From a virus, in IMG/VR virus record IMGVR_UViG_3300027759_000073, positions 1 to 64,000 of that record: a DNA stretch of 64,000 bases, one strand, 5' to 3'. Shown here one piece after another: positions 1-64,000 of the stretch (its first letter is position 1; each line of letters starts with the position of its first letter). Position numbers and translations under genes: made by a program. The notes under the pieces were generated by a model. That model searched no databases. It worked only from the letters and a program-made list of their open reading frames with translations, and had not been told where the DNA came from.

Positions 1-1
1 A

Positions 2-148
2 CTGCTCTGCCTTGTTTGCACCAAAACCTGGAAACCACCAACTCGTATCTTTTCCTTCGCATGTACCACCGCCTGGAGGGAATGGCGCTGCGGTTCTGTC
101 GACGAACATAATTGAGCGCTGGATTCTACTGCATGTATCAATTGTCAT
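2..148 (-). CDS. whiB: WhiB-family Fe-S transcription factor, N-terminal part (runs off the window edge)
   Basis: Not in the ORF track. Hand translation from ATG at 148 gives MTIDTCSRIQRSIMFVDRTAAPFPPGGGTCEGKDTSWWFPGFGANKAEQ; C-x-G-x-D-x3-W-F-P matches the first-Cys/'DPELFFP' segment of WhiB proteins. The other Cys residues would lie outside the window. Confidence 0.6.
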   Translation of the reverse strand, partial: MTIDTCSRIQRSIMFVDRTAAPFPPGGGTCEGKDTSWWFPGFGANKAEQ

Positions 149-158
149 TTTTCTCCAG

Positions 159-443
159 TTAATTTGATTTGTATGTGTAATCGTGACGCTCTTGCAATAG
201 TTTCACAGAGATAGAGAATATCAGGTTCTCATCAAAAGTAAAAATCCGCTGCGACATAAAAATTTGATGGATGTGTGAATGATTGAAATCTACACACTCT
301 TGAGGGTCAACTGCATTCTCTTGCAAGATTTGAGCGATAACTACGGCTGTCGCGTAAACGCGCTGCCAGTATCTTGGGTCATCGCTCTCTACTGAAAATT
401 TGCGTGAACTCGCTTCTCGTAAAGTTCGCAAACCATTTGCCAA
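159..443 (-). CDS. hypothetical protein
   Basis: ORF in a tightly packed minus-strand run; start uncertain. Confidence 0.5.
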   Translation of the reverse strand: MANGLRTLREASSRKFSVESDDPRYWQRVYATAVVIAQILQENAVDPQECVDFNHSHIHQIFMSQRIFTFDENLIFSISVKLLQERHDYTYKSN

Positions 444-613
444 GTTTCCAAAGATGGCGCTCCAGCATTAACTTGTGATGCAACAGCAAACTGTTTACTT
501 TTATCAAAATCTCTTGCAGAACTAAGAGAGATGTTTGATTCCTCAAGAACATCAACAATCCTCACCGCCTTAAGGAGTCGATGCTGGTGTTCGTATGGAT
601 TTCGTTCTTGCAT
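389..613 (-). CDS. hypothetical protein
   Basis: 74-aa ORF with AGAGGGA upstream. Confidence 0.6.
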   Translation of the reverse strand: MQERNPYEHQHRLLKAVRIVDVLEESNISLSSARDFDKSKQFAVASQVNAGAPSLETWQMVCELYEKRVHANFQ

Positions 614-628
614 CTGTCCCTCTTTAAG

Positions 629-820
629 TTAGATATCTTCGCGTTCACCTTTTGGTTTAAAGAGATTAGCACGACGAGTCATTAGTTCCAAATCGGCTTT
701 CACTTCGTTCAACCTTGCTTCCTGAACAGTAAATGCAAGTGCAAGAATTCCAAGAAGTATTAACCCGCCGAATACTAAAAGCCATCCAATAACAGAAATA
801 ACTATTAAAAAAATTGTCAC
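629..820 (-). CDS. small single-pass membrane protein
   Basis: Long N-terminal hydrophobic segment followed by a charged tail. Confidence 0.6.
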   Translation of the reverse strand: MTIFLIVISVIGWLLVFGGLILLGILALAFTVQEARLNEVKADLELMTRRANLFKPKGEREDI

Positions 821-1101
821 TCTAAAGGTGCTCTTCCACCAGCAATAATTTTCCGTGCCAAAGCAACCATTTGCTGGATAAGCGGCTTGGAGACTGCTAG
901 TTCTTCTGCAATCTGAGAATACGATAGTCCTTCAGCATCAGGTCCACCAAATTCGCATGACTCCTTGATTGCCAATGCTCGCGCTTCAATAATGCCGCGG
1001 CGTATCTCGGCAACGGCTGGAAGCATTTCATTGTGCAGGGCAATAGAACGCTTGACTGGGTCTTCAATTTTTAATACTTCTTTAAGTTTTGACTCAATCA
1101 T
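817..1101 (-). CDS. HTH DNA-binding protein
   Basis: C-terminal GLSYSQIAEELAVSKPLIQQMV helix-turn-helix pattern. Confidence 0.65.
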   Translation of the reverse strand: MIESKLKEVLKIEDPVKRSIALHNEMLPAVAEIRRGIIEARALAIKESCEFGGPDAEGLSYSQIAEELAVSKPLIQQMVALARKIIAGGRAPLE

Positions 1102-1508
1102 CGTGCTTCCAACTCTGTGATATGTAATACAACTTTTGACTCTCCAGACACAATCGGCGCTTCAAATATTAGGCGCTGAACAATCTCTGGACCGTCTTCC
1201 CAAAGTATACCAGCATCAACAAGCCCGTCTATACAGGCTTTGGCGACTGGGAAGTGTCCGCCAGTGTCTGCCTTTCCTTTCCCGTTACGGCGGTGAGGAA
1301 TGAATCTAACCTCAATTGCTCGTAGGCGTTTTGGAATCTTTTTAGCAGTGGCAACTGCCGCTGCGGCTTCGCGCCACTCTTTAACTAGTTTTGCTCGTTG
1401 GTAGTGATGAAGGCTTCGTTCTTTATTGAGAGTCCACATTGTTTCGCCATAAATCTCGATGACGAATGTTTCTAATTTCGGGGGCTCTTTACTTTTCTTT
1501 GCTGGCAT
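1098..1508 (-). CDS. RusA-like Holliday junction resolvase
   Basis: D..G....K..IDGLVDAGIL.ED pattern; typical size and position in a replication block. Confidence 0.7.
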   Translation of the reverse strand: MPAKKSKEPPKLETFVIEIYGETMWTLNKERSLHHYQRAKLVKEWREAAAAVATAKKIPKRLRAIEVRFIPHRRNGKGKADTGGHFPVAKACIDGLVDAGILWEDGPEIVQRLIFEAPIVSGESKVVLHITELEAR

Positions 1509-2202
1509 AAATCCCTACAAAATTAAGGTTCTGCCAGAATGGCTGAACGACGGAAAACCCTGCACTTTTCAGCATCCTAATATTTTCTGAGGCCCTAACT
1601 GGAACAAGAACATTTTGAAGAGACAAGCGTTTTGCCTCAACCTGTTCTTCGGAATAACCATTATCCTTTTTCATTTGGTGATAGACGCTGACTAGATGGT
1701 CCTGTCCACCTGCTGATTCTCCTAGAACTTTTTCCACAAGAATAAAGCACCCATTTGGAGTAAGCGCATCATGAACCTGTTTTAAAATATCTTGGCGGTG
1801 CTCAATTGGAATGAATTGCAAAGTAAGAATTGACAAGATTGAGTCATACCTAAGTCTCTGCATTTCTGCATCTGCGATGTTTCCATGAACAATCGTTACT
1901 CGCTCATCGTCTGCAAATCGTGTTCTTGCTTTGCTTACCATTGCCGTAGAAGAATCAATGCCAACATAGTTCACATACATCGATGAACCAAGGTCTTTGA
2001 TTAATTTTGCAATCATTTCTCCATGCGAACAACCCAAGTCAAGAATATGTCCACCATTTGTGATGATTGGAGAAATCATTTTTATTACGGTGTCGCGCAT
2101 GTTTTCATATCCAGGGATTGAGCGACCGAGCATGTCGTCAAAGACATTTGCTACATCCTCATTGAATGACCATTCTTTTCCTGGAATAATTTCATCTCTC
2201 AT
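1489..2202 (-). CDS. cmoA: CmoA-like carboxy-S-adenosylmethionine synthase
   Basis: CmoA-type N-terminus WSFNEDVANVFDDMLGRSIPGY, DLGCS motif I, LTLQF, and a C-terminal lid EQVEAKRLSLQNVL...AGF...NF that keeps the KR (Arg199-equivalent). Confidence 0.8.
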   Translation of the reverse strand: MRDEIIPGKEWSFNEDVANVFDDMLGRSIPGYENMRDTVIKMISPIITNGGHILDLGCSHGEMIAKLIKDLGSSMYVNYVGIDSSTAMVSKARTRFADDERVTIVHGNIADAEMQRLRYDSILSILTLQFIPIEHRQDILKQVHDALTPNGCFILVEKVLGESAGGQDHLVSVYHQMKKDNGYSEEQVEAKRLSLQNVLVPVRASENIRMLKSAGFSVVQPFWQNLNFVGIYASKEK

Positions 2203-3746
2203 AGCGTGATTCCTAGTCTCTTGGAGAATGCTTCCTTTGCTTCTTCAGCCATCCCTAAACGCAATCCACCAGGGTGCGGTAGGTCAAACTCAAACTCAAT
2301 CGCTGCCTTTAGTTCTTCTGGACTTATTGTTTTAGGGTTCGACCCAACCGCCTGAACAAGGCCGTTTTTTGCCGTTAAAAAGGTGTCAACGGTTTTGAAA
2401 CCGTGCTGAACTAGTTCTTTGAACTCTGTCTGGGTGTGATACTTCTGCACTTTTGGCTTTGCAGCAATGTCTGAAACAATAATTCTTGGCTCGTAGTCAA
2501 GAGGGAATCCACCGCTTGATGTGTCATGTCCCTTCTTTATGTCTCCGCGAGCGTGATTGTGCCACCTATCGGACTCTGTGCAAATCGCTGCTGTGTGGAG
2601 TTTTGTATGGGGTGAGCACAATGCAGCAACAAGTTTTATGACATGTATTCGGTCTTGCAGAAATGGAATGCTGTTAAAAACGCTTGCAATAAAGATTGAA
2701 TCAAACTTTGTTCCTTCAGCAACTCGCTTCAAGAACTTTCTAGCCAACTCTCTTGCGCCTTCAGTGTCAATTGTTTCGTTATCTTTTGCCAAGAAGAACG
2801 GCTCGAACGGCGTGCAGTCAACGCCCAGTCTGTTAAGAATGTCTGTCTTGTCGCAAAGACCAGCCCCAAAGTCAATTACGGTAGTTCCGTAATAACCCTT
2901 CCAGAGTTCAACATGCTTCGGGTCATCAAGGTGGAATGCTCCGTTTCGATTACCAGACGGTACGAAGTGACGCAAGAAATCTTCCAAGAATGTTGGAGTA
3001 AGTATTTCTACCCTTTGGTTTTTTCGCCTAAAGGAGTTATGGCGTAGAAGGTCTGCGTAGCGTTCCTGAATATCAAAGTCCATTGATAGAAGATTGAGCA
3101 TGGCTGTCACCGCTTCTTCAATCTCTGATGGCACGGTGACTACGCTGATAAAATCGTTTCCTTCTTGCGCGGCAAATGTAAGACGCGCGCGACCATTCAG
3201 AACTTTGAAATCTGGAGTGCAAATAATTGGCATTGGCGGAAGACCATGCGACTTGATTTGACCAGCCATTACAATGGCATGCTGTTCCATCCAGCGCTCA
3301 TTTTTGGTCATTAGGCGTAATACCGACTGGGGCTTCATCTTCATGACTGGGTACCAGTCTGGGGAATCTACCTCAATGTCTGGGAGTAAATTGATTTTAT
3401 TAATCATTTCATCCATTGAAAGAAGGGCTTCCTTCATATCTGTGGACGACTGGTTCTTGTAAAGGTCGTTTGTCGCGCGATTGTAGAGCACATTTATTCC
3501 CATACGACGCTCTACGGGCATTTGGGGTGTCCTAACCACAGGAACGGTCTTTGCTCCCATCCTGGAGGCCACTAGGTGCCTTTGGTGGCCACTGAGAATC
3601 TCTCCGTTTATATCGGCATAGATTGGCAGAAGCCAGCCAAATTTACGCAGGGACAACTCAACCAGATTTAGGCGCTCTTCGTCGGCCTTTCGGGGGTTAT
3701 AGGCAGAGGGACGAAGGTCCTCAATTGGGGTCAGGACTGGCTTCAT
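2199..3746 (-). CDS. ParB/sulfiredoxin-like domains (one canonical, one divergent) fused to a class I SAM-dependent methyltransferase-like domain
   Basis: YNPRK...LPI...ILSGHQR; second unit MPIIC...VLNGRAR; C-terminal VIDFGAG...FEPF...FDSIFIASVFNSIP...DR...QKYHTQTEF. Confidence 0.75.
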   Translation of the reverse strand: MKPVLTPIEDLRPSAYNPRKADEERLNLVELSLRKFGWLLPIYADINGEILSGHQRHLVASRMGAKTVPVVRTPQMPVERRMGINVLYNRATNDLYKNQSSTDMKEALLSMDEMINKINLLPDIEVDSPDWYPVMKMKPQSVLRLMTKNERWMEQHAIVMAGQIKSHGLPPMPIICTPDFKVLNGRARLTFAAQEGNDFISVVTVPSEIEEAVTAMLNLLSMDFDIQERYADLLRHNSFRRKNQRVEILTPTFLEDFLRHFVPSGNRNGAFHLDDPKHVELWKGYYGTTVIDFGAGLCDKTDILNRLGVDCTPFEPFFLAKDNETIDTEGARELARKFLKRVAEGTKFDSIFIASVFNSIPFLQDRIHVIKLVAALCSPHTKLHTAAICTESDRWHNHARGDIKKGHDTSSGGFPLDYEPRIIVSDIAAKPKVQKYHTQTEFKELVQHGFKTVDTFLTAKNGLVQAVGSNPKTISPEELKAAIEFEFDLPHPGGLRLGMAEEAKEAFSKRLGITL

Positions 3747-5062
3747 TATTCTGTTCTACGAGCGCTCTTACGCTTGGAACGACGCTGGCGTGTACTCACC
3801 CAGGAATCGCCCTGGATATTAAGCATCTCCATCATTCCACCGCAAACTTCTTCAAACGAAAATCCATGAGCCTTAAACATCTCTTCTTCCCAAGCGTCAA
3901 AGTAGGAGCGTTCAAACTTAATCTCCCACTTACCAATGTTGGCGGTGACATTTCGTGCCTTGTCTTCGTCAGTTGACTTTCCTTTTTCTTCTTTGATGCC
4001 CCATCCAGCAACATCGCTAATCAAATCATCAACATCATCTCCGCTATATCCAGTTCCATCAAATGAGGACATAGAGCGAAGCATCTCTGCGAGTTCGACA
4101 TGGTCATAGGTTGCAAGGTCGGCAGTTTTATTGTCCACAAGAACAATCTTTGCTGCGGCTGCTTCATCAAGGTCAACGAATGTTACGGCTATTTCTTTCC
4201 AGCCCAACATTTTTGCAGCCTTCCATGTGTGGTTTCCAACAAGGATTGAGTTGTCTAACTTATTGACAACAATTGGTCTGAATTGTCCATTCTCTTTTAG
4301 AGATTCGGCAATTACTCCAATATCACCCTGACGAGCATTCATTGGATATGGAAAAACACTATTGATGTCCACATTGGTTGTCTCTGTAATAACAGATTTC
4401 ATACCAGACTTAGCAACTGTTTTTTTCTTTATTGTTGCTTTTCGAGGGCGAGGAGCGATTGCTTTTGCATCTAGCAAATTTAGGCGGCGGCGTAACTCCT
4501 GAAGAATAGAGTCATTGTCTTTATAAGAGGTCTCAAAATCTTTTGCCCAATCTGCATAGATGTCATCATCTACAAGTACGCGGTACGAGCCAACGCAGAT
4601 ACGAATACCGTCTCCGACTTTTCCTGTTCGCTCTCCATCTGGTGCAGTGAATTCTCCAACTCCGCTCATAAGTGCTTGCAGTTGGTCAATATCTACAGTT
4701 GTGAATCCAGTTCCTTCTAGGTCTGGAAGGCTTGAAAGAAGTTCAAGTAGTTTTGAATCGTCATAAGCCGATGCGTCAGATGTACGGTTATCCGCAAGAA
4801 CAATCTTGCGCGCCTCATGCTCATCAACATCAACCCAAGAAACTGCAATTTGCGTCCAACCAAGGCTTCTTGCTGCACGCCATGTGTGATTGCCAGCGAG
4901 GATTGAATTGTCTTTACGGTTAACCACAATCGGCTTATATTGACCGTTTACTTCCAGGGATTTAGCAATAGCGTCAACATCGCCGCGGCGTGGATTCTGG
5001 TGATATCCCTTCAGAATTGAGATATCTACTACTTCTGTATCTACTTTAATTTGTTCTGACAT
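3746..5062 (-). CDS. tandem ParB-N/Srx domain protein
   Basis: Internal duplication: NPRRGD/NARQGD...SL..NGQ.[KR]PIVVN..DNSIL.GNHTW.AA..LGW...KIVL.DN[RK]T occurs twice. Confidence 0.85.
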   Translation of the reverse strand: MSEQIKVDTEVVDISILKGYHQNPRRGDVDAIAKSLEVNGQYKPIVVNRKDNSILAGNHTWRAARSLGWTQIAVSWVDVDEHEARKIVLADNRTSDASAYDDSKLLELLSSLPDLEGTGFTTVDIDQLQALMSGVGEFTAPDGERTGKVGDGIRICVGSYRVLVDDDIYADWAKDFETSYKDNDSILQELRRRLNLLDAKAIAPRPRKATIKKKTVAKSGMKSVITETTNVDINSVFPYPMNARQGDIGVIAESLKENGQFRPIVVNKLDNSILVGNHTWKAAKMLGWKEIAVTFVDLDEAAAAKIVLVDNKTADLATYDHVELAEMLRSMSSFDGTGYSGDDVDDLISDVAGWGIKEEKGKSTDEDKARNVTANIGKWEIKFERSYFDAWEEEMFKAHGFSFEEVCGGMMEMLNIQGDSWVSTRQRRSKRKSARRTE

Positions 5063-5098
5063 GACATCCTCTGCACAATGGTATAGAGGAAGTATAGC

Positions 5099-5461
5099 CT
5101 ATTCGATAATCTTGCGCTTGTTTAATTCCATAATCTTACGAATTTCTGCGATATGAGCAAGGTTTTCTTCTCGCGTGCATGGCTCTTCCGCCCCAGACTG
5201 GAGTGCCAACTGATTAGATTCAATCTGGCGACGGCGCTCTATAGGGTCAATGACCTGCCTGAATTCTGCCCAAGATGGCCAAAACTTAGCGTTCATCTCA
5301 ACAGCACGGATAGCCGACTTCGCTGATTCGTAAGAGTACGGCGAAAGATTTTCTTCCCATCTCAAAACCTCTTCAACAATCAGTTTCTTTGATGGAAAAA
5401 TAATATTAAGTTCAGCGACTATTCGGTCTGCTTCATCTGGGGTCATTCCAAATTCCTTCAA
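5099..5461 (-). CDS. putative helicase loader/inhibitor (SPP1 G39P-like)
   Basis: Helical ORF with KFWPSWAEF (P-x-x-A-E) motif, downstream of the replication initiator; start probably MTPDEA. Confidence 0.45.
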   Translation of the reverse strand: MKEFGMTPDEADRIVAELNIIFPSKKLIVEEVLRWEENLSPYSYESAKSAIRAVEMNAKFWPSWAEFRQVIDPIERRRQIESNQLALQSGAEEPCTREENLAHIAEIRKIMELNKRKIIE

Positions 5462-5666
5462 TTAGTTTGTGTTGTAATTCAGTTACTTCTTCGCTCATAA
5501 ACGGGTCAAGGTCGGTTGCCCTAATCATGTTTGCCACTTCAATTCTTGCCTGTGCAAGCATATTGAAGTATGTCTGCCCATAGCGCCAGCCAAAAAGCCT
5601 GAACAACTTTTCATGCCTGATACTCACATCGGCAATAAAGTCATTGTACGAGATGTACTCGGTCAT
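5433..5666 (-). CDS. hypothetical protein
   Basis: 77-aa ORF with WRYGQTYFN motif, overlapping its neighbours. Confidence 0.6.
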   Translation of the reverse strand: MTEYISYNDFIADVSIRHEKLFRLFGWRYGQTYFNMLAQARIEVANMIRATDLDPFMSEEVTELQHKLIEGIWNDPR

Positions 5667-5887
5667 AGAGAGTAATGGTCACGCCAGTTTGATGGAGAGT
5701 GATTATCAATAATGGCTTTAGCCATTTCTGGACTCTCATACATTCTTACGATATGAATACACGGGTCGCTCTCGTAGAGTTCAGTCTCTTCCTCAATGCT
5801 TAGTGGAAGGCCATCATGCGTATAGCAAACTGGTGGTCCACACCAACCGTTTTCGATTCCATGCTTCATCCATTCATTAAAGTCCAT
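5663..5887 (-). CDS. small Cys/His-containing hypothetical protein
   Basis: Start re-called at MDFNEW (GAGGAG upstream); GWCGPPVCYTHDG...DPCIH suggests a metal site. Confidence 0.6.
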   Translation of the reverse strand: MDFNEWMKHGIENGWCGPPVCYTHDGLPLSIEEETELYESDPCIHIVRMYESPEMAKAIIDNHSPSNWRDHYSL

Positions 5888-5888
5888 T

Positions 5889-6584
5889 TTATGCTCCTCG
5901 TTGTTTTCTTGCTTCTTTAATTGCGTCCCAACCTGCTGGTACAGCCTCATTGGTTACATCGTCTTGCGAAAGAGATGACCAGTGATTCACCAGTGCTGGT
6001 GGAGTCAGGACAAGTCCCTTATATCGCTTCCTGTAGCGTTCTGCACGCAAGTAAATCTCATCAGCGTTTGCTTGGCTCTCTTTCAGCAACTTGCAACAGC
6101 CGCCGTATTTGCTTCTTTCGGACTGGTTCAAAGTCGTTTGGTCAATACCACAAACATCCATTACAGCATTCCAGATTGGGTCTTCTGGTCGTTCTTTCTT
6201 GACTGCTGGGCTTACTTTCTTTTTTGCGGGCGCTTTTTTTACAGCAACAGGAAGAGACTCAACAACTTGAATATCTTCGTCATCGTCGTCATCGATTTTA
6301 ATATTCATCGGGTTATCAGGCCATTCATCCTGAATCAAGACTGTAAAAAGACTGCTTTGGTTGTGGCGTAGTTGTCTTTTTAACTCGCCAATCTCAATCA
6401 GTTTCTTGACGATTCTCTTTACTGTTCGTTTATCAAGACCAGTCTTGTGAGCGATATGACCAACTGATGGGAATGCGTTAGTGCCGTCTTCCCATGCGTT
6501 ATCTGCAATTGCGAGCAGGACTAACTTGTCATTCCCAGTTGCTTTAGATTTTTTCCATACTCTCGTGGTGCAGTATACGCTCAT
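5889..6584 (-). CDS. phage replication initiator (N-terminal winged HTH)
   Basis: KLVLLAIADNA...AFPSVGHIAHKTGLDKRTVKRIVKKLIEIG is the usual replisome-organizer wHTH; acidic/basic linker; C-terminal TPPALVNHWS. Confidence 0.8.
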   Translation of the reverse strand: MSVYCTTRVWKKSKATGNDKLVLLAIADNAWEDGTNAFPSVGHIAHKTGLDKRTVKRIVKKLIEIGELKRQLRHNQSSLFTVLIQDEWPDNPMNIKIDDDDDEDIQVVESLPVAVKKAPAKKKVSPAVKKERPEDPIWNAVMDVCGIDQTTLNQSERSKYGGCCKLLKESQANADEIYLRAERYRKRYKGLVLTPPALVNHWSSLSQDDVTNEAVPAGWDAIKEARKQRGA

Positions 6585-7123
6585 GACTTCTTCCGAATGG
6601 ATACCCTTTCTGTCTTCTCAACTTCGCAGAAATCATCTGGGTTGAGTCCAGGAATCATAGCGCGTAGTGCTGTAACTCGCCAGTCACGAATTGCTGCAGC
6701 ATCGGCAATGTTTTTAACCACAAGGTCAATTATTGGCTTTGCAATAACCAAAAGGTCAATTACCTCACCCGTATTTGGGTCAATTACCCTGCTATCCTCG
6801 TCGGCGAGCGAAGTATTTACAACGGCTTCCAACAAGGTTTTATGTTCCCAATTTTTTCTAGTAGAACTGATTTTTCGCTCGGCAACATGAGTCCCATAGT
6901 CGCGAACCTTTTCACCGTTAAGACGCATCCATGCAACAAGCAACTCGTTTATAGAGTCTTCGATTTGTCGTGCCTGACGCTTGAGTTCGGCGATGTCGAC
7001 GAGGGCATTAAAGGCATCGTCTGGATTGAATTCGCTAGTACCATCTTCGAAACTCTTGACGGTCGCACCAGCGGTATCGGTAAGGGAATTCATCACTAAT
7101 TGTATTTGTTCATTGATTTTCAT
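6581..7123 (-). CDS. hypothetical coiled-coil protein of the recombination module
   Basis: 180-aa ORF with a helical N-half and an IDPNTGEVI motif. Confidence 0.55.
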   Translation of the reverse strand: MKINEQIQLVMNSLTDTAGATVKSFEDGTSEFNPDDAFNALVDIAELKRQARQIEDSINELLVAWMRLNGEKVRDYGTHVAERKISSTRKNWEHKTLLEAVVNTSLADEDSRVIDPNTGEVIDLLVIAKPIIDLVVKNIADAAAIRDWRVTALRAMIPGLNPDDFCEVEKTERVSIRKKS

Positions 7124-7448
7124 TGTTTCTCCAAACTGTAATTTTTAATCCTGGTTGGTCTAAATTTTCTGTTGAAACTAATACCGAATCGACTTCCGCC
7201 GACCAGTCTGTTCCACTGTCAATTTCTTTTGCTAAAACGGTTGCAATAACTTTCGGCAACCAGCCAATAAATACTCCTTGAGATTTAACCATAATCGCAT
7301 TTGAATCGTGTGGATTGTGAACATCCCGCTCTAGTTCAAGGTTGACTTTTCCAGTAGCGACGCTGGCGCTAATAGAAAAGATTGACTGCGGATAGTTTTT
7401 ACAAAACGACACTCCAACGACTTTGGTCGTGAATATGTTTGGTGTCAT
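7110..7448 (-). CDS. stand-alone HIRAN domain protein
   Basis: TKVVGVSF...LERDVHNPHDSNAIMV...IGWLPK is the HIRAN signature. Confidence 0.85.
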   Translation of the reverse strand: MTPNIFTTKVVGVSFCKNYPQSIFSISASVATGKVNLELERDVHNPHDSNAIMVKSQGVFIGWLPKVIATVLAKEIDSGTDWSAEVDSVLVSTENLDQPGLKITVWRNNENQ

Positions 7449-7450
7449 GG

Positions 7451-8338
7451 TTAGTCTTCTTGCGAAGCAGCCTCAAAAAGGTCCATAATTGCGTTATATT
7501 CACGCTCTGGCATTTGTTCTTCCCACTTTGATGGGTCACCGAATGCAAGGATTACTTCCTTTTGAGCGTGCTCGCTAAGTAGGGCAAATGCTGCTTTTAG
7601 TGGAGCAGATGCAAGCATGCTGTCTGCATCTGCTTCTTCTCGTGCGCCACGGATACCTTGCAAGGCAATCATGAGGTTGTTGAGGTCGCCTTTTTCCATG
7701 GGCCATGAGCGACCATTCAACTTGTCATGGTGCTCACGCAGTGACTCAAGTTCGTCTGGCGACAGGTCTGCACACATCGTCTTGAATGTTCGATGTGCGT
7801 CCTCTAATTCGCCTTCATTCTTCCAGCCTTCAAGAAGTGGCTTTGTTGCCTCTTTCTGTGGGCTTTCTTTTGACTCAACTACTGGAACCTTGTTCTCGGT
7901 CTGCACGCCAGCAATAACTGACTTTGTCTCAAGAACCTGATTTGCCACTTGCACTTGTGGTGCGGTCACGACCTTTACTCCAGTCTTTGCCTCGCGAAAC
8001 TTCATGAGAACCTTAAGGTCTGTCAAGGTATCTGGGTATCCAGCCTTTTTCATAGCGCGCCCCATTGCCTTTGAGCAAAGCGCATGCCAGGAGTCTGTGT
8101 CTTTTGTTCCACGAACATCAGATTCAGCCTTGTAAGAAACGATTGGGCTTTCATCGCCCTTATATCGTGTCACTAGTGCGACACAAACCTTTTCATCCTT
8201 CTTTGAGAATGTAGAAGGTATTCCAATCTCGCTCGGAGTACTCTCCGAGAACTCAATTGATGCATCTGGCCAATCAGCCTTAAACATCGCCCAACGCACC
8301 GAAGTGCTTAGGTAGTCTTCAAAATTAATAGCAGCCAT
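7451..8338 (-). CDS. putative single-strand annealing/recombination protein
   Basis: DY....R...FK..WPDASI N-terminus and KAMGRAMKKAGY helix resemble Rad52/Sak/ERF-type SSAPs; GGAGG RBS; first gene behind a consensus promoter. Confidence 0.45.
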   Translation of the reverse strand: MAAINFEDYLSTSVRWAMFKADWPDASIEFSESTPSEIGIPSTFSKKDEKVCVALVTRYKGDESPIVSYKAESDVRGTKDTDSWHALCSKAMGRAMKKAGYPDTLTDLKVLMKFREAKTGVKVVTAPQVQVANQVLETKSVIAGVQTENKVPVVESKESPQKEATKPLLEGWKNEGELEDAHRTFKTMCADLSPDELESLREHHDKLNGRSWPMEKGDLNNLMIALQGIRGAREEADADSMLASAPLKAAFALLSEHAQKEVILAFGDPSKWEEQMPEREYNAIMDLFEAASQED

Positions 8339-8367
8339 GCGGCCTCCTCTGTTAGTTAAGTATGTTG

Positions 8368-8396
8368 ACTATACATCAGCCAAATTTAGATTGCAA
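8368..8396 (-). promoter_or_regulatory. sigma70/SigA-type promoter for the replication block
   Basis: Minus strand TTGCAA-17 nt-TATAGT, then GAGGAGG and ATG at 8338. Confidence 0.7.
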
Positions 8397-8397
8397 C

Positions 8398-8547
8398 CTA
8401 TTTTGTTTCTAGTTCAACAATCTTCTTATTAAGTTGGTTAATGATAGACCTTTGAATCGCCAAATCGCGAGAAAGAGTAGCGACCTGCACTGAGAGGTCG
8501 TTAATTACTTCGCCGATATCTGGTTGTGTGGTTTGATTATCGCTCAT
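8398..8547 (-). CDS. small coiled-coil protein (49 aa) after the tail tip gene
   Basis: Below the ORF-track cutoff: MSDNQTTQPDIGEVINDLSVQVATLSRDLAIQRSIINQLNKKIVELETK; ATGA overlap with the upstream stop. Confidence 0.7.
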   Translation of the reverse strand: MSDNQTTQPDIGEVINDLSVQVATLSRDLAIQRSIINQLNKKIVELETK

Positions 8548-11500
8548 GCGCCTAGTCTAGCCTCAAGTTCTTTAATCCGTGCATTCAAATCTAAAATTGC
8601 GCAAAGCATTTGTGGGTTCAGTGAACCATATGCAACAGAGGCATACCTAGTTTCTGGCATTTCATCATCAACAAGATATGGGTAAATTTCCTTTATTTCA
8701 TCTGCAATGATTCCAACTGATGTTGGGCTATCTTTCCAATACTGTAAACTTGGTACTGAATCTGCATTTTCGTTCCAATCCCACTCGTGTACATTAATTG
8801 AATAAAATTTATCTAATGATTCTTTAGAAACACTTCTTAAATTATTCTTCAATCTTCTATCAGAAGCGACATTGGGAGTATATCCACCAGAAATCCAGTA
8901 TGTAAGGTATGTAGCGCTGTCATTGGCACATGCATAAATTCTGTTCCCGCTTTCGCGAACATTAAATCCAATTTGATATGTAGTACTTTGAAGATTAGTA
9001 AAAAAATCAAATTGACCCAAAGTTGTTCTAGAACCAAGGCTATTCATGGTGGTAAATCTATTGCTTGAAGACTGAATTGTTGCATCACCGTATGTGTATG
9101 AACCATATTCAGATGCACTGGAAACAGAAAATAAGCCCGACCGACCACCAGAGTAAGAAGAATTGTACCCAAGTGTCGTGGCACCAAGACCAGCACCAGT
9201 GGTAAGTGTCCCAGATGAACTAAGGGTCATTGACCCACCAATTGTTCCAGACAAGGCAACAATTACACCAGCATTTGAAACCCTAAATGGAGCAGATGCA
9301 TATGCCGCAGCACCAGACCACATGTTTCCGTTAATGTCAACATGAAATGAGTTTGCGCCACTTCCAATATCAATTGTGGAACCAGTTATTGCTCCGCTGA
9401 ATGTTCCGCTAGTTGCCGTCATTGCTCCAGTGCTGCTCACCCTAAATGGTGCAGTTGCCTTATTTGCAATAGTTGCGCCAAGCCACATATTTCCAGTTGC
9501 ATCAACATGAAATGATGTGTCGTCGTCTCCGCCAATATCCAATGCTGCACTAGAACTTGGAAGTGTGATGGAGTTGAACTCCGCAGTTCCGTTTGCTGAA
9601 ATTTTCCAACCAGAAACATTTTGCACATATGTTGAAGATTGAACAGCAGAAGCAACTAATTGGTATGGTTCATTGGAGGAGGAGAATGTGCTGAGCGCAC
9701 TCGTTTCGCCCTGAATTCCATACTCATTGCATGGTGTTACGCAATAAGAGTATGTTGACTGCGGTGAGGAAAGGTTCTCTATAGTTGCAGTATTAGCGGC
9801 CCCATCAGCCATTACTGTCGAGTACTCAAGTACCTCTTTGACTGTTGTTGGGCCAGTAGCAGTATCGTCTGGTCCTTGATTTGCATAATAAATGACGCTT
9901 GAGGAACTACTAAGAACTGGGATATTAAATCCATTGAAACCTTCATCGGAATAGATATTTATGAATTTTCCGTTTGAAAGACCGTGCGCGCTAGGGAATG
10001 TTATAGCGGCAATATTTCCAGCGCGAGTTAAAGATGTAGCGGTTTTCGTGGTTCCTTCACGAAATACTGCTATTTCATACTGACTTACACGACCAGAATT
10101 TGTATTATCCCAACTTACGGTTACTCGGTTGCTCATTCCAACTACAGATGTTGTTGCAGAAGTTATTTCTGGCGCGGGAAGGCTTACATTTGGTGGTGTG
10201 CCAGAAAAAGAAGCAAGAATAGGAGCGTTGAGGGAACCAAAACCAGACTGTGCTGTCAGGTCGGTTGCAATATCTGGGAAAACCTCGCCAAAGGTAACTT
10301 CAATTGTCTGTTCGTTGGCTCCAGTAATGCTTGCTGCAATTGCTGAAATAATCTGGCTTGAGTAAAGACCAGGTTGTGTTTCAAGAAGAATCTTATCTCC
10401 GACAAAGAAATCACTCCATGCAACCTGCCCAGTTCGTTCTGGAAATTTTGCAGTCTGTGAAAGTCTTCCACCGTCGATTCGACGCATGGCACTTCCAGTA
10501 ATGTTTGCTACTGCTGGTGCATCGCTTGATGTATTTTCAAAGTATGACTCTCGTACTCCATAAATCGTTTGATTCGTAGAAACAAGCCTGTCTAGACCTC
10601 TACCATCAGAGCCGTAAGCAACTGTCCTTCTATCAGTAGAGGATGTCTTTGTCTCTGACTCCTGAAGACTTGGAAGCGTAAATAGAAGTGCGCTTGAGCC
10701 AGATGTTCTATCCACACCAAATGGCACAGAGTTAACGACTCCGTTTCGCGAGAAAGGAGTTATAGCAAAACTTACTGAACCGCTTGCATCAAAATGCCAC
10801 GAAAGACCAGTCTGGTCTGTAACCTGCTTAAGAACTTCGCTCATTTTCTTTCCAGCAGGAATACTAAATACTCCACCGTCTTGAACTGTCTGACCCTTTG
10901 AGTCGAGTTTTCCAAGGTTCGAATTAATTACAGAGTCAAGATAAATTGGCCAACTAACTGCAAATTGTGGACCACCACGACCAGAATCGGAAATTACATT
11001 CCCAAATGTTGCCTCTGCCGAAGAGTACTCGTACCCAGTCGCTGCTTCTTTGAAAAGAAGATAAAAAGCACTCAGACCAGTAAATGTCCCAGATGTCTGC
11101 TGGGTGTAGGAAAGATTGTATGTTCCAACTTGTGATGAAAGTGTAAGTCCGCTATTTGAACTTAAGTAGAAAGCCTTATAACCGTTTGTCGCTCCTTCCT
11201 GAACAAATACATTGTTTCCAACCGTAAAGTCGGTTACAGGTGAGCCGTCAGATGTTGCAGTTCTCTGCAGTTGCCACGCTATTGAACTTGAGCCAACAAC
11301 ACTCACCCAGTAAATTCCATTTTGTGCTGCGTTGGTCTGATTCTTCAGAAGGACCGTATCGCCAACAACTAAATCTGTTAATCCATCAATCCCAACAGAG
11401 TTAATTGATTGATTGGTTGTAGATACTAATTTTGCGCCAACTCCTGGAAATCCAGTGAATTGTCCACTTGAGTATGTTCCAGCAATATTTGCAGTTGTTG

Positions 11501-11954
11501 CACAGCGAACTACTTCTACATATCCAGGGAACAATCGGTCAAAGAATCTTGGTCGTGTGCTCGTTGTTGCGCCAACTCGTGTTGAACCAGTAAATCCTTC
11601 TGGTAATACAACAGCCCAGTCAAGAGCAGAACCAATGCCCTTTCCAGAAAGGGTTACGGTTTCTCCGTCTGGTAGACGCTCCAGTTGGACATCTTCAATA
11701 AAGAATGTAAATACTGGTGTTGAGTTGCGAAGGATTTGCAGGGCGTAAGGTCCAGTAAGAAGAGAATACCCAGTCTGCACTTCAAAGTCTGAGAAGAATG
11801 GGTCCTTGAAGTCATGGACCATCTTTCCAGAGCCGAAGTCATTTAGCGCATCAGAAAACTCAATTGATGTCCAGCGCGGTACATAGGTAACAACGCTCGC
11901 AGCATTCATCGCCGAGACGACGCGAATATCCCAAATTGAATTAACTACTTGCAT
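8544..11954 (-). CDS. tail tip/hub protein with FN3-like region, fibre segment and C-terminal intramolecular chaperone (peptidase S74)
   Basis: Follows TMP and Dit; C-terminal SDRRLKNNL...GIIADEI...coiled coil; internal VLLKNQ..QNGIY module shared with the fibre genes. Confidence 0.8.
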   Translation of the reverse strand: MQVVNSIWDIRVVSAMNAASVVTYVPRWTSIEFSDALNDFGSGKMVHDFKDPFFSDFEVQTGYSLLTGPYALQILRNSTPVFTFFIEDVQLERLPDGETVTLSGKGIGSALDWAVVLPEGFTGSTRVGATTSTRPRFFDRLFPGYVEVVRCATTANIAGTYSSGQFTGFPGVGAKLVSTTNQSINSVGIDGLTDLVVGDTVLLKNQTNAAQNGIYWVSVVGSSSIAWQLQRTATSDGSPVTDFTVGNNVFVQEGATNGYKAFYLSSNSGLTLSSQVGTYNLSYTQQTSGTFTGLSAFYLLFKEAATGYEYSSAEATFGNVISDSGRGGPQFAVSWPIYLDSVINSNLGKLDSKGQTVQDGGVFSIPAGKKMSEVLKQVTDQTGLSWHFDASGSVSFAITPFSRNGVVNSVPFGVDRTSGSSALLFTLPSLQESETKTSSTDRRTVAYGSDGRGLDRLVSTNQTIYGVRESYFENTSSDAPAVANITGSAMRRIDGGRLSQTAKFPERTGQVAWSDFFVGDKILLETQPGLYSSQIISAIAASITGANEQTIEVTFGEVFPDIATDLTAQSGFGSLNAPILASFSGTPPNVSLPAPEITSATTSVVGMSNRVTVSWDNTNSGRVSQYEIAVFREGTTKTATSLTRAGNIAAITFPSAHGLSNGKFINIYSDEGFNGFNIPVLSSSSSVIYYANQGPDDTATGPTTVKEVLEYSTVMADGAANTATIENLSSPQSTYSYCVTPCNEYGIQGETSALSTFSSSNEPYQLVASAVQSSTYVQNVSGWKISANGTAEFNSITLPSSSAALDIGGDDDTSFHVDATGNMWLGATIANKATAPFRVSSTGAMTATSGTFSGAITGSTIDIGSGANSFHVDINGNMWSGAAAYASAPFRVSNAGVIVALSGTIGGSMTLSSSGTLTTGAGLGATTLGYNSSYSGGRSGLFSVSSASEYGSYTYGDATIQSSSNRFTTMNSLGSRTTLGQFDFFTNLQSTTYQIGFNVRESGNRIYACANDSATYLTYWISGGYTPNVASDRRLKNNLRSVSKESLDKFYSINVHEWDWNENADSVPSLQYWKDSPTSVGIIADEIKEIYPYLVDDEMPETRYASVAYGSLNPQMLCAILDLNARIKELEARLGA

Positions 11955-12851
11955 TTAGATATATGCCCTTTGATATGAAATAGTACAACTTCCTCTACTT
12001 GATGTCCCATCAACACTAAATGTTAGGGTATTTGTTGTTGGGTGTAGAACCATCCAGTCCTGCACTGAGCCAGTCCTATAAAGAGACGCAGATACATTTG
12101 TCCCAGTACCAGTCTTTATCGTCAGTGCATCGGTATTAATTACAATGCTTGTTCCAGAAGAAATTGTTCCTGTATATCCAATCACGGATTGAGAGGATGT
12201 ATAGGTTGAATTTGTCAATCGTGGATTCACTAATGTCTGACCAGATGCTGGAGTGAATGTAATCGTCATGTATGTGACTGGAGCAGTTCCAATTACAGAT
12301 GCAGAATTTGATATTGAAGCAGAAGATACTGCAGTCGTAATCGAAGCGGATAATGCTGGTGTATAAACAGATGCGTCGTACCAGCGTGGGTCAGTGAACT
12401 CAACATCTACGGTGAATTCTGCGTACAGAAGTTCACGATGGTCAGAGATAGAAAAGTTATTTGTAATTTCTCCATATGCTACTCGTATGTCAGTAAGTGA
12501 TGAATTTGATGTATTCACACGATTATGCAAGATTGTTAATTGTGAAGCCAACTTATTGAGAGCCGACATAACGGTGTCGTAGTTTGCGTTGAACTGTGAG
12601 CGACGAGCATCAATTGTTGAAGCAATTGCACCAGTTGTTGGGTCAGCGTCAGTTATGACGATATTCCAGGACTCATTTCGTGTTGTTAAACGCTTCTGAC
12701 GCCAAGCAGAACCATGTATTGAAGGAACATCAATATTGTTTCCCTTACGACCAGCATGTCCTTTATCAACATTAGCAATCCAGTATCCAGGGGTGGCGAA
12801 GTCGACGCCGTCAACTGTATACCATTCTTTGAAATTAAGAATATTTGCCAT
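11955..12851 (-). CDS. distal tail (Dit-like) protein
   Basis: Immediately after the tape measure gene; GNNIDVPSIHG, FTVDVEFTDPRWY, C-terminal YQRAYI. Confidence 0.75.
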   Translation of the reverse strand: MANILNFKEWYTVDGVDFATPGYWIANVDKGHAGRKGNNIDVPSIHGSAWRQKRLTTRNESWNIVITDADPTTGAIASTIDARRSQFNANYDTVMSALNKLASQLTILHNRVNTSNSSLTDIRVAYGEITNNFSISDHRELLYAEFTVDVEFTDPRWYDASVYTPALSASITTAVSSASISNSASVIGTAPVTYMTITFTPASGQTLVNPRLTNSTYTSSQSVIGYTGTISSGTSIVINTDALTIKTGTGTNVSASLYRTGSVQDWMVLHPTTNTLTFSVDGTSSRGSCTISYQRAYI

Positions 12852-12860
12852 GTCTTAATC

Positions 12861-15800
12861 CTATCCAAACAATCCAGCATTAGATAGTGACTTCATTCGT
12901 CGAGAAATTGAATCTGAAGCAGTTTCTGGAACTGGGTTATTAACTGTGATATTGAAGACCTGATTACTAGAAGAGTTAGAGTCTGACTTGCTTGGCTTCA
13001 CATTTGTGTATCGCTCAAGAGCAGTAGTCGTATCTAATTTACTGAGTGGAATTACCAATTCTGGTCCTGACTCACCTACCATCGAAAGGGTTGGACGAGT
13101 CACCAACCCACCTTCTGCAAGCATGGTCAGATTAAGTTTTTTATACTCTTCATAGAGTTTTGGAAATGCTTCTTTTGCCGCAATATTCGGTGTTGAACCT
13201 TTATATGTTTTAAAGAAGTTTGGATGAAGCGCTTTTGCTGCTGCGATAAAGTTCGCATACGGCCTCCCAGTTTCTGGGTTCCAACCAAATCCAGTTCCGC
13301 CAGTTCCGCCAGTATTTGTTGGTGTATCCACTACTGGGCTAAATGAAACAGACTCATTCTCTGCGGTTGCTCCAGGGATTGCAGATGAAACGATTGAGCC
13401 ATACCCGCCAGCAGACTTATTCAATTCGTTTAAACTTATTCCGAGATTTGCAAATGAAATGCCCAAATTAGGCAGTGCTTGGTTTGCAAAATTATTAAAA
13501 TACTCAACCGCATCACTCATATTGATTTTTAGTTGGATTGCAGCATCAGTCATTGCCTGCTGTGCATCTGTTACATCATAAATCGCCTTTGCTGCTTCAA
13601 GGTCTTTGTTTGCTAGATTGTTCCGTGCATCAAGTACAGCATTTTCTGAGTCAATTACTTCGCTACTTGCCTCTGATGCTGCTGCTCGCGCCTCGTTTAG
13701 GGCATCTTCTGCATCCATTACATCAGTAAGAGTTCCGCGACGCATGGAGTAGTTCCGTGAAGCCTGCTCGAAAGCCTTCTGCAATTCCTCAATCTTTGAG
13801 ATTTCGTAGTCAGTTACTGATGTTCCGCCAGAGCCACCAAACTTTCTTACATTGCGCTCTTTTTCACGCTGTGACTTGGCCAACTCTCCATCAAGCAATT
13901 TCTGTGAATATGCAAGTTTCTGCGTTTCGAGAACAGCCTTACTTAGATTTAACTGAGCATCGATATAGCCGCCAACGGTTCCCAAAGCATCTTGGATATT
14001 ACCGACAACTGCATTTAGAAAGTCTTTATAAGGTGTTTTCTTGTCTGAGATTTGTTTCAATACAGAAGTGATTTTTGCAGCAGTTAATCCGCCCTTTAGC
14101 GCATCTGCATATCGCTTTGCAGCGGCTTTACCAGTATTCTCTGCGCCAGTTAGAATTGGCTCCGCGATTGGTGTCCATGCTCCCTCAAATACAGACATAG
14201 AGGATACTTTTTCAGAAAATCCTTGTACAAATCCTTCGCCAGCGGGTTCGCCAATCATTCTTGCGATAAGAGCAGATGGTGAGCCAATCTCCAGGTCTCG
14301 CTCCATACGCTTTGTGATTGCATCAGTTACTTTCTTCGCTTCGTCAGATGTTGCACCAGCAATCATTCCCTCAATGATTCCTTGAGCAATTGGCAAACCT
14401 ATTTCATCGCGGGCAACCCTTGAAGGAGAAGCAATTTTCCAGTCATCAAGGAAATCACCAAGCAACTTCTGATTAAATTCAGATACGCCAGTTTTGTCTC
14501 CAGTTGTATTATTCAGCAATCCAGCCTTAAATCCTTCAACAATTGCCGCTGCAGTTTCTGGCATTGCTTCTTGTGTTGGAAGACCGAGAGTTGCAAGTGG
14601 GTCAGTCTGGTTTCCAGTCCATGTTCTTGCAATGTCATTTGGCTTAAAACCAATGTCAGCAAGTTGTTTCATTGCCTCTTCTTTTGTCACTTTTCCATTT
14701 TTGGTAAGTGCATCTATTGCTTGTGTGTACTGCTTAGTCATGTACTCCGCTGCTTTTTGCGGAGCATTTTCATCACCACTCGCCATAATTATGTTGGCTA
14801 CATTCATTGACTCTTCAGTAAACTTAATTAAGTCTTCGTATGCTTTGCCCTGCTTTCCAGAAAAGCCAACCGTTCCTCCAGATTCTTTAAGGCTGTCGCG
14901 TAGGTCAACTGTTGCGTTGTTGGCATCAATTTGTGCTTCAACAAAATTCTTTGATAGACCAGCAACTGCCTCTTGTCCTTTTTCATAGTTTTTAATTGCT
15001 GCTGTTGCTGCATCAAATGCATCAACTTGGTCTTGGATTGCTGGGTTAAGACCGTTTTCGAACTCGGTCATTACATCGTATCCAGCATTTTGAACTGCAT
15101 AAAGAGCAGCCTCGTTGGCGCCAAGCGCGACTTCGTTCTCCAAAAGAACCTTTGAAAAACCCTGCATCTGTTCTGTTGGACTTGCATCTTTTAGTCGAAG
15201 CATTTCCTGCTGAACATCATGAACTAACTGTGCATTTTCTTGAGCGCCTAGATTAAGTGGTCCAAACATTGCTGCAAGGGCATCAGTATTACTTGCTTGC
15301 GTAAGTATTTTTGCAAAACCACCTTCAACAATGTCAAACTTAACTCCAGTATCTCCTGCAGCAGAGTTAAGTTGTTCAAATATTGCCTTTGTTGCTATGA
15401 CGCCAAGTGTTGAGTTTTGTGCTGCTGCACCCAATTGCTTAAACGGTTCTGCAAGCATTCCTATAGATGAAGCAAATCCCATAACATCTGATGTTCTATT
15501 GAACTGAGCAGATATATTCTTTCCGATTTTTTGAGAGAAGTTTGCTACTTCTTTGTCTTTTCCTGCATCTGTTAATTGTTTTATATATTCGGTAGCAAAT
15601 TCAAGACCAGAATCAGTACCAGCATCTTTTGCTGCTGTTCCTGCAGTGCCAAAATCTGGAAGTAAATCTTTTTGGAATTTCTTCTGCTGCCTTTGAGCGC
15701 CAGCAATTGCTAACCCAGCAGCAAATAGCCCAGTAGCATCTTTGCCATAATCCTCACCTTGCTTCTTAAGTATGTTTGCTGATTCACCTATACCAATGTT

Positions 15801-17885
15801 AAATACACCAGTTAATTTTTCAGCAAATTTAGCCTTTGCATCTTCATCTGCAAAGTCCATAGTTCCAAGGATTGCGGCAGCAAGATTTACTTTTTGGTCA
15901 GTTGTTCCAGACTGTATATTTTTGATTGCGTCTTTTGCGCCATATAATGCCTTATCAACAGCATCAATTGTTTCTTTGCTTAATTCTTCTGCTGTTTTAC
16001 CAGCATCTTTTGAATCTAGGGTTACAGCAATATTGATTCCAGTTGCAGCATAGGTTGCAGTTGTCTCAAGAAGGCTATTAATATCCTCAAGAGATTGCCT
16101 TGGTGCTTCCATTCCACCACCAAAACCACTGCCAATAAGACCAAATGATGTTGCAAGAGTGTAAGCAAGCGCTGCAATTCCAACTATCATTGGCAGTGTA
16201 GCCATCAAAGACTTACCAAAACTTTCAACAGCGAACTGTTTTTCAATCCAACTTAATGCTTCTGCCTCGTTTGCAAATGTTTGACCAGTGGTTTTACCAA
16301 TCATCATTTGTGTTATCGCAGCGCCTCTTGCTTTTGTAACATGGTTTCGTAAAATTGCCATTGTTTCTTCGTCGGTGATTAAGGTTCCACCAGCAGTAGC
16401 AACGGCAAGTTCTGTTTCTAGCGCGGTCTGTTGAGTTGTCGACATTCCTAAAATTTTGTAGGCGTTAGCATTCATTGTTGCAGCCATTCCAGCCTGCTGC
16501 ATTGCCGCGTTATGACCTCGAACTCCCATTGTGAGGCCGCGGGTAACAATTTGTGCATGTCCAAATAAACGAACAAGTGACGAAACTCTAGTAAATAAGA
16601 ATAAACTTGCTCTTGTAAAAATAGTGAATGCCGCAATGGCCATCAATGCGCCTTTAGCAAGTTTATTAAAAAATCCACTTGCGGTGGCAAATCTTAATAG
16701 TGTTTCTGCAACACGGGCAATTGCTCCACCCATTGCCATTAGTCCAGTAACTGTTGGCATAATTGCATCACCAAGACGAATCAATGCTGCTTGAGACTCT
16801 GCCGCTGCTTTCTTAAACTTATAATCAGCAGTCTTTGTATAAGCCTGGAATGCTAAGTCTGCATCTCCAGTTGCATTATTCAAGTTTTCAAAGATTTGCC
16901 TGTTGGATTCAAGGTTTGGTCCTAGCAACGAGAAGACTGCTGTAAGTGCGCGCACATTACCGAATACCTTTGTTAAACCTTCGGAAGCAACTTGTGTATC
17001 TGTTCCTCCAAGTTTGGTATTCAAATAACTTAAAGCATTCAGCAAACCGTCTTTTTGAATCTTGTCACGAAGTTCTTCTGCCGATGTTCCAGCAGCATGC
17101 ATTGTTTCTGCTGCTGCTTTTGATGGCTTAAGTAGTTGTGAGAGAACCTGACGCAAGTAAATAGCAGATGTTCCAGCGCTCGCACCACCACGGGTCAAGG
17201 CAGCAACACCAGCGGAGACATCTTCAAACGAAGCACCGAATGCAGCAGCAATTGGGAGTACCTTGCCAAGTGCTGGAGCAAATTGGTCTGCTTCTGCTTT
17301 ACCTTCTCGTACAGTTGCAACGAGAATGTCATTGGCTTTTGCAGCAGAGTATGTACCGTTACCATAGGCGTTAAGAATCGATGTAAGGGCGTCAGCAACT
17401 ACTTTTGTTTCACCAAGTCCAGCAGCAGCAGATTCAGCAGACTCTCTCAAAACCTCAAGTGCTCTTTGACCTTTAATACCAGCAGATGTAATAAAGTATA
17501 ATGCATCTGCAAGTTCAACTGGCCCTTTTGAACTTGCTGCACCAAGTGCAAGAATTTCATCTTTATAAACTTTTACCTGCTGTGCGCTAATTCCTACCAG
17601 ACCTCTAATTTGAGCCATAGAGACTTCAAATTGCCTTGACATTTGAATTGCCTGTTTTCCAGCATTAACAAGTTCGCCAATTACCGCGTACTTAACTAGT
17701 GATGCTGTTTGACGCATTGCGTCACCCATCATTCTGATTGGGACAGTGCTGGCTGCTACCGACCTAGCCATTCCCGTTGCACCAGCACCAACTGATGAAA
17801 CAGCACTTCTTGCCGCGGCAGCACCAGTGGTACTAATGGCAATGCGAACATTAATTGGGGGGAGGCCGCCACCAGCGTTAGACAT
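12861..17885 (-). CDS. tail tape measure protein (TP901-family core)
   Basis: 1674 aa, Ala/Gly-rich and helical; ELADALYFITSAG...SAGTSAIYLRQVL core; hydrophobic segments; C-terminal LAEGGLVTRPTLSMVGESGPELVIPL. Confidence 0.95.
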   Translation of the reverse strand: MSNAGGGLPPINVRIAISTTGAAAARSAVSSVGAGATGMARSVAASTVPIRMMGDAMRQTASLVKYAVIGELVNAGKQAIQMSRQFEVSMAQIRGLVGISAQQVKVYKDEILALGAASSKGPVELADALYFITSAGIKGQRALEVLRESAESAAAGLGETKVVADALTSILNAYGNGTYSAAKANDILVATVREGKAEADQFAPALGKVLPIAAAFGASFEDVSAGVAALTRGGASAGTSAIYLRQVLSQLLKPSKAAAETMHAAGTSAEELRDKIQKDGLLNALSYLNTKLGGTDTQVASEGLTKVFGNVRALTAVFSLLGPNLESNRQIFENLNNATGDADLAFQAYTKTADYKFKKAAAESQAALIRLGDAIMPTVTGLMAMGGAIARVAETLLRFATASGFFNKLAKGALMAIAAFTIFTRASLFLFTRVSSLVRLFGHAQIVTRGLTMGVRGHNAAMQQAGMAATMNANAYKILGMSTTQQTALETELAVATAGGTLITDEETMAILRNHVTKARGAAITQMMIGKTTGQTFANEAEALSWIEKQFAVESFGKSLMATLPMIVGIAALAYTLATSFGLIGSGFGGGMEAPRQSLEDINSLLETTATYAATGINIAVTLDSKDAGKTAEELSKETIDAVDKALYGAKDAIKNIQSGTTDQKVNLAAAILGTMDFADEDAKAKFAEKLTGVFNIGIGESANILKKQGEDYGKDATGLFAAGLAIAGAQRQQKKFQKDLLPDFGTAGTAAKDAGTDSGLEFATEYIKQLTDAGKDKEVANFSQKIGKNISAQFNRTSDVMGFASSIGMLAEPFKQLGAAAQNSTLGVIATKAIFEQLNSAAGDTGVKFDIVEGGFAKILTQASNTDALAAMFGPLNLGAQENAQLVHDVQQEMLRLKDASPTEQMQGFSKVLLENEVALGANEAALYAVQNAGYDVMTEFENGLNPAIQDQVDAFDAATAAIKNYEKGQEAVAGLSKNFVEAQIDANNATVDLRDSLKESGGTVGFSGKQGKAYEDLIKFTEESMNVANIIMASGDENAPQKAAEYMTKQYTQAIDALTKNGKVTKEEAMKQLADIGFKPNDIARTWTGNQTDPLATLGLPTQEAMPETAAAIVEGFKAGLLNNTTGDKTGVSEFNQKLLGDFLDDWKIASPSRVARDEIGLPIAQGIIEGMIAGATSDEAKKVTDAITKRMERDLEIGSPSALIARMIGEPAGEGFVQGFSEKVSSMSVFEGAWTPIAEPILTGAENTGKAAAKRYADALKGGLTAAKITSVLKQISDKKTPYKDFLNAVVGNIQDALGTVGGYIDAQLNLSKAVLETQKLAYSQKLLDGELAKSQREKERNVRKFGGSGGTSVTDYEISKIEELQKAFEQASRNYSMRRGTLTDVMDAEDALNEARAAASEASSEVIDSENAVLDARNNLANKDLEAAKAIYDVTDAQQAMTDAAIQLKINMSDAVEYFNNFANQALPNLGISFANLGISLNELNKSAGGYGSIVSSAIPGATAENESVSFSPVVDTPTNTGGTGGTGFGWNPETGRPYANFIAAAKALHPNFFKTYKGSTPNIAAKEAFPKLYEEYKKLNLTMLAEGGLVTRPTLSMVGESGPELVIPLSKLDTTTALERYTNVKPSKSDSNSSSNQVFNITVNNPVPETASDSISRRMKSLSNAGLFG

Positions 17886-17952
17886 AAAACTATTTTTTCA
17901 CACTATTTAACTCCGCGCAAACGAAATTAGTATAAATGCAAATTACAAACGA

Positions 17953-18243
17953 CTAACCTGTTGCTAGTCCCATAGATTTAGCAAAGTTCATAATGTCGCT
18001 AGTGCCAGCCTTTTGCTTCATGAATCCCATGCCCTCAAAGACTGCGCCTACTTGTGCTGGGCTTAGTTCCCAGAACTCTTCGTACGGGCGGCCCGTTTGG
18101 GACCAGGTGGTGTACCACTGTCTCCAGGGGAGTCGTTCTGGAATTCCACCACTGACATTGCCTGCTCTAGCACTCTTTTGTTTTCTTCGGCGAGCAGGGC
18201 GCTTTGTCGGAGCATCTTGCCCGCCACGGTCGGGTCCACGCCA
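17953..18243 (-). CDS. -1 frame extension of the tail assembly chaperone (gpGT-like)
   Basis: Stop-to-stop open frame, -1 relative to the chaperone, reading ...ERLPWRQWYTTWSQTGRPYEEFWELSPAQVGAVFEGMGF...ATG*; the EFWxLSP motif is typical of gpT domains; no obvious own start or RBS. Confidence 0.7.
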   Translation of the reverse strand, partial: WRGPDRGGQDAPTKRPARRRKQKSARAGNVSGGIPERLPWRQWYTTWSQTGRPYEEFWELSPAQVGAVFEGMGFMKQKAGTSDIMNFAKSMGLATG

Positions 18244-18590
18244 TTAGCAATTGCCCATGCAACGCTCACCACATTTGAGTAGATTACCGTTTGTCCTTCA
18301 AGCATTGCTTCACCGACTTCGGTGTTATTGCGCTTGAGCGCATATGCAAGACTTTGTCGAAGTGTTGAAACTGGCATCTTTTCAAGATTCTGTTGCCATG
18401 CCTCAAGGCCGCCCCAATGCTCTTCAATATCTGCAATAACATTGTTCGTAAACCTAACAAACACTGTTTCTTTTAGTACTTCCCCAACTTCATCGTATTC
18501 GCGCTCATATACATCAGAGCCAATGCTTTTGACTTTTGCAAGTTCTACTGGGATACCTTTATTTTTTAAAACAATTGGTGTGTAATCCAT
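18063..18590 (-). CDS. tail assembly chaperone (gpG-like)
   Basis: Between tail tube and tape measure; start re-called at MDYTPIVL because 18626 lies inside the terminator hairpin. Confidence 0.75.
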   Translation of the reverse strand: MDYTPIVLKNKGIPVELAKVKSIGSDVYEREYDEVGEVLKETVFVRFTNNVIADIEEHWGGLEAWQQNLEKMPVSTLRQSLAYALKRNNTEVGEAMLEGQTVIYSNVVSVAWAIANGVDPTVAGKMLRQSALLAEENKRVLEQAMSVVEFQNDSPGDSGTPPGPKRAARTKSSGN

Positions 18591-18617
18591 GCGGGTAACT
18601 ATACACACTATTCGGGT

Positions 18618-18651
18618 ATAAAGCAAACGACGGCCCGAAGGCCGTCGTTTG
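18618..18651 (-). terminator. intrinsic terminator after the tail tube gene
   Basis: CAAACGACGGCC-TTCG-GGCCGTCGTTTG then CTTTAT; 12-bp stem with a C(UUCG)G loop. Confidence 0.8.
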
Positions 18652-18678
18652 TCCCAAGGAGGAGTTAGATTAAATTAA

Positions 18679-19236
18679 TTAAGCGCTAAGGCCAGATGTG
18701 CCTTCGCGGAACTGTACGGTTCCGAAGCCAACGCCAGTTGCGATTGGGAGAATCGCTTCTGCGTCAAATGATGGGGTTCCGAAGTTGTCGGTCGAACCTG
18801 ACATAATCGTTCCACCAGTTACTTGGCACTTAGCAAGTGCGAATACCAACTCTGAAAGTTCTGATTCAAGGTCATTGACCAAGAATTCAACCTTGAAGTA
18901 AGGAAGGCTTCCACCATCAAAGGTGTAAGTTGCGGTCTCGGTTGAACCCGAACCTGCAGCGGTAACCGAACCACCGAAGATGGTCTTGAGCACTTCAAGG
19001 CTCAACTCTGCATAAGTTGCAGAGAAGTTAAGACGGTCGATTTTGCCCTTCTTGGCAAGAACCTTTCCGTCACCCTTAAGTTCTACGGTAACAAAGTTTG
19101 GCTCAACAGATACTTCCTGAATACCAGGAACATCAATTGCTGCGCCGTATGTAATGCCACCAGAGACATCGGTGCTAACTGGATACACCTTGCAATCTTG
19201 GACATCGAATGTAATTGTGGACTGACTTGCGGCCAT
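18679..19236 (-). CDS. major tail (tube) protein
   Basis: 185-aa beta-rich acidic protein with AAGGAG RBS, followed by terminator, chaperone and TMP. Confidence 0.85.
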   Translation of the reverse strand: MAASQSTITFDVQDCKVYPVSTDVSGGITYGAAIDVPGIQEVSVEPNFVTVELKGDGKVLAKKGKIDRLNFSATYAELSLEVLKTIFGGSVTAAGSGSTETATYTFDGGSLPYFKVEFLVNDLESELSELVFALAKCQVTGGTIMSGSTDNFGTPSFDAEAILPIATGVGFGTVQFREGTSGLSA

Positions 19237-19268
19237 TTCTGGACTCCTTTTTCCTTGTTCTATGGATA

Positions 19269-19305
19269 ATTGTACTGATTTGTCTGTTTAAGTGTGCGAG
19301 GGTAT
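19269..19305 (-). promoter_or_regulatory. promoter with conserved upstream motif (copy 1)
   Basis: ATACCCTCGCACACTT with TACAAT 16 nt after CACACT; 15/16 identical to 49516-49531. Confidence 0.5.
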
Positions 19306-19345
19306 GGACGAAATAATACTATATTTTCAGCCCATACCCAGACAC

Positions 19346-19918
19346 TTACGCCTGTGGTGGATTAGCCGCTTCGTAGTCCAGAACAGCCTGTGGCATTGCC
19401 TTACCTTCGGTAAAGCGAATGTGCCAAGGTTCTGCGCCTGGGTTTTCAACTACCTCGTGGCTGAATCCAAACTTCTGCTCATTAGCAAGCAACCAAGCAA
19501 GGATTTTGCCGTTTGCGTTCGCAATATCAATAGCAATTCCAAGCATGTGGCGTGAGCAGGTTTTGGCATCATCGTTTGGTGCAGCAAGAGGAGCATTGCC
19601 CTTCTTCAGATACCACTTCTCACCGTTCCAGGTGCGTGTTGAGGCATCTGGAATTAACTCCTTTTGGTATCTGGTGAGGAAGCCTTTTTTCTGGGTCTCG
19701 ATACTGCGGAATGTGTCGCCGCTGCTAGTCGGAGCCAACTTGATTCCTTCTGCTGCTGCGGCTGCTTTCATTGCTTCAAAAGCGCGCGCTGCACAGTGGT
19801 GCATTTGACCACCAACAGACAACTTGCGAAGCATCGCAGGAGTAATCTGGCTTGGCTTCTTGCCTTCCAAATGTTCGCAGTATTTAACTGGTACTACTGG
19901 CCAACTTTCCTTTGCCAT
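19346..19918 (-). CDS. endolysin, peptidase M15B/VanY-like
   Basis: FRSIETQ, SRHMLGIAID (SxH...D) and EPWH zinc-peptidase motifs. Confidence 0.85.
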   Translation of the reverse strand: MAKESWPVVPVKYCEHLEGKKPSQITPAMLRKLSVGGQMHHCAARAFEAMKAAAAAEGIKLAPTSSGDTFRSIETQKKGFLTRYQKELIPDASTRTWNGEKWYLKKGNAPLAAPNDDAKTCSRHMLGIAIDIANANGKILAWLLANEQKFGFSHEVVENPGAEPWHIRFTEGKAMPQAVLDYEAANPPQA

Positions 19919-20124
19919 TATTTCTTTGCCTCTTGCTTTGCTGCGAAGAATGATGCAACGGTTGGGTCACCAATCTTTGTTGATGCCATTGCGAGAACTG
20001 CTGCTACTAGTGGCATTGCAAGTGCGGTGAGCATTGGGTCAATGCTGTACTTATCACACAAGTAAACAACGACGCCCATTGCGCCACCCTTTGCGATTCC
20101 GTCTGCTGCTGTTGTTGCTTTCAT
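19918..20124 (-). CDS. putative holin
   Basis: 68 aa, two hydrophobic segments, basic C-terminus, TAATG overlap with the endolysin. Confidence 0.55.
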   Translation of the reverse strand: MKATTAADGIAKGGAMGVVVYLCDKYSIDPMLTALAMPLVAAVLAMASTKIGDPTVASFFAAKQEAKK

Positions 20125-20182
20125 GATTGCTCCTTTTAACTCGGTTGCCCAAAGTCTTGTCGAAGCAAGGTGTATATATAGG

Positions 20183-22336
20183 CTATGGCTTTGTTTTAGC
20201 GTAAAGCCTTTTCATTAAGTCACCGACAACGCTTGCTTGTTGGACTTCATCACCTTCAGTAACTGCGTCAACAACTGCTCGTTTTGCATCAATCAAATCG
20301 TAGATATCTTCATCAATTGTATTTACTCCAATTAAGTACCATGCTTGGACACTGTTTTGCTGTCCGATTCGGTGACATCTATCTTCTGCTTGGTCATGCT
20401 CGCCAGGAGTCCATCCTTGTTGGACAAAACAAACATCGGAGCCAGCCGTAAGAGTAAGACCAACTCCACCAGCCTGAAGGTTGAGAACAATAACTCTTGC
20501 TTTTGGGTCTTTCTGAAAAGAGTCAACGGCATGCTGCCTATCTTCCATTGAGTCCTGCCCGCTAACACGAAGGTTTCCGTACTTACAAGCGAGGTAATCA
20601 ACGATGGCGACATTGTGTGCAAACACAACAAGTTTTCTATCGCATGATTCCAAGAATGAATCAATCCATTCAATTACTGATTCCATCTTTGCGTCAGCAG
20701 CAAGACGCTTTAAAACTGTAGTTCTGCGCAAGTGCTCTGCTGTATCTGAAGAGCGGTATCCATTCTCTGCAAGGAATGCAAGAAGGTCGCCTTCTGCTTT
20801 TCTGTACTCCACATATCCTTTTCCAGATGGCTCAACATGGACAACATTTCGTGTCTTTGCTGGAAGTTCTTTTAGCACTTCGTCTTTTGTTCTGCGGATG
20901 TAGCAGTTCTGGCGAAGTTTCATATTCAGTTCGTTGAGGTTTGAAGCGCCTTTAGTATCCCAGCCAAATCCATTGTGGTAGGCATTTGTATATCGCTTCA
21001 GGAATGCCCACTTGCCACCGAAGCGACTAAGCATTCCCAGGATTTCTAATTGACTTACAAGTTCTTCTGGTCTATTCGTAACTGGTGTTCCAGAGAGAAG
21101 CAATACTGTTCCAGATTGCGGAACCTTCTTTGCAATGTCGCGAACTGCTTCTGTGCGTTTTGTCTTGCTCGTCTTCACATAGTGAGACTCGTCAAGGACA
21201 AGACCCATTGGTTTTAGATGCATGATTGGCTCAACAAACCTGCCGATGATGTCGTAGTTCACGATATTCACATCAACATTGGCGATGTTGCCTTTACCGC
21301 TCAGAATATTGACCGTGCGGTGAGGAAGCCATTTGTTTATTTCACGCTTCCAGTTTTCTTTGAGCGAGGCTGGGCAGACAATGATTGCTGGGAACGCATC
21401 TCTGTATTCAAGTGCGGCAATCGCTTCTACGGTCTTACCGAGACCCATTTGGTCAGCAATCAAACAGCGCCCAACCGAACTAGCATAAGCAACTCCAGCC
21501 TTTTGGTACGGCATTAGCGTCCCATTGAGAGTTGGGATATTTATATCTGCATCGGTAGATGTTGACTGAACCAGTAGTTCTGTTGACTTCTTTGTGAGTT
21601 CAATAATCTTTTCGCGAACCGAATCCTCAACATCAAATTTATACTTATCAGCAAATTCAAGAACACCGATAGTTATCGGGGCAGTCCAATGCTTTTTCTT
21701 CATATCCCAAGTTCGCTGTGGGAGTTTTTTGACTTCTGTAATAATCTCTGAATCAAACGGAAATTTAATTACAGCCATGCCGCGCTTGCTGATAGTCAGA
21801 GACTTTTCTGTGTCTTGAATTACTTCTGGCAATTGAGTTTGTGCTTCCTGCGAGACATTGAATTGGTACTTAGATGCAAATTCTGCTACTTCCAGTTTAG
21901 CCGATTCTGGAGCAATCCAAACCGATGCAGCAGAATTCCAAACCACTCCAGTAATTTGTTTTAATTCCGAGGTCACTTGCTCGTCGTATTGACAGTGAAT
22001 TATAAAATTATTATTTACTTTTGTAATTCTTCTGTCTACTTTTGAGCCATAGACGGAATCCAGGTCTTGATGAATATCTGTATATGCGCGCTTTGGTGGT
22101 TTTATTTCATCATAGACATAGCCAAGTTTTCTTAATTGCTTTGAATACTTGGCAAGCATTATCCATGCCGAATAAGCCATTGTTGGCGTCCAGTAAGATT
22201 CTGGAATTAGTGCTAATTGGGTGCCAATGCGGGAATCTGATTTATTAAATCCGACGCTGTCTTCAGTTACTGCGCCATCACACGAAAGGGCAATTGACCT
22301 TAGTGCTTCCGCCAGTTGCGAATATTCGCTTTCCAC
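20183..22336 (-). CDS. SNF2-family helicase, SMARCAL1/HARP-like
   Basis: LMPYQ, ADQMGLGKT, LDESH, LSGTP, QAEDRCHRIGQ motifs; two tandem HARP-like units N-terminal to the ATPase. Confidence 0.9.
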   Translation of the reverse strand: MESEYSQLAEALRSIALSCDGAVTEDSVGFNKSDSRIGTQLALIPESYWTPTMAYSAWIMLAKYSKQLRKLGYVYDEIKPPKRAYTDIHQDLDSVYGSKVDRRITKVNNNFIIHCQYDEQVTSELKQITGVVWNSAASVWIAPESAKLEVAEFASKYQFNVSQEAQTQLPEVIQDTEKSLTISKRGMAVIKFPFDSEIITEVKKLPQRTWDMKKKHWTAPITIGVLEFADKYKFDVEDSVREKIIELTKKSTELLVQSTSTDADINIPTLNGTLMPYQKAGVAYASSVGRCLIADQMGLGKTVEAIAALEYRDAFPAIIVCPASLKENWKREINKWLPHRTVNILSGKGNIANVDVNIVNYDIIGRFVEPIMHLKPMGLVLDESHYVKTSKTKRTEAVRDIAKKVPQSGTVLLLSGTPVTNRPEELVSQLEILGMLSRFGGKWAFLKRYTNAYHNGFGWDTKGASNLNELNMKLRQNCYIRRTKDEVLKELPAKTRNVVHVEPSGKGYVEYRKAEGDLLAFLAENGYRSSDTAEHLRRTTVLKRLAADAKMESVIEWIDSFLESCDRKLVVFAHNVAIVDYLACKYGNLRVSGQDSMEDRQHAVDSFQKDPKARVIVLNLQAGGVGLTLTAGSDVCFVQQGWTPGEHDQAEDRCHRIGQQNSVQAWYLIGVNTIDEDIYDLIDAKRAVVDAVTEGDEVQQASVVGDLMKRLYAKTKP

Positions 22337-22338
22337 GC

Positions 22339-22806
22339 CTACTCAAGAACTGAAATAGATGACCAAAGAATAAGGTCATAAACTTCTGGAATTGCTTCAG
22401 TCTCTTCAGATTCTTTTTTGTGCTGGATAATTGCGTATGTCAATCGCGCAATTTCATCAAGGTAAGAAATCGTTTTATCTTCAGCAAGAAGAGTTTTTAC
22501 CTGAGAAAGGCGCTCGCTGATTCCGTTACGGTAGCGCTGGGACTTGCGATACCAAGTATCAAACTTTTCTTTTTCATCAAGGTAATCCTTGTGAGAAACC
22601 ACGCCAAGTTTTACATCTTGAGCCATCATGTTGACTCGCTCACGGTGATACATCGCGGATGACTCGTAGTCAGACAATGCAGTTAGTAGTGACTGGCACC
22701 ATGCCAAGCGATTTTCTGGCGCTTGCAACCACTCAATCTCTTCGGTTGAGGCATCGCCCTTGCATTCGCGCTTGGCAATGTCCATGATATTTTTTCTGTC
22801 GACCAT
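22339..22806 (-). CDS. hypothetical helical protein
   Basis: 155-aa ORF with TATACT and AGGAG upstream; adjacent to the helicase. Confidence 0.65.
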   Translation of the reverse strand: MVDRKNIMDIAKRECKGDASTEEIEWLQAPENRLAWCQSLLTALSDYESSAMYHRERVNMMAQDVKLGVVSHKDYLDEKEKFDTWYRKSQRYRNGISERLSQVKTLLAEDKTISYLDEIARLTYAIIQHKKESEETEAIPEVYDLILWSSISVLE

Positions 22807-22860
22807 TATTTTTACTCCTATAGGTTTAAATCTTGACTTGCAGTATACCGCCGTGATATA

Positions 22861-23127
22861 TCACGCGGGGGCATTGGCTTTAAATTCTCCAACAGCGTGG
22901 TCGCGAATGTGCTCATCAATTTTTGCTTCTGTCCGCAGAGCGGTATTCTCAACTCTATCAATTGAAATGCCAAGACTCTTGGCTACCGTTTCAATTTTGT
23001 CAACGACAAAGTTGTGGTCTGCTTTATTTTCTTCCCAGTTTTGTTTCGAAGCACGGCGACCGTGTTCAAAATATGCAACAGTGACTAGACCGAATGTGCT
23101 AATCAGTGCTACATACACTTCGGTCAT
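22861..23127 (-). CDS. membrane protein with coiled coil (holin-like)
   Basis: N-terminal TM segment, then a coiled coil ending KIDEHIRDH. Confidence 0.6.
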   Translation of the reverse strand: MTEVYVALISTFGLVTVAYFEHGRRASKQNWEENKADHNFVVDKIETVAKSLGISIDRVENTALRTEAKIDEHIRDHAVGEFKANAPA

Positions 23128-23300
23128 TACTCGTCATCTCCAGCACTAGTAGCAAATCCAATTACATGAACAACTAGGGCCGCGATTGACATATAGATTC
23201 CCCATTTTTGGGTATCTCCGCTGAGGGTAATCAAAACAAGACCAGTTCCAGCCAGGGTCCAGCCGAGTGACGATAGTTCTCCAATGATTTTTTTCAACAT
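23127..23300 (-). CDS. small two-TM membrane protein (57 aa)
   Basis: Below cutoff: MLKKIIGELSSLGWTLAGTGLVLITLSGDTQKWGIYMSIAALVVHVIGFATSAGDDE; AAGGA upstream; TAATG overlap. Confidence 0.7.
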   Translation of the reverse strand: MLKKIIGELSSLGWTLAGTGLVLITLSGDTQKWGIYMSIAALVVHVIGFATSAGDDE

Positions 23301-23367
23301 ATCTTGTCCTTGCCAACTAAGTACAGTTATTTTATTTAATCATTACTCGTGGTATAGGTAGAGTCGA

Positions 23368-25494
23368 CTACTTAACGCGCGCACGCGCACGCGCACGGCG
23401 TTGTCTTTTAGCAGCATTTTTTCTATCTGGGTCAGGTACATCACCGCCACCGCCAGAGTTGCCTCCAGAAGGGGCTCCAGAGCCTCCAGAAGGGCCCGTA
23501 GAGCCTCCAGAAGGCGCAGATGCACCAGCAGCCCCAACTGCTGCTACAGCGGCTCCTGCAGCAACAAGCGTCCTTCTATCCCCAACATTGATTGAGGAGC
23601 CCAGGGCAACATATGTGTCAAACACTCCATCAAAGACATTGATTTCCTCTTCAAACGATTCCTTTACTTCCGCAGGGGCATCAACAAGAGCCTCCGCAAT
23701 CGCTGCACCGTCTTCTGGTGAAACATTGTCAACAACAATTGCATCAAAAACTTCTGTCGCCTGTGACGCATCAATGCTTTCCAGGACCTTTGCGCTAGTT
23801 GCCAACTCGGTTGCTTGCTCGCCATCAATGCCGCCATCTTGTCCGATAATCAAATCAACAACTGCTGAAACCTGGTCGTTGCTGATACTTGCGTTTTCGA
23901 GGACATTAACAACTTCCGCAAATTTTTCCTCGTCTAGTTCTGTGCTTAAAACAGCATCGAATGTTCCGAGCAAAACCTCATCTGAAACTTTTTCGTCAAA
24001 GATTGCATTGATAAGTGTGCTGAATTCTTCGGCGCTAAGAGGAGCCTCAAGGATTGATTCTGCCAACGCGACAGTATCTTCAGCAGAAATGTCTCCGTCA
24101 AAGACGGCATCAAACACCGCAGCAAGTTCCTCGGTAGATAAATCAGCAGAAAGCAGGTTGTCAACAACGGCGACCATCTGCTCCTGTGATGCAGACTCGC
24201 TAAACACTGCATCCATAACTTCCTGAAGTTGCTCTAATGGAATATCCGCACCAACAACATCAAGAAGAATCGCGGATGCTTCTTCCGCAGATGTATTATT
24301 ATCTAAAGTTACATTGTCAATAATTGCGTCAAGAACTTCTGTATCCAAAGGCTGAGAATCATCCAACTGGTCAAAGTCGGGGATGGTCACGGTAGTCTCT
24401 TCTGATGGTTCAGTTACTGTTATTTCCGTTTCTGGCTCTGAAGGTAGTATTTCATTCAGCATCTCTGGCAATGTCTCTACTGTTGCTATTTCTTCAGGCA
24501 GCGTCTCCTCTGTGGCTGGCGTGGTGTCTTCTGGGATTATGGGCTCTGGCTCAGGCTCTACGGGGACGACTACAACCACTGGCTGTGTGGTCGTTGTCGG
24601 CAATTCCGTCGTTGATGTTGTTGAACTACTTGTAGTTGTAGTAGTCGATGTTGACTGTGGAACAGTCGTAGTAGTCGTAGTAGTCGTAGTTGTTGTGGAT
24701 GTTGTTGAAGTTGTAGTTGTGACTGGGGTTGCAGAAGCAGTGTAAGTTTCAATCATTGACGAATACACATGTAGAGAGTCATTGTCAGCGCGAACCCTAA
24801 ACTGATAGGCAACACCATTGGTCAAGTTCCCTATAGTTGCGGATGTGTTATTGGATGCGATTGCAAAAGATGACTGCCAGTTGTTTGAACTGAAGAACAC
24901 TGCGTAGCGTTCAACTTCGGCGTAACCAGAACCACCTTCTGGGGCATCCCAGGTAAGAAATACGCTCTCATTTCCTGCGACCGCCTGAAGGTTTGTTGGG
25001 GTTCGCATGCTCAACGGTGCAAGTGTCGTAGTTGTTGTTGACGCAATAGTCGTAGTTGTGCTTGTTGATGTAGTAGTACTTGAGGTCGTAGTAGTTGATG
25101 TCGTCGTAGTTGAAGGTGCATTTGATGGTGCAATATTTACATCCACTACATATGAAGTTCCGTACCAGCGATTTGGGTCTCCACAGCAAACGCCAGTGCG
25201 CAGGCGGTAAGTCCCAGCGCCTAGGTCTCTTGTAATGTATGAATCAAGACCATATTGGGAGTCATCATTTGCAGCAAGTAATTGATTATTTGAGTCATAC
25301 AACCACAGCATTGAGTCAATTTGGTATTGCCAAGCGTATGTACGAACAGTAAACACTTGCGCTTCTTCCAGTGTAAAGTAATAATCGTTAGCGCCAGTCG
25401 TAGTAAAACTATCTGCTTTTGCTGATGAAATTGGGCCGAACAATGCCAAAAGAAGCGCAGGGATAACTATCCAGAAGCCTTTACGCAGTCTCAT
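23368..25494 (-). CDS. exported, membrane-anchored mucin-like protein (PPC-like domain, Thr tracts, FN3, acidic helical repeats)
   Basis: Signal peptide ending AKA-D; DSMLWLYD...LAANDD...DSYI...GTYRL; poly-Thr linkers; FN3 (LTWDAP...YQFRVRA); C-terminal hydrophobic stretch and Arg-rich tail. Confidence 0.75.
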   Translation of the reverse strand: MRLRKGFWIVIPALLLALFGPISSAKADSFTTTGANDYYFTLEEAQVFTVRTYAWQYQIDSMLWLYDSNNQLLAANDDSQYGLDSYITRDLGAGTYRLRTGVCCGDPNRWYGTSYVVDVNIAPSNAPSTTTTSTTTTSSTTTSTSTTTTIASTTTTTLAPLSMRTPTNLQAVAGNESVFLTWDAPEGGSGYAEVERYAVFFSSNNWQSSFAIASNNTSATIGNLTNGVAYQFRVRADNDSLHVYSSMIETYTASATPVTTTTSTTSTTTTTTTTTTTVPQSTSTTTTTSSSTTSTTELPTTTTQPVVVVVPVEPEPEPIIPEDTTPATEETLPEEIATVETLPEMLNEILPSEPETEITVTEPSEETTVTIPDFDQLDDSQPLDTEVLDAIIDNVTLDNNTSAEEASAILLDVVGADIPLEQLQEVMDAVFSESASQEQMVAVVDNLLSADLSTEELAAVFDAVFDGDISAEDTVALAESILEAPLSAEEFSTLINAIFDEKVSDEVLLGTFDAVLSTELDEEKFAEVVNVLENASISNDQVSAVVDLIIGQDGGIDGEQATELATSAKVLESIDASQATEVFDAIVVDNVSPEDGAAIAEALVDAPAEVKESFEEEINVFDGVFDTYVALGSSINVGDRRTLVAAGAAVAAVGAAGASAPSGGSTGPSGGSGAPSGGNSGGGGDVPDPDRKNAAKRQRRARARARVK

Positions 25495-25542
25495 ACCCGC
25501 TATACAATAAAACTATTTTATAAGATAGTTCTTATAGCCTGT

Positions 25543-26790
25543 CTAAATCTGCCTATCGGCGATGTTCCTGTTTTCTACTGGGACCAAAACCCCATGATGG
25601 CGTGCCTGGATATCCTTGCGTACCCATGTCATTCCGTATGTTGAATCTAGGTTTTGAGTACCTTCTCTGCGCTTTAGTCGTTCTGCCATTGACTGGAAGG
25701 TTGGGTCATCGCTTAGATTTAGGTATGAGTTATGCGACCACGGAAGGTCATAGAAGGCTGGTGCATTTACCAGAAGCGCTCCAGCAGTAGTCCAATGCTC
25801 TTCAATTCTTGGGTCTTCGCAGACAACTGGACCAGACAGGGCATACGATGGAACATCCGCCCCAACAAGTGGTCTATCGACTTCAAGCATCTTTTCAATA
25901 ATATTTGCGTCCATTGATATGTCTGAATCGACATAGAGAATCGCTTGATAGTTAACAACTCCGTGATTCAATTCCGTGCAGTCTTCGCCCCAATGATGCC
26001 CGCTCGTGACACGGACTCGTTGGGCAAATTCACGGATTAGGTTGCGCCCAGTTTCAATGCGAATCCACCTGTTTCCAGAAGTAACTTGGGCGTGCATATC
26101 GTTAATTGAGTATGTCCAGTAATCTCCGTTGACTTCCTTGAGTGCATCAATCACTTCCTTGAATGGCTCAAGGCCACGGTTGTCAAGTTCAAATGCAGAG
26201 AACCATTTAACATTTGGAAACTTGCGCATGATTTCTGCTCTATCAGCCATCCAGTTCAGATGCTCTCTTGCATCGCATTTCCATCCGACAAGCGGAGTAG
26301 CGATAACAAAATGCATCTGGTAATCAACTTCTCTTAGAAATGGCATCTTTATCTTCTTTATGTAGTCGGAGCAAACACCTGCGTAGTGAGCGAGGTTAAG
26401 AGTTTTCACATCAGAATGAGACTCTGGCATAACCATGACACATTTATTTGATGCAAGTGGTTTCCCAGGAAAAGCCCAGACAAAACTGTTGCTAGTTATT
26501 GTGTAGTCGTCCGTATTGTGGAAGAAACAATGCAGTCCCGAGTCTTTGCAGATTCCAAGTGCCACATCGTTTTTGCAATGAATCCAGAGTTTCTGTGAGC
26601 GTTCTTGTAGCCAGCCAATCTCGATTTTGTGCTGTGGTCCATCATGCCCAAGAAATAGACCGTCTTGGTTTGCCCAAACATCTACCTCAACATCAAATCC
26701 CTGACTTATTGCAGCATCAATGTATTCAGGTGTGTTTTCAAGTTCTGGTTTAGGACCTTGAAGGTTCCCACGGTGGGATATGTAAATCAT
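25543..26790 (-). CDS. GDPD/PLC-like phosphodiesterase domain fused to a GT-A-like domain
   Basis: ISHRGN...ENTP...GFDVEVDVW...WIHCKN in the first ~150 aa; GRNLIREFA...ILYVDSD...SDD in the C-half. Confidence 0.65.
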   Translation of the reverse strand: MIYISHRGNLQGPKPELENTPEYIDAAISQGFDVEVDVWANQDGLFLGHDGPQHKIEIGWLQERSQKLWIHCKNDVALGICKDSGLHCFFHNTDDYTITSNSFVWAFPGKPLASNKCVMVMPESHSDVKTLNLAHYAGVCSDYIKKIKMPFLREVDYQMHFVIATPLVGWKCDAREHLNWMADRAEIMRKFPNVKWFSAFELDNRGLEPFKEVIDALKEVNGDYWTYSINDMHAQVTSGNRWIRIETGRNLIREFAQRVRVTSGHHWGEDCTELNHGVVNYQAILYVDSDISMDANIIEKMLEVDRPLVGADVPSYALSGPVVCEDPRIEEHWTTAGALLVNAPAFYDLPWSHNSYLNLSDDPTFQSMAERLKRREGTQNLDSTYGMTWVRKDIQARHHGVLVPVENRNIADRQI

Positions 26791-27494
26791 TTTTCAACCT
26801 GAACCCAAATCCAGTTTTTGTGGTTATCGCCAGGACCAGTTTCCCTAATATCAAATTTAAAGTTTTTGAAACCTATTTTTCCAACTAGGTCGTCAAATAC
26901 TGTTTGCTCATCTTGGATACTTACATCTGAGTGACCGTTCGTGCTGCCAGCATCATAATTATTGTCGTAGTAGCCAGCAGTAGGTATCTCGCCCTTCCCG
27001 CCATAACCCATTTGGAAACATAACTTCCCGCCTGGCTTGAGAACCCTGTAGATATCCTTCAAGATATCAAACCTAATTTTATGCACGCAAATATGCTGGA
27101 AGCAGATTACGGCAAAAACCACATCGTAAACATCGTCGGCAATAGCAGAGAGATTGTCTCCGCTAGTTACATATAGGTTTGGCTCGGCAATGTTATTTGC
27201 CTTGACATTGAGACGCGCCCTTTCAATATTCACATGAGAAATATCTATCCCGTCAACCCGAGCAAAACGATTTGAGAACTTGACCAGGTTTCTTCCAGGT
27301 CCACATCCGTACTCAAGTGCTACAAGGCCATTTGTGTCAAAGTCCTTGAACAAGAAATTGTCATAGTCTGACCAGTTGTTGTGAGCATCGTATGAGCCAA
27401 CTACTGGGTCCCTGAAATCAAGTGACCACTTTGCTGCATATTCGTCGTAATACGAATTCTGCATTCCCAAGTAATCGTCTTTGTCCTTGCTCAT
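26787..27494 (-). CDS. class I SAM-dependent methyltransferase
   Basis: LEYGCGPGRN, GIDIS, YDVVFAVICFQH, RVLKPGG. Confidence 0.85.
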   Translation of the reverse strand: MSKDKDDYLGMQNSYYDEYAAKWSLDFRDPVVGSYDAHNNWSDYDNFLFKDFDTNGLVALEYGCGPGRNLVKFSNRFARVDGIDISHVNIERARLNVKANNIAEPNLYVTSGDNLSAIADDVYDVVFAVICFQHICVHKIRFDILKDIYRVLKPGGKLCFQMGYGGKGEIPTAGYYDNNYDAGSTNGHSDVSIQDEQTVFDDLVGKIGFKNFKFDIRETGPGDNHKNWIWVQVEK

Positions 27495-28864
27495 TTGTTG
27501 TTCTCCAAGTAGTAGTTCAGGTCTTCAGGTGTTCCGATTCCCCACATCTTGGGAACTTCCTTAATCCTAATCTTTTTATCATCCTGAATCGCTTCATTGA
27601 ATACAGGGCAAACATAGAACTCATTATTTGTTCTAATGTCTTTTTCAATCATCTGGTTTGCATATTTGACATAGTCAGAACCGTGCTTCCAGTAATAGAT
27701 TCCAACGGTGGCATTATCTGAGATTGGGTTCTTCTCTGCCACTTCTGACACGAAGCCATCATCTCCAAGTTTTGCATAGGACCATTTTGGATGGGTTGCC
27801 TTGAATGTCAGGATTCCGCCGTCAATCTCGTCAGCACCAAACGCATAGAGGCATTCATTGCTATCCCATTCAACGACTTGGTCGGAGTTTGCCATTAGCA
27901 ATGGCGCGTCAGTATCGATGAGGTGCGAAGCCAGCAGGGTTGTGCAGGCGGCCCCTTCTGTCATTCCATCAACCAAGACAATGTCGCATCCTGGCTTTAT
28001 GAGGTTGAGAACCTGCTTTAGGTTGTATTTCTCGTAGTGGTCTTTTTGAACCAAGAAAATAAAGTGCGCGTCAACATTGAGGTTGTCAACAACTACCTGA
28101 ATCATTGGCTTGCCATTTACCTCGATAAGCGGCTTTGGGAATGTGTAACCAGCCTGAGCAAAGCGTGAGCCAGCGCCTGCCATTGGTATCAAAACATTCA
28201 TCTTTTCGTTCCTCCAAGCGACTGGCTTTTTGCCACGGGTTTCAATTTCATCAACGAACTTCATCAAACTATTTTTATTAAGGTCGTCGGCATTCTTGAT
28301 TGCAAAAAGATTGGCGCCAGAACTAAGTGCGCCTTCCCTTCCAATATGTGAATCCTCAACAATAATGGTGTTTGCTGGACTTGAATCTAAAGAGACTATG
28401 CACTGCCAGTACATCTCTGGGTGCGGCTTGTGGTGCTTTACATCCTCGTTGCTCATGATGTAACTGACATATTTGAGCACACCAATTGCATCAAGCGCCG
28501 TGATTACAGTATCCCTAATCGCGTTACTTGCCACAGCAATCTTCCATCCGCGCTCCTTAAGGGTCTGCATGATGTCAATAGCGACATAGTTCTTTGGAAA
28601 CTCGGACAAGATTTTTAGCGTTGCTTCTTGCTTGTCTTCCCAAACTTGCTGGTGATTCGATTCTGGAAGTCCCTTGTTTTGACTCAACATCTTTAACTTT
28701 GTAGTTGTGCCAAGTCCGTCGTACATTGACAGATGCTCATCGCGGGAAATCACATACTTTGGGTCAATCCTGCTGAGGGCGATATTTAGGGAGTCATAAT
28801 GCACATCCCTAGATTCAATTAGAACACCATCAAGGTCAAAGATTACAAGGAAGTTACTTTTCAT
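27491..28864 (-). CDS. HAD phosphatase fused to a BcbE-like sugar nucleotidyltransferase
   Basis: FDLDGVL, SN, KPHP, VEDS..G HAD motifs; then LIPMAGAGSRF...PKPLIEV...TEGAACT...NNEFYV...GTPEDL; start re-called at MKSNF. Confidence 0.85.
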   Translation of the reverse strand: MKSNFLVIFDLDGVLIESRDVHYDSLNIALSRIDPKYVISRDEHLSMYDGLGTTTKLKMLSQNKGLPESNHQQVWEDKQEATLKILSEFPKNYVAIDIMQTLKERGWKIAVASNAIRDTVITALDAIGVLKYVSYIMSNEDVKHHKPHPEMYWQCIVSLDSSPANTIIVEDSHIGREGALSSGANLFAIKNADDLNKNSLMKFVDEIETRGKKPVAWRNEKMNVLIPMAGAGSRFAQAGYTFPKPLIEVNGKPMIQVVVDNLNVDAHFIFLVQKDHYEKYNLKQVLNLIKPGCDIVLVDGMTEGAACTTLLASHLIDTDAPLLMANSDQVVEWDSNECLYAFGADEIDGGILTFKATHPKWSYAKLGDDGFVSEVAEKNPISDNATVGIYYWKHGSDYVKYANQMIEKDIRTNNEFYVCPVFNEAIQDDKKIRIKEVPKMWGIGTPEDLNYYLENNK

Positions 28865-29510
28865 GTGGGTTTGGTCCCGCATGTCTGTGCCACTTATTGT
28901 GACGAACAATACTCTTACCATTGCACTTCATCAGATATTTATCCCTCACGCGCATTGACCACTCTACATCTTCTTCTTCGTTCCATCCGCGAGACTCGTC
29001 CAGCGGCTCTTCCAGCATCACATGCTTTTTTAGCATGAAGAACCCGCCAGAGATATACATATATTGCGTTTGAGTCCAGTCGTTATAGTCAAGCGACCAG
29101 GCCCTACCGTGTCCAGGCTTGTCCCATAATGACCAATCCATTGGATTGCGTGCTCCATTGATTAGGTACTGGGGGCATGAGCAGATTTCCCAATCTGTCC
29201 CGAACTTCTTAAACTCTTCATACCAAGCACTATCAAAAATGTGGTAATCATGCATTAACACAATGTTTTCGTACTTCGCGTTCTGAACAAGAATGTTCTT
29301 TTTGCGGGTAATCCATCGCGGCTTTATTGACTCGTCAAAGTCAATCTTTACGATGTCATCGCCTTCAATCCCAGACGAATCTCCGCCGCCTACAAAAAGC
29401 ATTTCGTACTCTGGCACTCCAAGACTTCGGATGTTTTCAACAATTTCAGAAAGTCTATTTTTATCTTCGTAAACAGTGATTATCCCAAAGGTCCACGGAA
29501 TGTCATGCAT
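28854..29510 (-). CDS. GT-A fold (GT2-like) glycosyltransferase
   Basis: RKKN...AKYENIVLMHD, ISGGFF, WNEEEDVEWS.R. Confidence 0.7.
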   Translation of the reverse strand: MHDIPWTFGIITVYEDKNRLSEIVENIRSLGVPEYEMLFVGGGDSSGIEGDDIVKIDFDESIKPRWITRKKNILVQNAKYENIVLMHDYHIFDSAWYEEFKKFGTDWEICSCPQYLINGARNPMDWSLWDKPGHGRAWSLDYNDWTQTQYMYISGGFFMLKKHVMLEEPLDESRGWNEEEDVEWSMRVRDKYLMKCNGKSIVRHNKWHRHAGPNPHEK

Positions 29511-30603
29511 TCTCCGCACCTTCTAGTATTGAGCGATAAACATGATTCCATTCAGGTCCACGCTTTTCCATAGTGAATAGGTTCTTTACATTTGCAAGAT
29601 TCTCTTCAACTTCGTCTTTGCGCATTGATGGGTCCATAAGTTCGTTTAAGTGGTAATTCCACTCACTCTTGTTTCGCGCCACTCTTCCAACTCCATAACT
29701 TGCCATAAATTCATACTCGGGGGACCAGGATGAAATAAACGGAATGCCAGCGGCGACATACTCAAGTCCCTTGATAAAAGACTTTGCATGATTGAATTGA
29801 ACATCGTTCAATGGAACAATTCCAATATCAATTGGTGCAAAGAGTTTTGGGTAATCTAGAATTGGGACCAGTGGGAGCGTCGTAGTGGAATCCGCACTAA
29901 TCCCAAGTTGGTCGGCGGCGTGTGCTGCATTTGTCTGCAAGTGCCCAGAATGATGAAACTTTAGACCGTTGCTATTTATAAATGACCCCACAGAATCTGC
30001 CACCGATTCAAGGTCACTTGAGCGCCAAGGGGTAGCCCCAACCCAGCCAATTGTTGGCTTATCAACAAAGTTGACTTTGTTTCTCTTCCACCTATCAAGG
30101 TCAATGCCGTTTCGCACCATGAAGACATTGTCATTAAATTTTGAATAGTAATCGCCGAGGAATGGGGTTGACACCACAATGGCGTCGGCAAGAGCGATTA
30201 TTTTGTTATAGATATCTCTGTTATTCTCTGGGCTTTTCTCTGGGTCTGTAACATCGTAAGCACGGTTTGTCTTTTCTAGACCGTCATGCCAGTCGTCAAT
30301 ATCCACGACAATAATCTGCCCCAGTGCCTTTGCTTTGTGCATCTCTTCCAGAACTCTCTGATGCATAATGAGTTTAAAAACAATTATATCCCAACCGTGG
30401 ATTGCCTTTTCGTCCTCAACCATTAATCCGAATCCATGCGCTTCGTTAAATCCAGGGAAACCCATACCAGTACCCCACTGGTGCTTCTTTAGTTCCCTTG
30501 ATGGAAGAAGGCAGCGATACCATCCGCAACCATTGGGTTGAAGCGGCTTTGTTCCCCAAGACCAGTCAAATGTCAAAAAAGAGATATTTGGGTTCTTTTC
30601 CAT
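29503..30603 (-). CDS. GT-B fold (GT4-like) glycosyltransferase
   Basis: GCGWYRC..P, DIDD, VSTPFL, RNGID, DIGIVPL...FNHAKSFIKGLEY. Confidence 0.8.
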   Translation of the reverse strand: MEKNPNISFLTFDWSWGTKPLQPNGCGWYRCLLPSRELKKHQWGTGMGFPGFNEAHGFGLMVEDEKAIHGWDIIVFKLIMHQRVLEEMHKAKALGQIIVVDIDDWHDGLEKTNRAYDVTDPEKSPENNRDIYNKIIALADAIVVSTPFLGDYYSKFNDNVFMVRNGIDLDRWKRNKVNFVDKPTIGWVGATPWRSSDLESVADSVGSFINSNGLKFHHSGHLQTNAAHAADQLGISADSTTTLPLVPILDYPKLFAPIDIGIVPLNDVQFNHAKSFIKGLEYVAAGIPFISSWSPEYEFMASYGVGRVARNKSEWNYHLNELMDPSMRKDEVEENLANVKNLFTMEKRGPEWNHVYRSILEGAENA

Positions 30604-30689
30604 TTTTCTTCCTGTATTGTCTTCCAAGGTATGCGGCGCGATTCAACGCTACATGATAATAACACACCCGATTGGTTAACGAAAAACCA

Positions 30690-31157
30690 CTAAGAGATAT
30701 CAGTGTATTTTATAGAGTCTTTTTTTCTTTTGCTTTTATTGTAGGCAGAAATGAACTCTGGTGTACCTATTACATTTTGTCCGCCATCAACTTCATATAG
30801 CAGATTATATGAATTTTCTAGGGCAAAAAGTATAATCCAACTTAGTGTTGAAGCATTCATTGGTTTGCCCGACTCAAGTACCGACATATACGAAATATCA
30901 TCTAATCCTGGGTATGCAATTATCACATTAGATAATTCTGGTTTTAGCCACTCTGGAATGCGTGGGTCTATTAGCCATCCACACTTAAATGCTCTGCACA
31001 TCTCTGGTCTTTCTTCATGGATGGTGCAACCGACACCCTTGTCGACATAGTGGCAAGGTCTCCCATTATAGAAAACATGACCGTTTATCTCTCCAGAAAA
31101 GTACCCTTCACAGCACCTTGTGCATGTTCCGCATGACCTATTCAACTGGCTCTCCAA
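30690..31157 (-). CDS. YkgJ/UPF0153-like CxxCxxCC cysteine-cluster protein
   Basis: CGTCTRCC...PC...GCTIHEERPEMCRAFKC. Confidence 0.75.
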   Translation of the reverse strand: MESQLNRSCGTCTRCCEGYFSGEINGHVFYNGRPCHYVDKGVGCTIHEERPEMCRAFKCGWLIDPRIPEWLKPELSNVIIAYPGLDDISYMSVLESGKPMNASTLSWIILFALENSYNLLYEVDGGQNVIGTPEFISAYNKSKRKKDSIKYTDIS

Positions 31158-31181
31158 TTTTAAATATTTTTGGGTTATGCA

Positions 31182-31943
31182 TTATTCGGATTGCGTCTCA
31201 ACAATGTTATCTTTTATTTCGCGTAATATTTGATTCCGCAAACCCGAACGCCTAAATATCTCATACTTTTCCGTCAATTTTGAAAATCTTGGCAGTGGGT
31301 TCAACTGAACCAAGGAAAGCGCTATCGTGCTGAGTCTTTTTGTTACCTGATAACGATGTAGTCTTATCCTTTTATCAGTATGAAACTCAATATACATAAG
31401 TGGCTCATCCTGGTTTATTTGCAACTCATTAATCCCATCCCAAAGATTGAACTCGGCATTAAATGGTCTATACCATTTACCAATGTCAAAACGGCCAGGA
31501 ACTAGCGAGCCATATTTGCTGCTTTCAACATTGTGAAAGTACGGAGATGTCATGGATGCCATGACACTTTCATCTGAAAAAAGTAATAGCGAATACTCAA
31601 AATTTACAAGCATATTATTCTTTAAAGTTGGCTGATGCAAGACTGAACTTGGTGTCTGCAGTATTTCTGGAATATCGTAAAAAACTTTGTTATCAACATA
31701 TGTTGTATGATTTTTTACCATATTGTTAAAAACAAAAATATTCTTCATCTTGCTTGACACAGCAGGGCATTTAATGAATGTATCTCGCTGCTGATTACCA
31801 GCGTAGTTTTCCACACATTGGCTGTATAAAGAATTTGGTGATGGGTACAGGTGATTTAGGTCAAAGGCTAATGTTTGGTTCCAGTAAGGAGCCCAATATA
31901 TGTCAATATATTTACTGTCATCGTTTGTTTTGTATTCATACAT
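31182..31943 (-). CDS. conserved phage protein, distant paralog of 33090 and 39379 (DUF6065-like)
   Basis: KCPA, PGRFDIGKWYRP, DEPL.YIEF pattern. Confidence 0.5.
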   Translation of the reverse strand: MYEYKTNDDSKYIDIYWAPYWNQTLAFDLNHLYPSPNSLYSQCVENYAGNQQRDTFIKCPAVSSKMKNIFVFNNMVKNHTTYVDNKVFYDIPEILQTPSSVLHQPTLKNNMLVNFEYSLLLFSDESVMASMTSPYFHNVESSKYGSLVPGRFDIGKWYRPFNAEFNLWDGINELQINQDEPLMYIEFHTDKRIRLHRYQVTKRLSTIALSLVQLNPLPRFSKLTEKYEIFRRSGLRNQILREIKDNIVETQSE

Positions 31944-32673
31944 TTAAAATGTTATCCAGTTCCTCATTTGATACTTCTCGTGGGATTATCTCTGTCTGCA
32001 TTGTATTGGGTGATTCATGGTCTTGGGTGAATTCATCACAGTGAATAAATGAACTAATTATCCATTTATCCCCAGAAATCGGAACAAGCCCAGCGTGCTG
32101 ATGCGTCCACGATGCTGGGAATACCGCGATTCTTCCAGACACCGCATTTATTGATACATCATGGTCGATAAACCCAGTTCCGCCACCCTTTTCTACTGTA
32201 TTTAAATATATAATTACTCCAAGAACGCGCTTATTTACTGGGTGCTCCGTCCAAGGAGAGCCATCATGGTGGATTCTGTAAAACCCATTATTTTTCACAT
32301 AATGCTGAAGTCTAAATCCAGTGTTATATAAAACAGGTGACTGTTGCAAGACTGGGAATTCTTCAATATATAAAGCCATTGCTGATGACAATGCTTCTTG
32401 GATTTCAAAATAGTTTTTATTGAGCGACAAAGAATAAATGCCCATTGACTCATATGTTCCTGGATGAAAGTGGAAATCCATCGACGATTTTATATTTGGG
32501 TTATACCCACCAATTGTCGGCCCGTTAGAAAAAAACTGACCGTAATTTTTTATGCATTCTTGGATTATCTCATCACAGCATTGTTTTGTTATCAGGTCAT
32601 CAATAAAGGCAATATGCCCAGATTTTTCTCCTGCGTATTTAAGCATATGAGCCAATCTCTGATTCTTCCCCAT
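31936..32673 (-). CDS. 2OG-Fe(II) oxygenase (prolyl-4-hydroxylase-like)
   Basis: HHD...RVLGVIIYLN...GGGT.F...FPASWTHQH...KWIIS. Confidence 0.9.
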   Translation of the reverse strand: MGKNQRLAHMLKYAGEKSGHIAFIDDLITKQCCDEIIQECIKNYGQFFSNGPTIGGYNPNIKSSMDFHFHPGTYESMGIYSLSLNKNYFEIQEALSSAMALYIEEFPVLQQSPVLYNTGFRLQHYVKNNGFYRIHHDGSPWTEHPVNKRVLGVIIYLNTVEKGGGTGFIDHDVSINAVSGRIAVFPASWTHQHAGLVPISGDKWIISSFIHCDEFTQDHESPNTMQTEIIPREVSNEELDNILNV

Positions 32674-33097
32674 TTGAAACTGAAAAATTTACCTCTGTAA
32701 TCTTTATGGACTCCAGAAATACAGAAATTGAATAGTATCCCTCTGACTCAAAAAATGCAGGTAGCGCGCAGTGATGCAGGTCGTGTTTAATTACATCCAT
32801 CTTGAATGTTTTTCTAATAAGAGCATTATCCATAGAAAGAAAAAAATCAAGTTTTGAGCAGTCTACGAAATCGTCATAGTAATTGAATGACATCGACCTG
32901 TTTGGTTTTATAACTGGTGGGAATGGCAAAAATCCAGAGTATATGGGTATTAAAATAACGCTAACTTTATCTCTATCAAATTCCATTCCAGTCGTTCGCT
33001 CGGAGTCGCCAATCTGAATTGGCAAAGACCACTCCTTTGCAATTAATTCAGCCTCTTCAATATTTTCAACTGACGGACAAAATACAACCCTATCCAT
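32639..33097 (-). CDS. hypothetical protein
   Basis: 152-aa ORF with GGAGG RBS, overlapping both neighbours. Confidence 0.6.
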   Translation of the reverse strand: MDRVVFCPSVENIEEAELIAKEWSLPIQIGDSERTTGMEFDRDKVSVILIPIYSGFLPFPPVIKPNRSMSFNYYDDFVDCSKLDFFLSMDNALIRKTFKMDVIKHDLHHCALPAFFESEGYYSISVFLESIKITEVNFSVSNGEESEIGSYA

Positions 33098-33947
33098 TGT
33101 CGCCTCCTATTTTTTTATCTACCCTGTTTTGCTCATGCTTATATGCGCCTTCCCACGAGACTCGGCGATGAATATTGTCAAAACCAAGGTTATTCAGCAA
33201 TTTGTAAATCCCAGAATCGCCTTTAATCAATTCAGAATTTTTTATTACATCTGCTCTCTTGAAGGGTATGGCGTGGAACATTGGTGTTCCTTCCGCGATT
33301 GAGAATTCAGAAGTGCTTGTAATATTTAGAACGATATTGCAGTGGTGGTAGTAATCAGTGTTTACAACACCAGCCATTACATGGTAGTTATCATTTGGCT
33401 CCCACTGTGGATGTATAAAAAGTGTGGAGTACCCAGGGGCAGTCTTAAAAAGCCACGGGTTAGTCAGTTTCAAGTATGATGACTCCTCGCGACCTTTAAT
33501 CGAGGCTACTGGGCACTTTCCAGCCTGTTCCGCTGGAAATTGGTTTCCCATAAGTTCGTTATGAGACATTATTTGAGCAAACTCTTCATTGCTTAAGAAT
33601 TCAGCACCGTATAAATCTGGGTCAAGAATGTCATACTTTGCGTCCCAGTTTTTATGAAGTTTATTTAGTGGTGTCCTTACATCCAACTTTGCCCACAGCG
33701 GAACAGTGTATCCGCCACGAATATAGTCGCTGAGTCCGAAGCACCTCTTTAGACCGCTAGTTCCGCCAGCGATTTCCTTATACCAATCTGGGGTTTTTTT
33801 CCTATTCTCAAATACCTCAACCTTTGGATGCCAAAGTGTATTTGATACAGGAACTGCTAGTAGTTCGTATGGTTTTGGTACTGGTATTTCTGAAAAAATA
33901 TCAGCCTTTACTACACTACCTTTTTTTGAAAATAGACGCATGGTCAA
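33090..33947 (-). CDS. conserved phage protein (DUF6065-like)
   Basis: PDWYK...KRC...GY.VP.W...PW..KTAPGYSTLFIHP...GVVNTD...GTP...IPFKR; same motifs as 39379-40107. Confidence 0.6.
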   Translation of the reverse strand: MTMRLFSKKGSVVKADIFSEIPVPKPYELLAVPVSNTLWHPKVEVFENRKKTPDWYKEIAGGTSGLKRCFGLSDYIRGGYTVPLWAKLDVRTPLNKLHKNWDAKYDILDPDLYGAEFLSNEEFAQIMSHNELMGNQFPAEQAGKCPVASIKGREESSYLKLTNPWLFKTAPGYSTLFIHPQWEPNDNYHVMAGVVNTDYYHHCNIVLNITSTSEFSIAEGTPMFHAIPFKRADVIKNSELIKGDSGIYKLLNNLGFDNIHRRVSWEGAYKHEQNRVDKKIGGDNG

Positions 33948-35385
33948 CCAATGTTTCCTTTAGTGCATTTGTTTTTAATTCTGCAAATATACGGGCTGCC
34001 TTTTCTCTTGAGCCATAGGCATTTAATTCCCTTGTTGCTATCTCCCTAGATACTAGCCCTTGTCCTTGAGCAACATGCCAAAAATGAGCACTATGAAATA
34101 CTTCATAGCCGAATATTGGTGTGTCATACGACTGTGGGCAGCGCTCTTTCCATAAATCTATCAATGTGCTTAATAATTCTGGCTTTTCTGCATTTTGTTG
34201 TTCCCTCCACATTTCTGTGTCAGACCTGTCAGAAATATAGTGCATTGCGACCATCGTTACTAGGTTCTCCATAAGCAGCGCTGTTTGCTTATTGTGCTGT
34301 TCAATAACCGCCTTTGAACCAGGGACATATGCCCCTATAACCGATACCAGCATCCTGGCCTGCTGAATAGATGTGGCAATTGAGGTTGCTTCTAATGGCT
34401 CAAGGAATGATGAGGATAGACCAACGGCAGCACAATTGTATGCCATTGCTGTCTTGTAGTATCCAGATTTAAATTTAATTATTCTTGCTGGCTGAATATC
34501 CCTGCCATGTGCGTCAGATATTTCCTTTACGGCCTGCTCGTCCGAGCAGAAATCTGAAGCAAAAACATACCCATTTCCCCTTCGCTCTTGAGTTGGTATC
34601 TCCCACATCCAGCCATTTGGCATTGCCCTTGCCCTTGTGTATGGCCTGATTTGACCAGACTCATCAGACTCTGTCTGAAATACTGCAGCAGAATCGCATG
34701 GCAAAAATTTTCTATATGAGTAAAAGTCGGAGTCGTTGTCAACAAGTTTGCCCATTAGGGCACGGTGAAATCCAGATGAGTCAATGAAGAAATCTGCTGC
34801 TACTTCAGTTTTATTCTGCAATATGACTGACTCGATATTCCCATTCTCTGAGTTGCGAGTTATATCCTCAACTTCTCCATCTATAAATTTGATTCCTCTT
34901 GATTGTGATACATCTTTCAAGTATGTATTGAGTTTAAAAGTATCAAAGTGGAACTGATTCACAGCATTATGTGGACTTTGCTTATTCAACGGAATTTTAT
35001 TATTGTACAAATGACTTATCATTGCATTTGTTAGCAACATATTGTTTTCTATAGCAAATGCGTAGTTCCCAGCAAAGTAGTGCGGACCTACCTCTCCACC
35101 ACTAACGCTGTGGAAATAATCTGGGGTATGTGTTGTCCATCCCTCAAACCTTATGCCGTATTTATGCGTTGCTGCACAACGGTCAACCATCTCATCAACT
35201 GATATTCCGTGTTTATCTTGGAAAAAAATACGCCAGTGCTCAGTTGAGCCTTCGCCAACTCCGATAATCCCAATTTTCTCCGAGGACACAACAGTAATTT
35301 CGTGGTATGGAAGGTGCCCTTTTAAAATTATTGCAGAGACAAGTCCAGATGTTCCTGAACCAACAATGCAAATGTGCTTTTTCAT
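33916..35385 (-). CDS. flavin-dependent halogenase (tryptophan halogenase/PrnA family)
   Basis: GSGTSG FAD motif, GVGEGS, catalytic Lys in ATHKYGIRF, GWMWEIP (WxWxIP), FLEPLEATSI; start re-called at MKKHIC. Confidence 0.9.
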   Translation of the reverse strand: MKKHICIVGSGTSGLVSAIILKGHLPYHEITVVSSEKIGIIGVGEGSTEHWRIFFQDKHGISVDEMVDRCAATHKYGIRFEGWTTHTPDYFHSVSGGEVGPHYFAGNYAFAIENNMLLTNAMISHLYNNKIPLNKQSPHNAVNQFHFDTFKLNTYLKDVSQSRGIKFIDGEVEDITRNSENGNIESVILQNKTEVAADFFIDSSGFHRALMGKLVDNDSDFYSYRKFLPCDSAAVFQTESDESGQIRPYTRARAMPNGWMWEIPTQERRGNGYVFASDFCSDEQAVKEISDAHGRDIQPARIIKFKSGYYKTAMAYNCAAVGLSSSFLEPLEATSIATSIQQARMLVSVIGAYVPGSKAVIEQHNKQTALLMENLVTMVAMHYISDRSDTEMWREQQNAEKPELLSTLIDLWKERCPQSYDTPIFGYEVFHSAHFWHVAQGQGLVSREIATRELNAYGSREKAARIFAELKTNALKETLVDHASIFKKR

Positions 35386-35386
35386 T

Positions 35387-35992
35387 TCATTCAAACCATG
35401 AAACAAATGAATAACGAACCGTATCATCGCTAATACCAGTTGGATTTACATGGTGATAATAAGGAAAATTAGATGGGAATAGGATAATGCTTCCAGCCTT
35501 TGGCTTTACTGTAACCCCAATCAATGGAAAGACAATCTCCCCACCAGTAAAATCATCATTTAAAAATCCAATAATACTCAACACCCTTTTGTTGTCTGGA
35601 TGGTGGTCAATGTGGCCTTTATACTCCGCTCCGCGACCATACTTGAGAACCCTAAATCCCTCATCTTGCTGCAAATTTAACGAATACATTGTACGATAAT
35701 GCCAAATTGCCTGTTCTAGATTCTCTCGTATGTTCAACCAGGAATCAGAAAGTGGTTTCATTCTTTCGACAGTCATGAGTTCTTTGTCGAGTTGGAGCGG
35801 GCTTAATTCGCAACCCAAAGAAGAGCGATAGTCAGTTACAAACTGGTTATTATTAGAACCAGTTCTAGTTTGATACCAATTTAAATATCCCCAATCACGC
35901 TTGCATTCTTCTTCTAGTAAGTCAATAAAATTTTCTGTTTTGAAGACTCTGTCATACTGAACAATACATGTTCCAAGTTGCTCGTGTTTCAT
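35387..35992 (-). CDS. 2OG-Fe(II) oxygenase (prolyl-4-hydroxylase-like)
   Basis: HID...RVLS...LNDDFTGGEI.F...FPSNFPYYH.V...RYS. Confidence 0.9.
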   Translation of the reverse strand: MKHEQLGTCIVQYDRVFKTENFIDLLEEECKRDWGYLNWYQTRTGSNNNQFVTDYRSSLGCELSPLQLDKELMTVERMKPLSDSWLNIRENLEQAIWHYRTMYSLNLQQDEGFRVLKYGRGAEYKGHIDHHPDNKRVLSIIGFLNDDFTGGEIVFPLIGVTVKPKAGSIILFPSNFPYYHHVNPTGISDDTVRYSFVSWFE

Positions 35993-35998
35993 AAGAAT

Positions 35999-36026
35999 AT
36001 AGTATCACTAATCTCTGCAATGTCAA
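35999..36026 (-). promoter_or_regulatory. promoter of the oxygenase/halogenase cassette, probably leaderless
   Basis: TTGACA-16 nt-TACTAT with TGn extension, then 6 nt to the ATG at 35992; no Shine-Dalgarno. Confidence 0.65.
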
Positions 36027-36048
36027 TGATTAAATTATTAGAAATTTA

Positions 36049-37281
36049 TCATCCATCAATGTCTTGCACGAAAGTCGTATTTCCAGTTGCAATATGCGTG
36101 CTGATATTTCTGGTTAGGACTACAAGCCCACCCTGTTTTCCAGTCGCACCAGTTCCACCCTGCGCACCAGCGTTTCCAGAAGTTCCTGGGTTTCCAGGGT
36201 TTGCCGTTCCAGCCGCGCCTCCAGGATATGTTGGGTTGTGATATTGCGTACCAGGATGTGAATAATGGAATGAACTTCCTGGGTGTGAGTGATAATAAAC
36301 TGTTGCTGGGGTGTGGTGCGCGTACGCATTAACATGGTGCCAACCAGGGTTGTGCGCGCCGTATTTACCGTTATGGCTACTGCAGCAGTGGTATGAGGCT
36401 TCTGGGTTATGAGCGGCTGCGTTGTGAGCGCCTGCATGTCCAACTGGGTTGTGCCCAACAGCGTGACCAGTTGGGTTATGTGCAGATGTTCCAGCAACAG
36501 TGGTTCCAGCATTTCCTGCGACACCAGCATTTCCAGGATTTCCCGCACCTCCTGGATTGCCTAATGAGCCAACATTTCCTGAAGTTGGTTCGCTAACAAA
36601 TGTTCCCGTTCCAGTGATGGTTTTAGCAACTACTACAACGACTCCGCCACCTTGTCCACCAGTTCCGCCAGCACCGCCAGTTCCTGCCGCACCAAACGAG
36701 CCTCTTGTCCCAGCCGTTCCTGGGTTTCCAGCGGTTGCTCCACCGCTAGGCGAAGGTGCTGCACCTCCAGGGTTTGCTGTTCCGTCTGTTCCAGTGGAAC
36801 CCAAGTTTCCAGCGGCTCCAGTTGACCCATCAGCACCAACCGCCCCAACATACCACCGTGACAAACTTGCACCAGATTGGACTACTCCATTTAACAGTGA
36901 ATCGTAGTCCTTGACATTTCCTACTGGGAGAGTTCCAGATGAGTTTGCTGAATCAATTGAACTGCCAGCAGAGAATCCGCCAGTTCCATCTATTCTTGTT
37001 AGTACTGTTCCAGCCAGCACTGCCGTAGTTTGGGCTACTCCAGCAGGCATTCCGACTGTGCCGTTGTTGGTCAGTGTATTCTTTACGAATAATCTAAATC
37101 CGTTAGTAAATAAAGTTACAGATGCACTTACGGTCAAAGTATCATAATACATGTCTCGCGACAAAAAAGTATTTGTTGAAATTACAACAGTTCCATCAAC
37201 GCCATTTCCGAATAACTTATCTGAGCCAGTCTTTTGAACTGGAGTTGTCCGTGTTGATGAAAATCTGTTGATTAAAGGCAT
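36049..37281 (-). CDS. Gly-rich virion/fibre-associated protein with Gly-X-X arms and a His-rich insert
   Basis: N-terminus paralogous to 37281-38015 (G.G.DG...IS.NT.L..D..Y..LT.....L..NG.R.FV.NTLT); start re-called at MPLINRF (TAATG overlap); 18 His in an 87-aa insert. Confidence 0.7.
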   Translation of the reverse strand: MPLINRFSSTRTTPVQKTGSDKLFGNGVDGTVVISTNTFLSRDMYYDTLTVSASVTLFTNGFRLFVKNTLTNNGTVGMPAGVAQTTAVLAGTVLTRIDGTGGFSAGSSIDSANSSGTLPVGNVKDYDSLLNGVVQSGASLSRWYVGAVGADGSTGAAGNLGSTGTDGTANPGGAAPSPSGGATAGNPGTAGTRGSFGAAGTGGAGGTGGQGGGVVVVVAKTITGTGTFVSEPTSGNVGSLGNPGGAGNPGNAGVAGNAGTTVAGTSAHNPTGHAVGHNPVGHAGAHNAAAHNPEASYHCCSSHNGKYGAHNPGWHHVNAYAHHTPATVYYHSHPGSSFHYSHPGTQYHNPTYPGGAAGTANPGNPGTSGNAGAQGGTGATGKQGGLVVLTRNISTHIATGNTTFVQDIDG

Positions 37282-38015
37282 TACGCCACCTGCATGTAAT
37301 TCACTGTTCCAGCGGAACAACCAGTGCCGCCAGTAACATCTGTTGAAACGGAACTATTTAGCACCGTTGCAGAAGATACTACCAAAATAACACCGCCACC
37401 GCCACCACCAGCACCTGCGGTTCCTGGGGCTTTGAAATATGCGGTTCCAGATGAAACGGTTATATAACGAGCAGAAATAAGTACCACTCCACCGCCTGCT
37501 CCAGATGCTCCACCAGCACCACCGCGAAGGAATGTTGGAGTTGTGCTAGATGCAGTTACTGCCCATCCACGAATAGCCTGCAGCGGTTGCTGGTAGTACT
37601 GTGAGCCGCCAAGAGCCGCCGTTGGTGCAGTTGCAGTCTGTGTCGCGCTCGCGCCACCAAGGCTATGTGTTACAGCAACTGTTGCTGCTCCACCCTGCGC
37701 TACTGTTCCAGCAGTTGAATATCCTGTTGAGTGACCAATTACTGAGTTTGGACCAAGAGTCAGCGTATTTCTAACAAATATACGGTATCCGTTAGGAGTT
37801 AATTGAATACCATCAGCAATCGTAAGATTGTTATAGAACTTGTCCGAAGTAAGGGATGTATTCGATGAGATTGTTGCGTCTCCATCACTTCCACTGCCAT
37901 ACACTGGGTCTGGCAAGTTTAGGTATGTGGCAGTAGCAACAAGTGCGCTGGAAATAGACGAAGTTGCTTCAGCCGTTGATATTCCAGTTCCGTTCACGCG
38001 AACGAACGCAGCCAT
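37281..38015 (-). CDS. Gly-rich fibre-associated protein
   Basis: GGAGG/GGGGG polyglycine motifs; lies in the fibre gene block. Confidence 0.65.
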   Translation of the reverse strand: MAAFVRVNGTGISTAEATSSISSALVATATYLNLPDPVYGSGSDGDATISSNTSLTSDKFYNNLTIADGIQLTPNGYRIFVRNTLTLGPNSVIGHSTGYSTAGTVAQGGAATVAVTHSLGGASATQTATAPTAALGGSQYYQQPLQAIRGWAVTASSTTPTFLRGGAGGASGAGGGVVLISARYITVSSGTAYFKAPGTAGAGGGGGGVILVVSSATVLNSSVSTDVTGGTGCSAGTVNYMQVA

Positions 38016-38377
38016 TACGACTCCTCAATACCAGTAACAATAATATTTACTGCGGTGTTTGCACTTGCATAACCAATAAGTTGGTCGCTGTTTGTTGCGT
38101 TTGCAGTACTTCCGTTATTTGTAAAAACAAGGTTTGTTGAAAGTAAAACTGTTTCGTTCGCAGCAAGCGAAAGTGCATTTGTGAAGTTCTGAGTTGAAGC
38201 CTGAGCCACATTTAATGGCTTTAGAACAAGCGTTACCGTTACCGCGCTGCCAGTCGTATTGCACAGAATAATCTGCTTTGCAATAGCCGTGGTACTAATC
38301 GGTGTGGTATAAAGAACCGTTGATGTAGTTGTCGTTAGTTGGGAAGGCCCAACAAGACGCTTCTGTGTTAATGCCAT
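38015..38377 (-). CDS. small virion protein of the fibre block
   Basis: LYTTP...KQIILCNT...LAANET...VNIIVTGIE beta-sandwich pattern; TAATG overlaps. Confidence 0.6.
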   Translation of the reverse strand: MALTQKRLVGPSQLTTTTSTVLYTTPISTTAIAKQIILCNTTGSAVTVTLVLKPLNVAQASTQNFTNALSLAANETVLLSTNLVFTNNGSTANATNSDQLIGYASANTAVNIIVTGIEES

Positions 38378-39153
38378 TACATAACCTCCATATAGAATCT
38401 TATCAGACTATCTCTTACTGCTGTTGTAGTAAATGCTGTTGTAGCAATCTGGGTAGTATTTGTTCCAGCGGATGCCGTGGCAGCCGTTGGTGCGCCAGAG
38501 AGTGCAACACTTGACTTAATTGCCGTAACTCCAGTATCAGAAACTGAAATATCTCCAGTTTCCGCCACAGCGGTTGGTACTCCAGAAGCGTTATAAACAA
38601 TGATGTTTCCAGCAGTGCTTGTTGCTAACTTGCTGAGTGCAATGCCCGCTGATGCACTAATGTCTCCGTTGACGATTGTCCCGTCAGAAATCATTGCGCT
38701 AGTAACTGTTCCAGTATCGCTAGTGGTTATAACACCACTCTGATTGACCCATGCACTCCCATTCCACTTCAGGAAATCTCCAGTTGAAGGAGATGGTGCG
38801 GTAACATTGCCGATATCGTCCAGGGTATTAATTGTTGGAACTGCGGCTGCGACCCATGCGGCAGACGCCGATACATACTTCAGGAATTGCCCATCTGTCG
38901 GGCTAGGAGCGTCAACATTGCCAATGTCATCAAGGGCATTGATGGTCGGCACTGATGCTGGAACCCATACGGATGACGCTGAGAGATACTTTAGAAAGTT
39001 TCCATCAGATGGTGACGGTGCCGTGACATCGGACAGGTTATCCAAAGCAATGGCACCTAAACTTATCCATTTTTCGCCATCGTATTGCCAAGTAGAAAAA
39101 CCTACGGCATAAGTTTGACCGTTTGTTGGGGAATCTGGGAAGTTAATAGCCAT
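38377..39153 (-). CDS. tail fibre segment protein
   Basis: MAINFPDSPTNGQ start; three LDD..[DN]V.APSP..G.FLK...WV repeats; motifs shared with the 1783-aa fibre. Confidence 0.7.
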   Translation of the reverse strand: MAINFPDSPTNGQTYAVGFSTWQYDGEKWISLGAIALDNLSDVTAPSPSDGNFLKYLSASSVWVPASVPTINALDDIGNVDAPSPTDGQFLKYVSASAAWVAAAVPTINTLDDIGNVTAPSPSTGDFLKWNGSAWVNQSGVITTSDTGTVTSAMISDGTIVNGDISASAGIALSKLATSTAGNIIVYNASGVPTAVAETGDISVSDTGVTAIKSSVALSGAPTAATASAGTNTTQIATTAFTTTAVRDSLIRFYMEVM

Positions 39154-39176
39154 AAGTGCTTAGTCTCCTTGTTTCT

Positions 39177-39386
39177 TCATTGCTGGTCGGCAGATAGTCC
39201 ACTTGTATTTCTTCCAACAAAAGTATCACCCGCAATATTATACCGTGACGAGGCAATTTGGTTAGAGCCTGATATTGGGCGGGATTGGCTGTATATCCAT
39301 TCACCGAGCGTGTCGGCTCTAGCGACGGTAGACCATAATGCCAGTAAGGCTACTGGAACAAAAATTAACCAACGACTTTTAATCAT
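39177..39386 (-). pseudogene. signal-peptide-bearing short ORF, possibly a truncated exported-protein gene
   Basis: MIKSRWLIFVPVALLALWSTVARA-D resembles the signal peptide of the 708-aa protein, but the ORF stops about 45 aa later. Confidence 0.35.
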
Positions 39387-40107
39387 ACTTTTTTGGAACC
39401 CAATATTTTTGAGAATACCCACCAATTAACTTGCTAAAAATTTTGTGCATCCTAAACAGGTTAGTTTTTTCGTTTAATTTTATTCTTTCACTTTTCCAAA
39501 TTTCTCTCTTAAAAGGAATTATTTGAAGTATTGGAGTTCCTGCTGGTATTAATCCAGTAAAACCTTTTTTAATAAAGAAAGGAATACTTCCAGTTCCAGC
39601 AAACAAACCAGTATCTGTATCAATCACTCCAGCAGTAGTAACAAAAGGAGATTCAGTATCATTCAAAGGTTGCTGAATCAAACACGAATAACCCTTTGGG
39701 GTAATTGGGGCATAATACATTTGCCAAGCAAACTCGTTTTCATGGCAACCAATTGGGGTTGGAATACTTTTTCTGGTTGCAACTATAAACGGATTAGGTT
39801 GACAGGCATACACCCATTCAATTTCATCTCCAACTTCTGTAATATAAATATCAGTCCAAGTTTTATATATGTAACCAGCCGTCATTGCATCCCTAAAAGG
39901 AACACACGCTTTAACGGTTAAATCAAGTCTGCCATTAAACATTTTTCTAGGAAGGTTTACGGCACGCAATCTTTTGTACCAAGATGGAATAGATTTTGTT
40001 GCTGATTTTGGTACTTCTACAACATCCCAAGCATCATTGTTTGTTGATTCAAATGTAATTAATTTTTCTTTTAGAAAGAAATCCAAGAAATAGTTGCTTC
40101 GTCCCAT
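39379..40107 (-). CDS. conserved phage protein (DUF6065-like)
   Basis: PSWYK...TVKACVPFRDAM..GY...TPKGYSCL..QP...GVIDTD...GTPILQIIPFKRE; start uncertain. Confidence 0.6.
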   Translation of the reverse strand: MGRSNYFLDFFLKEKLITFESTNNDAWDVVEVPKSATKSIPSWYKRLRAVNLPRKMFNGRLDLTVKACVPFRDAMTAGYIYKTWTDIYITEVGDEIEWVYACQPNPFIVATRKSIPTPIGCHENEFAWQMYYAPITPKGYSCLIQQPLNDTESPFVTTAGVIDTDTGLFAGTGSIPFFIKKGFTGLIPAGTPILQIIPFKREIWKSERIKLNEKTNLFRMHKIFSKLIGGYSQKYWVPKKYD

Positions 40108-40424
40108 GCGTACAGTTTTCCTTCTTCAATAGTTGGATGTGGAACTGGAGGTTGCCAATCAAAATTTTGGTCTAACGACCATGAAGCATACGGTTTTTCA
40201 AATATAAAAACATCATTTTCTCTAAGATATTGCAGCCCCACGGAACCATACTGTTTGCGTATTTCAGGTGAAGTTTGTAGCCATTCGCCATCAAGACCTA
40301 AAGATGCAATAAATGTTTGACCTGCTTGTTCCGACTCAGGGAACACGCCTCCAGCGCAATCACTATCATCAATAACAATCACATTCGTAACAATGTTGTT
40401 TTCAATTTTTGCAAAGTTAGCCAT
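40071..40424 (-). CDS. putative fibre assembly/accessory protein
   Basis: MANFAKIENNIVTNVIV...WLQTS...DVFI..KPYASW...WQPPVPHP...WDE; follows the Gly-rich adhesin. Confidence 0.55.
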   Translation of the reverse strand: MANFAKIENNIVTNVIVIDDSDCAGGVFPESEQAGQTFIASLGLDGEWLQTSPEIRKQYGSVGLQYLRENDVFIFEKPYASWSLDQNFDWQPPVPHPTIEEGKLYAWDEATISWISF

Positions 40425-40426
40425 AG

Positions 40427-41704
40427 TTATACCAGTGTAATTACGAAGTTAGATGAGCCAGTAAAAGTGTGAATGGTATATCCACCACTGGTAGATGTTG
40501 AACCACCAGTAACAGACATACCAGCAGCAGCAGATGTCAAGTAGGAAACATAAACCACACCTTGAACTCCAGCACCTCCACTGCCAGAAGCGTATGCACC
40601 GCCACCTCCACCAGCACCATATTGTGACCCATTTGCGCCGTTGCCGTTCACTGCTGCGCCACCATTACCGCCACCGCCTGAACCACCTGCACCGCCAGTT
40701 CCAGAACCACCACCACCTGCACCACCAAATACGGTTGAACCTACGCCGTTAATAGAACAGGCAGTTCCAGCACCACCTGCTGCACCTTGTGCGCCACCGT
40801 CACCAGATTTACCGCCAGTACCACCAGTATTTGTAGTACCAGAACCGCCAGCGCCACCGTTACCGCCGACATTTCCAAATGCGTTAGCACCAGTACCGCC
40901 ACCATTCCCAACAACAGTTGAACCAGTAAAGTACGAAACAGATTGACCAGAAACGCCACCAACAGTAATCGTGTACGAACCAGCAGCCTGAGCAGCAGGT
41001 TGAACTACACCACTTCCAGCACCACCACCGCCTCCACCGCCGCCGCCTGAACCAGTACCACTACCGCCAGAACCACCACCGCCAACAACAAGTGTTTGAA
41101 CGGTAAGAGTTGAAGCAAGTGTTGTGAAAGCAACACCAGCCGATTGTGAACCAACACCATAAGCGTTCTTAGGTCGCATATAAACTGTATATCCAGTAGA
41201 TGCCGTCAAACCAGTCAAGTTCTTAGGACTTGACGAAACACCAGCATCAACCCAACTAGACAAATAATAATCGTAACCAGTTATCGCACCACCACCAGCA
41301 GTAGTTGTAAAGTTCACTGTTGCTGTAGTTCTTGAAATACTGCTTACAGAAGTAATTGTTGTTGTGCCAGTCGGGATTCCATCGGTTGTAAACGAAACAC
41401 CAGTTGAAGCAGGACCAGAACCAACAGCATTAACTGCACGCAAATAAACCGTGTATGCAGTGTTCTGTGTTAAACCACTTACTGTTACTGGACTGGTTGC
41501 ATCAGCAGGGGATAGTGCTGTCCATGAAGAGTTGTTGAACGAGTATTCGTAGTTCGTAATTTCCGAACCACCGTCGTCAGATGGAACAGTAAAAGAAATA
41601 GAAACACTTGTATTGATTGGAATAGCACTTAAAGAGGTTGGGGCTGTTTTGGGTGCGGTTGCACCCTTCATACTCCCAATCATTCCCGATATTGCACCAG
41701 TCAT
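40427..41704 (-). CDS. FN3-FN3 plus polyglycine domain protein (adhesin-like)
   Basis: Two FN3 units (DGGSEITNYEYS...YTVYLRAVN.VG.G; YTVYMRPKNAYGVG), then VVGGGG...GGYTIHTFTGS. Confidence 0.75.
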   Translation of the reverse strand: MTGAISGMIGSMKGATAPKTAPTSLSAIPINTSVSISFTVPSDDGGSEITNYEYSFNNSSWTALSPADATSPVTVSGLTQNTAYTVYLRAVNAVGSGPASTGVSFTTDGIPTGTTTITSVSSISRTTATVNFTTTAGGGAITGYDYYLSSWVDAGVSSSPKNLTGLTASTGYTVYMRPKNAYGVGSQSAGVAFTTLASTLTVQTLVVGGGGSGGSGTGSGGGGGGGGGAGSGVVQPAAQAAGSYTITVGGVSGQSVSYFTGSTVVGNGGGTGANAFGNVGGNGGAGGSGTTNTGGTGGKSGDGGAQGAAGGAGTACSINGVGSTVFGGAGGGGSGTGGAGGSGGGGNGGAAVNGNGANGSQYGAGGGGGAYASGSGGAGVQGVVYVSYLTSAAAGMSVTGGSTSTSGGYTIHTFTGSSNFVITLV

Positions 41705-44700
41705 CAGGTAAGTCCGTTACCGCTAATTATCCACGAAGTAGAAGTTATCTTTACAGCAGTTGCCATACCAAACGCTGCAAGAGTTCTGGAACCAGTTGTT
41801 CCAGCACCAGCAAGATACATTGTGTCTGATGTAATTGCTATTGTTACCGTCGCGCCAGAACCAGCAATAAACACAACAGTTGAACCAATAGGCATAGCAA
41901 TTGTTGCATTAGCAGGGATGGTTACCGTGCGAGTTGCACTTGAATAAATGTGTTTTCCAGCATCTGCCGCAACAACCCCGTAAGCACCAGTAGTTGCAGA
42001 GTTCTGCGGCAAACCCATATAGCCAAAACCAGTAGTGCCAGTTGTTGTTGTCCCAGCACTAGGGCTTCCAGTTACACTTCCAGTAAATGTTGGGCTGGCA
42101 AGGTTTGCCTTGAGAGCATCTGCTGTATCAACATAGGCTGTCGTAGCGAGAGCCGTAGAATTATTGTTTGCCGTTTGTGTTGTTGCAATAGTTCCTGTGG
42201 GGAGCGTAGGTGTTCCAGTAAATGTTGGACTAGCAAGGTCGGCTTTCGCAGCAAGAAGAGCGTTATCGTTTACCCAAGCAGTTCCACTCCATTTAAGAAT
42301 GTCACCAGATGATGGTGTTGGCGCTGTAACATCAGTCAAGCCATCCAACCCAACAATGGGTCCTGCTGGACCTGTTGAACCAATTATTTCAACCCAAAAT
42401 GAGTCGTAATAAACATAGGTTTTTCCAGTATCAGACTCATACCATATTTGACCAGCCAACGGTGATACTGGTGGTGTGTCAGAGACAGTTGCGCCACCAA
42501 TAATGGTTTCGGCAACCCATGCGGCAGACGCCGATACATACTTTAGGACCTGTCCATTAGATGGTGAAGGAGCAAAAACATTGCTCAAGTCGTCTAGTGT
42601 TGCGTTCAAAGAAACAGAAGCCGAAGAGCCTTCTCCTGGGGTATGTGAAACCGTGATTCCAGTACCAGCAGAGAGTCCAGACATATAGTTGCCCGTTGTA
42701 TCCGTGCCGAGAGCGACGCTATTAGCAGCAATTGTCGCAACACCAGCGCCGTCAATTGTTATGTCTCCAGAAATTGTTGTCGCTGTTACTACACCAGTTG
42801 TAGTTGTTCCAAGGAGAATCTGACCAGCGGTTGCGTTAGCAAGTTTGCTATGAGCAATTGCGGCAGATGAACTGATATCTGCGTTAACAATTGTTCCATC
42901 GGCAATCATCGTGCTGGTAATCGTTCCAGATGGTGCTGAGAATGTACCAGTAAACGAAGCGTTATTGATTGGTGCGGCATCTGTAATGCCATAACCAGAA
43001 AGTGTTGTTGGGTTAGTTCCTGCGGTCACACGCCCATAGGTGTCTACTGTTACCGATTTGTATGTCCCAGTTGCGGAGATTACCCCAGAAGCGAGGTCAA
43101 TATTGTCAGCATTAACAACAATTCGTGAAGAACTAGCAGTTCCAATGTCTAGGGTGTTACCCGTAATAGACATACCAGTTCCAGCAGTAAGTGCCGCTGT
43201 ACCAGTAAATTGTGTAAACACAACATTGTCTGTGCCAAGGACTATTGCACCATTGGTGCCTGTTCCTGTAGTTGTTTGAATAAAACCTTGGTTTGCATTT
43301 GTAGTTCCGTAAAGAACAAAAATGGCATCTCCTGGCACAATAGTGCCTTCTGCTCCAGAGTTGTCCATATCTGTTGCTCTTGTGATAACCCAAGGAACAG
43401 ACACTGAACCAACCGTGGTAAGAGTGTAAACACCATTCTGCTTTGCATCGGTTTGGTTCTTAATAAGAACTCTTTGACCAACAGTTACTGATTCTCCGTC
43501 AAGTACAGAAAAAGCACGGTTTGTATCAGCAGTAAGAGTTGCTCCTACTCCAGCAGTTCCGTTACTGTAAGTTGCTGATAAGTTTGAAACTGATGAAGCA
43601 TGCACCGCCTGATGCCAGTTAATACCTGATACAAATGAATCAACATACTGTTTTGTTGCCGCTTGAAGGGCTGAAGATGGGTTTGCGGCGAGTGTCACGG
43701 TTCCCGTTGCAGTAATGTTTGCAAAAGTTACCGATGCACTTGTTCCAATTGCTTGCCCAATGGCTACAGTCGGAGTTGCTGTTTCCCCAGAGTTATTGGT
43801 AAGGGTTACACCCGTTCCAGCAACAAGAGATGCAACATAGTCACCAGTCGTGTCAGTACCAAGAGCAACTGCGTTTGGCTGTACCGTGGCAGTAATGGTT
43901 ACATCGGACGAGCCATTGAAAGAAGCAGAGCCGCTGACATCTCCACCCAAAGAGATTGTTCGTGCATTTTGCAGAGTCGTTGCTGTAGAGGCATTTCCAA
44001 CCAATGACGCAGTAACAGCAGCAAATGTAACCGATGCGCTTGTTCCAACGGCTTGTCCAATGGCTACCGTTGGGGATGTACCTTCACCTGGTGTGTGCGT
44101 AATGGTCACACCAGTTCCAGCGGTCAAATCGTTTACATAGTTTCCAGTTGTATCGGTGCCGAGCGATACTGAGTTCGGCTGAATGGTTGCGGCTATTGAT
44201 GCATTTGTAGAACCGTTAAAAGAAACCGAACCAGTTACATCACCAGTTAGTTCAATCGTTCGTGATGTTGCAAGCGAACTTGCCGTATCTGCGTTTCCAG
44301 TCACATTCCCGATGAGTGGTGCCGTGACAGCGGCAAACTGCACAGATGATGAAGTCCCTACTGCCTGACCGATTGCAATCGTTGGACTTGTTCCTTCGCC
44401 AGGAGTATGCGTTACGGTGACGCCCGTACCAGCGGTCAAATCATTAACATAGTTGCCAGTTGTATCTGTTCCAAGGGCAATACTGTTTGGTTGTACAGTT
44501 GCTGTAATGTCAACATTTGTTGAACCATCAAACGAAACAGAACCAGAAACATCGCCAGAAAGAGAGATAGTGCGTGCGTTCTGTAGGGTTGTGGCTGTAG
44601 CAGCATTTCCAGTTGTTGAGCCAGAACTTCCAGTGACATTTCCAGTGACATTTCCAGTTAGAGACGCCGAAACATGCGCAAATGTTACGGATGCAGATGT

Positions 44701-47055
44701 TCCGACAGCCTGACCAATTGCGATGGTTGCATTGGAGCCTTCACCAGGAGTATGGGTAATGGTTACGCCAGTGCCCTGTGTCAGGTCTGACATGTAATTG
44801 CCCGTGGTGTCAGTTCCAAGAGCAACCGAGTTTGGCTGGATGTTTGCAGTGATTGAAACATCGGACGCACCGTTGAACGATGCGGAACCGCTAATATCAC
44901 CAGACAAAGAAATTGCGCGGGAAGTCTGGAGTGTGGTTGCAGTGGTTGCGTTTCCTTCAAGCGGAGCAGTTACTTTTGCAAACTGCACCGAAGCAGATGT
45001 AGCAACATCTTGTCCGATAGCGATTGCTGGAGTTGCACCTTCGCCAGAGTTGTTGTTAAGAGATACGCCAGTTCCTGCAACTAATGAAGATACATAGTCG
45101 CCGCTAGTGTCTGTTCCAAGTGAGACCGAGTTTGGTTGAATCGTTGCAGATATATCAACATTGCTAGTTCCATTGAATGAAACAGAACCAGAAACATCAC
45201 CACTAATCGAGATTGTCCTTGCATTTTGCAGTGCTGTTGCTGTGCCAGAATTTCCAGTCACATTTCCAGTCACATTTCCAGTCACTGGTGCTGTTACAGA
45301 AGCAAAAGTCACCGAAGAACTATTTGATACAGCCTGTCCAATTGAGATTGTTGGCGTTGCAGTTTCCCCGCTATTATCAACAACAGAAATACCAGTTCCA
45401 GCGATAAGAGATGCGACATAATTTCCTGTTGTATTCACACCAAGAGTTACTTGTGCATCACCAGTTGTTACACCAAGAACTCTGCCGTATGCATCTCTTT
45501 GAATACCTGAAACAAAAGCCAAAGATGGTGAGCCAGAAACATCATTTTGTGTTATTCCTGAGAGTCCAATTGTATTATCTACTACAGAAAGACCACTGCC
45601 AGCGGTAAATGAATGAACTCCAGTAATTTGCAAAAACTGGATACTGTCAGTACCAATAATGTGAGCGCCGTTTATACCACTTCCGTATGAAGAAGTTACA
45701 AATTGCTGGTTACTATTCTTGTCTCCGCTTTGTGTGTCAACATGTTCGCCATTGTGGATTTGGTTTGGGTGTGAACCGTTAACATCATCTGCTCGTGTAA
45801 GAATCCAGTGTGAACCAGCACTACCCTGAGCGGTTACTTCGTAAATACCATTCTGTTTTGCATCAACCTGATTCTTTACAAGAATACGATTCGTGTTGCT
45901 TGCTTCTACTCCATCTACTACAAGTCTTGCATTTGCGGATGATTCAAGTTTTGCGCCAATACCATATCCGCCGTCTTGGTCTAAAGTTCCAGCAGTATAG
46001 GTTGGAGAATTAGGAAGGACTGCGTATGTGGAAAGGCGAACCTGCTGAGCCCAAGTAAATTCATTTAATCTTGTCTCTATCGAATAAGAGTCAATAATGT
46101 CGTTGTAGTCAGTTCCGTTTTCAGTTGTTTGCCACTTATCTGTTGTCTCATTCCAGCGAAGAGCAACATTGGCTGAAGAACCACGCTCAACTTCAATTCC
46201 AGCATTTAGGCTTGGTGAGCCAGTGGTGCCAGAGTTAAGAACAACAATGTTATCCTCAACAGAAAGTGTTTCTGTATTAAGAGTAGTAGTGGTTCCATTA
46301 ACCGTAAGGTTTCCACCTACTGTTACATCACCTGTAGTTTCAATTTTTGCAAAAGTAACAGATGCGCTTGTTCCGACTGCTTGTCCAATGGCAACAGTTG
46401 GACTTGAGCCTTCTCCAGGTGTGTGTGTTACTGACACACCAGTTCCTGCGGTTAAATCGTTTACATAATTACCAGTCGTGTCTGTTCCGAGTGCAACACT
46501 ATTTGGTTGGATTGTGGTAGTAATGTTTATACCTGTTGAGCCATCAAATGAAACGGAGCCAGAAACATCACCCGACAAAGAAATCGCGCGGGAAGTTTGA
46601 AGCGCAGAAGCGGTAGTCGCATTACCAGTAAGTGGTGCGGTCACACTTGCGAACTGGACGGAAGAACTTGTGGCAACTGCTTGCCCAATCGCCACGGTAG
46701 GAGTGGCACCTTCTCCTGAGTTATTTGAGAGCGTGACGCCAGTACCAGCGGTTAGGCTCTGCACATAGTCACCAACAGTGTCTGTTGAAAGGTTTACTGG
46801 GTCATTAATCCAGGCTGAAGCAGAACTGCTATAACGGAGGAAGTCGCCATTTTGAAGGCTGCTGATAGTTACATCGCCGACTGAATTGAGTGTTAGGGTT
46901 TCAGAATAATAGTCAGTCGCGTTCCATAGCGCGCCAGTACCAAGTTTTAATTTTTTAGTATCTAGTTCCATTCCCCATTCGCCAGCGGCAAGGGTAGGGT
47001 TGGCAGCGGTCCACGCAGAGGCATTAGCCCTCTTAATTTGAATTTTAACGCTCAC
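41704..47055 (-). CDS. long repeat-rich tail fibre with Mtd-N-like N-terminus
   Basis: KIQIKRANASAWTAANPTLAAGEWGMELDT.K.K.G.G N-terminus; about 100-aa internal repeats; 1783 aa. Confidence 0.85.
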   Translation of the reverse strand: MSVKIQIKRANASAWTAANPTLAAGEWGMELDTKKLKLGTGALWNATDYYSETLTLNSVGDVTISSLQNGDFLRYSSSASAWINDPVNLSTDTVGDYVQSLTAGTGVTLSNNSGEGATPTVAIGQAVATSSSVQFASVTAPLTGNATTASALQTSRAISLSGDVSGSVSFDGSTGINITTTIQPNSVALGTDTTGNYVNDLTAGTGVSVTHTPGEGSSPTVAIGQAVGTSASVTFAKIETTGDVTVGGNLTVNGTTTTLNTETLSVEDNIVVLNSGTTGSPSLNAGIEVERGSSANVALRWNETTDKWQTTENGTDYNDIIDSYSIETRLNEFTWAQQVRLSTYAVLPNSPTYTAGTLDQDGGYGIGAKLESSANARLVVDGVEASNTNRILVKNQVDAKQNGIYEVTAQGSAGSHWILTRADDVNGSHPNQIHNGEHVDTQSGDKNSNQQFVTSSYGSGINGAHIIGTDSIQFLQITGVHSFTAGSGLSVVDNTIGLSGITQNDVSGSPSLAFVSGIQRDAYGRVLGVTTGDAQVTLGVNTTGNYVASLIAGTGISVVDNSGETATPTISIGQAVSNSSSVTFASVTAPVTGNVTGNVTGNSGTATALQNARTISISGDVSGSVSFNGTSNVDISATIQPNSVSLGTDTSGDYVSSLVAGTGVSLNNNSGEGATPAIAIGQDVATSASVQFAKVTAPLEGNATTATTLQTSRAISLSGDISGSASFNGASDVSITANIQPNSVALGTDTTGNYMSDLTQGTGVTITHTPGEGSNATIAIGQAVGTSASVTFAHVSASLTGNVTGNVTGSSGSTTGNAATATTLQNARTISLSGDVSGSVSFDGSTNVDITATVQPNSIALGTDTTGNYVNDLTAGTGVTVTHTPGEGTSPTIAIGQAVGTSSSVQFAAVTAPLIGNVTGNADTASSLATSRTIELTGDVTGSVSFNGSTNASIAATIQPNSVSLGTDTTGNYVNDLTAGTGVTITHTPGEGTSPTVAIGQAVGTSASVTFAAVTASLVGNASTATTLQNARTISLGGDVSGSASFNGSSDVTITATVQPNAVALGTDTTGDYVASLVAGTGVTLTNNSGETATPTVAIGQAIGTSASVTFANITATGTVTLAANPSSALQAATKQYVDSFVSGINWHQAVHASSVSNLSATYSNGTAGVGATLTADTNRAFSVLDGESVTVGQRVLIKNQTDAKQNGVYTLTTVGSVSVPWVITRATDMDNSGAEGTIVPGDAIFVLYGTTNANQGFIQTTTGTGTNGAIVLGTDNVVFTQFTGTAALTAGTGMSITGNTLDIGTASSSRIVVNADNIDLASGVISATGTYKSVTVDTYGRVTAGTNPTTLSGYGITDAAPINNASFTGTFSAPSGTITSTMIADGTIVNADISSSAAIAHSKLANATAGQILLGTTTTGVVTATTISGDITIDGAGVATIAANSVALGTDTTGNYMSGLSAGTGITVSHTPGEGSSASVSLNATLDDLSNVFAPSPSNGQVLKYVSASAAWVAETIIGGATVSDTPPVSPLAGQIWYESDTGKTYVYYDSFWVEIIGSTGPAGPIVGLDGLTDVTAPTPSSGDILKWSGTAWVNDNALLAAKADLASPTFTGTPTLPTGTIATTQTANNNSTALATTAYVDTADALKANLASPTFTGSVTGSPSAGTTTTGTTGFGYMGLPQNSATTGAYGVVAADAGKHIYSSATRTVTIPANATIAMPIGSTVVFIAGSGATVTIAITSDTMYLAGAGTTGSRTLAAFGMATAVKITSTSWIISGNGLT
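42600..46800 (-). repeat. about 300-bp degenerate coding repeat within the long fibre (nine full or partial copies)
   Basis: LGTDTTG[ND]Y...L.AGTG...GEG..PT.AIGQ.V.TS.SV.FA recurs nine times; the ISLSGDVSGS.SF.G...QPNS half recurs six times; boundaries approximate. Confidence 0.85.
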
Positions 47056-47726
47056 TAGAACACTCCTCCATCATAAATTGCTTCGACCATATTTGTAAGT
47101 TCTGCTTCAAAAATCTCTTCGAAATTTGTTCCGCCATCAATGTCTAATAAACTAGCACTGTTGTCCTGATTGACCCATGCGGAGCCATTATAGACCAGTA
47201 TCTGACCAACAGTTGGAGAAGGTACTGAGACATTCCCAATGTCATCAAGCAAGGCGACACTAGTGATACCTATTTGCACCCAGTCAGAGGCGTAGTAAAC
47301 AAATGTCTTAAGGGTGTCAGACTCAAACCACAGGTCACCCTCTTCTGCTCCCGCTGGAGGTGTGGCTGATACGACAAGAGATGCATTACCAGTTCCGCTA
47401 GAAACGGAAGCCGAAACAAACTTTGTTCCGTTGAATACGAGTGCATCTCCAACAGTTGCGCCAGTTGGGTCAATCTGTGTTCCAGCAACGAACAGACCAG
47501 CAGACTTAAAAGTATCGTCAGTCTTGAGAACATTTGCGGTGTCGCGGTATAGGTTTGTGTCTCCAGCACCAGCACCAGCACCCCATGTAATGCGCCCGCC
47601 TGCTTCTACTTTGAGTCTTGCAAAAGATTCCTGGTCAAGAAATACAGTGATGCCGTCCGAGCCTGCCGATGACAGATTCTTAATCGTTACGGGTACTGTA
47701 AATTTTTGAGCCATGACCTCAGTCAA
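47055..47726 (-). CDS. tail fibre segment protein
   Basis: DTNLYR..ANVLKTDD, VSATPP...GDLWFESDT.KTFVYY, LDDIGNV..PSP..GQ.L.YNGSAWVN, DGG motifs. Confidence 0.65.
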   Translation of the reverse strand: MTEVMAQKFTVPVTIKNLSSAGSDGITVFLDQESFARLKVEAGGRITWGAGAGAGDTNLYRDTANVLKTDDTFKSAGLFVAGTQIDPTGATVGDALVFNGTKFVSASVSSGTGNASLVVSATPPAGAEEGDLWFESDTLKTFVYYASDWVQIGITSVALLDDIGNVSVPSPTVGQILVYNGSAWVNQDNSASLLDIDGGTNFEEIFEAELTNMVEAIYDGGVF

Positions 47727-47758
47727 TCTCTTGTATGAACCCCACGGGGTTATTTATA

Positions 47759-49459
47759 TTAGCCAGTTACAACAATAGTAAATTCGTTGGTATCAACAGA
47801 GCCGTTAATCACAACCGAGACCGTATTACCGTTAGTGCGAATCGTGTCAGCGATTACTGTTTCTCCAGTAGAAACTTGGTACACCTGCACCATTACATCG
47901 GTTGTCCCGAAGTTGTGAGTAACAGTTGTGGTTGAAACTCCACCAGAGTGTGCAGTGTTACCTTGCTTGGCAATACGAGCAAGAACTGGGGTGCTTGTGG
48001 TTCCAGAAGTAGTTGCAGCAAGGTTTGTTCGTGCACCTGCGGCTGATGTAGCAGCGGTACCACCATTTGCAATGGCGATTGTCGTGCCGTTCCAAGTACC
48101 AGTGGTGATTGTTCCAAGAGTCGTGATGCTGTCATCACCAATATAGGTGCTTGCTGAAACTGCTGCTAGTGCTGCGCTGTATGCCTGAACATTAGTTCCG
48201 ATGGCCAAACCGAGGGTTGTGCGCATCGTTGCAGCATCGGCATCGTCGAGCAAGTCGCGGGCAGCAGATGTAAAGTCGGCAAGTGCTGCTGTTCCAGAGC
48301 CAGTGAAGTATGGAAGTTTATTAGCGGCAGAAGTAAGTCCAGCAAGTGCTGCAAGTTCTGCATCGTAGCCCTGGATATCGCTTCCAATTGCAAGACCAAG
48401 GTTGCTCCTTGCGGTCGATGCGTCTGAAGCATTTGTACCACCGTTTGCAATGGCGAGAGTACCAGTAACGGAGTTCGCGCTATCTAGGTCTAGAGCACCC
48501 CAAGCAGCGGTTCCTGAACCAACTGAGCGGAGAACTTGACCAGCAGTTGCTGACGACTTGACAGCAAGGTCGTCGTTTCCATCAACATAGATGGTTACAT
48601 CGTCATCATTGACATTGAGGGTACTTCCGTCTTTTGAGAGACCATCGCCAGCAGTGATTTGACCAGTACCAGAGAACTGTGTGAAGAGGATTGCGGTTGA
48701 ACCAACAGTGATTGAACCATTGGTTGCAACTACATATCCAGAGTCACCATTTGCAGTACCTTCTTCAACGAATGTAAATGCTCCAGGTGTTACCTCTGCG
48801 TCACTATCAAAGTCAGTTGCTCGTGTTGGCACTCCAGAAGCATTGACGGTATAAATACCGTTGTCTGCATGAGCCACACCGCCAGCGCCTTGGTCCTTGA
48901 TGAGGATTCGGTCGCCAGTAGCAAGAGTTACACCGTCAATAACGCTTGCGTTGTCAACATCTGTTGAAAGGTTTACTGTTGCAGTAGTGGCTACACGAAC
49001 CGACTGCTTAACATCTAGTCCAGAGCGGGCCGAGTCAACATAGCCCTTGGTCGCAACATGTGATGCGTCTGTAGGCGTTCCGAACTTTGCCTGGCTACTG
49101 GCATCTCGGATTACCAGTTTGCTCGCAGTTGCCTCTGAGGCTGCGTCTGCCAACTTGGAGAAGTCTGATGCAGACATCAAACCAGCACTTGCAGAACTTG
49201 CAAGGTTTGGAGTAATTGAAACTACACCATTTGCCTCATTGATTGTTAGTGCTGAGGACTGGGAGCCAGCAGAAGTTACACCCGTAACCATCTTTCGCCA
49301 TGCGGAGGCGGTAATGTCGTAAACCTTGATAACACCTTCGGTGCTATTGAAAATCATTCGACCGTCGAACAGGTTAGTGTTCGGGTCACTTGCAAGTACT
49401 TCAAAAGTACCCTTAATCAGTTGATTTTGATTAAGGTCTAAGTTTGTTACGAATTTCAT
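47759..49459 (-). CDS. tail fibre protein
   Basis: ATKGYVD...[13 protein letters not shown]...GDRILIKDQ...NGIY module; ANGGT.A...AR.NLGL repeats; THNFGT C-terminal module; GGAGG RBS. Confidence 0.75.
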
Positions 49460-49493
49460 CTAAAAACCTCCATAGCGGGTGCGCGCACCCCTA

Positions 49494-49531
49494 AGAATAG
49501 GCTTTTTTATAACAAAAGTGTGCGAAGGTAT
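49494..49531 (-). promoter_or_regulatory. promoter with conserved upstream motif (copy 2)
   Basis: ATACCTTCGCACACTT with TATTCT 17 nt after CACACT; the palindrome GGGTGCGCGCACCC lies between the -10 and the RBS. Confidence 0.5.
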
Positions 49532-50200
49532 TTAAGAAAGAAAGGCTTTTCCAGAGAAAGCGCTTGTAAACGATACTGTCAGGCTGTTCTCGTTGATATA
49601 GGTGACTTCGCCTATCACATGGGAAAGGGCAGAGTCAACAATTGAAACATTTGGGTAAAATTTAAGATTGTGCGTAATTGACCAGGTCGTTGCAGAAGAT
49701 GCCTGGGTATGGACATATTTGGATTTTGCCCGTACCTCTTCTATCGCGGCCTGAACTGTAGTCGATATTATTTCGCTAGTTGGCGTAAATGCAATACTTG
49801 TTGCCGTAACGCCAATATTGCTATCTACATACTCTTTAGTCGCGTAGTTATAAGTGACTATCGGCTCTGTATTTGGAACAACATCAGCAAGGCTGAATCT
49901 GCGATTTGGAGAATTGCTATTTAGTGTAAAATAGTACTTATTGTATCCAGTTTCGTTTAGCCGTTCGTTTACTTCATATGTAACACCGTCTGGCTGTGTT
50001 GTAGCGTCATCGTTTGCATATAGATTAATCGAGATTGAGCCGCTGTTACTTAGGGCTACAACTTGCTCTTGCGGCGTAATGGTTACATCTGTGCTGGCGT
50101 CCCGCATTGGTGCTGTAAGCGTGAACGACACGGAGCCACTCGCTGGGTGACCAGTCGGCAATAGATATGTGCCAGTAACTGTAATAAGTGTAAAAGCCAT
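49532..50200 (-). CDS. virion structural protein (fibre anchor/collar-like)
   Basis: TVTGTY..P.G.P.SG.V.F N-terminal domain; C-terminal YVHTQ..S..TW.I.HNL..YP.V.IVDS...FSGKA.L module. Confidence 0.6.
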   Translation of the reverse strand: MAFTLITVTGTYLLPTGHPASGSVSFTLTAPMRDASTDVTITPQEQVVALSNSGSISINLYANDDATTQPDGVTYEVNERLNETGYNKYYFTLNSNSPNRRFSLADVVPNTEPIVTYNYATKEYVDSNIGVTATSIAFTPTSEIISTTVQAAIEEVRAKSKYVHTQASSATTWSITHNLKFYPNVSIVDSALSHVIGEVTYINENSLTVSFTSAFSGKAFLS

Positions 50201-50202
50201 GA

Positions 50203-50589
50203 TTACGCCTTCTGGAATACATCAAGCGTTAGTGCATGATGAACAACATTATCCTCTAATGATACTATCCTTTGGATATCAGAAACTCTTAGCCTGTAGA
50301 TGTACACATCTGAGTCAAACTGCCCAAGTCCATCAAGTGCTGAAACCATAGAGTCGACCAGAGATGTATTCTCGGAAGCCCTATCTTGCCATAAATCAAA
50401 CTGGACCATTCTTCGACGAGTTTTTACCAAACCATCACCGATTATCTCTGGCACATTTCTTAATTCATCGCTGTATGTGATATATGGTTTTGCTGTATTT
50501 GGTGGAGCAAAATCACGGAAGATACCAGTAATGCCAGCAAGGTTTGCTGCAAGCAAACGGGTACGAATTGAACCTCCAACTGAAGCCAT
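50203..50589 (-). CDS. tail terminator/completion protein
   Basis: APP....PYITY...VQFDLW; position after the gp10-like gene. Confidence 0.65.
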   Translation of the reverse strand: MASVGGSIRTRLLAANLAGITGIFRDFAPPNTAKPYITYSDELRNVPEIIGDGLVKTRRRMVQFDLWQDRASENTSLVDSMVSALDGLGQFDSDVYIYRLRVSDIQRIVSLEDNVVHHALTLDVFQKA

Positions 50590-50591
50590 AA

Positions 50592-51095
50592 CTATTCACC
50601 GACCTTAATTGTTACATTCAATGGCTTCATGCCCTTAAACCTCTTGTACATATAGTAAGTAAAAGCATTAGCAACTGTTTTCCTGGCTCCTAAAGCAATA
50701 TTTTCTCGTGCTGGTCTGGCAAATGGCCTTGGCGCCATGCGCTCAGTTCCATACTCAAGAAATCTTGCATACTTTAACTTTGAGCCGAAAACTGCTCGTG
50801 CTGGGTTATCTCCAACCTTGCTCAATGTTTGTGAATATATAGATTTGTACAATGGACCACTTGGGTCAGCAGATGGAGGCTCCCCAGGACGGCTAGACAT
50901 CCTCTGGCTCTTGCTGTTTCCGTATGTTTTATATGAGCCAGGATGGTCAATGATTTTTTTGATTTCCTGCTCGCCTTGGCGTGCGAGTTCTTGGGCAGTA
51001 TAAAAGTTTCCAGCGATGCCAGCGTTTATTGCGCTTGCAATTCTTTTATCAACTTGAGACATCAAGTTATCAATCGATTTCATTCTCTTACTCAT
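50592..51095 (-). CDS. HK97 gp10-like neck/tail component
   Basis: S.PGEPP....G.L..SI...YARFLEYGTERMAPRPF.RPA. Confidence 0.85.
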   Translation of the reverse strand: MSKRMKSIDNLMSQVDKRIASAINAGIAGNFYTAQELARQGEQEIKKIIDHPGSYKTYGNSKSQRMSSRPGEPPSADPSGPLYKSIYSQTLSKVGDNPARAVFGSKLKYARFLEYGTERMAPRPFARPARENIALGARKTVANAFTYYMYKRFKGMKPLNVTIKVGE

Positions 51096-51423
51096 TTAAA
51101 AGCGTCCTTCGTATTTCTAGTCTTAAATGAGTATGGGTATAGATTAAACCTTCAATTTCATAAACACCATCCATGCTGTCATGGTATCCAGTAATCACGA
51201 TTTGGTCGTTACTGACTACGGATGTTTGCTTTGGGAGTCTCACCACTAGACTCCGTCTTTCACCATATTTACCTAAATCTGAAGGTTGACCTTCTTCTGT
51301 AAATTTTTGATGGATTGAACCCTTATAGGTTACATCACTTAATACTGGTGTCCAAACGCCCTCTGCATCTACAGTCACAGATGATTTGCGCCGAACAGTG
51401 ATTTGTTCAAATGCGCCGCGCAT
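51088..51423 (-). CDS. head closure (stopper) protein
   Basis: 111-aa beta-rich ORF between the adaptor and the gp10-like gene. Confidence 0.65.
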   Translation of the reverse strand: MRGAFEQITVRRKSSVTVDAEGVWTPVLSDVTYKGSIHQKFTEEGQPSDLGKYGERRSLVVRLPKQTSVVSNDQIVITGYHDSMDGVYEIEGLIYTHTHLRLEIRRTLLNE

Positions 51424-51426
51424 GGA

Positions 51427-51999
51427 CTACCTAATAACCCTGCGCTTGTAGCGAAGAATATTTTTTACTTCTTGGTCGGTGAATCCACCGCCAGGAGTTG
51501 GCTCGAAGAAGTACTCAGTTCCTTCAACCTTTAGACGCTCCATACCTTGCGCATCAATGAGTACCTTACTCATTTCTCGTGTTGCAGCGGAAAGAATTAC
51601 GCGCTCTAGTGCTGATGCATCTGCGTCAAGCATGCCAGCGTTGTAGGTTACAAGCGCCTGATAACCAAGCCCAGCAATCAGAACATTGTCAATTCCCCAA
51701 GGGTAAACATCAAAGTCATAAATATTTTGCGTTGTGTATGTTGCCGATGCATTATCAATCAACCCAATGCTGAATGAGATAACACTTCGCACTGGGGCTT
51801 TGCGTAAAAATAACTGGCGTTGTCCAGGTTCAAGCATGTGCTTCTCGTCAGTGATGCGAACTGGGTTTAAGGGGCGATTCAGCAAATATGAAATTTCTGA
51901 TTCCAGACCAGAAAGAATAGTTGAAGCCGCAGCCTGCTCACCAGCACTGAAAGTCTTGTTCATTGCACGAGCAAGGTCAGCGTAATTCAAAATTGCCAT
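51427..51999 (-). CDS. head-tail connector (adaptor)
   Basis: EISYLLNRPL...L.KAPVRSV.S...VTYNAG...ILRYKR; first neck gene. Confidence 0.75.
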   Translation of the reverse strand: MAILNYADLARAMNKTFSAGEQAAASTILSGLESEISYLLNRPLNPVRITDEKHMLEPGQRQLFLRKAPVRSVISFSIGLIDNASATYTTQNIYDFDVYPWGIDNVLIAGLGYQALVTYNAGMLDADASALERVILSAATREMSKVLIDAQGMERLKVEGTEYFFEPTPGGGFTDQEVKNILRYKRRVIR

Positions 52000-52031
52000 A
52001 AAAACACATTACACCATTGTTTTTAGAGGGT

Positions 52032-52448
52032 CTATCGGATTGGGGCAACCCAGAAAATCTTGCGGTATTCAAAAAAGCAAATTATTGGCTCCGCATCATC
52101 CTCTTCCATCTCAAGCAAAAAGCCAGCATTGTTGCCTTCAAAATAAATCCTTGGGTGAACCACATAGCCCCTACAGGAGTGCATGATTACGCTACTTGAA
52201 TCCAGCGGCTCCCATCCATACCTGACCTCGATTAGGGAATCACTTGTATGGGCTTGTTTTATCAAACCACTTGCACATACCTGATTGAAAATTGCATCGT
52301 ACGGATAGTCGTATTGAAAATCTTTATCATCTTGGATTAGTTCATACATTGCGTTTTTTAAACTTAGGAAAGGCTCATCCTTCACCCAGTACGCGGCAAA
52401 ATCTATATCGTCGTTCAACCCAAATTTCTTTGGGTCCAGGCTGTCCAC
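52032..52448 (-). CDS. hypothetical protein
   Basis: 138-aa acidic ORF with GTG start. Confidence 0.55.
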   Translation of the reverse strand: MDSLDPKKFGLNDDIDFAAYWVKDEPFLSLKNAMYELIQDDKDFQYDYPYDAIFNQVCASGLIKQAHTSDSLIEVRYGWEPLDSSSVIMHSCRGYVVHPRIYFEGNNAGFLLEMEEDDAEPIICFFEYRKIFWVAPIR

Positions 52449-52451
52449 GGA

Positions 52452-52616
52452 TTACTTTGTTTCTGTAGCGAATGGGTCATTTACCGAGATAGGCATGACC
52501 TTATATCGCATTGCATCTTCGACACTAATGCGCTCGCCCTTACGGACAACCCTCACACTCTTGCCTTCGATGTTCTCGTAAATATCGCGTGGAGCGATTA
52601 CTACAATTTGTGACAT
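52452..52616 (-). CDS. small protein after the major capsid gene (54 aa)
   Basis: Below cutoff: MSQIVVIAPRDIYENIEGKSVRVVRKGERISVEDAMRYKVMPISVNDPFATETK; TGcTAATAT 6 nt upstream of the ATG. Confidence 0.65.
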   Translation of the reverse strand: MSQIVVIAPRDIYENIEGKSVRVVRKGERISVEDAMRYKVMPISVNDPFATETK

Positions 52617-52637
52617 GTAAAGATATTAGCACAAAGC

Positions 52638-52666
52638 AAAAAGCCTGGGCCGAAGCCCAGGCTTTT
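52638..52666 (-). terminator. intrinsic terminator after the major capsid gene
   Basis: AAAAGCCTGGGC-TTCG-GCCCAGGCTTTTT. Confidence 0.9.
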
Positions 52667-52686
52667 CACTTTTCTGACTGTGATTA

Positions 52687-53985
52687 TCAGGCAGGTGCGC
52701 TGTTGAGTGAAACTTCAACGAACGACTCTGGACGCTTAACAGCAAGTGCAATACGCTCTTCAGCAAGTACTGCAACTGCATTGCGAACAAAGAAGTCGCT
52801 GTGTTGCTCGGAAACGCGGATGTTGCCCTCCATGCGGTCGTACAGCGTTGCGCCAACACCGAATGAACCAAGGAGAACCTTGCCTTCGGTAATTGCTGGC
52901 GTGCTGACGATTGGCAAACGCCACAAGCGAGCATCTGCACCCATCGATACGGACATAAGCATCAAATACTGTGCTTGTGAGTCCTTCGTGAGTTCGATGT
53001 CTTCGAGGTCGTTCGGGTGAACAATCATACCTGTTGGCTCGTAGTAAGCAAGCAACGACTTGGTGATACCACGACGAATTGCATCGAGGCGGGTATCTCC
53101 AGCGGCACCACTTGACCAAGTTGAGGTCTGAATTCCAGAGGTCGAACGGATACCAGTGAGGTTTTGTCCAACACCGTTTCCGTTAAGAATCTGGTCATCT
53201 TCTACCAAGCGGAGTCCGTACAACAGTTCGTTGTCGATAATTCCACGAAGGGTTGGCTCATCGTCCAACACATTGCGGTGAGCAACTTCGTAGTGAGCAA
53301 TCGTGCGAACTGGAGCCTGAACACCAACGACGGTCATTGACGACTGTGGCTTTACACCAAAGGCGTTGTTTGCGTCGTTGCGCTCTGCAACAGTTGATGC
53401 GTTGTTGGTGAAACCAGAAACACGGAAGTATTCAACCATGTTGCTGCTCGTCTGCTGTACATCGAAGAGTTCGCGTACGCGCATGGTGCGCTTCTGACGC
53501 TCTACGATACCCTCACGCTGTGGCGTACCGAAGTCTGTAGGAGTGCCTGATGGCAATCCTGTGTAGACATCTTTGCGACCCCAGTGTGACGAGAATGCAC
53601 CATTCACTTGGAACGGAGCATGCATCGTGTAACCAGACTTACCACCAGCAATTGCCTTGAACTCGTCTGATTCAATGAACTGCTCGCCAAGCGATTTTGC
53701 GCTTTGTGGAACAATCAAACCAGACTTGGTCTGTGCTACTGGTGCGGTCATGCCTTCAGCCCATGAGCGAATTTCGCCCATGCCTTCCAAGGCCTCAATT
53801 TCAGCACGGATTTCGCGTGCCTTTGCGAGGTTGCCTCGGAATGCTTCAACATGCTTTGCTTGTACTTGAATCTCAGGTCCGCCTTCTTCGCGGGTAGCAC
53901 CTGCATGATTAACGATGTCATCGTTATCTGCAAGAACTGCACGGAGGGCTGACTTGAGTTCCTTTAAACGGCTATCTGTAGCCAT
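52687..53985 (-). CDS. major capsid protein, HK97 fold with delta domain
   Basis: Coiled-coil N-terminus, KSLGEQF..SDEFK, VRTIAH, EDDQILNGNG.G.NL.GI, FVRNAVAVLAEERIALAVKRPESFV. Confidence 0.95.
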   Translation of the reverse strand: MATDSRLKELKSALRAVLADNDDIVNHAGATREEGGPEIQVQAKHVEAFRGNLAKAREIRAEIEALEGMGEIRSWAEGMTAPVAQTKSGLIVPQSAKSLGEQFIESDEFKAIAGGKSGYTMHAPFQVNGAFSSHWGRKDVYTGLPSGTPTDFGTPQREGIVERQKRTMRVRELFDVQQTSSNMVEYFRVSGFTNNASTVAERNDANNAFGVKPQSSMTVVGVQAPVRTIAHYEVAHRNVLDDEPTLRGIIDNELLYGLRLVEDDQILNGNGVGQNLTGIRSTSGIQTSTWSSGAAGDTRLDAIRRGITKSLLAYYEPTGMIVHPNDLEDIELTKDSQAQYLMLMSVSMGADARLWRLPIVSTPAITEGKVLLGSFGVGATLYDRMEGNIRVSEQHSDFFVRNAVAVLAEERIALAVKRPESFVEVSLNSAPA

Positions 53986-54049
53986 AGTGATATACTCCTT
54001 TTGAGTAATAGTGGAACTTCGGACACAAGGTAAGCACCTCGTATTAAAT

Positions 54050-54078
54050 ATTATGCTTGCTCTTTGCTAGTTTGTCAA
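54050..54078 (-). promoter_or_regulatory. consensus promoter of the major capsid gene
   Basis: TTGACA-17 nt-CATAAT; AAGGAG RBS downstream. Confidence 0.75.
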
Positions 54079-54096
54079 GCAGGGGTTAGATTATTT

Positions 54097-54399
54097 TTAA
54101 TTGTCTTCGTCTTCTTCGTCTTCGTTTTGACCAAACATGTCCAATAGGTCTTGGAATGTAACATCAGAAGCCATAAAGGGCTTGGCTATTACATCACCCT
54201 TAAATGTAATTTTGGGGCCCACTGCAATATTACTCATTGCATCTAGTATGCGTTCGAATACAGAAACAGCAACAAATGGCGGTATTGAGCCCAAATCAAC
54301 ATGGATTGGCTCATCTCGGTCTTCGTAGGAAACAGAAATAGTAATCATCGGAAAGCGCAGGTTCATCTGGCTTTCAAGAGGGTCTCGACCCTCTGTCAT
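54097..54399 (-). CDS. hypothetical acidic protein
   Basis: 100-aa ORF with ATGA overlap. Confidence 0.6.
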   Translation of the reverse strand: MTEGRDPLESQMNLRFPMITISVSYEDRDEPIHVDLGSIPPFVAVSVFERILDAMSNIAVGPKITFKGDVIAKPFMASDVTFQDLLDMFGQNEDEEDEDN

Positions 54400-55382
54400 T
54401 TTTTCTTGTCTGCCTTATAAATCTTTCCGCGATAGAACATAGAACCATTGTGAATTGGAACGAGTTCTAGATGGAATGGACCATCTCCAGCGACATAGTG
54501 GACAACAGCAATTCCCTGCTGCCAGTCTTCCGTGCATGGGATTGGGCGTCCGTCGAGGTCGGTCCCGCCTTTTGTGCTTGGCACGACACCGTCTACGCGA
54601 GCAAGGCATCCTGCTGATGCGGCGAGAATAGTTTTATCCTCATCCCAATCTTGGCGGGTTCGCTCTGCCCATTCGCGGCGATGGATATGTCCATAAAGAA
54701 CTGAAGTCTTTTCTGTTGCGAGGTACTTATGAGCAGTGCTTCCTCCAGATGCGACTTTGTGTCCGTGAATAATTCTCAACTTACGATTAACCCAATATGT
54801 TGACGCTGGGTATCCTGGTAAATACTTAACACCAAATTCTTCAAATCTGCAAAGATAAGGAAGCGACATGACTGGCCATGAGTCTGGGATATTCCCACGC
54901 TTCAAACCAAAAGCAGCATTTGCATTATCAAGAATATAATTTCCTAATCTTGCTTCATGATTTCCCTCAAGCCAAACAATTTCAGCGAGTGGAGATGCTG
55001 CACGAAGGCGCGCCATAAGCGTTGTTAAATAATCAATTGTTTTTTGTGTTGTCAATTGATAAGCAGGAGTTAGTCTGTACTTTCCAAATTCTGCAAAGTC
55101 AGCATTGTCTCCATTCATCGCAATTACATCTGGCTTTGATTCTTTAATAAATTCAACAGCCAGATTGATTGCAATTTCATCATGGATAGCAACAAAATTG
55201 CCATTTACATCCCTGAAATAACCACATTGCATATCTGGTAAAACTACGCATGTTTTAAACTGCGACTTTTCTTTTTTAACAGTTGGAACAGTTGGGAGTT
55301 TTATTGACGGGCCTCTTTTTACTACTGGCCATTCTGGGGAGTTACGATTCATTGCTGATTTTAAATCTTTTGACAATGACAT
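54396..55382 (-). CDS. calcineurin-like metallophosphoesterase
   Basis: PDMQ, NGDNAD, EGNHE, IHGH, GHIHR motifs. Confidence 0.85.
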   Translation of the reverse strand: MSLSKDLKSAMNRNSPEWPVVKRGPSIKLPTVPTVKKEKSQFKTCVVLPDMQCGYFRDVNGNFVAIHDEIAINLAVEFIKESKPDVIAMNGDNADFAEFGKYRLTPAYQLTTQKTIDYLTTLMARLRAASPLAEIVWLEGNHEARLGNYILDNANAAFGLKRGNIPDSWPVMSLPYLCRFEEFGVKYLPGYPASTYWVNRKLRIIHGHKVASGGSTAHKYLATEKTSVLYGHIHRREWAERTRQDWDEDKTILAASAGCLARVDGVVPSTKGGTDLDGRPIPCTEDWQQGIAVVHYVAGDGPFHLELVPIHNGSMFYRGKIYKADKKK

Positions 55383-55642
55383 TATTTGCCCCCAATATAA
55401 TTGTTGCTTCTGGTTTCAAAATTTTCAACATTAGCATGTCGCCAATTGTCTACAGCACTCCTACCAATTACATAGCCGCGACCTTTTAGAACTTTTGAAA
55501 TTGTGCGACTTGAAACTGACAAGTTCTTCATTGCATCAACGAGCGAAGCAGAATCTTTTGCACTCAAAGATGCCAAAAGTTTATCTACCTTGCCGATTGT
55601 CGTGCTCTTTTGAACTCTGGCTATTTCCTTGCCAATATCCAC
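55382..55642 (-). CDS. small HTH-like protein coupled to the phosphoesterase
   Basis: SSRTISKVLKGRGYVIGRSAVDNWR; GGAGGGG RBS; TAATG overlap. Confidence 0.55.
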   Translation of the reverse strand: MDIGKEIARVQKSTTIGKVDKLLASLSAKDSASLVDAMKNLSVSSRTISKVLKGRGYVIGRSAVDNWRHANVENFETRSNNYIGGK

Positions 55643-55677
55643 AACCCCTCCACGGGCGCTACTAACGCCCGTGAATA

Positions 55678-56568
55678 CTATAGCACTTTGATGAGGTCGT
55701 GGAACTCTTTAAGGTCATCGAACGAAAGTTCTGCTGTTTCCATCTGAACCAATTCAGACTTTTCTTCAGCAACAACTTCTTCAGCGGCGACTTCTTCTAC
55801 TGCTGCTTCAACTGCTACTTCTTCTGCTGGTGCATCTGCAGCAACTTCTTCGACAGCAACTTCAGCAACTACTTCTTCAGCAACTGCTTCGGCGGCTTCA
55901 TCCGACTTAGTCTCAACAGCAATTTCTTCTGCCTTAACTTCTGCGGTGTTCATTGCAGCAAGAGCCTTAGCAACTTCGCGTGCAACAATCTCGGCAATCT
56001 GTGCTTCAATGTTCATGTCTATGCTCTTTTCTCCATCTTCGGCCATTGGCATTGTATCCGCTGGCATATTTTCATCTACTGGGTCTTCGTCATCCATTGG
56101 CTCTGGAAGTTCTTCAACCATAGTCAATGCATCACCGTATGCTACTACAGTAACATTAGTAGGCATCCATTCGTCTTCATCCCACATCATAACGCGCACA
56201 ACATAGGCTGGGCGCTCTGCGGAGCCTTCAATTTCAAGGCCTTGAGGCTCACCGCGAACAGTTCCTTCTGCTGAGGAAGACAAAATATCGCCGTAATATG
56301 TGCCGTTTGAGGTCTCCCATGAAACAAGAGCGCCTTCAGTCATTCCTTCATCGACTTTTTCCATGACCACAAAAGTACGAAGTTTTACATCTTCAACTGC
56401 AATTAAAACAGTTTCATCTGTCTCTTCAAGTCCTTCCATGTCAAGACATTTCTGCACAAGCGCCTGGCCATCTTCGGAGATTCCAACGATGATGCCAATA
56501 CTGTCATCGCTCAATAGAGCCTGCTGCCCAACAAAGGACTTATACGACTCAATATCAATCTTGCTCAT
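55678..56568 (-). CDS. acidic head-associated protein with Tudor-like domain and Glu/Ala-rich tail (scaffold/cargo-like)
   Basis: GALVSW....G..YG.I......G........I.G....PA.V.RV parallels a domain in the protease; EEVAAE low complexity; start re-called at MSKIDIE. Confidence 0.6.
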   Translation of the reverse strand: MSKIDIESYKSFVGQQALLSDDSIGIIVGISEDGQALVQKCLDMEGLEETDETVLIAVEDVKLRTFVVMEKVDEGMTEGALVSWETSNGTYYGDILSSSAEGTVRGEPQGLEIEGSAERPAYVVRVMMWDEDEWMPTNVTVVAYGDALTMVEELPEPMDDEDPVDENMPADTMPMAEDGEKSIDMNIEAQIAEIVAREVAKALAAMNTAEVKAEEIAVETKSDEAAEAVAEEVVAEVAVEEVAADAPAEEVAVEAAVEEVAAEEVVAEEKSELVQMETAELSFDDLKEFHDLIKVL

Positions 56569-59287
56569 CTGTTTTCTCCGTGATAGATAGTGGCTCACTA
56601 ATGAGGCCTTTTTGCATCATAACATTATCAATGTACCCATCTGACTTTAGTTCAGGTGGTTTCTTGCCGAAGTCACGGTAGTGACGAGCGAGATGATTAT
56701 ACACAGCCTTGCGGTCTTCTCCGCGAAGTATCGTTCCGCCGCGTCCACCGTTGAGGATTGCCATTTCGGATTTCAACTCTGAGTATGCAGCAGCACCTGG
56801 CTGTCCGTCTTCTGAAACATGGTGATGGATAAATGTGTAGTGCGTTTTACGAGTTCCGTCGGTACCAGGAATATGATAAGCAAAAATCTTGCTGTAATAG
56901 TCCTTCCCTTCTGGTGAACGAGTATTAAGAATTGCCGAGCGGTCGAGTCTTTCATCGTCGCGAACTGCAGTCTTATGCGATGGGATTGGTCCTCCAGCAG
57001 CCTTCACTTCGATTCCAGAATCTGGGCTAAGCGGCTTTGAGATGATTCCTTTTTGAATCATGATGTAGTCAACAAATTCATCTGACTTCAGTTCTGGAGG
57101 TTCTTTTCCAGCATCGCGATAATGTGAAGCGATATGGTTGTAAACGCCACGGCGTGCCTCACCACGAAGAACTGTTCCAGAGCGACCACCGTTCAAAACA
57201 GCCATTGAATTAATCAGCGCCGAGTACGAAGCCTCTCCTGGGGTTCCATCATTTCCGACATAGTGGTGGATGAAATTGTAGTGAGTTTTACGGGTTCCAT
57301 CGGTATTTGGATTTTGGAATGCAAACAGTCTGTTGTAATAAGATGGAGTTGCTGGTGATTTCATATTGCGAAAAGGAACTGTCTTATCCCAAGCCCGTGA
57401 AGTATTTACATCAGTTTTATGGGTTGCAATAACACGACCATTTGGGCCTGCATCTTTAACTTCTTCATCAATAGAAATCATCGACTTTGGATATTCAACT
57501 TGCTGGCTTCCCATATCCGCATCTGTTACTGGTCCACCAGTTACCCAAGCATCACAGGTTCGTTGTCCAGCACACTTAAAATCAAAAATTTCGCAGTAAC
57601 CAAGGTTCGCTTTTTCAACAATTGCAACTGCCTCTGGGCCTGAATCAAGACCTTTTTCTATGCATGAAATCATTTTTTCAGTCTGAATAAATGCAGCACA
57701 ATTTGAGCACAAAGATTGCTTTGCAATTTCTGGAGTTGTATTAAATAAATCTCCCTTTGCAACCCAAAACTCTTCGTTCGGTAATTCTGGATTCATTGGT
57801 CCATAATTTGCAACTTTGACTGCATTTAGTCTGTTTGCAAGATTGATGGAAACATCTTGAGTTGCTGCTGGGCACCCATCAATTGTTTCCTCTTCCATGT
57901 CAATGGCTTTTTCACCTTCCATCTCTGAATTTAGTTCTTCAAGATGTGCCTGTGCTTCGGCAAGATTGAGATGGCATCCATCGGTGACAATTCCCTCTCC
58001 AACTTTTACGACTGCATAACCGCTACAACCCTGAACATCTTGCTCAATGCTGTATGGCTTTTCTTCTGGAGCATTTGGCGTGGTACCAATTCGCTGCGGT
58101 GTACCGAAAGAGCCTGGTGTTCCTGATGGCATATCAGTGAAGGCATCCTTCTTCGAAATATCCATCTTTGTAAGGGTTGAGAACTTATGCCCAACTCGCA
58201 CTTCTGTAGGAGAATAATCAAGCCCCTCTTTGCGGTAAACACGAATTAATGCTGCTGGGTCTTCTGGTGTACCAGTAATAGCGAAACTGCTATTCGGGAC
58301 ATCTATTTCACCGTCGCGCTCAATACGCTCAATTCGTCCGTATGCTCTACCACCAGATGCGCGCCAAGTAACAAAGTCGCTAGTCTTCAGCCCGTTTGGT
58401 TCTGCTTTCATTTCATCGCGTGAGTTCATTGCGTCAACAAGTTTTTGAGCCCAGCGCCATCCAGCATTTCCACCCCAGAGTTTCCATGCAATCAGTCCTG
58501 CACCTGGATAACCATCTGCGCCTGGCTTGCTATTGGCTGGAGTCTTGAGGTCTACTGCGTGGCGAGGGAAGTAGCGCGCGATGTGACGAGCCTTTTCAGG
58601 GCTAACAGCAGAATTGTTGAGTAGGTAATTAGCCGTAGCCTTACCGACCTCAGTTCCGCCTCGGTTAAATTCTTTCGACCACCCGAGACCAGTCTCTGCT
58701 TGACTTTTAACACCAGAAGGAATGCCGAAATCAATATCGTCGTACTTTCCAGGAGCCTTTGCTTCAATTTCGACTCCGTCCTCTTTTAGGCTTAATGTAC
58801 GGGTGCTTGGGGCAGCACCAAAAATTACTGGTGAGTACTCAAACAGTTCCAATTGCTTGATATAGCGAATTCCAGTTTTTGAATCAACTGTGTATTTTCC
58901 TTCTGGAACCGCGTAGCCAATTGACCATTCTTGCTCTGGGCCGAAGAACTGGACATCAAAAAAGGCATCGCGCCCACGGCTTGTATTTAGATTGAACTGC
59001 ATTTTTACAAGCAGAGCACCAGCATTTTGCTGAATAAGGTCATTTGGAAGGCGTGGGTCATTTGGAAGAAGTTCCTCAACACGGAGAGTCTTACCAACTG
59101 GGATATTCGTATCGTGAGACCATACGACTTTAGGGTTACGCTTCTTTAGAGTTAATTTATAAGCGCCTGGCTCAATTACATCGTTTACGGAGTCGACGAT
59201 ATTGGTAACGGAGACAATTGCCTCAACGATTCCATCCACATCATCAATGCCACGAACTGATGAAACTGATACTTGTTTGTGTTCCAA
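56555..59287 (-). CDS. HK97-type prohead protease with long multidomain C-terminal extension
   Basis: DSVNDVIEPGAY...WSHD...PVG...EWSIGY...ELFEYSPV.FGA in the first ~175 aa; likely start TTG at 59287 behind GGAGG. Confidence 0.85.
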   Translation of the reverse strand: MEHKQVSVSSVRGIDDVDGIVEAIVSVTNIVDSVNDVIEPGAYKLTLKKRNPKVVWSHDTNIPVGKTLRVEELLPNDPRLPNDLIQQNAGALLVKMQFNLNTSRGRDAFFDVQFFGPEQEWSIGYAVPEGKYTVDSKTGIRYIKQLELFEYSPVIFGAAPSTRTLSLKEDGVEIEAKAPGKYDDIDFGIPSGVKSQAETGLGWSKEFNRGGTEVGKATANYLLNNSAVSPEKARHIARYFPRHAVDLKTPANSKPGADGYPGAGLIAWKLWGGNAGWRWAQKLVDAMNSRDEMKAEPNGLKTSDFVTWRASGGRAYGRIERIERDGEIDVPNSSFAITGTPEDPAALIRVYRKEGLDYSPTEVRVGHKFSTLTKMDISKKDAFTDMPSGTPGSFGTPQRIGTTPNAPEEKPYSIEQDVQGCSGYAVVKVGEGIVTDGCHLNLAEAQAHLEELNSEMEGEKAIDMEEETIDGCPAATQDVSINLANRLNAVKVANYGPMNPELPNEEFWVAKGDLFNTTPEIAKQSLCSNCAAFIQTEKMISCIEKGLDSGPEAVAIVEKANLGYCEIFDFKCAGQRTCDAWVTGGPVTDADMGSQQVEYPKSMISIDEEVKDAGPNGRVIATHKTDVNTSRAWDKTVPFRNMKSPATPSYYNRLFAFQNPNTDGTRKTHYNFIHHYVGNDGTPGEASYSALINSMAVLNGGRSGTVLRGEARRGVYNHIASHYRDAGKEPPELKSDEFVDYIMIQKGIISKPLSPDSGIEVKAAGGPIPSHKTAVRDDERLDRSAILNTRSPEGKDYYSKIFAYHIPGTDGTRKTHYTFIHHHVSEDGQPGAAAYSELKSEMAILNGGRGGTILRGEDRKAVYNHLARHYRDFGKKPPELKSDGYIDNVMMQKGLISEPLSITEKTDEQD

Positions 59288-59367
59288 AACGGCCTCCTGC
59301 AAGAAGAGTAGCAGAAAATTGCAGTAAATGTTGTAATGTAGAGACTAACTATTTAATTTCGTATAGT

Positions 59368-61539
59368 CTATGAAAACAAAAGTGTGCAACTGCAGTTCAT
59401 CACAAACTCAGTTGGTGCTTCTGGGTCTCCAGGGTACATTGCAGACTTGCCATTAATCTCAAACTTCTCGTCGATGCCGACTGTCTGACTGGCAAGTTCA
59501 GCGTGCTCATTGCGTGCTGAGTCTTGACTTGGGCGGTGAACCCATGTCTTTTTTGTATATCCAAGTTCTTTTGCTGCCCATAGAAGACCAGCATTGAACG
59601 CCCCGCCAACTTCTGTTTTGGAGATTGTTTTAACTCGCGAACTAAATGCCGAAGCGAACCATGCTTTTAGAGCAGTGATGAACTCTTGGTGCGACTTTGA
59701 GCGATGCTCGCTAATAATTTTTTCAATATTGCGCTTGCTCGTCTCGTTAATAGATGAAATAGCCTTAATTCGTGGGCTAACGATTTCGTCCATCGTTACA
59801 TTTCCTGGGTTTAAAGAATCAACTTTTGTTGAGGCTACTTCGATTGCCCCATCAAGGAACACTGATGCAACCCATGTTTTTGCATCGGAGATGAGTTGGT
59901 CATTCCACACGGCAACATCAAAAATGTCTTCTGCTTTGATTCCTTCTCCAGAATCCCATTTTTCCTTAACCTTTTTAGAGGCTGCTTTTTCAATTGTTAC
60001 TCGCTCTTGGCGCTTCAACATTGAACCAATCTGAAGCGCGACACTTTGCTCAAGACGGGTAATCTGGCGCGTGCGGCGAACCCCAATGTCTTCGGAAGAC
60101 TTTGATTCCTCAATGTCATGGGCTAAAGGGGTTAGTGGTGGTGTAAAAATTGACCTTGGTGTTGGAGGGTTGGTCGGCTCTATCGAATCGTTTGGTCGCG
60201 AGTTCGGACTTGAGTTTGGCAACGCTGGGTCTGGTGCATCCGCAGGACGGCGACCTGGCCTTTGGTTCGGGTTCAACGGAGCGCCATCTTCTGGTTGTTG
60301 CTGACCGCCATTGTTTGTCTGCATGACAACTGGTGAAAGGTTTGTTGGGATTAGCAACTCATCAATTCCAACACCTTCGCGCCCAGTGAGTTCGCGGTAT
60401 TCATCAATTGAAATTGCACCCTGCTTCAATTCTTCAAGATGGAATCGAGCACGCTCTCTATCGTCACGGCTCAAAATTGCAACCGAAGAAAGGTCATAAG
60501 CAAAGTATGTAGTTGGGTCTTCGTCTAATTTGTCAAAAGACCGCTCAAGAAGCGTCAGGTGAGGAACCATTGTCTCTCGCCAGAATACTTCTAGTTCAAC
60601 ATCAGCATTAGCAAATGTCCTATTTGATGCATTTCCAATTACTGATTCGGGTACACCAAAGGCGAGAAGAATCTCTTCCTTGTTCATTTGACGAGCCTCG
60701 ATATATTGAGCATCTCGCTGATTGGTTGATGTATCAATAAACTTTGCATCTTCAGCAGACATTACGGTTAGGCGACCTGCGCCACCGATATTTGAGCCAG
60801 TACTTCCCTTGAAGCGGCGTTGAATTTCTTCTGCCTGTTCTTCTTCCATGTCTCCGTTAATTACAAGAATTCCGCCTGGTCGACCATCATTAACCATAAA
60901 GTTACGGTTGAAAACTTTTGCGTAATAGTCGTACTCAATTGCTAGTCCAGCAGACTCAAGTGGAGTCTGTCCTTTGAATGGGTCAATTGGGTGTGGAACT
61001 CTTGTCCAAATTACATCTTTGGCATCAATGATTCTTTTTGGGGTATTTGGATACTCAACAGAGAATCCAGATACGAATCTGTCTGGGTCTGGAATTGGGA
61101 AGGTGTATTGCGGAGGAAGCAAAACTAGTGCGGCAACTTCTCCCATGCGATTACGAATGATTTCCACAAACGCACCACGCTGAGAAAGCAACAACTGCGA
61201 TGACAGCATAAAGCGGAATGAAAAAGCATCTTGACCAGGGTTTGCATTGCGATTCATAATCTGCAAAATTGGGTCGTCGTATGTTAGTTCGCCGATTCTC
61301 CAGTCGCCCTTTCTCATGGCAATCGGGAGAGATGCAGCGTTTGCTGAAATTGCGTAAACTGCTTTGTAAACCCAAGTAACTCTGTCAAGTGCTTGTGTTA
61401 CTGAGCGCTCCAAGTCCCAGCCATCTTTGTATGGCTTTAGGGGGCGGCCAGGACCGCTTGATGGTGCGTAAAACTGTTTCTTATCTGGGGCTACAAAACC
61501 TTGTTGGTCGTGTGTGTTAAATGAGCGAAGGAATGCCAT
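59368..61539 (-). CDS. HK97-family portal fused to a MuF-like head morphogenesis domain
   Basis: WVYKAV..I...AASLP, G.TPL, N...PGG, I..AFGVP; Pro-rich linker; C-terminal KKTW...R.EH...YPGDP...NCSC. Confidence 0.9.
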   Translation of the reverse strand: MAFLRSFNTHDQQGFVAPDKKQFYAPSSGPGRPLKPYKDGWDLERSVTQALDRVTWVYKAVYAISANAASLPIAMRKGDWRIGELTYDDPILQIMNRNANPGQDAFSFRFMLSSQLLLSQRGAFVEIIRNRMGEVAALVLLPPQYTFPIPDPDRFVSGFSVEYPNTPKRIIDAKDVIWTRVPHPIDPFKGQTPLESAGLAIEYDYYAKVFNRNFMVNDGRPGGILVINGDMEEEQAEEIQRRFKGSTGSNIGGAGRLTVMSAEDAKFIDTSTNQRDAQYIEARQMNKEEILLAFGVPESVIGNASNRTFANADVELEVFWRETMVPHLTLLERSFDKLDEDPTTYFAYDLSSVAILSRDDRERARFHLEELKQGAISIDEYRELTGREGVGIDELLIPTNLSPVVMQTNNGGQQQPEDGAPLNPNQRPGRRPADAPDPALPNSSPNSRPNDSIEPTNPPTPRSIFTPPLTPLAHDIEESKSSEDIGVRRTRQITRLEQSVALQIGSMLKRQERVTIEKAASKKVKEKWDSGEGIKAEDIFDVAVWNDQLISDAKTWVASVFLDGAIEVASTKVDSLNPGNVTMDEIVSPRIKAISSINETSKRNIEKIISEHRSKSHQEFITALKAWFASAFSSRVKTISKTEVGGAFNAGLLWAAKELGYTKKTWVHRPSQDSARNEHAELASQTVGIDEKFEINGKSAMYPGDPEAPTEFVMNCSCTLLFS

Positions 61540-61542
61540 TTA

Positions 61543-61815
61543 CTACCCTCTCTCGTATCCAAATAAAATACCAATACCAATTAGACATGCCGCGATAACA
61601 CATACGCCAGCAATGTCGCTGTACATAAAACCAGCAGTAGAAGCAGAAGACACACCGCCAGCAATCGCTGTAGTGGAGATTCTTCCTCTTAAATCAATGT
61701 TCAACTTTGGCGATATAAACCAAACTAGGCCAGCCATAAATACTGCTACTGCTAGACCTATATACATACCGAAATCCTCTTTTGAATTAGCCGTGCCAAT
61801 TTCATATACCAACAC
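61543..61815 (-). CDS. small membrane protein preceding the portal
   Basis: Two to three hydrophobic segments; start uncertain. Confidence 0.55.
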   Translation of the reverse strand: MLVYEIGTANSKEDFGMYIGLAVAVFMAGLVWFISPKLNIDLRGRISTTAIAGGVSSASTAGFMYSDIAGVCVIAACLIGIGILFGYERG

Positions 61816-61843
61816 TAAGTTACACTAAATTTTCATAGAATTG

Positions 61844-61895
61844 TTTGCGTGTCACGGGATAAGTCGTTCCCACTAACCCTCCCGTGACACACAAA
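61844..61895. terminator. long inverted repeat after ssb
   Basis: TTTGCGTGTCACGGGA ... TCCCGTGACACACAAA; 16-bp arms with one mismatch and a 20-nt loop. Confidence 0.55.
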
Positions 61896-61900
61896 TTCAA

Positions 61901-62347
61901 TCAGAATGGCGGTTCGTCATCAAGGAATGATGCCGCTGCTGGCTTCTTGCCAGTATTCTGGTACTGCTGACCACTTTGCGCGGCAGGGTTTCCAGACTTT
62001 GCAACGCCTTCTACTGTTGCTTTTCGCAGTGAAACTGCAATGTCATCAGCAATAACTACAACCTTTTTCTTGGTTGAGCCGTCGTTTTTGTCTGTCCATT
62101 CCTGCTGTTCTAGCCGTCCAACCACAACAACCTTATTGCCCTTGCTCAGGCTGGCTGCTGCGTTATCTGCTAGTTCTCCCCACGCTGTGAGGTCAAAGAA
62201 TGATGTTTGCTCTTCCCAGTTATCTTGCTTGTCCCGCCAACGGCGAGTGACAGCAATACCTACTGTTAATAGCGAAGAACCAGTCTTCGTTGCTTTAAGA
62301 ACTGGGTCTGCTGTGAGATTGCCAGTCATTGTTACCTGTGTGCTCAT
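61901..62347 (-). CDS. ssb: single-stranded DNA-binding protein
   Basis: GNLTADP.L, WGELADNAA.SL.KG..V.V.GRLEQ..W, acidic tail DDEPPF (actinobacterial style). Confidence 0.95.
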   Translation of the reverse strand: MSTQVTMTGNLTADPVLKATKTGSSLLTVGIAVTRRWRDKQDNWEEQTSFFDLTAWGELADNAAASLSKGNKVVVVGRLEQQEWTDKNDGSTKKKVVVIADDIAVSLRKATVEGVAKSGNPAAQSGQQYQNTGKKPAAASFLDDEPPF

Positions 62348-62892
62348 TTTTCTCCTGATTTTTCTTTATCCTGATTTTTCATGTCTAACAAGAACCAGCC
62401 TCTAATCCACATGATTGCAATTATGGAATAACCACAAATGTCAAGCCATGTGTCTTTTACAGGCTCAAAAAGTACGGGGCCGTCAAAGCCACGCAGGTTC
62501 TTGAGTCTTTCCAACTTATCATTCATACGAATGACAATGCCTGGAACCTCGAAACGGGCGATGTTTCCATGCCCGTACATCTTTTGTTTTCCCACAACAG
62601 TTGTATACACAAATGCTGCTGAAGCCTTATGGTCTTCTTTCCCGACCAAAGAATATCCATGCAGACCAGCAACCGCAAGATTAAAAAACATTTCCTCAAG
62701 GAAGTCTGGGTCTACATCTTTAGTGTGAAATGCCAAGTCAACAATTTCGTCAAAGTTCTTCTGAACAAAATCATTGACTTTAGATTCGCTCTTGCTTTTT
62801 GCAATCTCGTATTGTTTGCACTTATCAGCAATTTCATTTACTACTAGAGCAGCGGCGCTTTCCCAATTTCCTGGTTTAATATCTTTTCTCAC
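62344..62892 (-). CDS. DUF1599/Nmad1-like (nucleotide-modification-associated) all-alpha protein
   Basis: KQ..YG..NI..F...GI.IRM.DK.ERL.NL...E...DT..D..GY.II. Confidence 0.7.
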   Translation of the reverse strand: MRKDIKPGNWESAAALVVNEIADKCKQYEIAKSKSESKVNDFVQKNFDEIVDLAFHTKDVDPDFLEEMFFNLAVAGLHGYSLVGKEDHKASAAFVYTTVVGKQKMYGHGNIARFEVPGIVIRMNDKLERLKNLRGFDGPVLFEPVKDTWLDICGYSIIAIMWIRGWFLLDMKNQDKEKSGEK

Positions 62893-63665
62893 ATAAGCCC
62901 CTTGTGCTGTATTGGTGCAAGCATAGCAGTTTTAGACTGCCGTGATTCCCATTCGAATGTTCTGCGTAGGGCTAAGAATGTAGCAAAGATATCGTCGTCG
63001 ATGCGCAATGGTTGATACGACCACTTATCTGGGCGTAGCAGAAGTGCGGCACCGCCGTCAACCTTCGGCATCGGTATCTCGTTGTCTCCATCAAAAATAA
63101 CATCAGCATTTGCGTATGCGGCTAATTGAAGAGCAACCTTTGCAGAAATTCCAGACCTTGTTGTTTTGAAGTCAAGAAGAATCTTTTTATCGTTAATCTT
63201 GCAGATTGCATCAAATGAACCTGCGTAATTGTGCGTAATGGAAAAGATTGATTTTTCTACATGAATCCATTCTGGTTCAAACCGCTTCTCAAATTCCCAA
63301 AAACCATGCAGAAACGGAAGCAGGTCATCATCGTACTTATAGTTTGGGTCAAGAATCAACTGCTCAATAGCCTCGTGGACTCGCGTACCAGTGTCTGCGG
63401 CTTTGTTCAACTCGCGCTCCGCAGCAGCCTTCAGCCAATCAATTGCCTTTACTTTTCCACCAGCGCTACCCAGTAGGGAGTCAATATGCTCACGCTCATT
63501 AATTGCCGCTTCTGCCGTCACCTTGCTATTCCACTTCGGCAGGTACGGCATTGGGAGCATTCCAACAATTGATGTGACACTGGGGGCAACCATATTTTTA
63601 ATATTTGGGTGCTTGTAGTGGCGATTGCCATTAATTGAAACTGTCTGAACTTTTGGATTTGTCAT
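62889..63665 (-). CDS. PD-(D/E)XK exonuclease (Cas4/RecB/YqaJ-like)
   Basis: PSVTSI, GTRVH..IE, E......YAGSFD, LDFKT, LQLAAY. Confidence 0.85.
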   Translation of the reverse strand: MTNPKVQTVSINGNRHYKHPNIKNMVAPSVTSIVGMLPMPYLPKWNSKVTAEAAINEREHIDSLLGSAGGKVKAIDWLKAAAERELNKAADTGTRVHEAIEQLILDPNYKYDDDLLPFLHGFWEFEKRFEPEWIHVEKSIFSITHNYAGSFDAICKINDKKILLDFKTTRSGISAKVALQLAAYANADVIFDGDNEIPMPKVDGGAALLLRPDKWSYQPLRIDDDIFATFLALRRTFEWESRQSKTAMLAPIQHKGLM

Positions 63666-63889
63666 TGAATAATTCTGTCCTTATCAATTGTTTTTTGATA
63701 CTCAGACCAATCAGCCTGGTACTTGTATTGTGTTGAACTTACACGCTTGTATAAATCCTGACCGCGATTCATAACAAGATACTCTGGGGTTGGATAAATG
63801 AACTCCAACTCCCTACCGTCAAACGAACCACCGATAAAGGTTATGTCAATTCTGTTTGGCGTTTTAGATGATGATTTTTTAGTTGCCAC
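63662..63889 (-). CDS. hypothetical protein
   Basis: 75-aa ORF with FIGGSFDG motif. Confidence 0.55.
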   Translation of the reverse strand: MATKKSSSKTPNRIDITFIGGSFDGRELEFIYPTPEYLVMNRGQDLYKRVSSTQYKYQADWSEYQKTIDKDRIIQ

Positions 63890-63999
63890 TACTTAAGTTG
63901 CTGTGCAATCTGAACAATTTTGACAAAATCTGACTGCATCTGGTCAACTAGTTTCACCAACTTAGTAACAAACGATTTGTCCATTACGACCGTATCTGT
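63889..63999 (-). CDS. 3' end of a hypothetical protein (truncated by the window)
   Basis: Open frame TDTVVMDKSFVTKLVKLVDQMQSDFVKIVQIAQQLK*, stop overlapping the next start. Confidence 0.5.
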   Translation of the reverse strand, partial: TDTVVMDKSFVTKLVKLVDQMQSDFVKIVQIAQQLK

Positions 64000-64000
64000 T

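Follow-up and report, generated by a model that had tools for sequence, protein, structure and literature searches.

The stretch of phage DNA studied here carries a gene for a CmoA-like protein, a putative carboxy-SAM synthase, overlapping a gene for a ParB-fused SAM-fold protein, and the question it raises is whether such a pair could place carboxymethyl groups on phage DNA. A pathway of this kind is known from Synechococcus phage S-B43, where CmoA-CmoX-CmoY yields 5-carboxymethylcytosine and its glycine amide (Yang et al., Nat Commun 2025, PMC12783734). The window, that is, the whole 64-kb stretch that was analysed, is part of IMG/VR record IMGVR_UViG_3300027759_000073, which is 78.5 kb long, holds 97 ORFs and is about 59% complete. 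The features under study are the following:

3746-5062, minus strand: tandem ParB/Srx-domain protein, 438 aa, first of the trio, with a strongly basic C-terminal tail
2199-3746, minus strand: whole ParB / ParB-like / class-I SAM-transferase protein, 515 aa, phrog_5475
3447-3746, minus strand: ParB N-terminal-type domain 1 of the 515-aa protein, residues 1-100
3051-3365, minus strand: degenerate ParB-like domain 2 of the 515-aa protein, residues ~128-232
2325-3056, minus strand: class-I SAM-dependent transferase domain of the 515-aa protein, residues 231-474
1489-2202, minus strand: CmoA-like protein, 237 aa, putative carboxy-SAM synthase
5091-5096, minus strand: TATACT hexamer, a possible, weak -10 element read from the sequence

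The three overlapping minus-strand genes, encoding the tandem-ParB (438 aa), ParB/ParB-like/transferase (515 aa) and CmoA-like (237 aa) proteins, meet at a TAATG junction (1-nt overlap at 3746) and an ATGA junction (4-nt overlap at 2199-2202), as an earlier note on this DNA had read them. Judging from these junctions, the genes are translationally coupled, which we count toward a functional linkage of the CmoA-like gene and the transferase. The trio was also found where that note had placed it, between replication genes and RusA, flanked by a RusA-like gene (1098-1508) and a replication-initiator O-like gene (5889-6584). The note had further assigned the trio a TATACT-type promoter of its own. 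The hexamer exists, 28 nt before the ATG of the 438-aa gene, but the intergenic gap to the upstream gene is just 36 nt, no -35 element is present near it and a consensus promoter scan made no call there; the case for a separate promoter is weak.

By its sequence, the 237-aa protein is specifically CmoA-like and likely synthesises carboxy-SAM, a rare cofactor. TIGR00740 is by far its best family (164.3 bits, E 3.6e-48, residues 10-235 on profile positions 14-239, against 53.6 bits for the next family), with a score under the NCBI equivalog cut-off of 193.3 bits; the CmoA of Synechococcus phage S-B05, a phage with a CmoA-CmoY-CmoX trio, scores lower than the 237-aa protein on the CmoA model, at 115.6 bits. 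It aligns over its full length with CmoA of the bacterial tRNA cmo5U pathway (E. coli; PDB 4GEK, 4IWN, 1IM8), at E 1e-33 to 1im8 and 1e-30 to 4gek in a search that returned CmoA/YecO structures, and the CmoA hallmarks VFDDM..RSIPGY, DLGCS and KR, the last as AKR, are all in place. R192 is the equivalent of Arg199 (AKRLSLQNV vs QKRSMLENV), the residue of CmoA that forms a salt bridge with the extra carboxylate of the cofactor (PMC3663124). Six of nine other cofactor contacts are kept (Tyr39, Asp62, Gly64, Ser66, Asp89 and Phe137), and three are changed: Asn90 to Ser, Asp117 to Asn and Asn132 to Ile. The last substitution had been pointed out in the earlier note; Asn132 of CmoA makes a main-chain contact to the cofactor as well.

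The 515-aa protein belongs to the uncharacterised phage protein family phrog_5475, with residues 4-512 aligned to positions 4-457 of the 458-position profile (E 4.9e-99), and its AlphaFold2 model has a mean pLDDT of 91.3. Residues 231-474 of the model adopt a class-I SAM-methyltransferase fold, in agreement with the Rossmann SAM domain proposed earlier, with a VIA-align Z of 12.7 to METTL6 (rmsd 3.5 over 193 residues). Across 93 sequences, DFGAG (292-296), FEP (314-316), NSxPF..DR (358-366), YE (418-419) and PKxQ (431-434) are invariant, K435 is nearly so, and an invariant segment, RYADLLR.NSFRR, precedes the domain. The transferase looks active, given a confident model in which motif I, the predicted ribose-binding Glu (E315) and the post-beta4 loop, which reads NSIPF with N358, S359, P361 and F362 invariant, are conserved without exception. 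Six basic residues in or beside the domain, invariant or nearly so, are candidates only for a position facing the sulfonium substituent.

Neither the cofactor nor the substrate of the 515-aa protein follows from this modelled fold, which is generic. More than 160 chains match the transferase domain at Z of at least 8, many of them generic N-, C- and O-methyltransferases, and its Foldseek neighbours include ToxA, CcbJ and XrdM (E ~4e-5). DNA methyltransferases and CmoB are not among its structural neighbours, although the position of CmoB outside the top 50 says little by itself. No methyltransferase model in Pfam or NCBIfam matches the domain; when the C-terminal domains of three members were searched by themselves, no NCBIfam family matched at E <= 10 either, the dnd-associated putative methyltransferase included, a result that leaves room for remote kinship, since HMMER filters drop weak matches.

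The pairing of a CmoA-like gene with a relative of the 515-aa protein is common to hundreds of phages, distant ones and many host phyla included. The 515-aa family is large and closed: it occurs in 387 IMG/VR contigs and gives 132 matches in species-representative genomes, its full-length members number more than 120 at 42-95% identity, and clustering at 50% identity yields 329 groups that almost without exception share one architecture. Among 80 IMG/VR loci with relatives at 41-97% identity, nearly all that have enough DNA show a CmoA-like gene 0-2 kb downstream, and in an independent set from species-representative genomes the CmoA-like gene adjoins the 515-aa relative in 66 of 68 loci with enough DNA. 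The recurrence by which the earlier note had proposed to judge the system is therefore borne out, and it extends to the complete genomes of the cultured Pseudomonas phage SM1/PaMx31, Gordonia phage Evaa and Aeromonas phage HJ05.

These counts bear on the reading that the 515-aa protein is an ordinary SAM methyltransferase, acting on DNA or another target, while the CmoA-like gene serves separately as a SAM drain against SAM-dependent host defences, a boost to host tRNA cmo5U or a plain methyltransferase. The generic class I fold would suit such a division, and SAM depletion by phage CmoA was raised as a possibility by the authors of PMC12783734. The Arg199 column points the same way: it holds R in 32 and E in 14 of 51 unique sequences of cassette CmoA-like partners, and about one-third of cassettes have a partner lacking Arg there (KE type, including SM1, HJ05 and Evaa). 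No charged transferase column co-varies with this loss, which leaves two options, an Arg199 that is not decisive or a looser link to the cofactor than assumed; the CmoA of S-B05 itself reads K-E-K in this region. Near-obligate adjacency over very distant phages and host phyla, with hosts such as Gordonia and Lachnospiraceae among them, is nevertheless hard to explain without a common pathway, and the adjacent partner is invariably of the CmoA family, never of another methyltransferase family. We consider two unconnected activities unlikely.

The earlier note had counted four ParB/Srx domains in the trio, and Pfam, PHROG, hhalign and AlphaFold analyses agree, with two in the 438-aa and two in the 515-aa protein, the second of the latter degenerate. 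The 438-aa protein matches PF02195 in two stretches (60.9 bits, cut-off 26.3), TIGR00180 (63.3 bits), phrog_8071 (E 1e-98) and phrog_723 (E 1e-94); its orthologues lie immediately upstream of the transferase gene in 31 of 80 viral loci, a single-domain ParB taking that place in others. In the 515-aa protein, domain 1 falls under the Pfam cut-off for PF02195 (20.5 bits) but matches phrog_620 (E 1e-19) and the structures of Noc and Spo0J (ParB) (E 2e-5 by profile search, with ParB/Noc also found by Foldseek); its YNPR and SGHQR motifs are invariant. Residues 1-100 and 128-232 align to each other with an hhalign probability of 95.9% (E 5.3e-9), and in the AlphaFold model domain 2 repeats the strand/helix order of domain 1, with GHQR replaced by NG.GRL.

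In most cassettes elsewhere a fourth conserved gene encodes a small HAD protein resembling a polynucleotide 3'-phosphatase. Its best fold match is the 3'-phosphatase domain of T4 Pnkp (Z 14.9), generic HADs reaching 11.9 at most. Together with the four ParB domains and the ParB precedents, this partner makes a nucleic-acid target plausible. In one such precedent, a phage ParB activates a DNA-modifying enzyme, a thymine dioxygenase, on dsDNA (PMC13229309), and ParBc proteins occur in CmoX contigs (PMC12783734). Like the ParB-methyltransferase fusions and ParB-activated enzymes of phages and prophages, the cassette has a ParB-CTPase-fold domain fused to or beside the presumed modifying enzyme, and a stand-alone ParB as well. 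Known ParB fusions are mostly with N6_N4 methyltransferase or Methyltransf_23 (PMC12704722; PMC13229309); unlike these, the 515-aa protein has two ParB-type domains per chain and a transferase unmatched in Pfam and NCBIfam, and its gene is obligately linked to one for a CmoA-like protein.

Alternatively, the cassette might not act on DNA at all: tRNA or another RNA, a packaging protein or a small molecule could receive the carboxymethyl group, with the ParB domains serving as nucleotide-driven switches only. The tRNA enzymes METTL6 and Trm9 and small-molecule N-methyltransferases are among the top structural neighbours, fusions of a ParB fold with a SAM methyltransferase bind ATP and vary in function (PMC12704722), and a Pnkp-like HAD would fit RNA repair or processing too. 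Against this stand the four ParB domains with their basic tail, the position of the cassette among replication/recombination genes here and beside terminase elsewhere, the general link of phage ParB-methyltransferase fusions to DNA modification, and the absence of tRNA genes from the 64-kb window. On balance we regard a non-DNA target as quite improbable.

The gene order elsewhere invites one more reading. In most other loci the small and large terminase genes follow directly after the cassette, as might be expected if the ParB proteins organised or marked DNA for terminase and the transferase-like domain were a sensor of SAM or carboxy-SAM, not a catalyst. In the window, however, the trio sits away from terminase, between the replication genes and RusA; the transferase motifs that are invariant over the 93 sequences are of catalytic type, and a sensor would have no need of a dedicated cofactor synthase. 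Such a packaging or partition accessory seems very unlikely.

No other candidate acceptor enzyme for carboxy-SAM came to light. Profile and motif searches of the 78.5-kb record agree with the earlier statement that CmoB, C5- and amino-methyltransferases are lacking. PF00145 (C5-methyltransferase), PF08003 (CmoB) and PF01555 (N6/N4) gave no match in this record, which at ~59% completeness could have a partner outside the recovered part, and neither a [DNS]PP[YFWH] motif nor a PCQ+ENV pair occurs in its ORFs. PF00145 is absent from 22 of 23 carrier records, three complete cultured phages among them, and the single match has an ordinary GYPCQ in place of SPPC. Neither CmoB (PF08003) nor an N6/N4 methyltransferase was found in the five carrier records searched. 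A match to the asparagine-synthetase-type ligase PF00733 is missing from the 78.5-kb record, SM1, Evaa and one viral record that is 100% complete; in HJ05 a weak match of 26 bits lies away from the cassette.

With this setting in view, we give about even chances to the proposal that these three genes form the heart of a system that carboxymethylates DNA with carboxy-SAM, through a transferase other than CmoX. By homology, the 237-aa enzyme would convert SAM and prephenate to carboxy-SAM. Gene linkage and fold suggest that the transferase domain of the 515-aa protein may then move the carboxymethyl group from carboxy-SAM to replicated phage DNA; modification of cytosine C5 in the manner of CmoX is improbable, as the domain lacks both the fold of a C5-methyltransferase and the catalytic Cys motif. 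By analogy with the phage ParB that acts with thymine dioxygenase, the fused ParB domains and the tandem-ParB protein would bind nucleotide and DNA and load or activate the enzyme on dsDNA. The HAD partner and the position before terminase are consistent with action on DNA around packaging, and the purpose may be to shield phage DNA from host nucleases.

The proposed system resembles CmoA-CmoX-CmoY of S-B43 in having a phage CmoA homologue beside a SAM-fold transferase, ParB proteins nearby and no CmoB, and its presumed logic is the same: carboxy-SAM is made, the carboxymethyl group is put on DNA and restriction is evaded. The enzymes differ. CmoX is a C5-methyltransferase homologue defined by an SPPC motif, and no CmoA-linked N6-adenine or N4-cytosine carboxymethyltransferase candidates were found in that work (PMC12783734). 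Unlike CmoX, with its SPPC and Arg350, the protein described here joins two ParB domains to a class-I fold of generic type and lacks PF00145, SPPC and PCQ; and unlike the S-B43 pathway with its CmoY amide ligase, the cassettes showed no asparagine-synthetase-type ligase in the carrier records searched and mostly carry the Pnkp-like HAD. They also depart from the CmoA/CmoB tRNA cmo5U pathway in that the partner has ParB domains and no detectable similarity to CmoB.

A literature search found no publication describing a cassette of a CmoA-like protein and a ParB-fused transferase. CmoA-CmoX-CmoY is the only phage carboxymethyl-DNA system published so far, and the transferase here differs from its own. 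We put forward, tentatively and at somewhat less than even chances, that phrog_5475 may represent a further class of natural DNA carboxymethyltransferases dependent on carboxy-SAM, the second and with no structural kinship to the first, brought to DNA by the ParB domains within the protein and a separate ParB partner and leaving a non-C5 mark (base N, O or other), possibly processed further with the Pnkp-like HAD. If so, phage genomes across many bacterial phyla would bear a so-far undescribed carboxymethyl mark.

The three genes were confirmed at the coordinates proposed for them in the earlier note, on the minus strand that carries nearly all genes of the record (78,558 bp, linear, ~59% complete by CheckV, the window being its first 64 kb). 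The trio and its neighbors are arranged as follows.

5889-6584: replication-initiator O-like gene, upstream of the trio
3746-5062, minus strand: gene for P0003, a tandem-ParB protein of 438 aa
2199-3746, minus strand: gene for P0002, a ParB/ParB-like/transferase protein of 515 aa
1489-2202, minus strand: gene for P0001, a CmoA-like protein of 237 aa
1098-1508: RusA-like resolvase gene, downstream of the trio

The trio thus lies between a replication gene and RusA, as had been claimed, and since both overlapping junctions (TAATG and ATGA) were found, it is translationally coupled. The claim of a promoter of its own stood only in part: a TATACT hexamer is present 28 nt before the first ATG, but it has no -35 element, was not called by a promoter scan, and falls in a gap of only 36 nt upstream of the first gene, so that a separate promoter is not established. 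A nucleotide search of the trio region against GenBank phages gave no match.

P0001 matched TIGR00740, the CmoA equivalog model, over its full length with 164.3 bits, below the curated cut-off of 193.3 bits and followed by the next family at 53.6. It also matched phrog_4752 (E 9e-71) as well as crystal structures of CmoA/YecO (E 1e-33 and 1e-30). Transfer of the alignment to the cofactor contacts given for the CmoA of E. coli (PMC3663124) indicated that Tyr39, Asp62, Gly64, Ser66, Asp89, Phe137 and Arg199 (E. coli numbering) are retained, while Asn90 is replaced by Ser, Asp117 by Asn and Asn132 by Ile. Arg199 of the E. coli enzyme forms a salt bridge to the extra carboxylate of the cofactor (PMC3663124). 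For calibration we took Synechococcus phage S-B05, a carrier of the published CmoA/Asn-synthase/C5-methyltransferase trio; its CmoA, a stand-in for the assayed enzyme of phage S-B43, reached only 115.6 bits on TIGR00740, with K-E-K at the Arg199 column. On both counts P0001 is at least as CmoA-like as the S-B05 protein, and neither the TIGR00740 cut-off nor strict conservation of Arg199 seems to mark a sharp functional boundary. The nearest CmoA relatives of P0001 in cultured phages are those of Erwinia jumbo phages (42% identity; vB_EamM_Y3, record 12641-15232, locus L165), where the gene adjoins an asparagine synthase and a 2OG-Fe(II) oxygenase, in what looks like another carboxy-SAM hypermodification variant.

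IMG/VR has 387 contigs that encode P0002 relatives. In 80 fetched loci, with relatives at 41-97% identity, nearly all that had enough DNA carried a CmoA-family gene 0-2 kb downstream, and TIGR00740 was the top family for every cassette partner tested. An independent set of species-representative bacterial genomes yielded 132 relatives, from Alphaproteobacteria, Verrucomicrobiota, Cyanobacteria, Actinomycetota, Bacteroidota, Chloroflexota, Desulfovibrionaceae, Vibrio and Lachnospiraceae. Where a genome locus extended for 2.5 kb or more downstream, which was so in 68 cases, a CmoA-like gene was present in 66 and a further small gene in 61, so the transferase/CmoA-like pair singled out in the window recurs in both collections. 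Phages and prophages with this gene set, here called the cassette, number in the hundreds and belong to Proteobacteria, Verrucomicrobiota, Cyanobacteria, Actinomycetota, Bacillota and other groups; the usual gene order is ParB protein (one or two domains), P0002-type protein, a ~160-aa protein of phrog_32036, CmoA-like protein, small terminase, large terminase and portal. Cultured carriers infect Gordonia terrae, Pseudomonas aeruginosa and Aeromonas hydrophila.

Gordonia phage Evaa: gp1-gp5, then terminase; annotated as ParB-like, ParB-N-terminal-like domain methyltransferase, hypothetical protein, phosphatase and methyltransferase
Pseudomonas phage SM1: gp051-053; also in relatives such as PaMx31
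Aeromonas phage HJ05: gp1-3

The reported lack of a C5-methyltransferase, a CmoB or an N6/N4 methyltransferase held for the whole 78.5-kb record (~59% complete), whose 97 ORFs contain neither a [DNS]PP[YFWH] motif nor a PCQ+ENV pair; an asparagine-synthase-type ligase was likewise not found in the record. Across 23 cassette-bearing records, among them the complete genomes of three cultured phages and a complete viral record that has terminal repeats, a PF00145 gene occurs in one. This gene (L029:6727-7722) lies 3 kb upstream of the cassette, is of the ordinary GGYPCQ/ENV type, and was ruled out as a CmoX, which is defined by an SPPC motif (PMC12783734), on account of its GYPCQ motif. In the HJ05 record, a weak PF00733 match (10737-11015, 26 bits) was seen in a 438-aa ORF ~8 kb from the cassette; this ORF may encode an amide ligase with a CmoY-like role.

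Elsewhere in the window, a cluster of auxiliary enzyme genes at 23368-37320 (minus strand), between the structural genes and a helicase, may form a glycan or other modification pathway; GC content falls to 0.39-0.40 at 30-36 kb.

26787-27494, minus strand: Methyltransf_11/25 protein
27491-28921, minus strand: beta-phosphoglucomutase-type HAD fused to a sugar-1-phosphate nucleotidylyltransferase
29503-30627, minus strand: TuaH-like glycosyltransferase
31936-32673, minus strand: 2OG-Fe(II) oxygenase
33916-35427, minus strand: tryptophan-halogenase-family flavoenzyme (PF04820, 329 bits)

A 1783-aa structural protein is encoded at 41704-47055 (minus strand), and its repeated stretches match minor-tail/tail-fibre families (phrog_356, five stretches).

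P0002 belongs to phrog_5475 (E 5e-99), a family with no assigned function. An AlphaFold2 model built from 93 homologues (mean pLDDT 91.3, pTM 0.88) has three domains.

Residues 1-100: ParB N-terminal-type domain
Residues ~128-232: degenerate ParB copy (hhalign probability 95.9%, E 5e-9)
Residues 231-474: class-I SAM-methyltransferase fold

In P0003, two PF02195 domains are clearly recognized (60.9 bits), and the C-terminal tail is strongly basic. The closest structural match of the P0002 transferase domain is METTL6 (Z 12.7, rmsd 3.5, 193 residues aligned), and its other fold neighbors are generic (heterocyclic-toxin methyltransferase, ToxA, CcbJ, GNMT, Trm9 and many more), with neither a DNA methyltransferase nor CmoB in the top rows. 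Set beside this list on the one side and the fused ParB domains on the other, action of the cassette on a target other than DNA is in our estimate improbable. Single-sequence and profile searches of P0002 against PDB sequences returned only ParB/Noc and, on the transferase part, a marginal UbiG match (E 0.04). No Pfam or NCBIfam model recognized the transferase domain, even when it was searched on its own at E <= 10, and a reading of it as a dnd-associated methyltransferase is therefore unsupported. When the isolated domain was searched against 1.84 billion cluster representatives (E <= 1e-3), nearly all of the 329 hits were ~500-aa proteins with the domain at the same place; the family is thus a closed one, with no sequence link to characterized methyltransferases.

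Among the 93 P0002-family sequences, DFGAG (motif I), FEP (with the ribose-binding Glu), YE and PKxQ(K) are invariant or nearly so, as are NSxPF..DR following strand beta4 and RYADLLR.NSFRR immediately preceding the core. This conservation argues for a catalytically active transferase domain, in which R235, R240, R241, R366, K432 and K435 are candidate binders of a cofactor carboxylate. We give very little weight to the reading of the cassette, which usually stands next to the terminase genes, as a packaging accessory whose transferase-like domain acts as a sensor. The NSxPF segment was not accepted as a degenerate NPPF amino-methyltransferase motif, because Methyltransf_11/25 enzymes have a similar hydrophobic loop at this place and the fold neighbors are not DNA amino-methyltransferases.

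The phrog_32036 protein was modeled as a capless HAD domain (pLDDT 92.6). The identification comes from the fold search only, as its profile found nothing among PDB sequences: the closest folds are polynucleotide 3'-phosphatase domains (T4 Pnkp, Z 14.9; Pnkp1, Z 14.4), compared with Z 11.9 or less for generic HADs. Its motif I is invariably D-x-N, not D-x-D, a substitution suggesting that the phosphatase chemistry is changed or lost. Examples in related viral loci are listed below.

L013:18497-18958: phrog_32036 gene
L023:11558-12043: phrog_32036 gene
L024:12078-12497: phrog_32036 gene

The gene was not found in the 78.5-kb record, which has only a weak, unrelated N-terminal match at 57.9-58.1 kb; in the nearest long relatives it lies ~7 kb downstream of cmoA, a position that falls past the contig end here.

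The Arg199 column varies among the cassette CmoA-like partners. It reads K-R in 32 of 51 unique sequences, the clade of the window among them, and K-E in 14, all of a shorter ~220-aa type, while in the SM1, HJ05 and Evaa partners a basic residue follows this column by one or two positions. The shorter subtype (L022, L024, L027, L030, L031, L035, L043 and other loci) has AKELSLGGV at this column, and its RSIPGY segment is replaced by VREQLPWY. Loss of Arg199 in the partner is not mirrored by any charged column of the transferase family: the only differences are H156/Y and L497/M, which leave acidic and basic content unchanged. Either the variant partners still supply the same cofactor, to which the S-B05 sequence lends plausibility, or the cofactor link is looser than in the simple model; Arg199 may be dispensable for carboxy-SAM synthesis. 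Seen against this variation and the generic fold neighbors, but also against the near-constant pairing of the two genes, P0002 as an ordinary methyltransferase, with another job for the CmoA-like protein, is an unlikely alternative, though the least unlikely of those considered.

The most economical reading, to which we assign about even chances, is that P0001 would make carboxy-SAM, with which the P0002 transferase domain would carboxymethylate phage DNA, the ParB domains loading or activating the transferase. Activation of the carboxylate by the ParB/Srx domains, also put forward in the earlier note, is a speculative addition. Judged by gene neighborhoods, the linkage of the CmoA family to one specific transferase family is tight and ancient, with no other candidate acceptor enzyme. 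The discovery of CmoA-CmoX began from the same pattern, a CmoA-family gene tightly linked to one transferase family; its authors noted ParBc proteins in many CmoX contigs and reported no CmoA-linked candidate for an N6-adenine or N4-cytosine carboxymethyltransferase (PMC12783734). A phage ParB activates a thymine dioxygenase, specifically on dsDNA (PMC13229309), and ParB folds fused to SAM methyltransferases bind ATP (PMC12704722). The cassette would share with CmoA-CmoX the principle of a phage modifying its DNA with carboxy-SAM, but differs in transferase class and accessory genes. Full-text literature searches found no description of the P0002 family or the cassette, and nothing relevant on DNA modification in PaMx31/SM1-type phages or on other phage carboxymethyltransferases. 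To our knowledge, CmoA-CmoX (2025) is the only natural DNA carboxymethylation system described, and its authors reported that phage CmoA was linked to no further class of transferase.

Because the cassette is widespread and present in cultured phages, the proposal is directly testable by nucleoside mass spectrometry. If true, a second transferase class would indicate a new DNA modification chemistry and provide a natural, widespread instance in which a generic class-I methyltransferase fold has been adapted to carboxy-SAM. Such a class would also be a further case of ParB-fold domains guiding a DNA-modifying enzyme, and would offer a new tool for putting a carboxylate handle on DNA.
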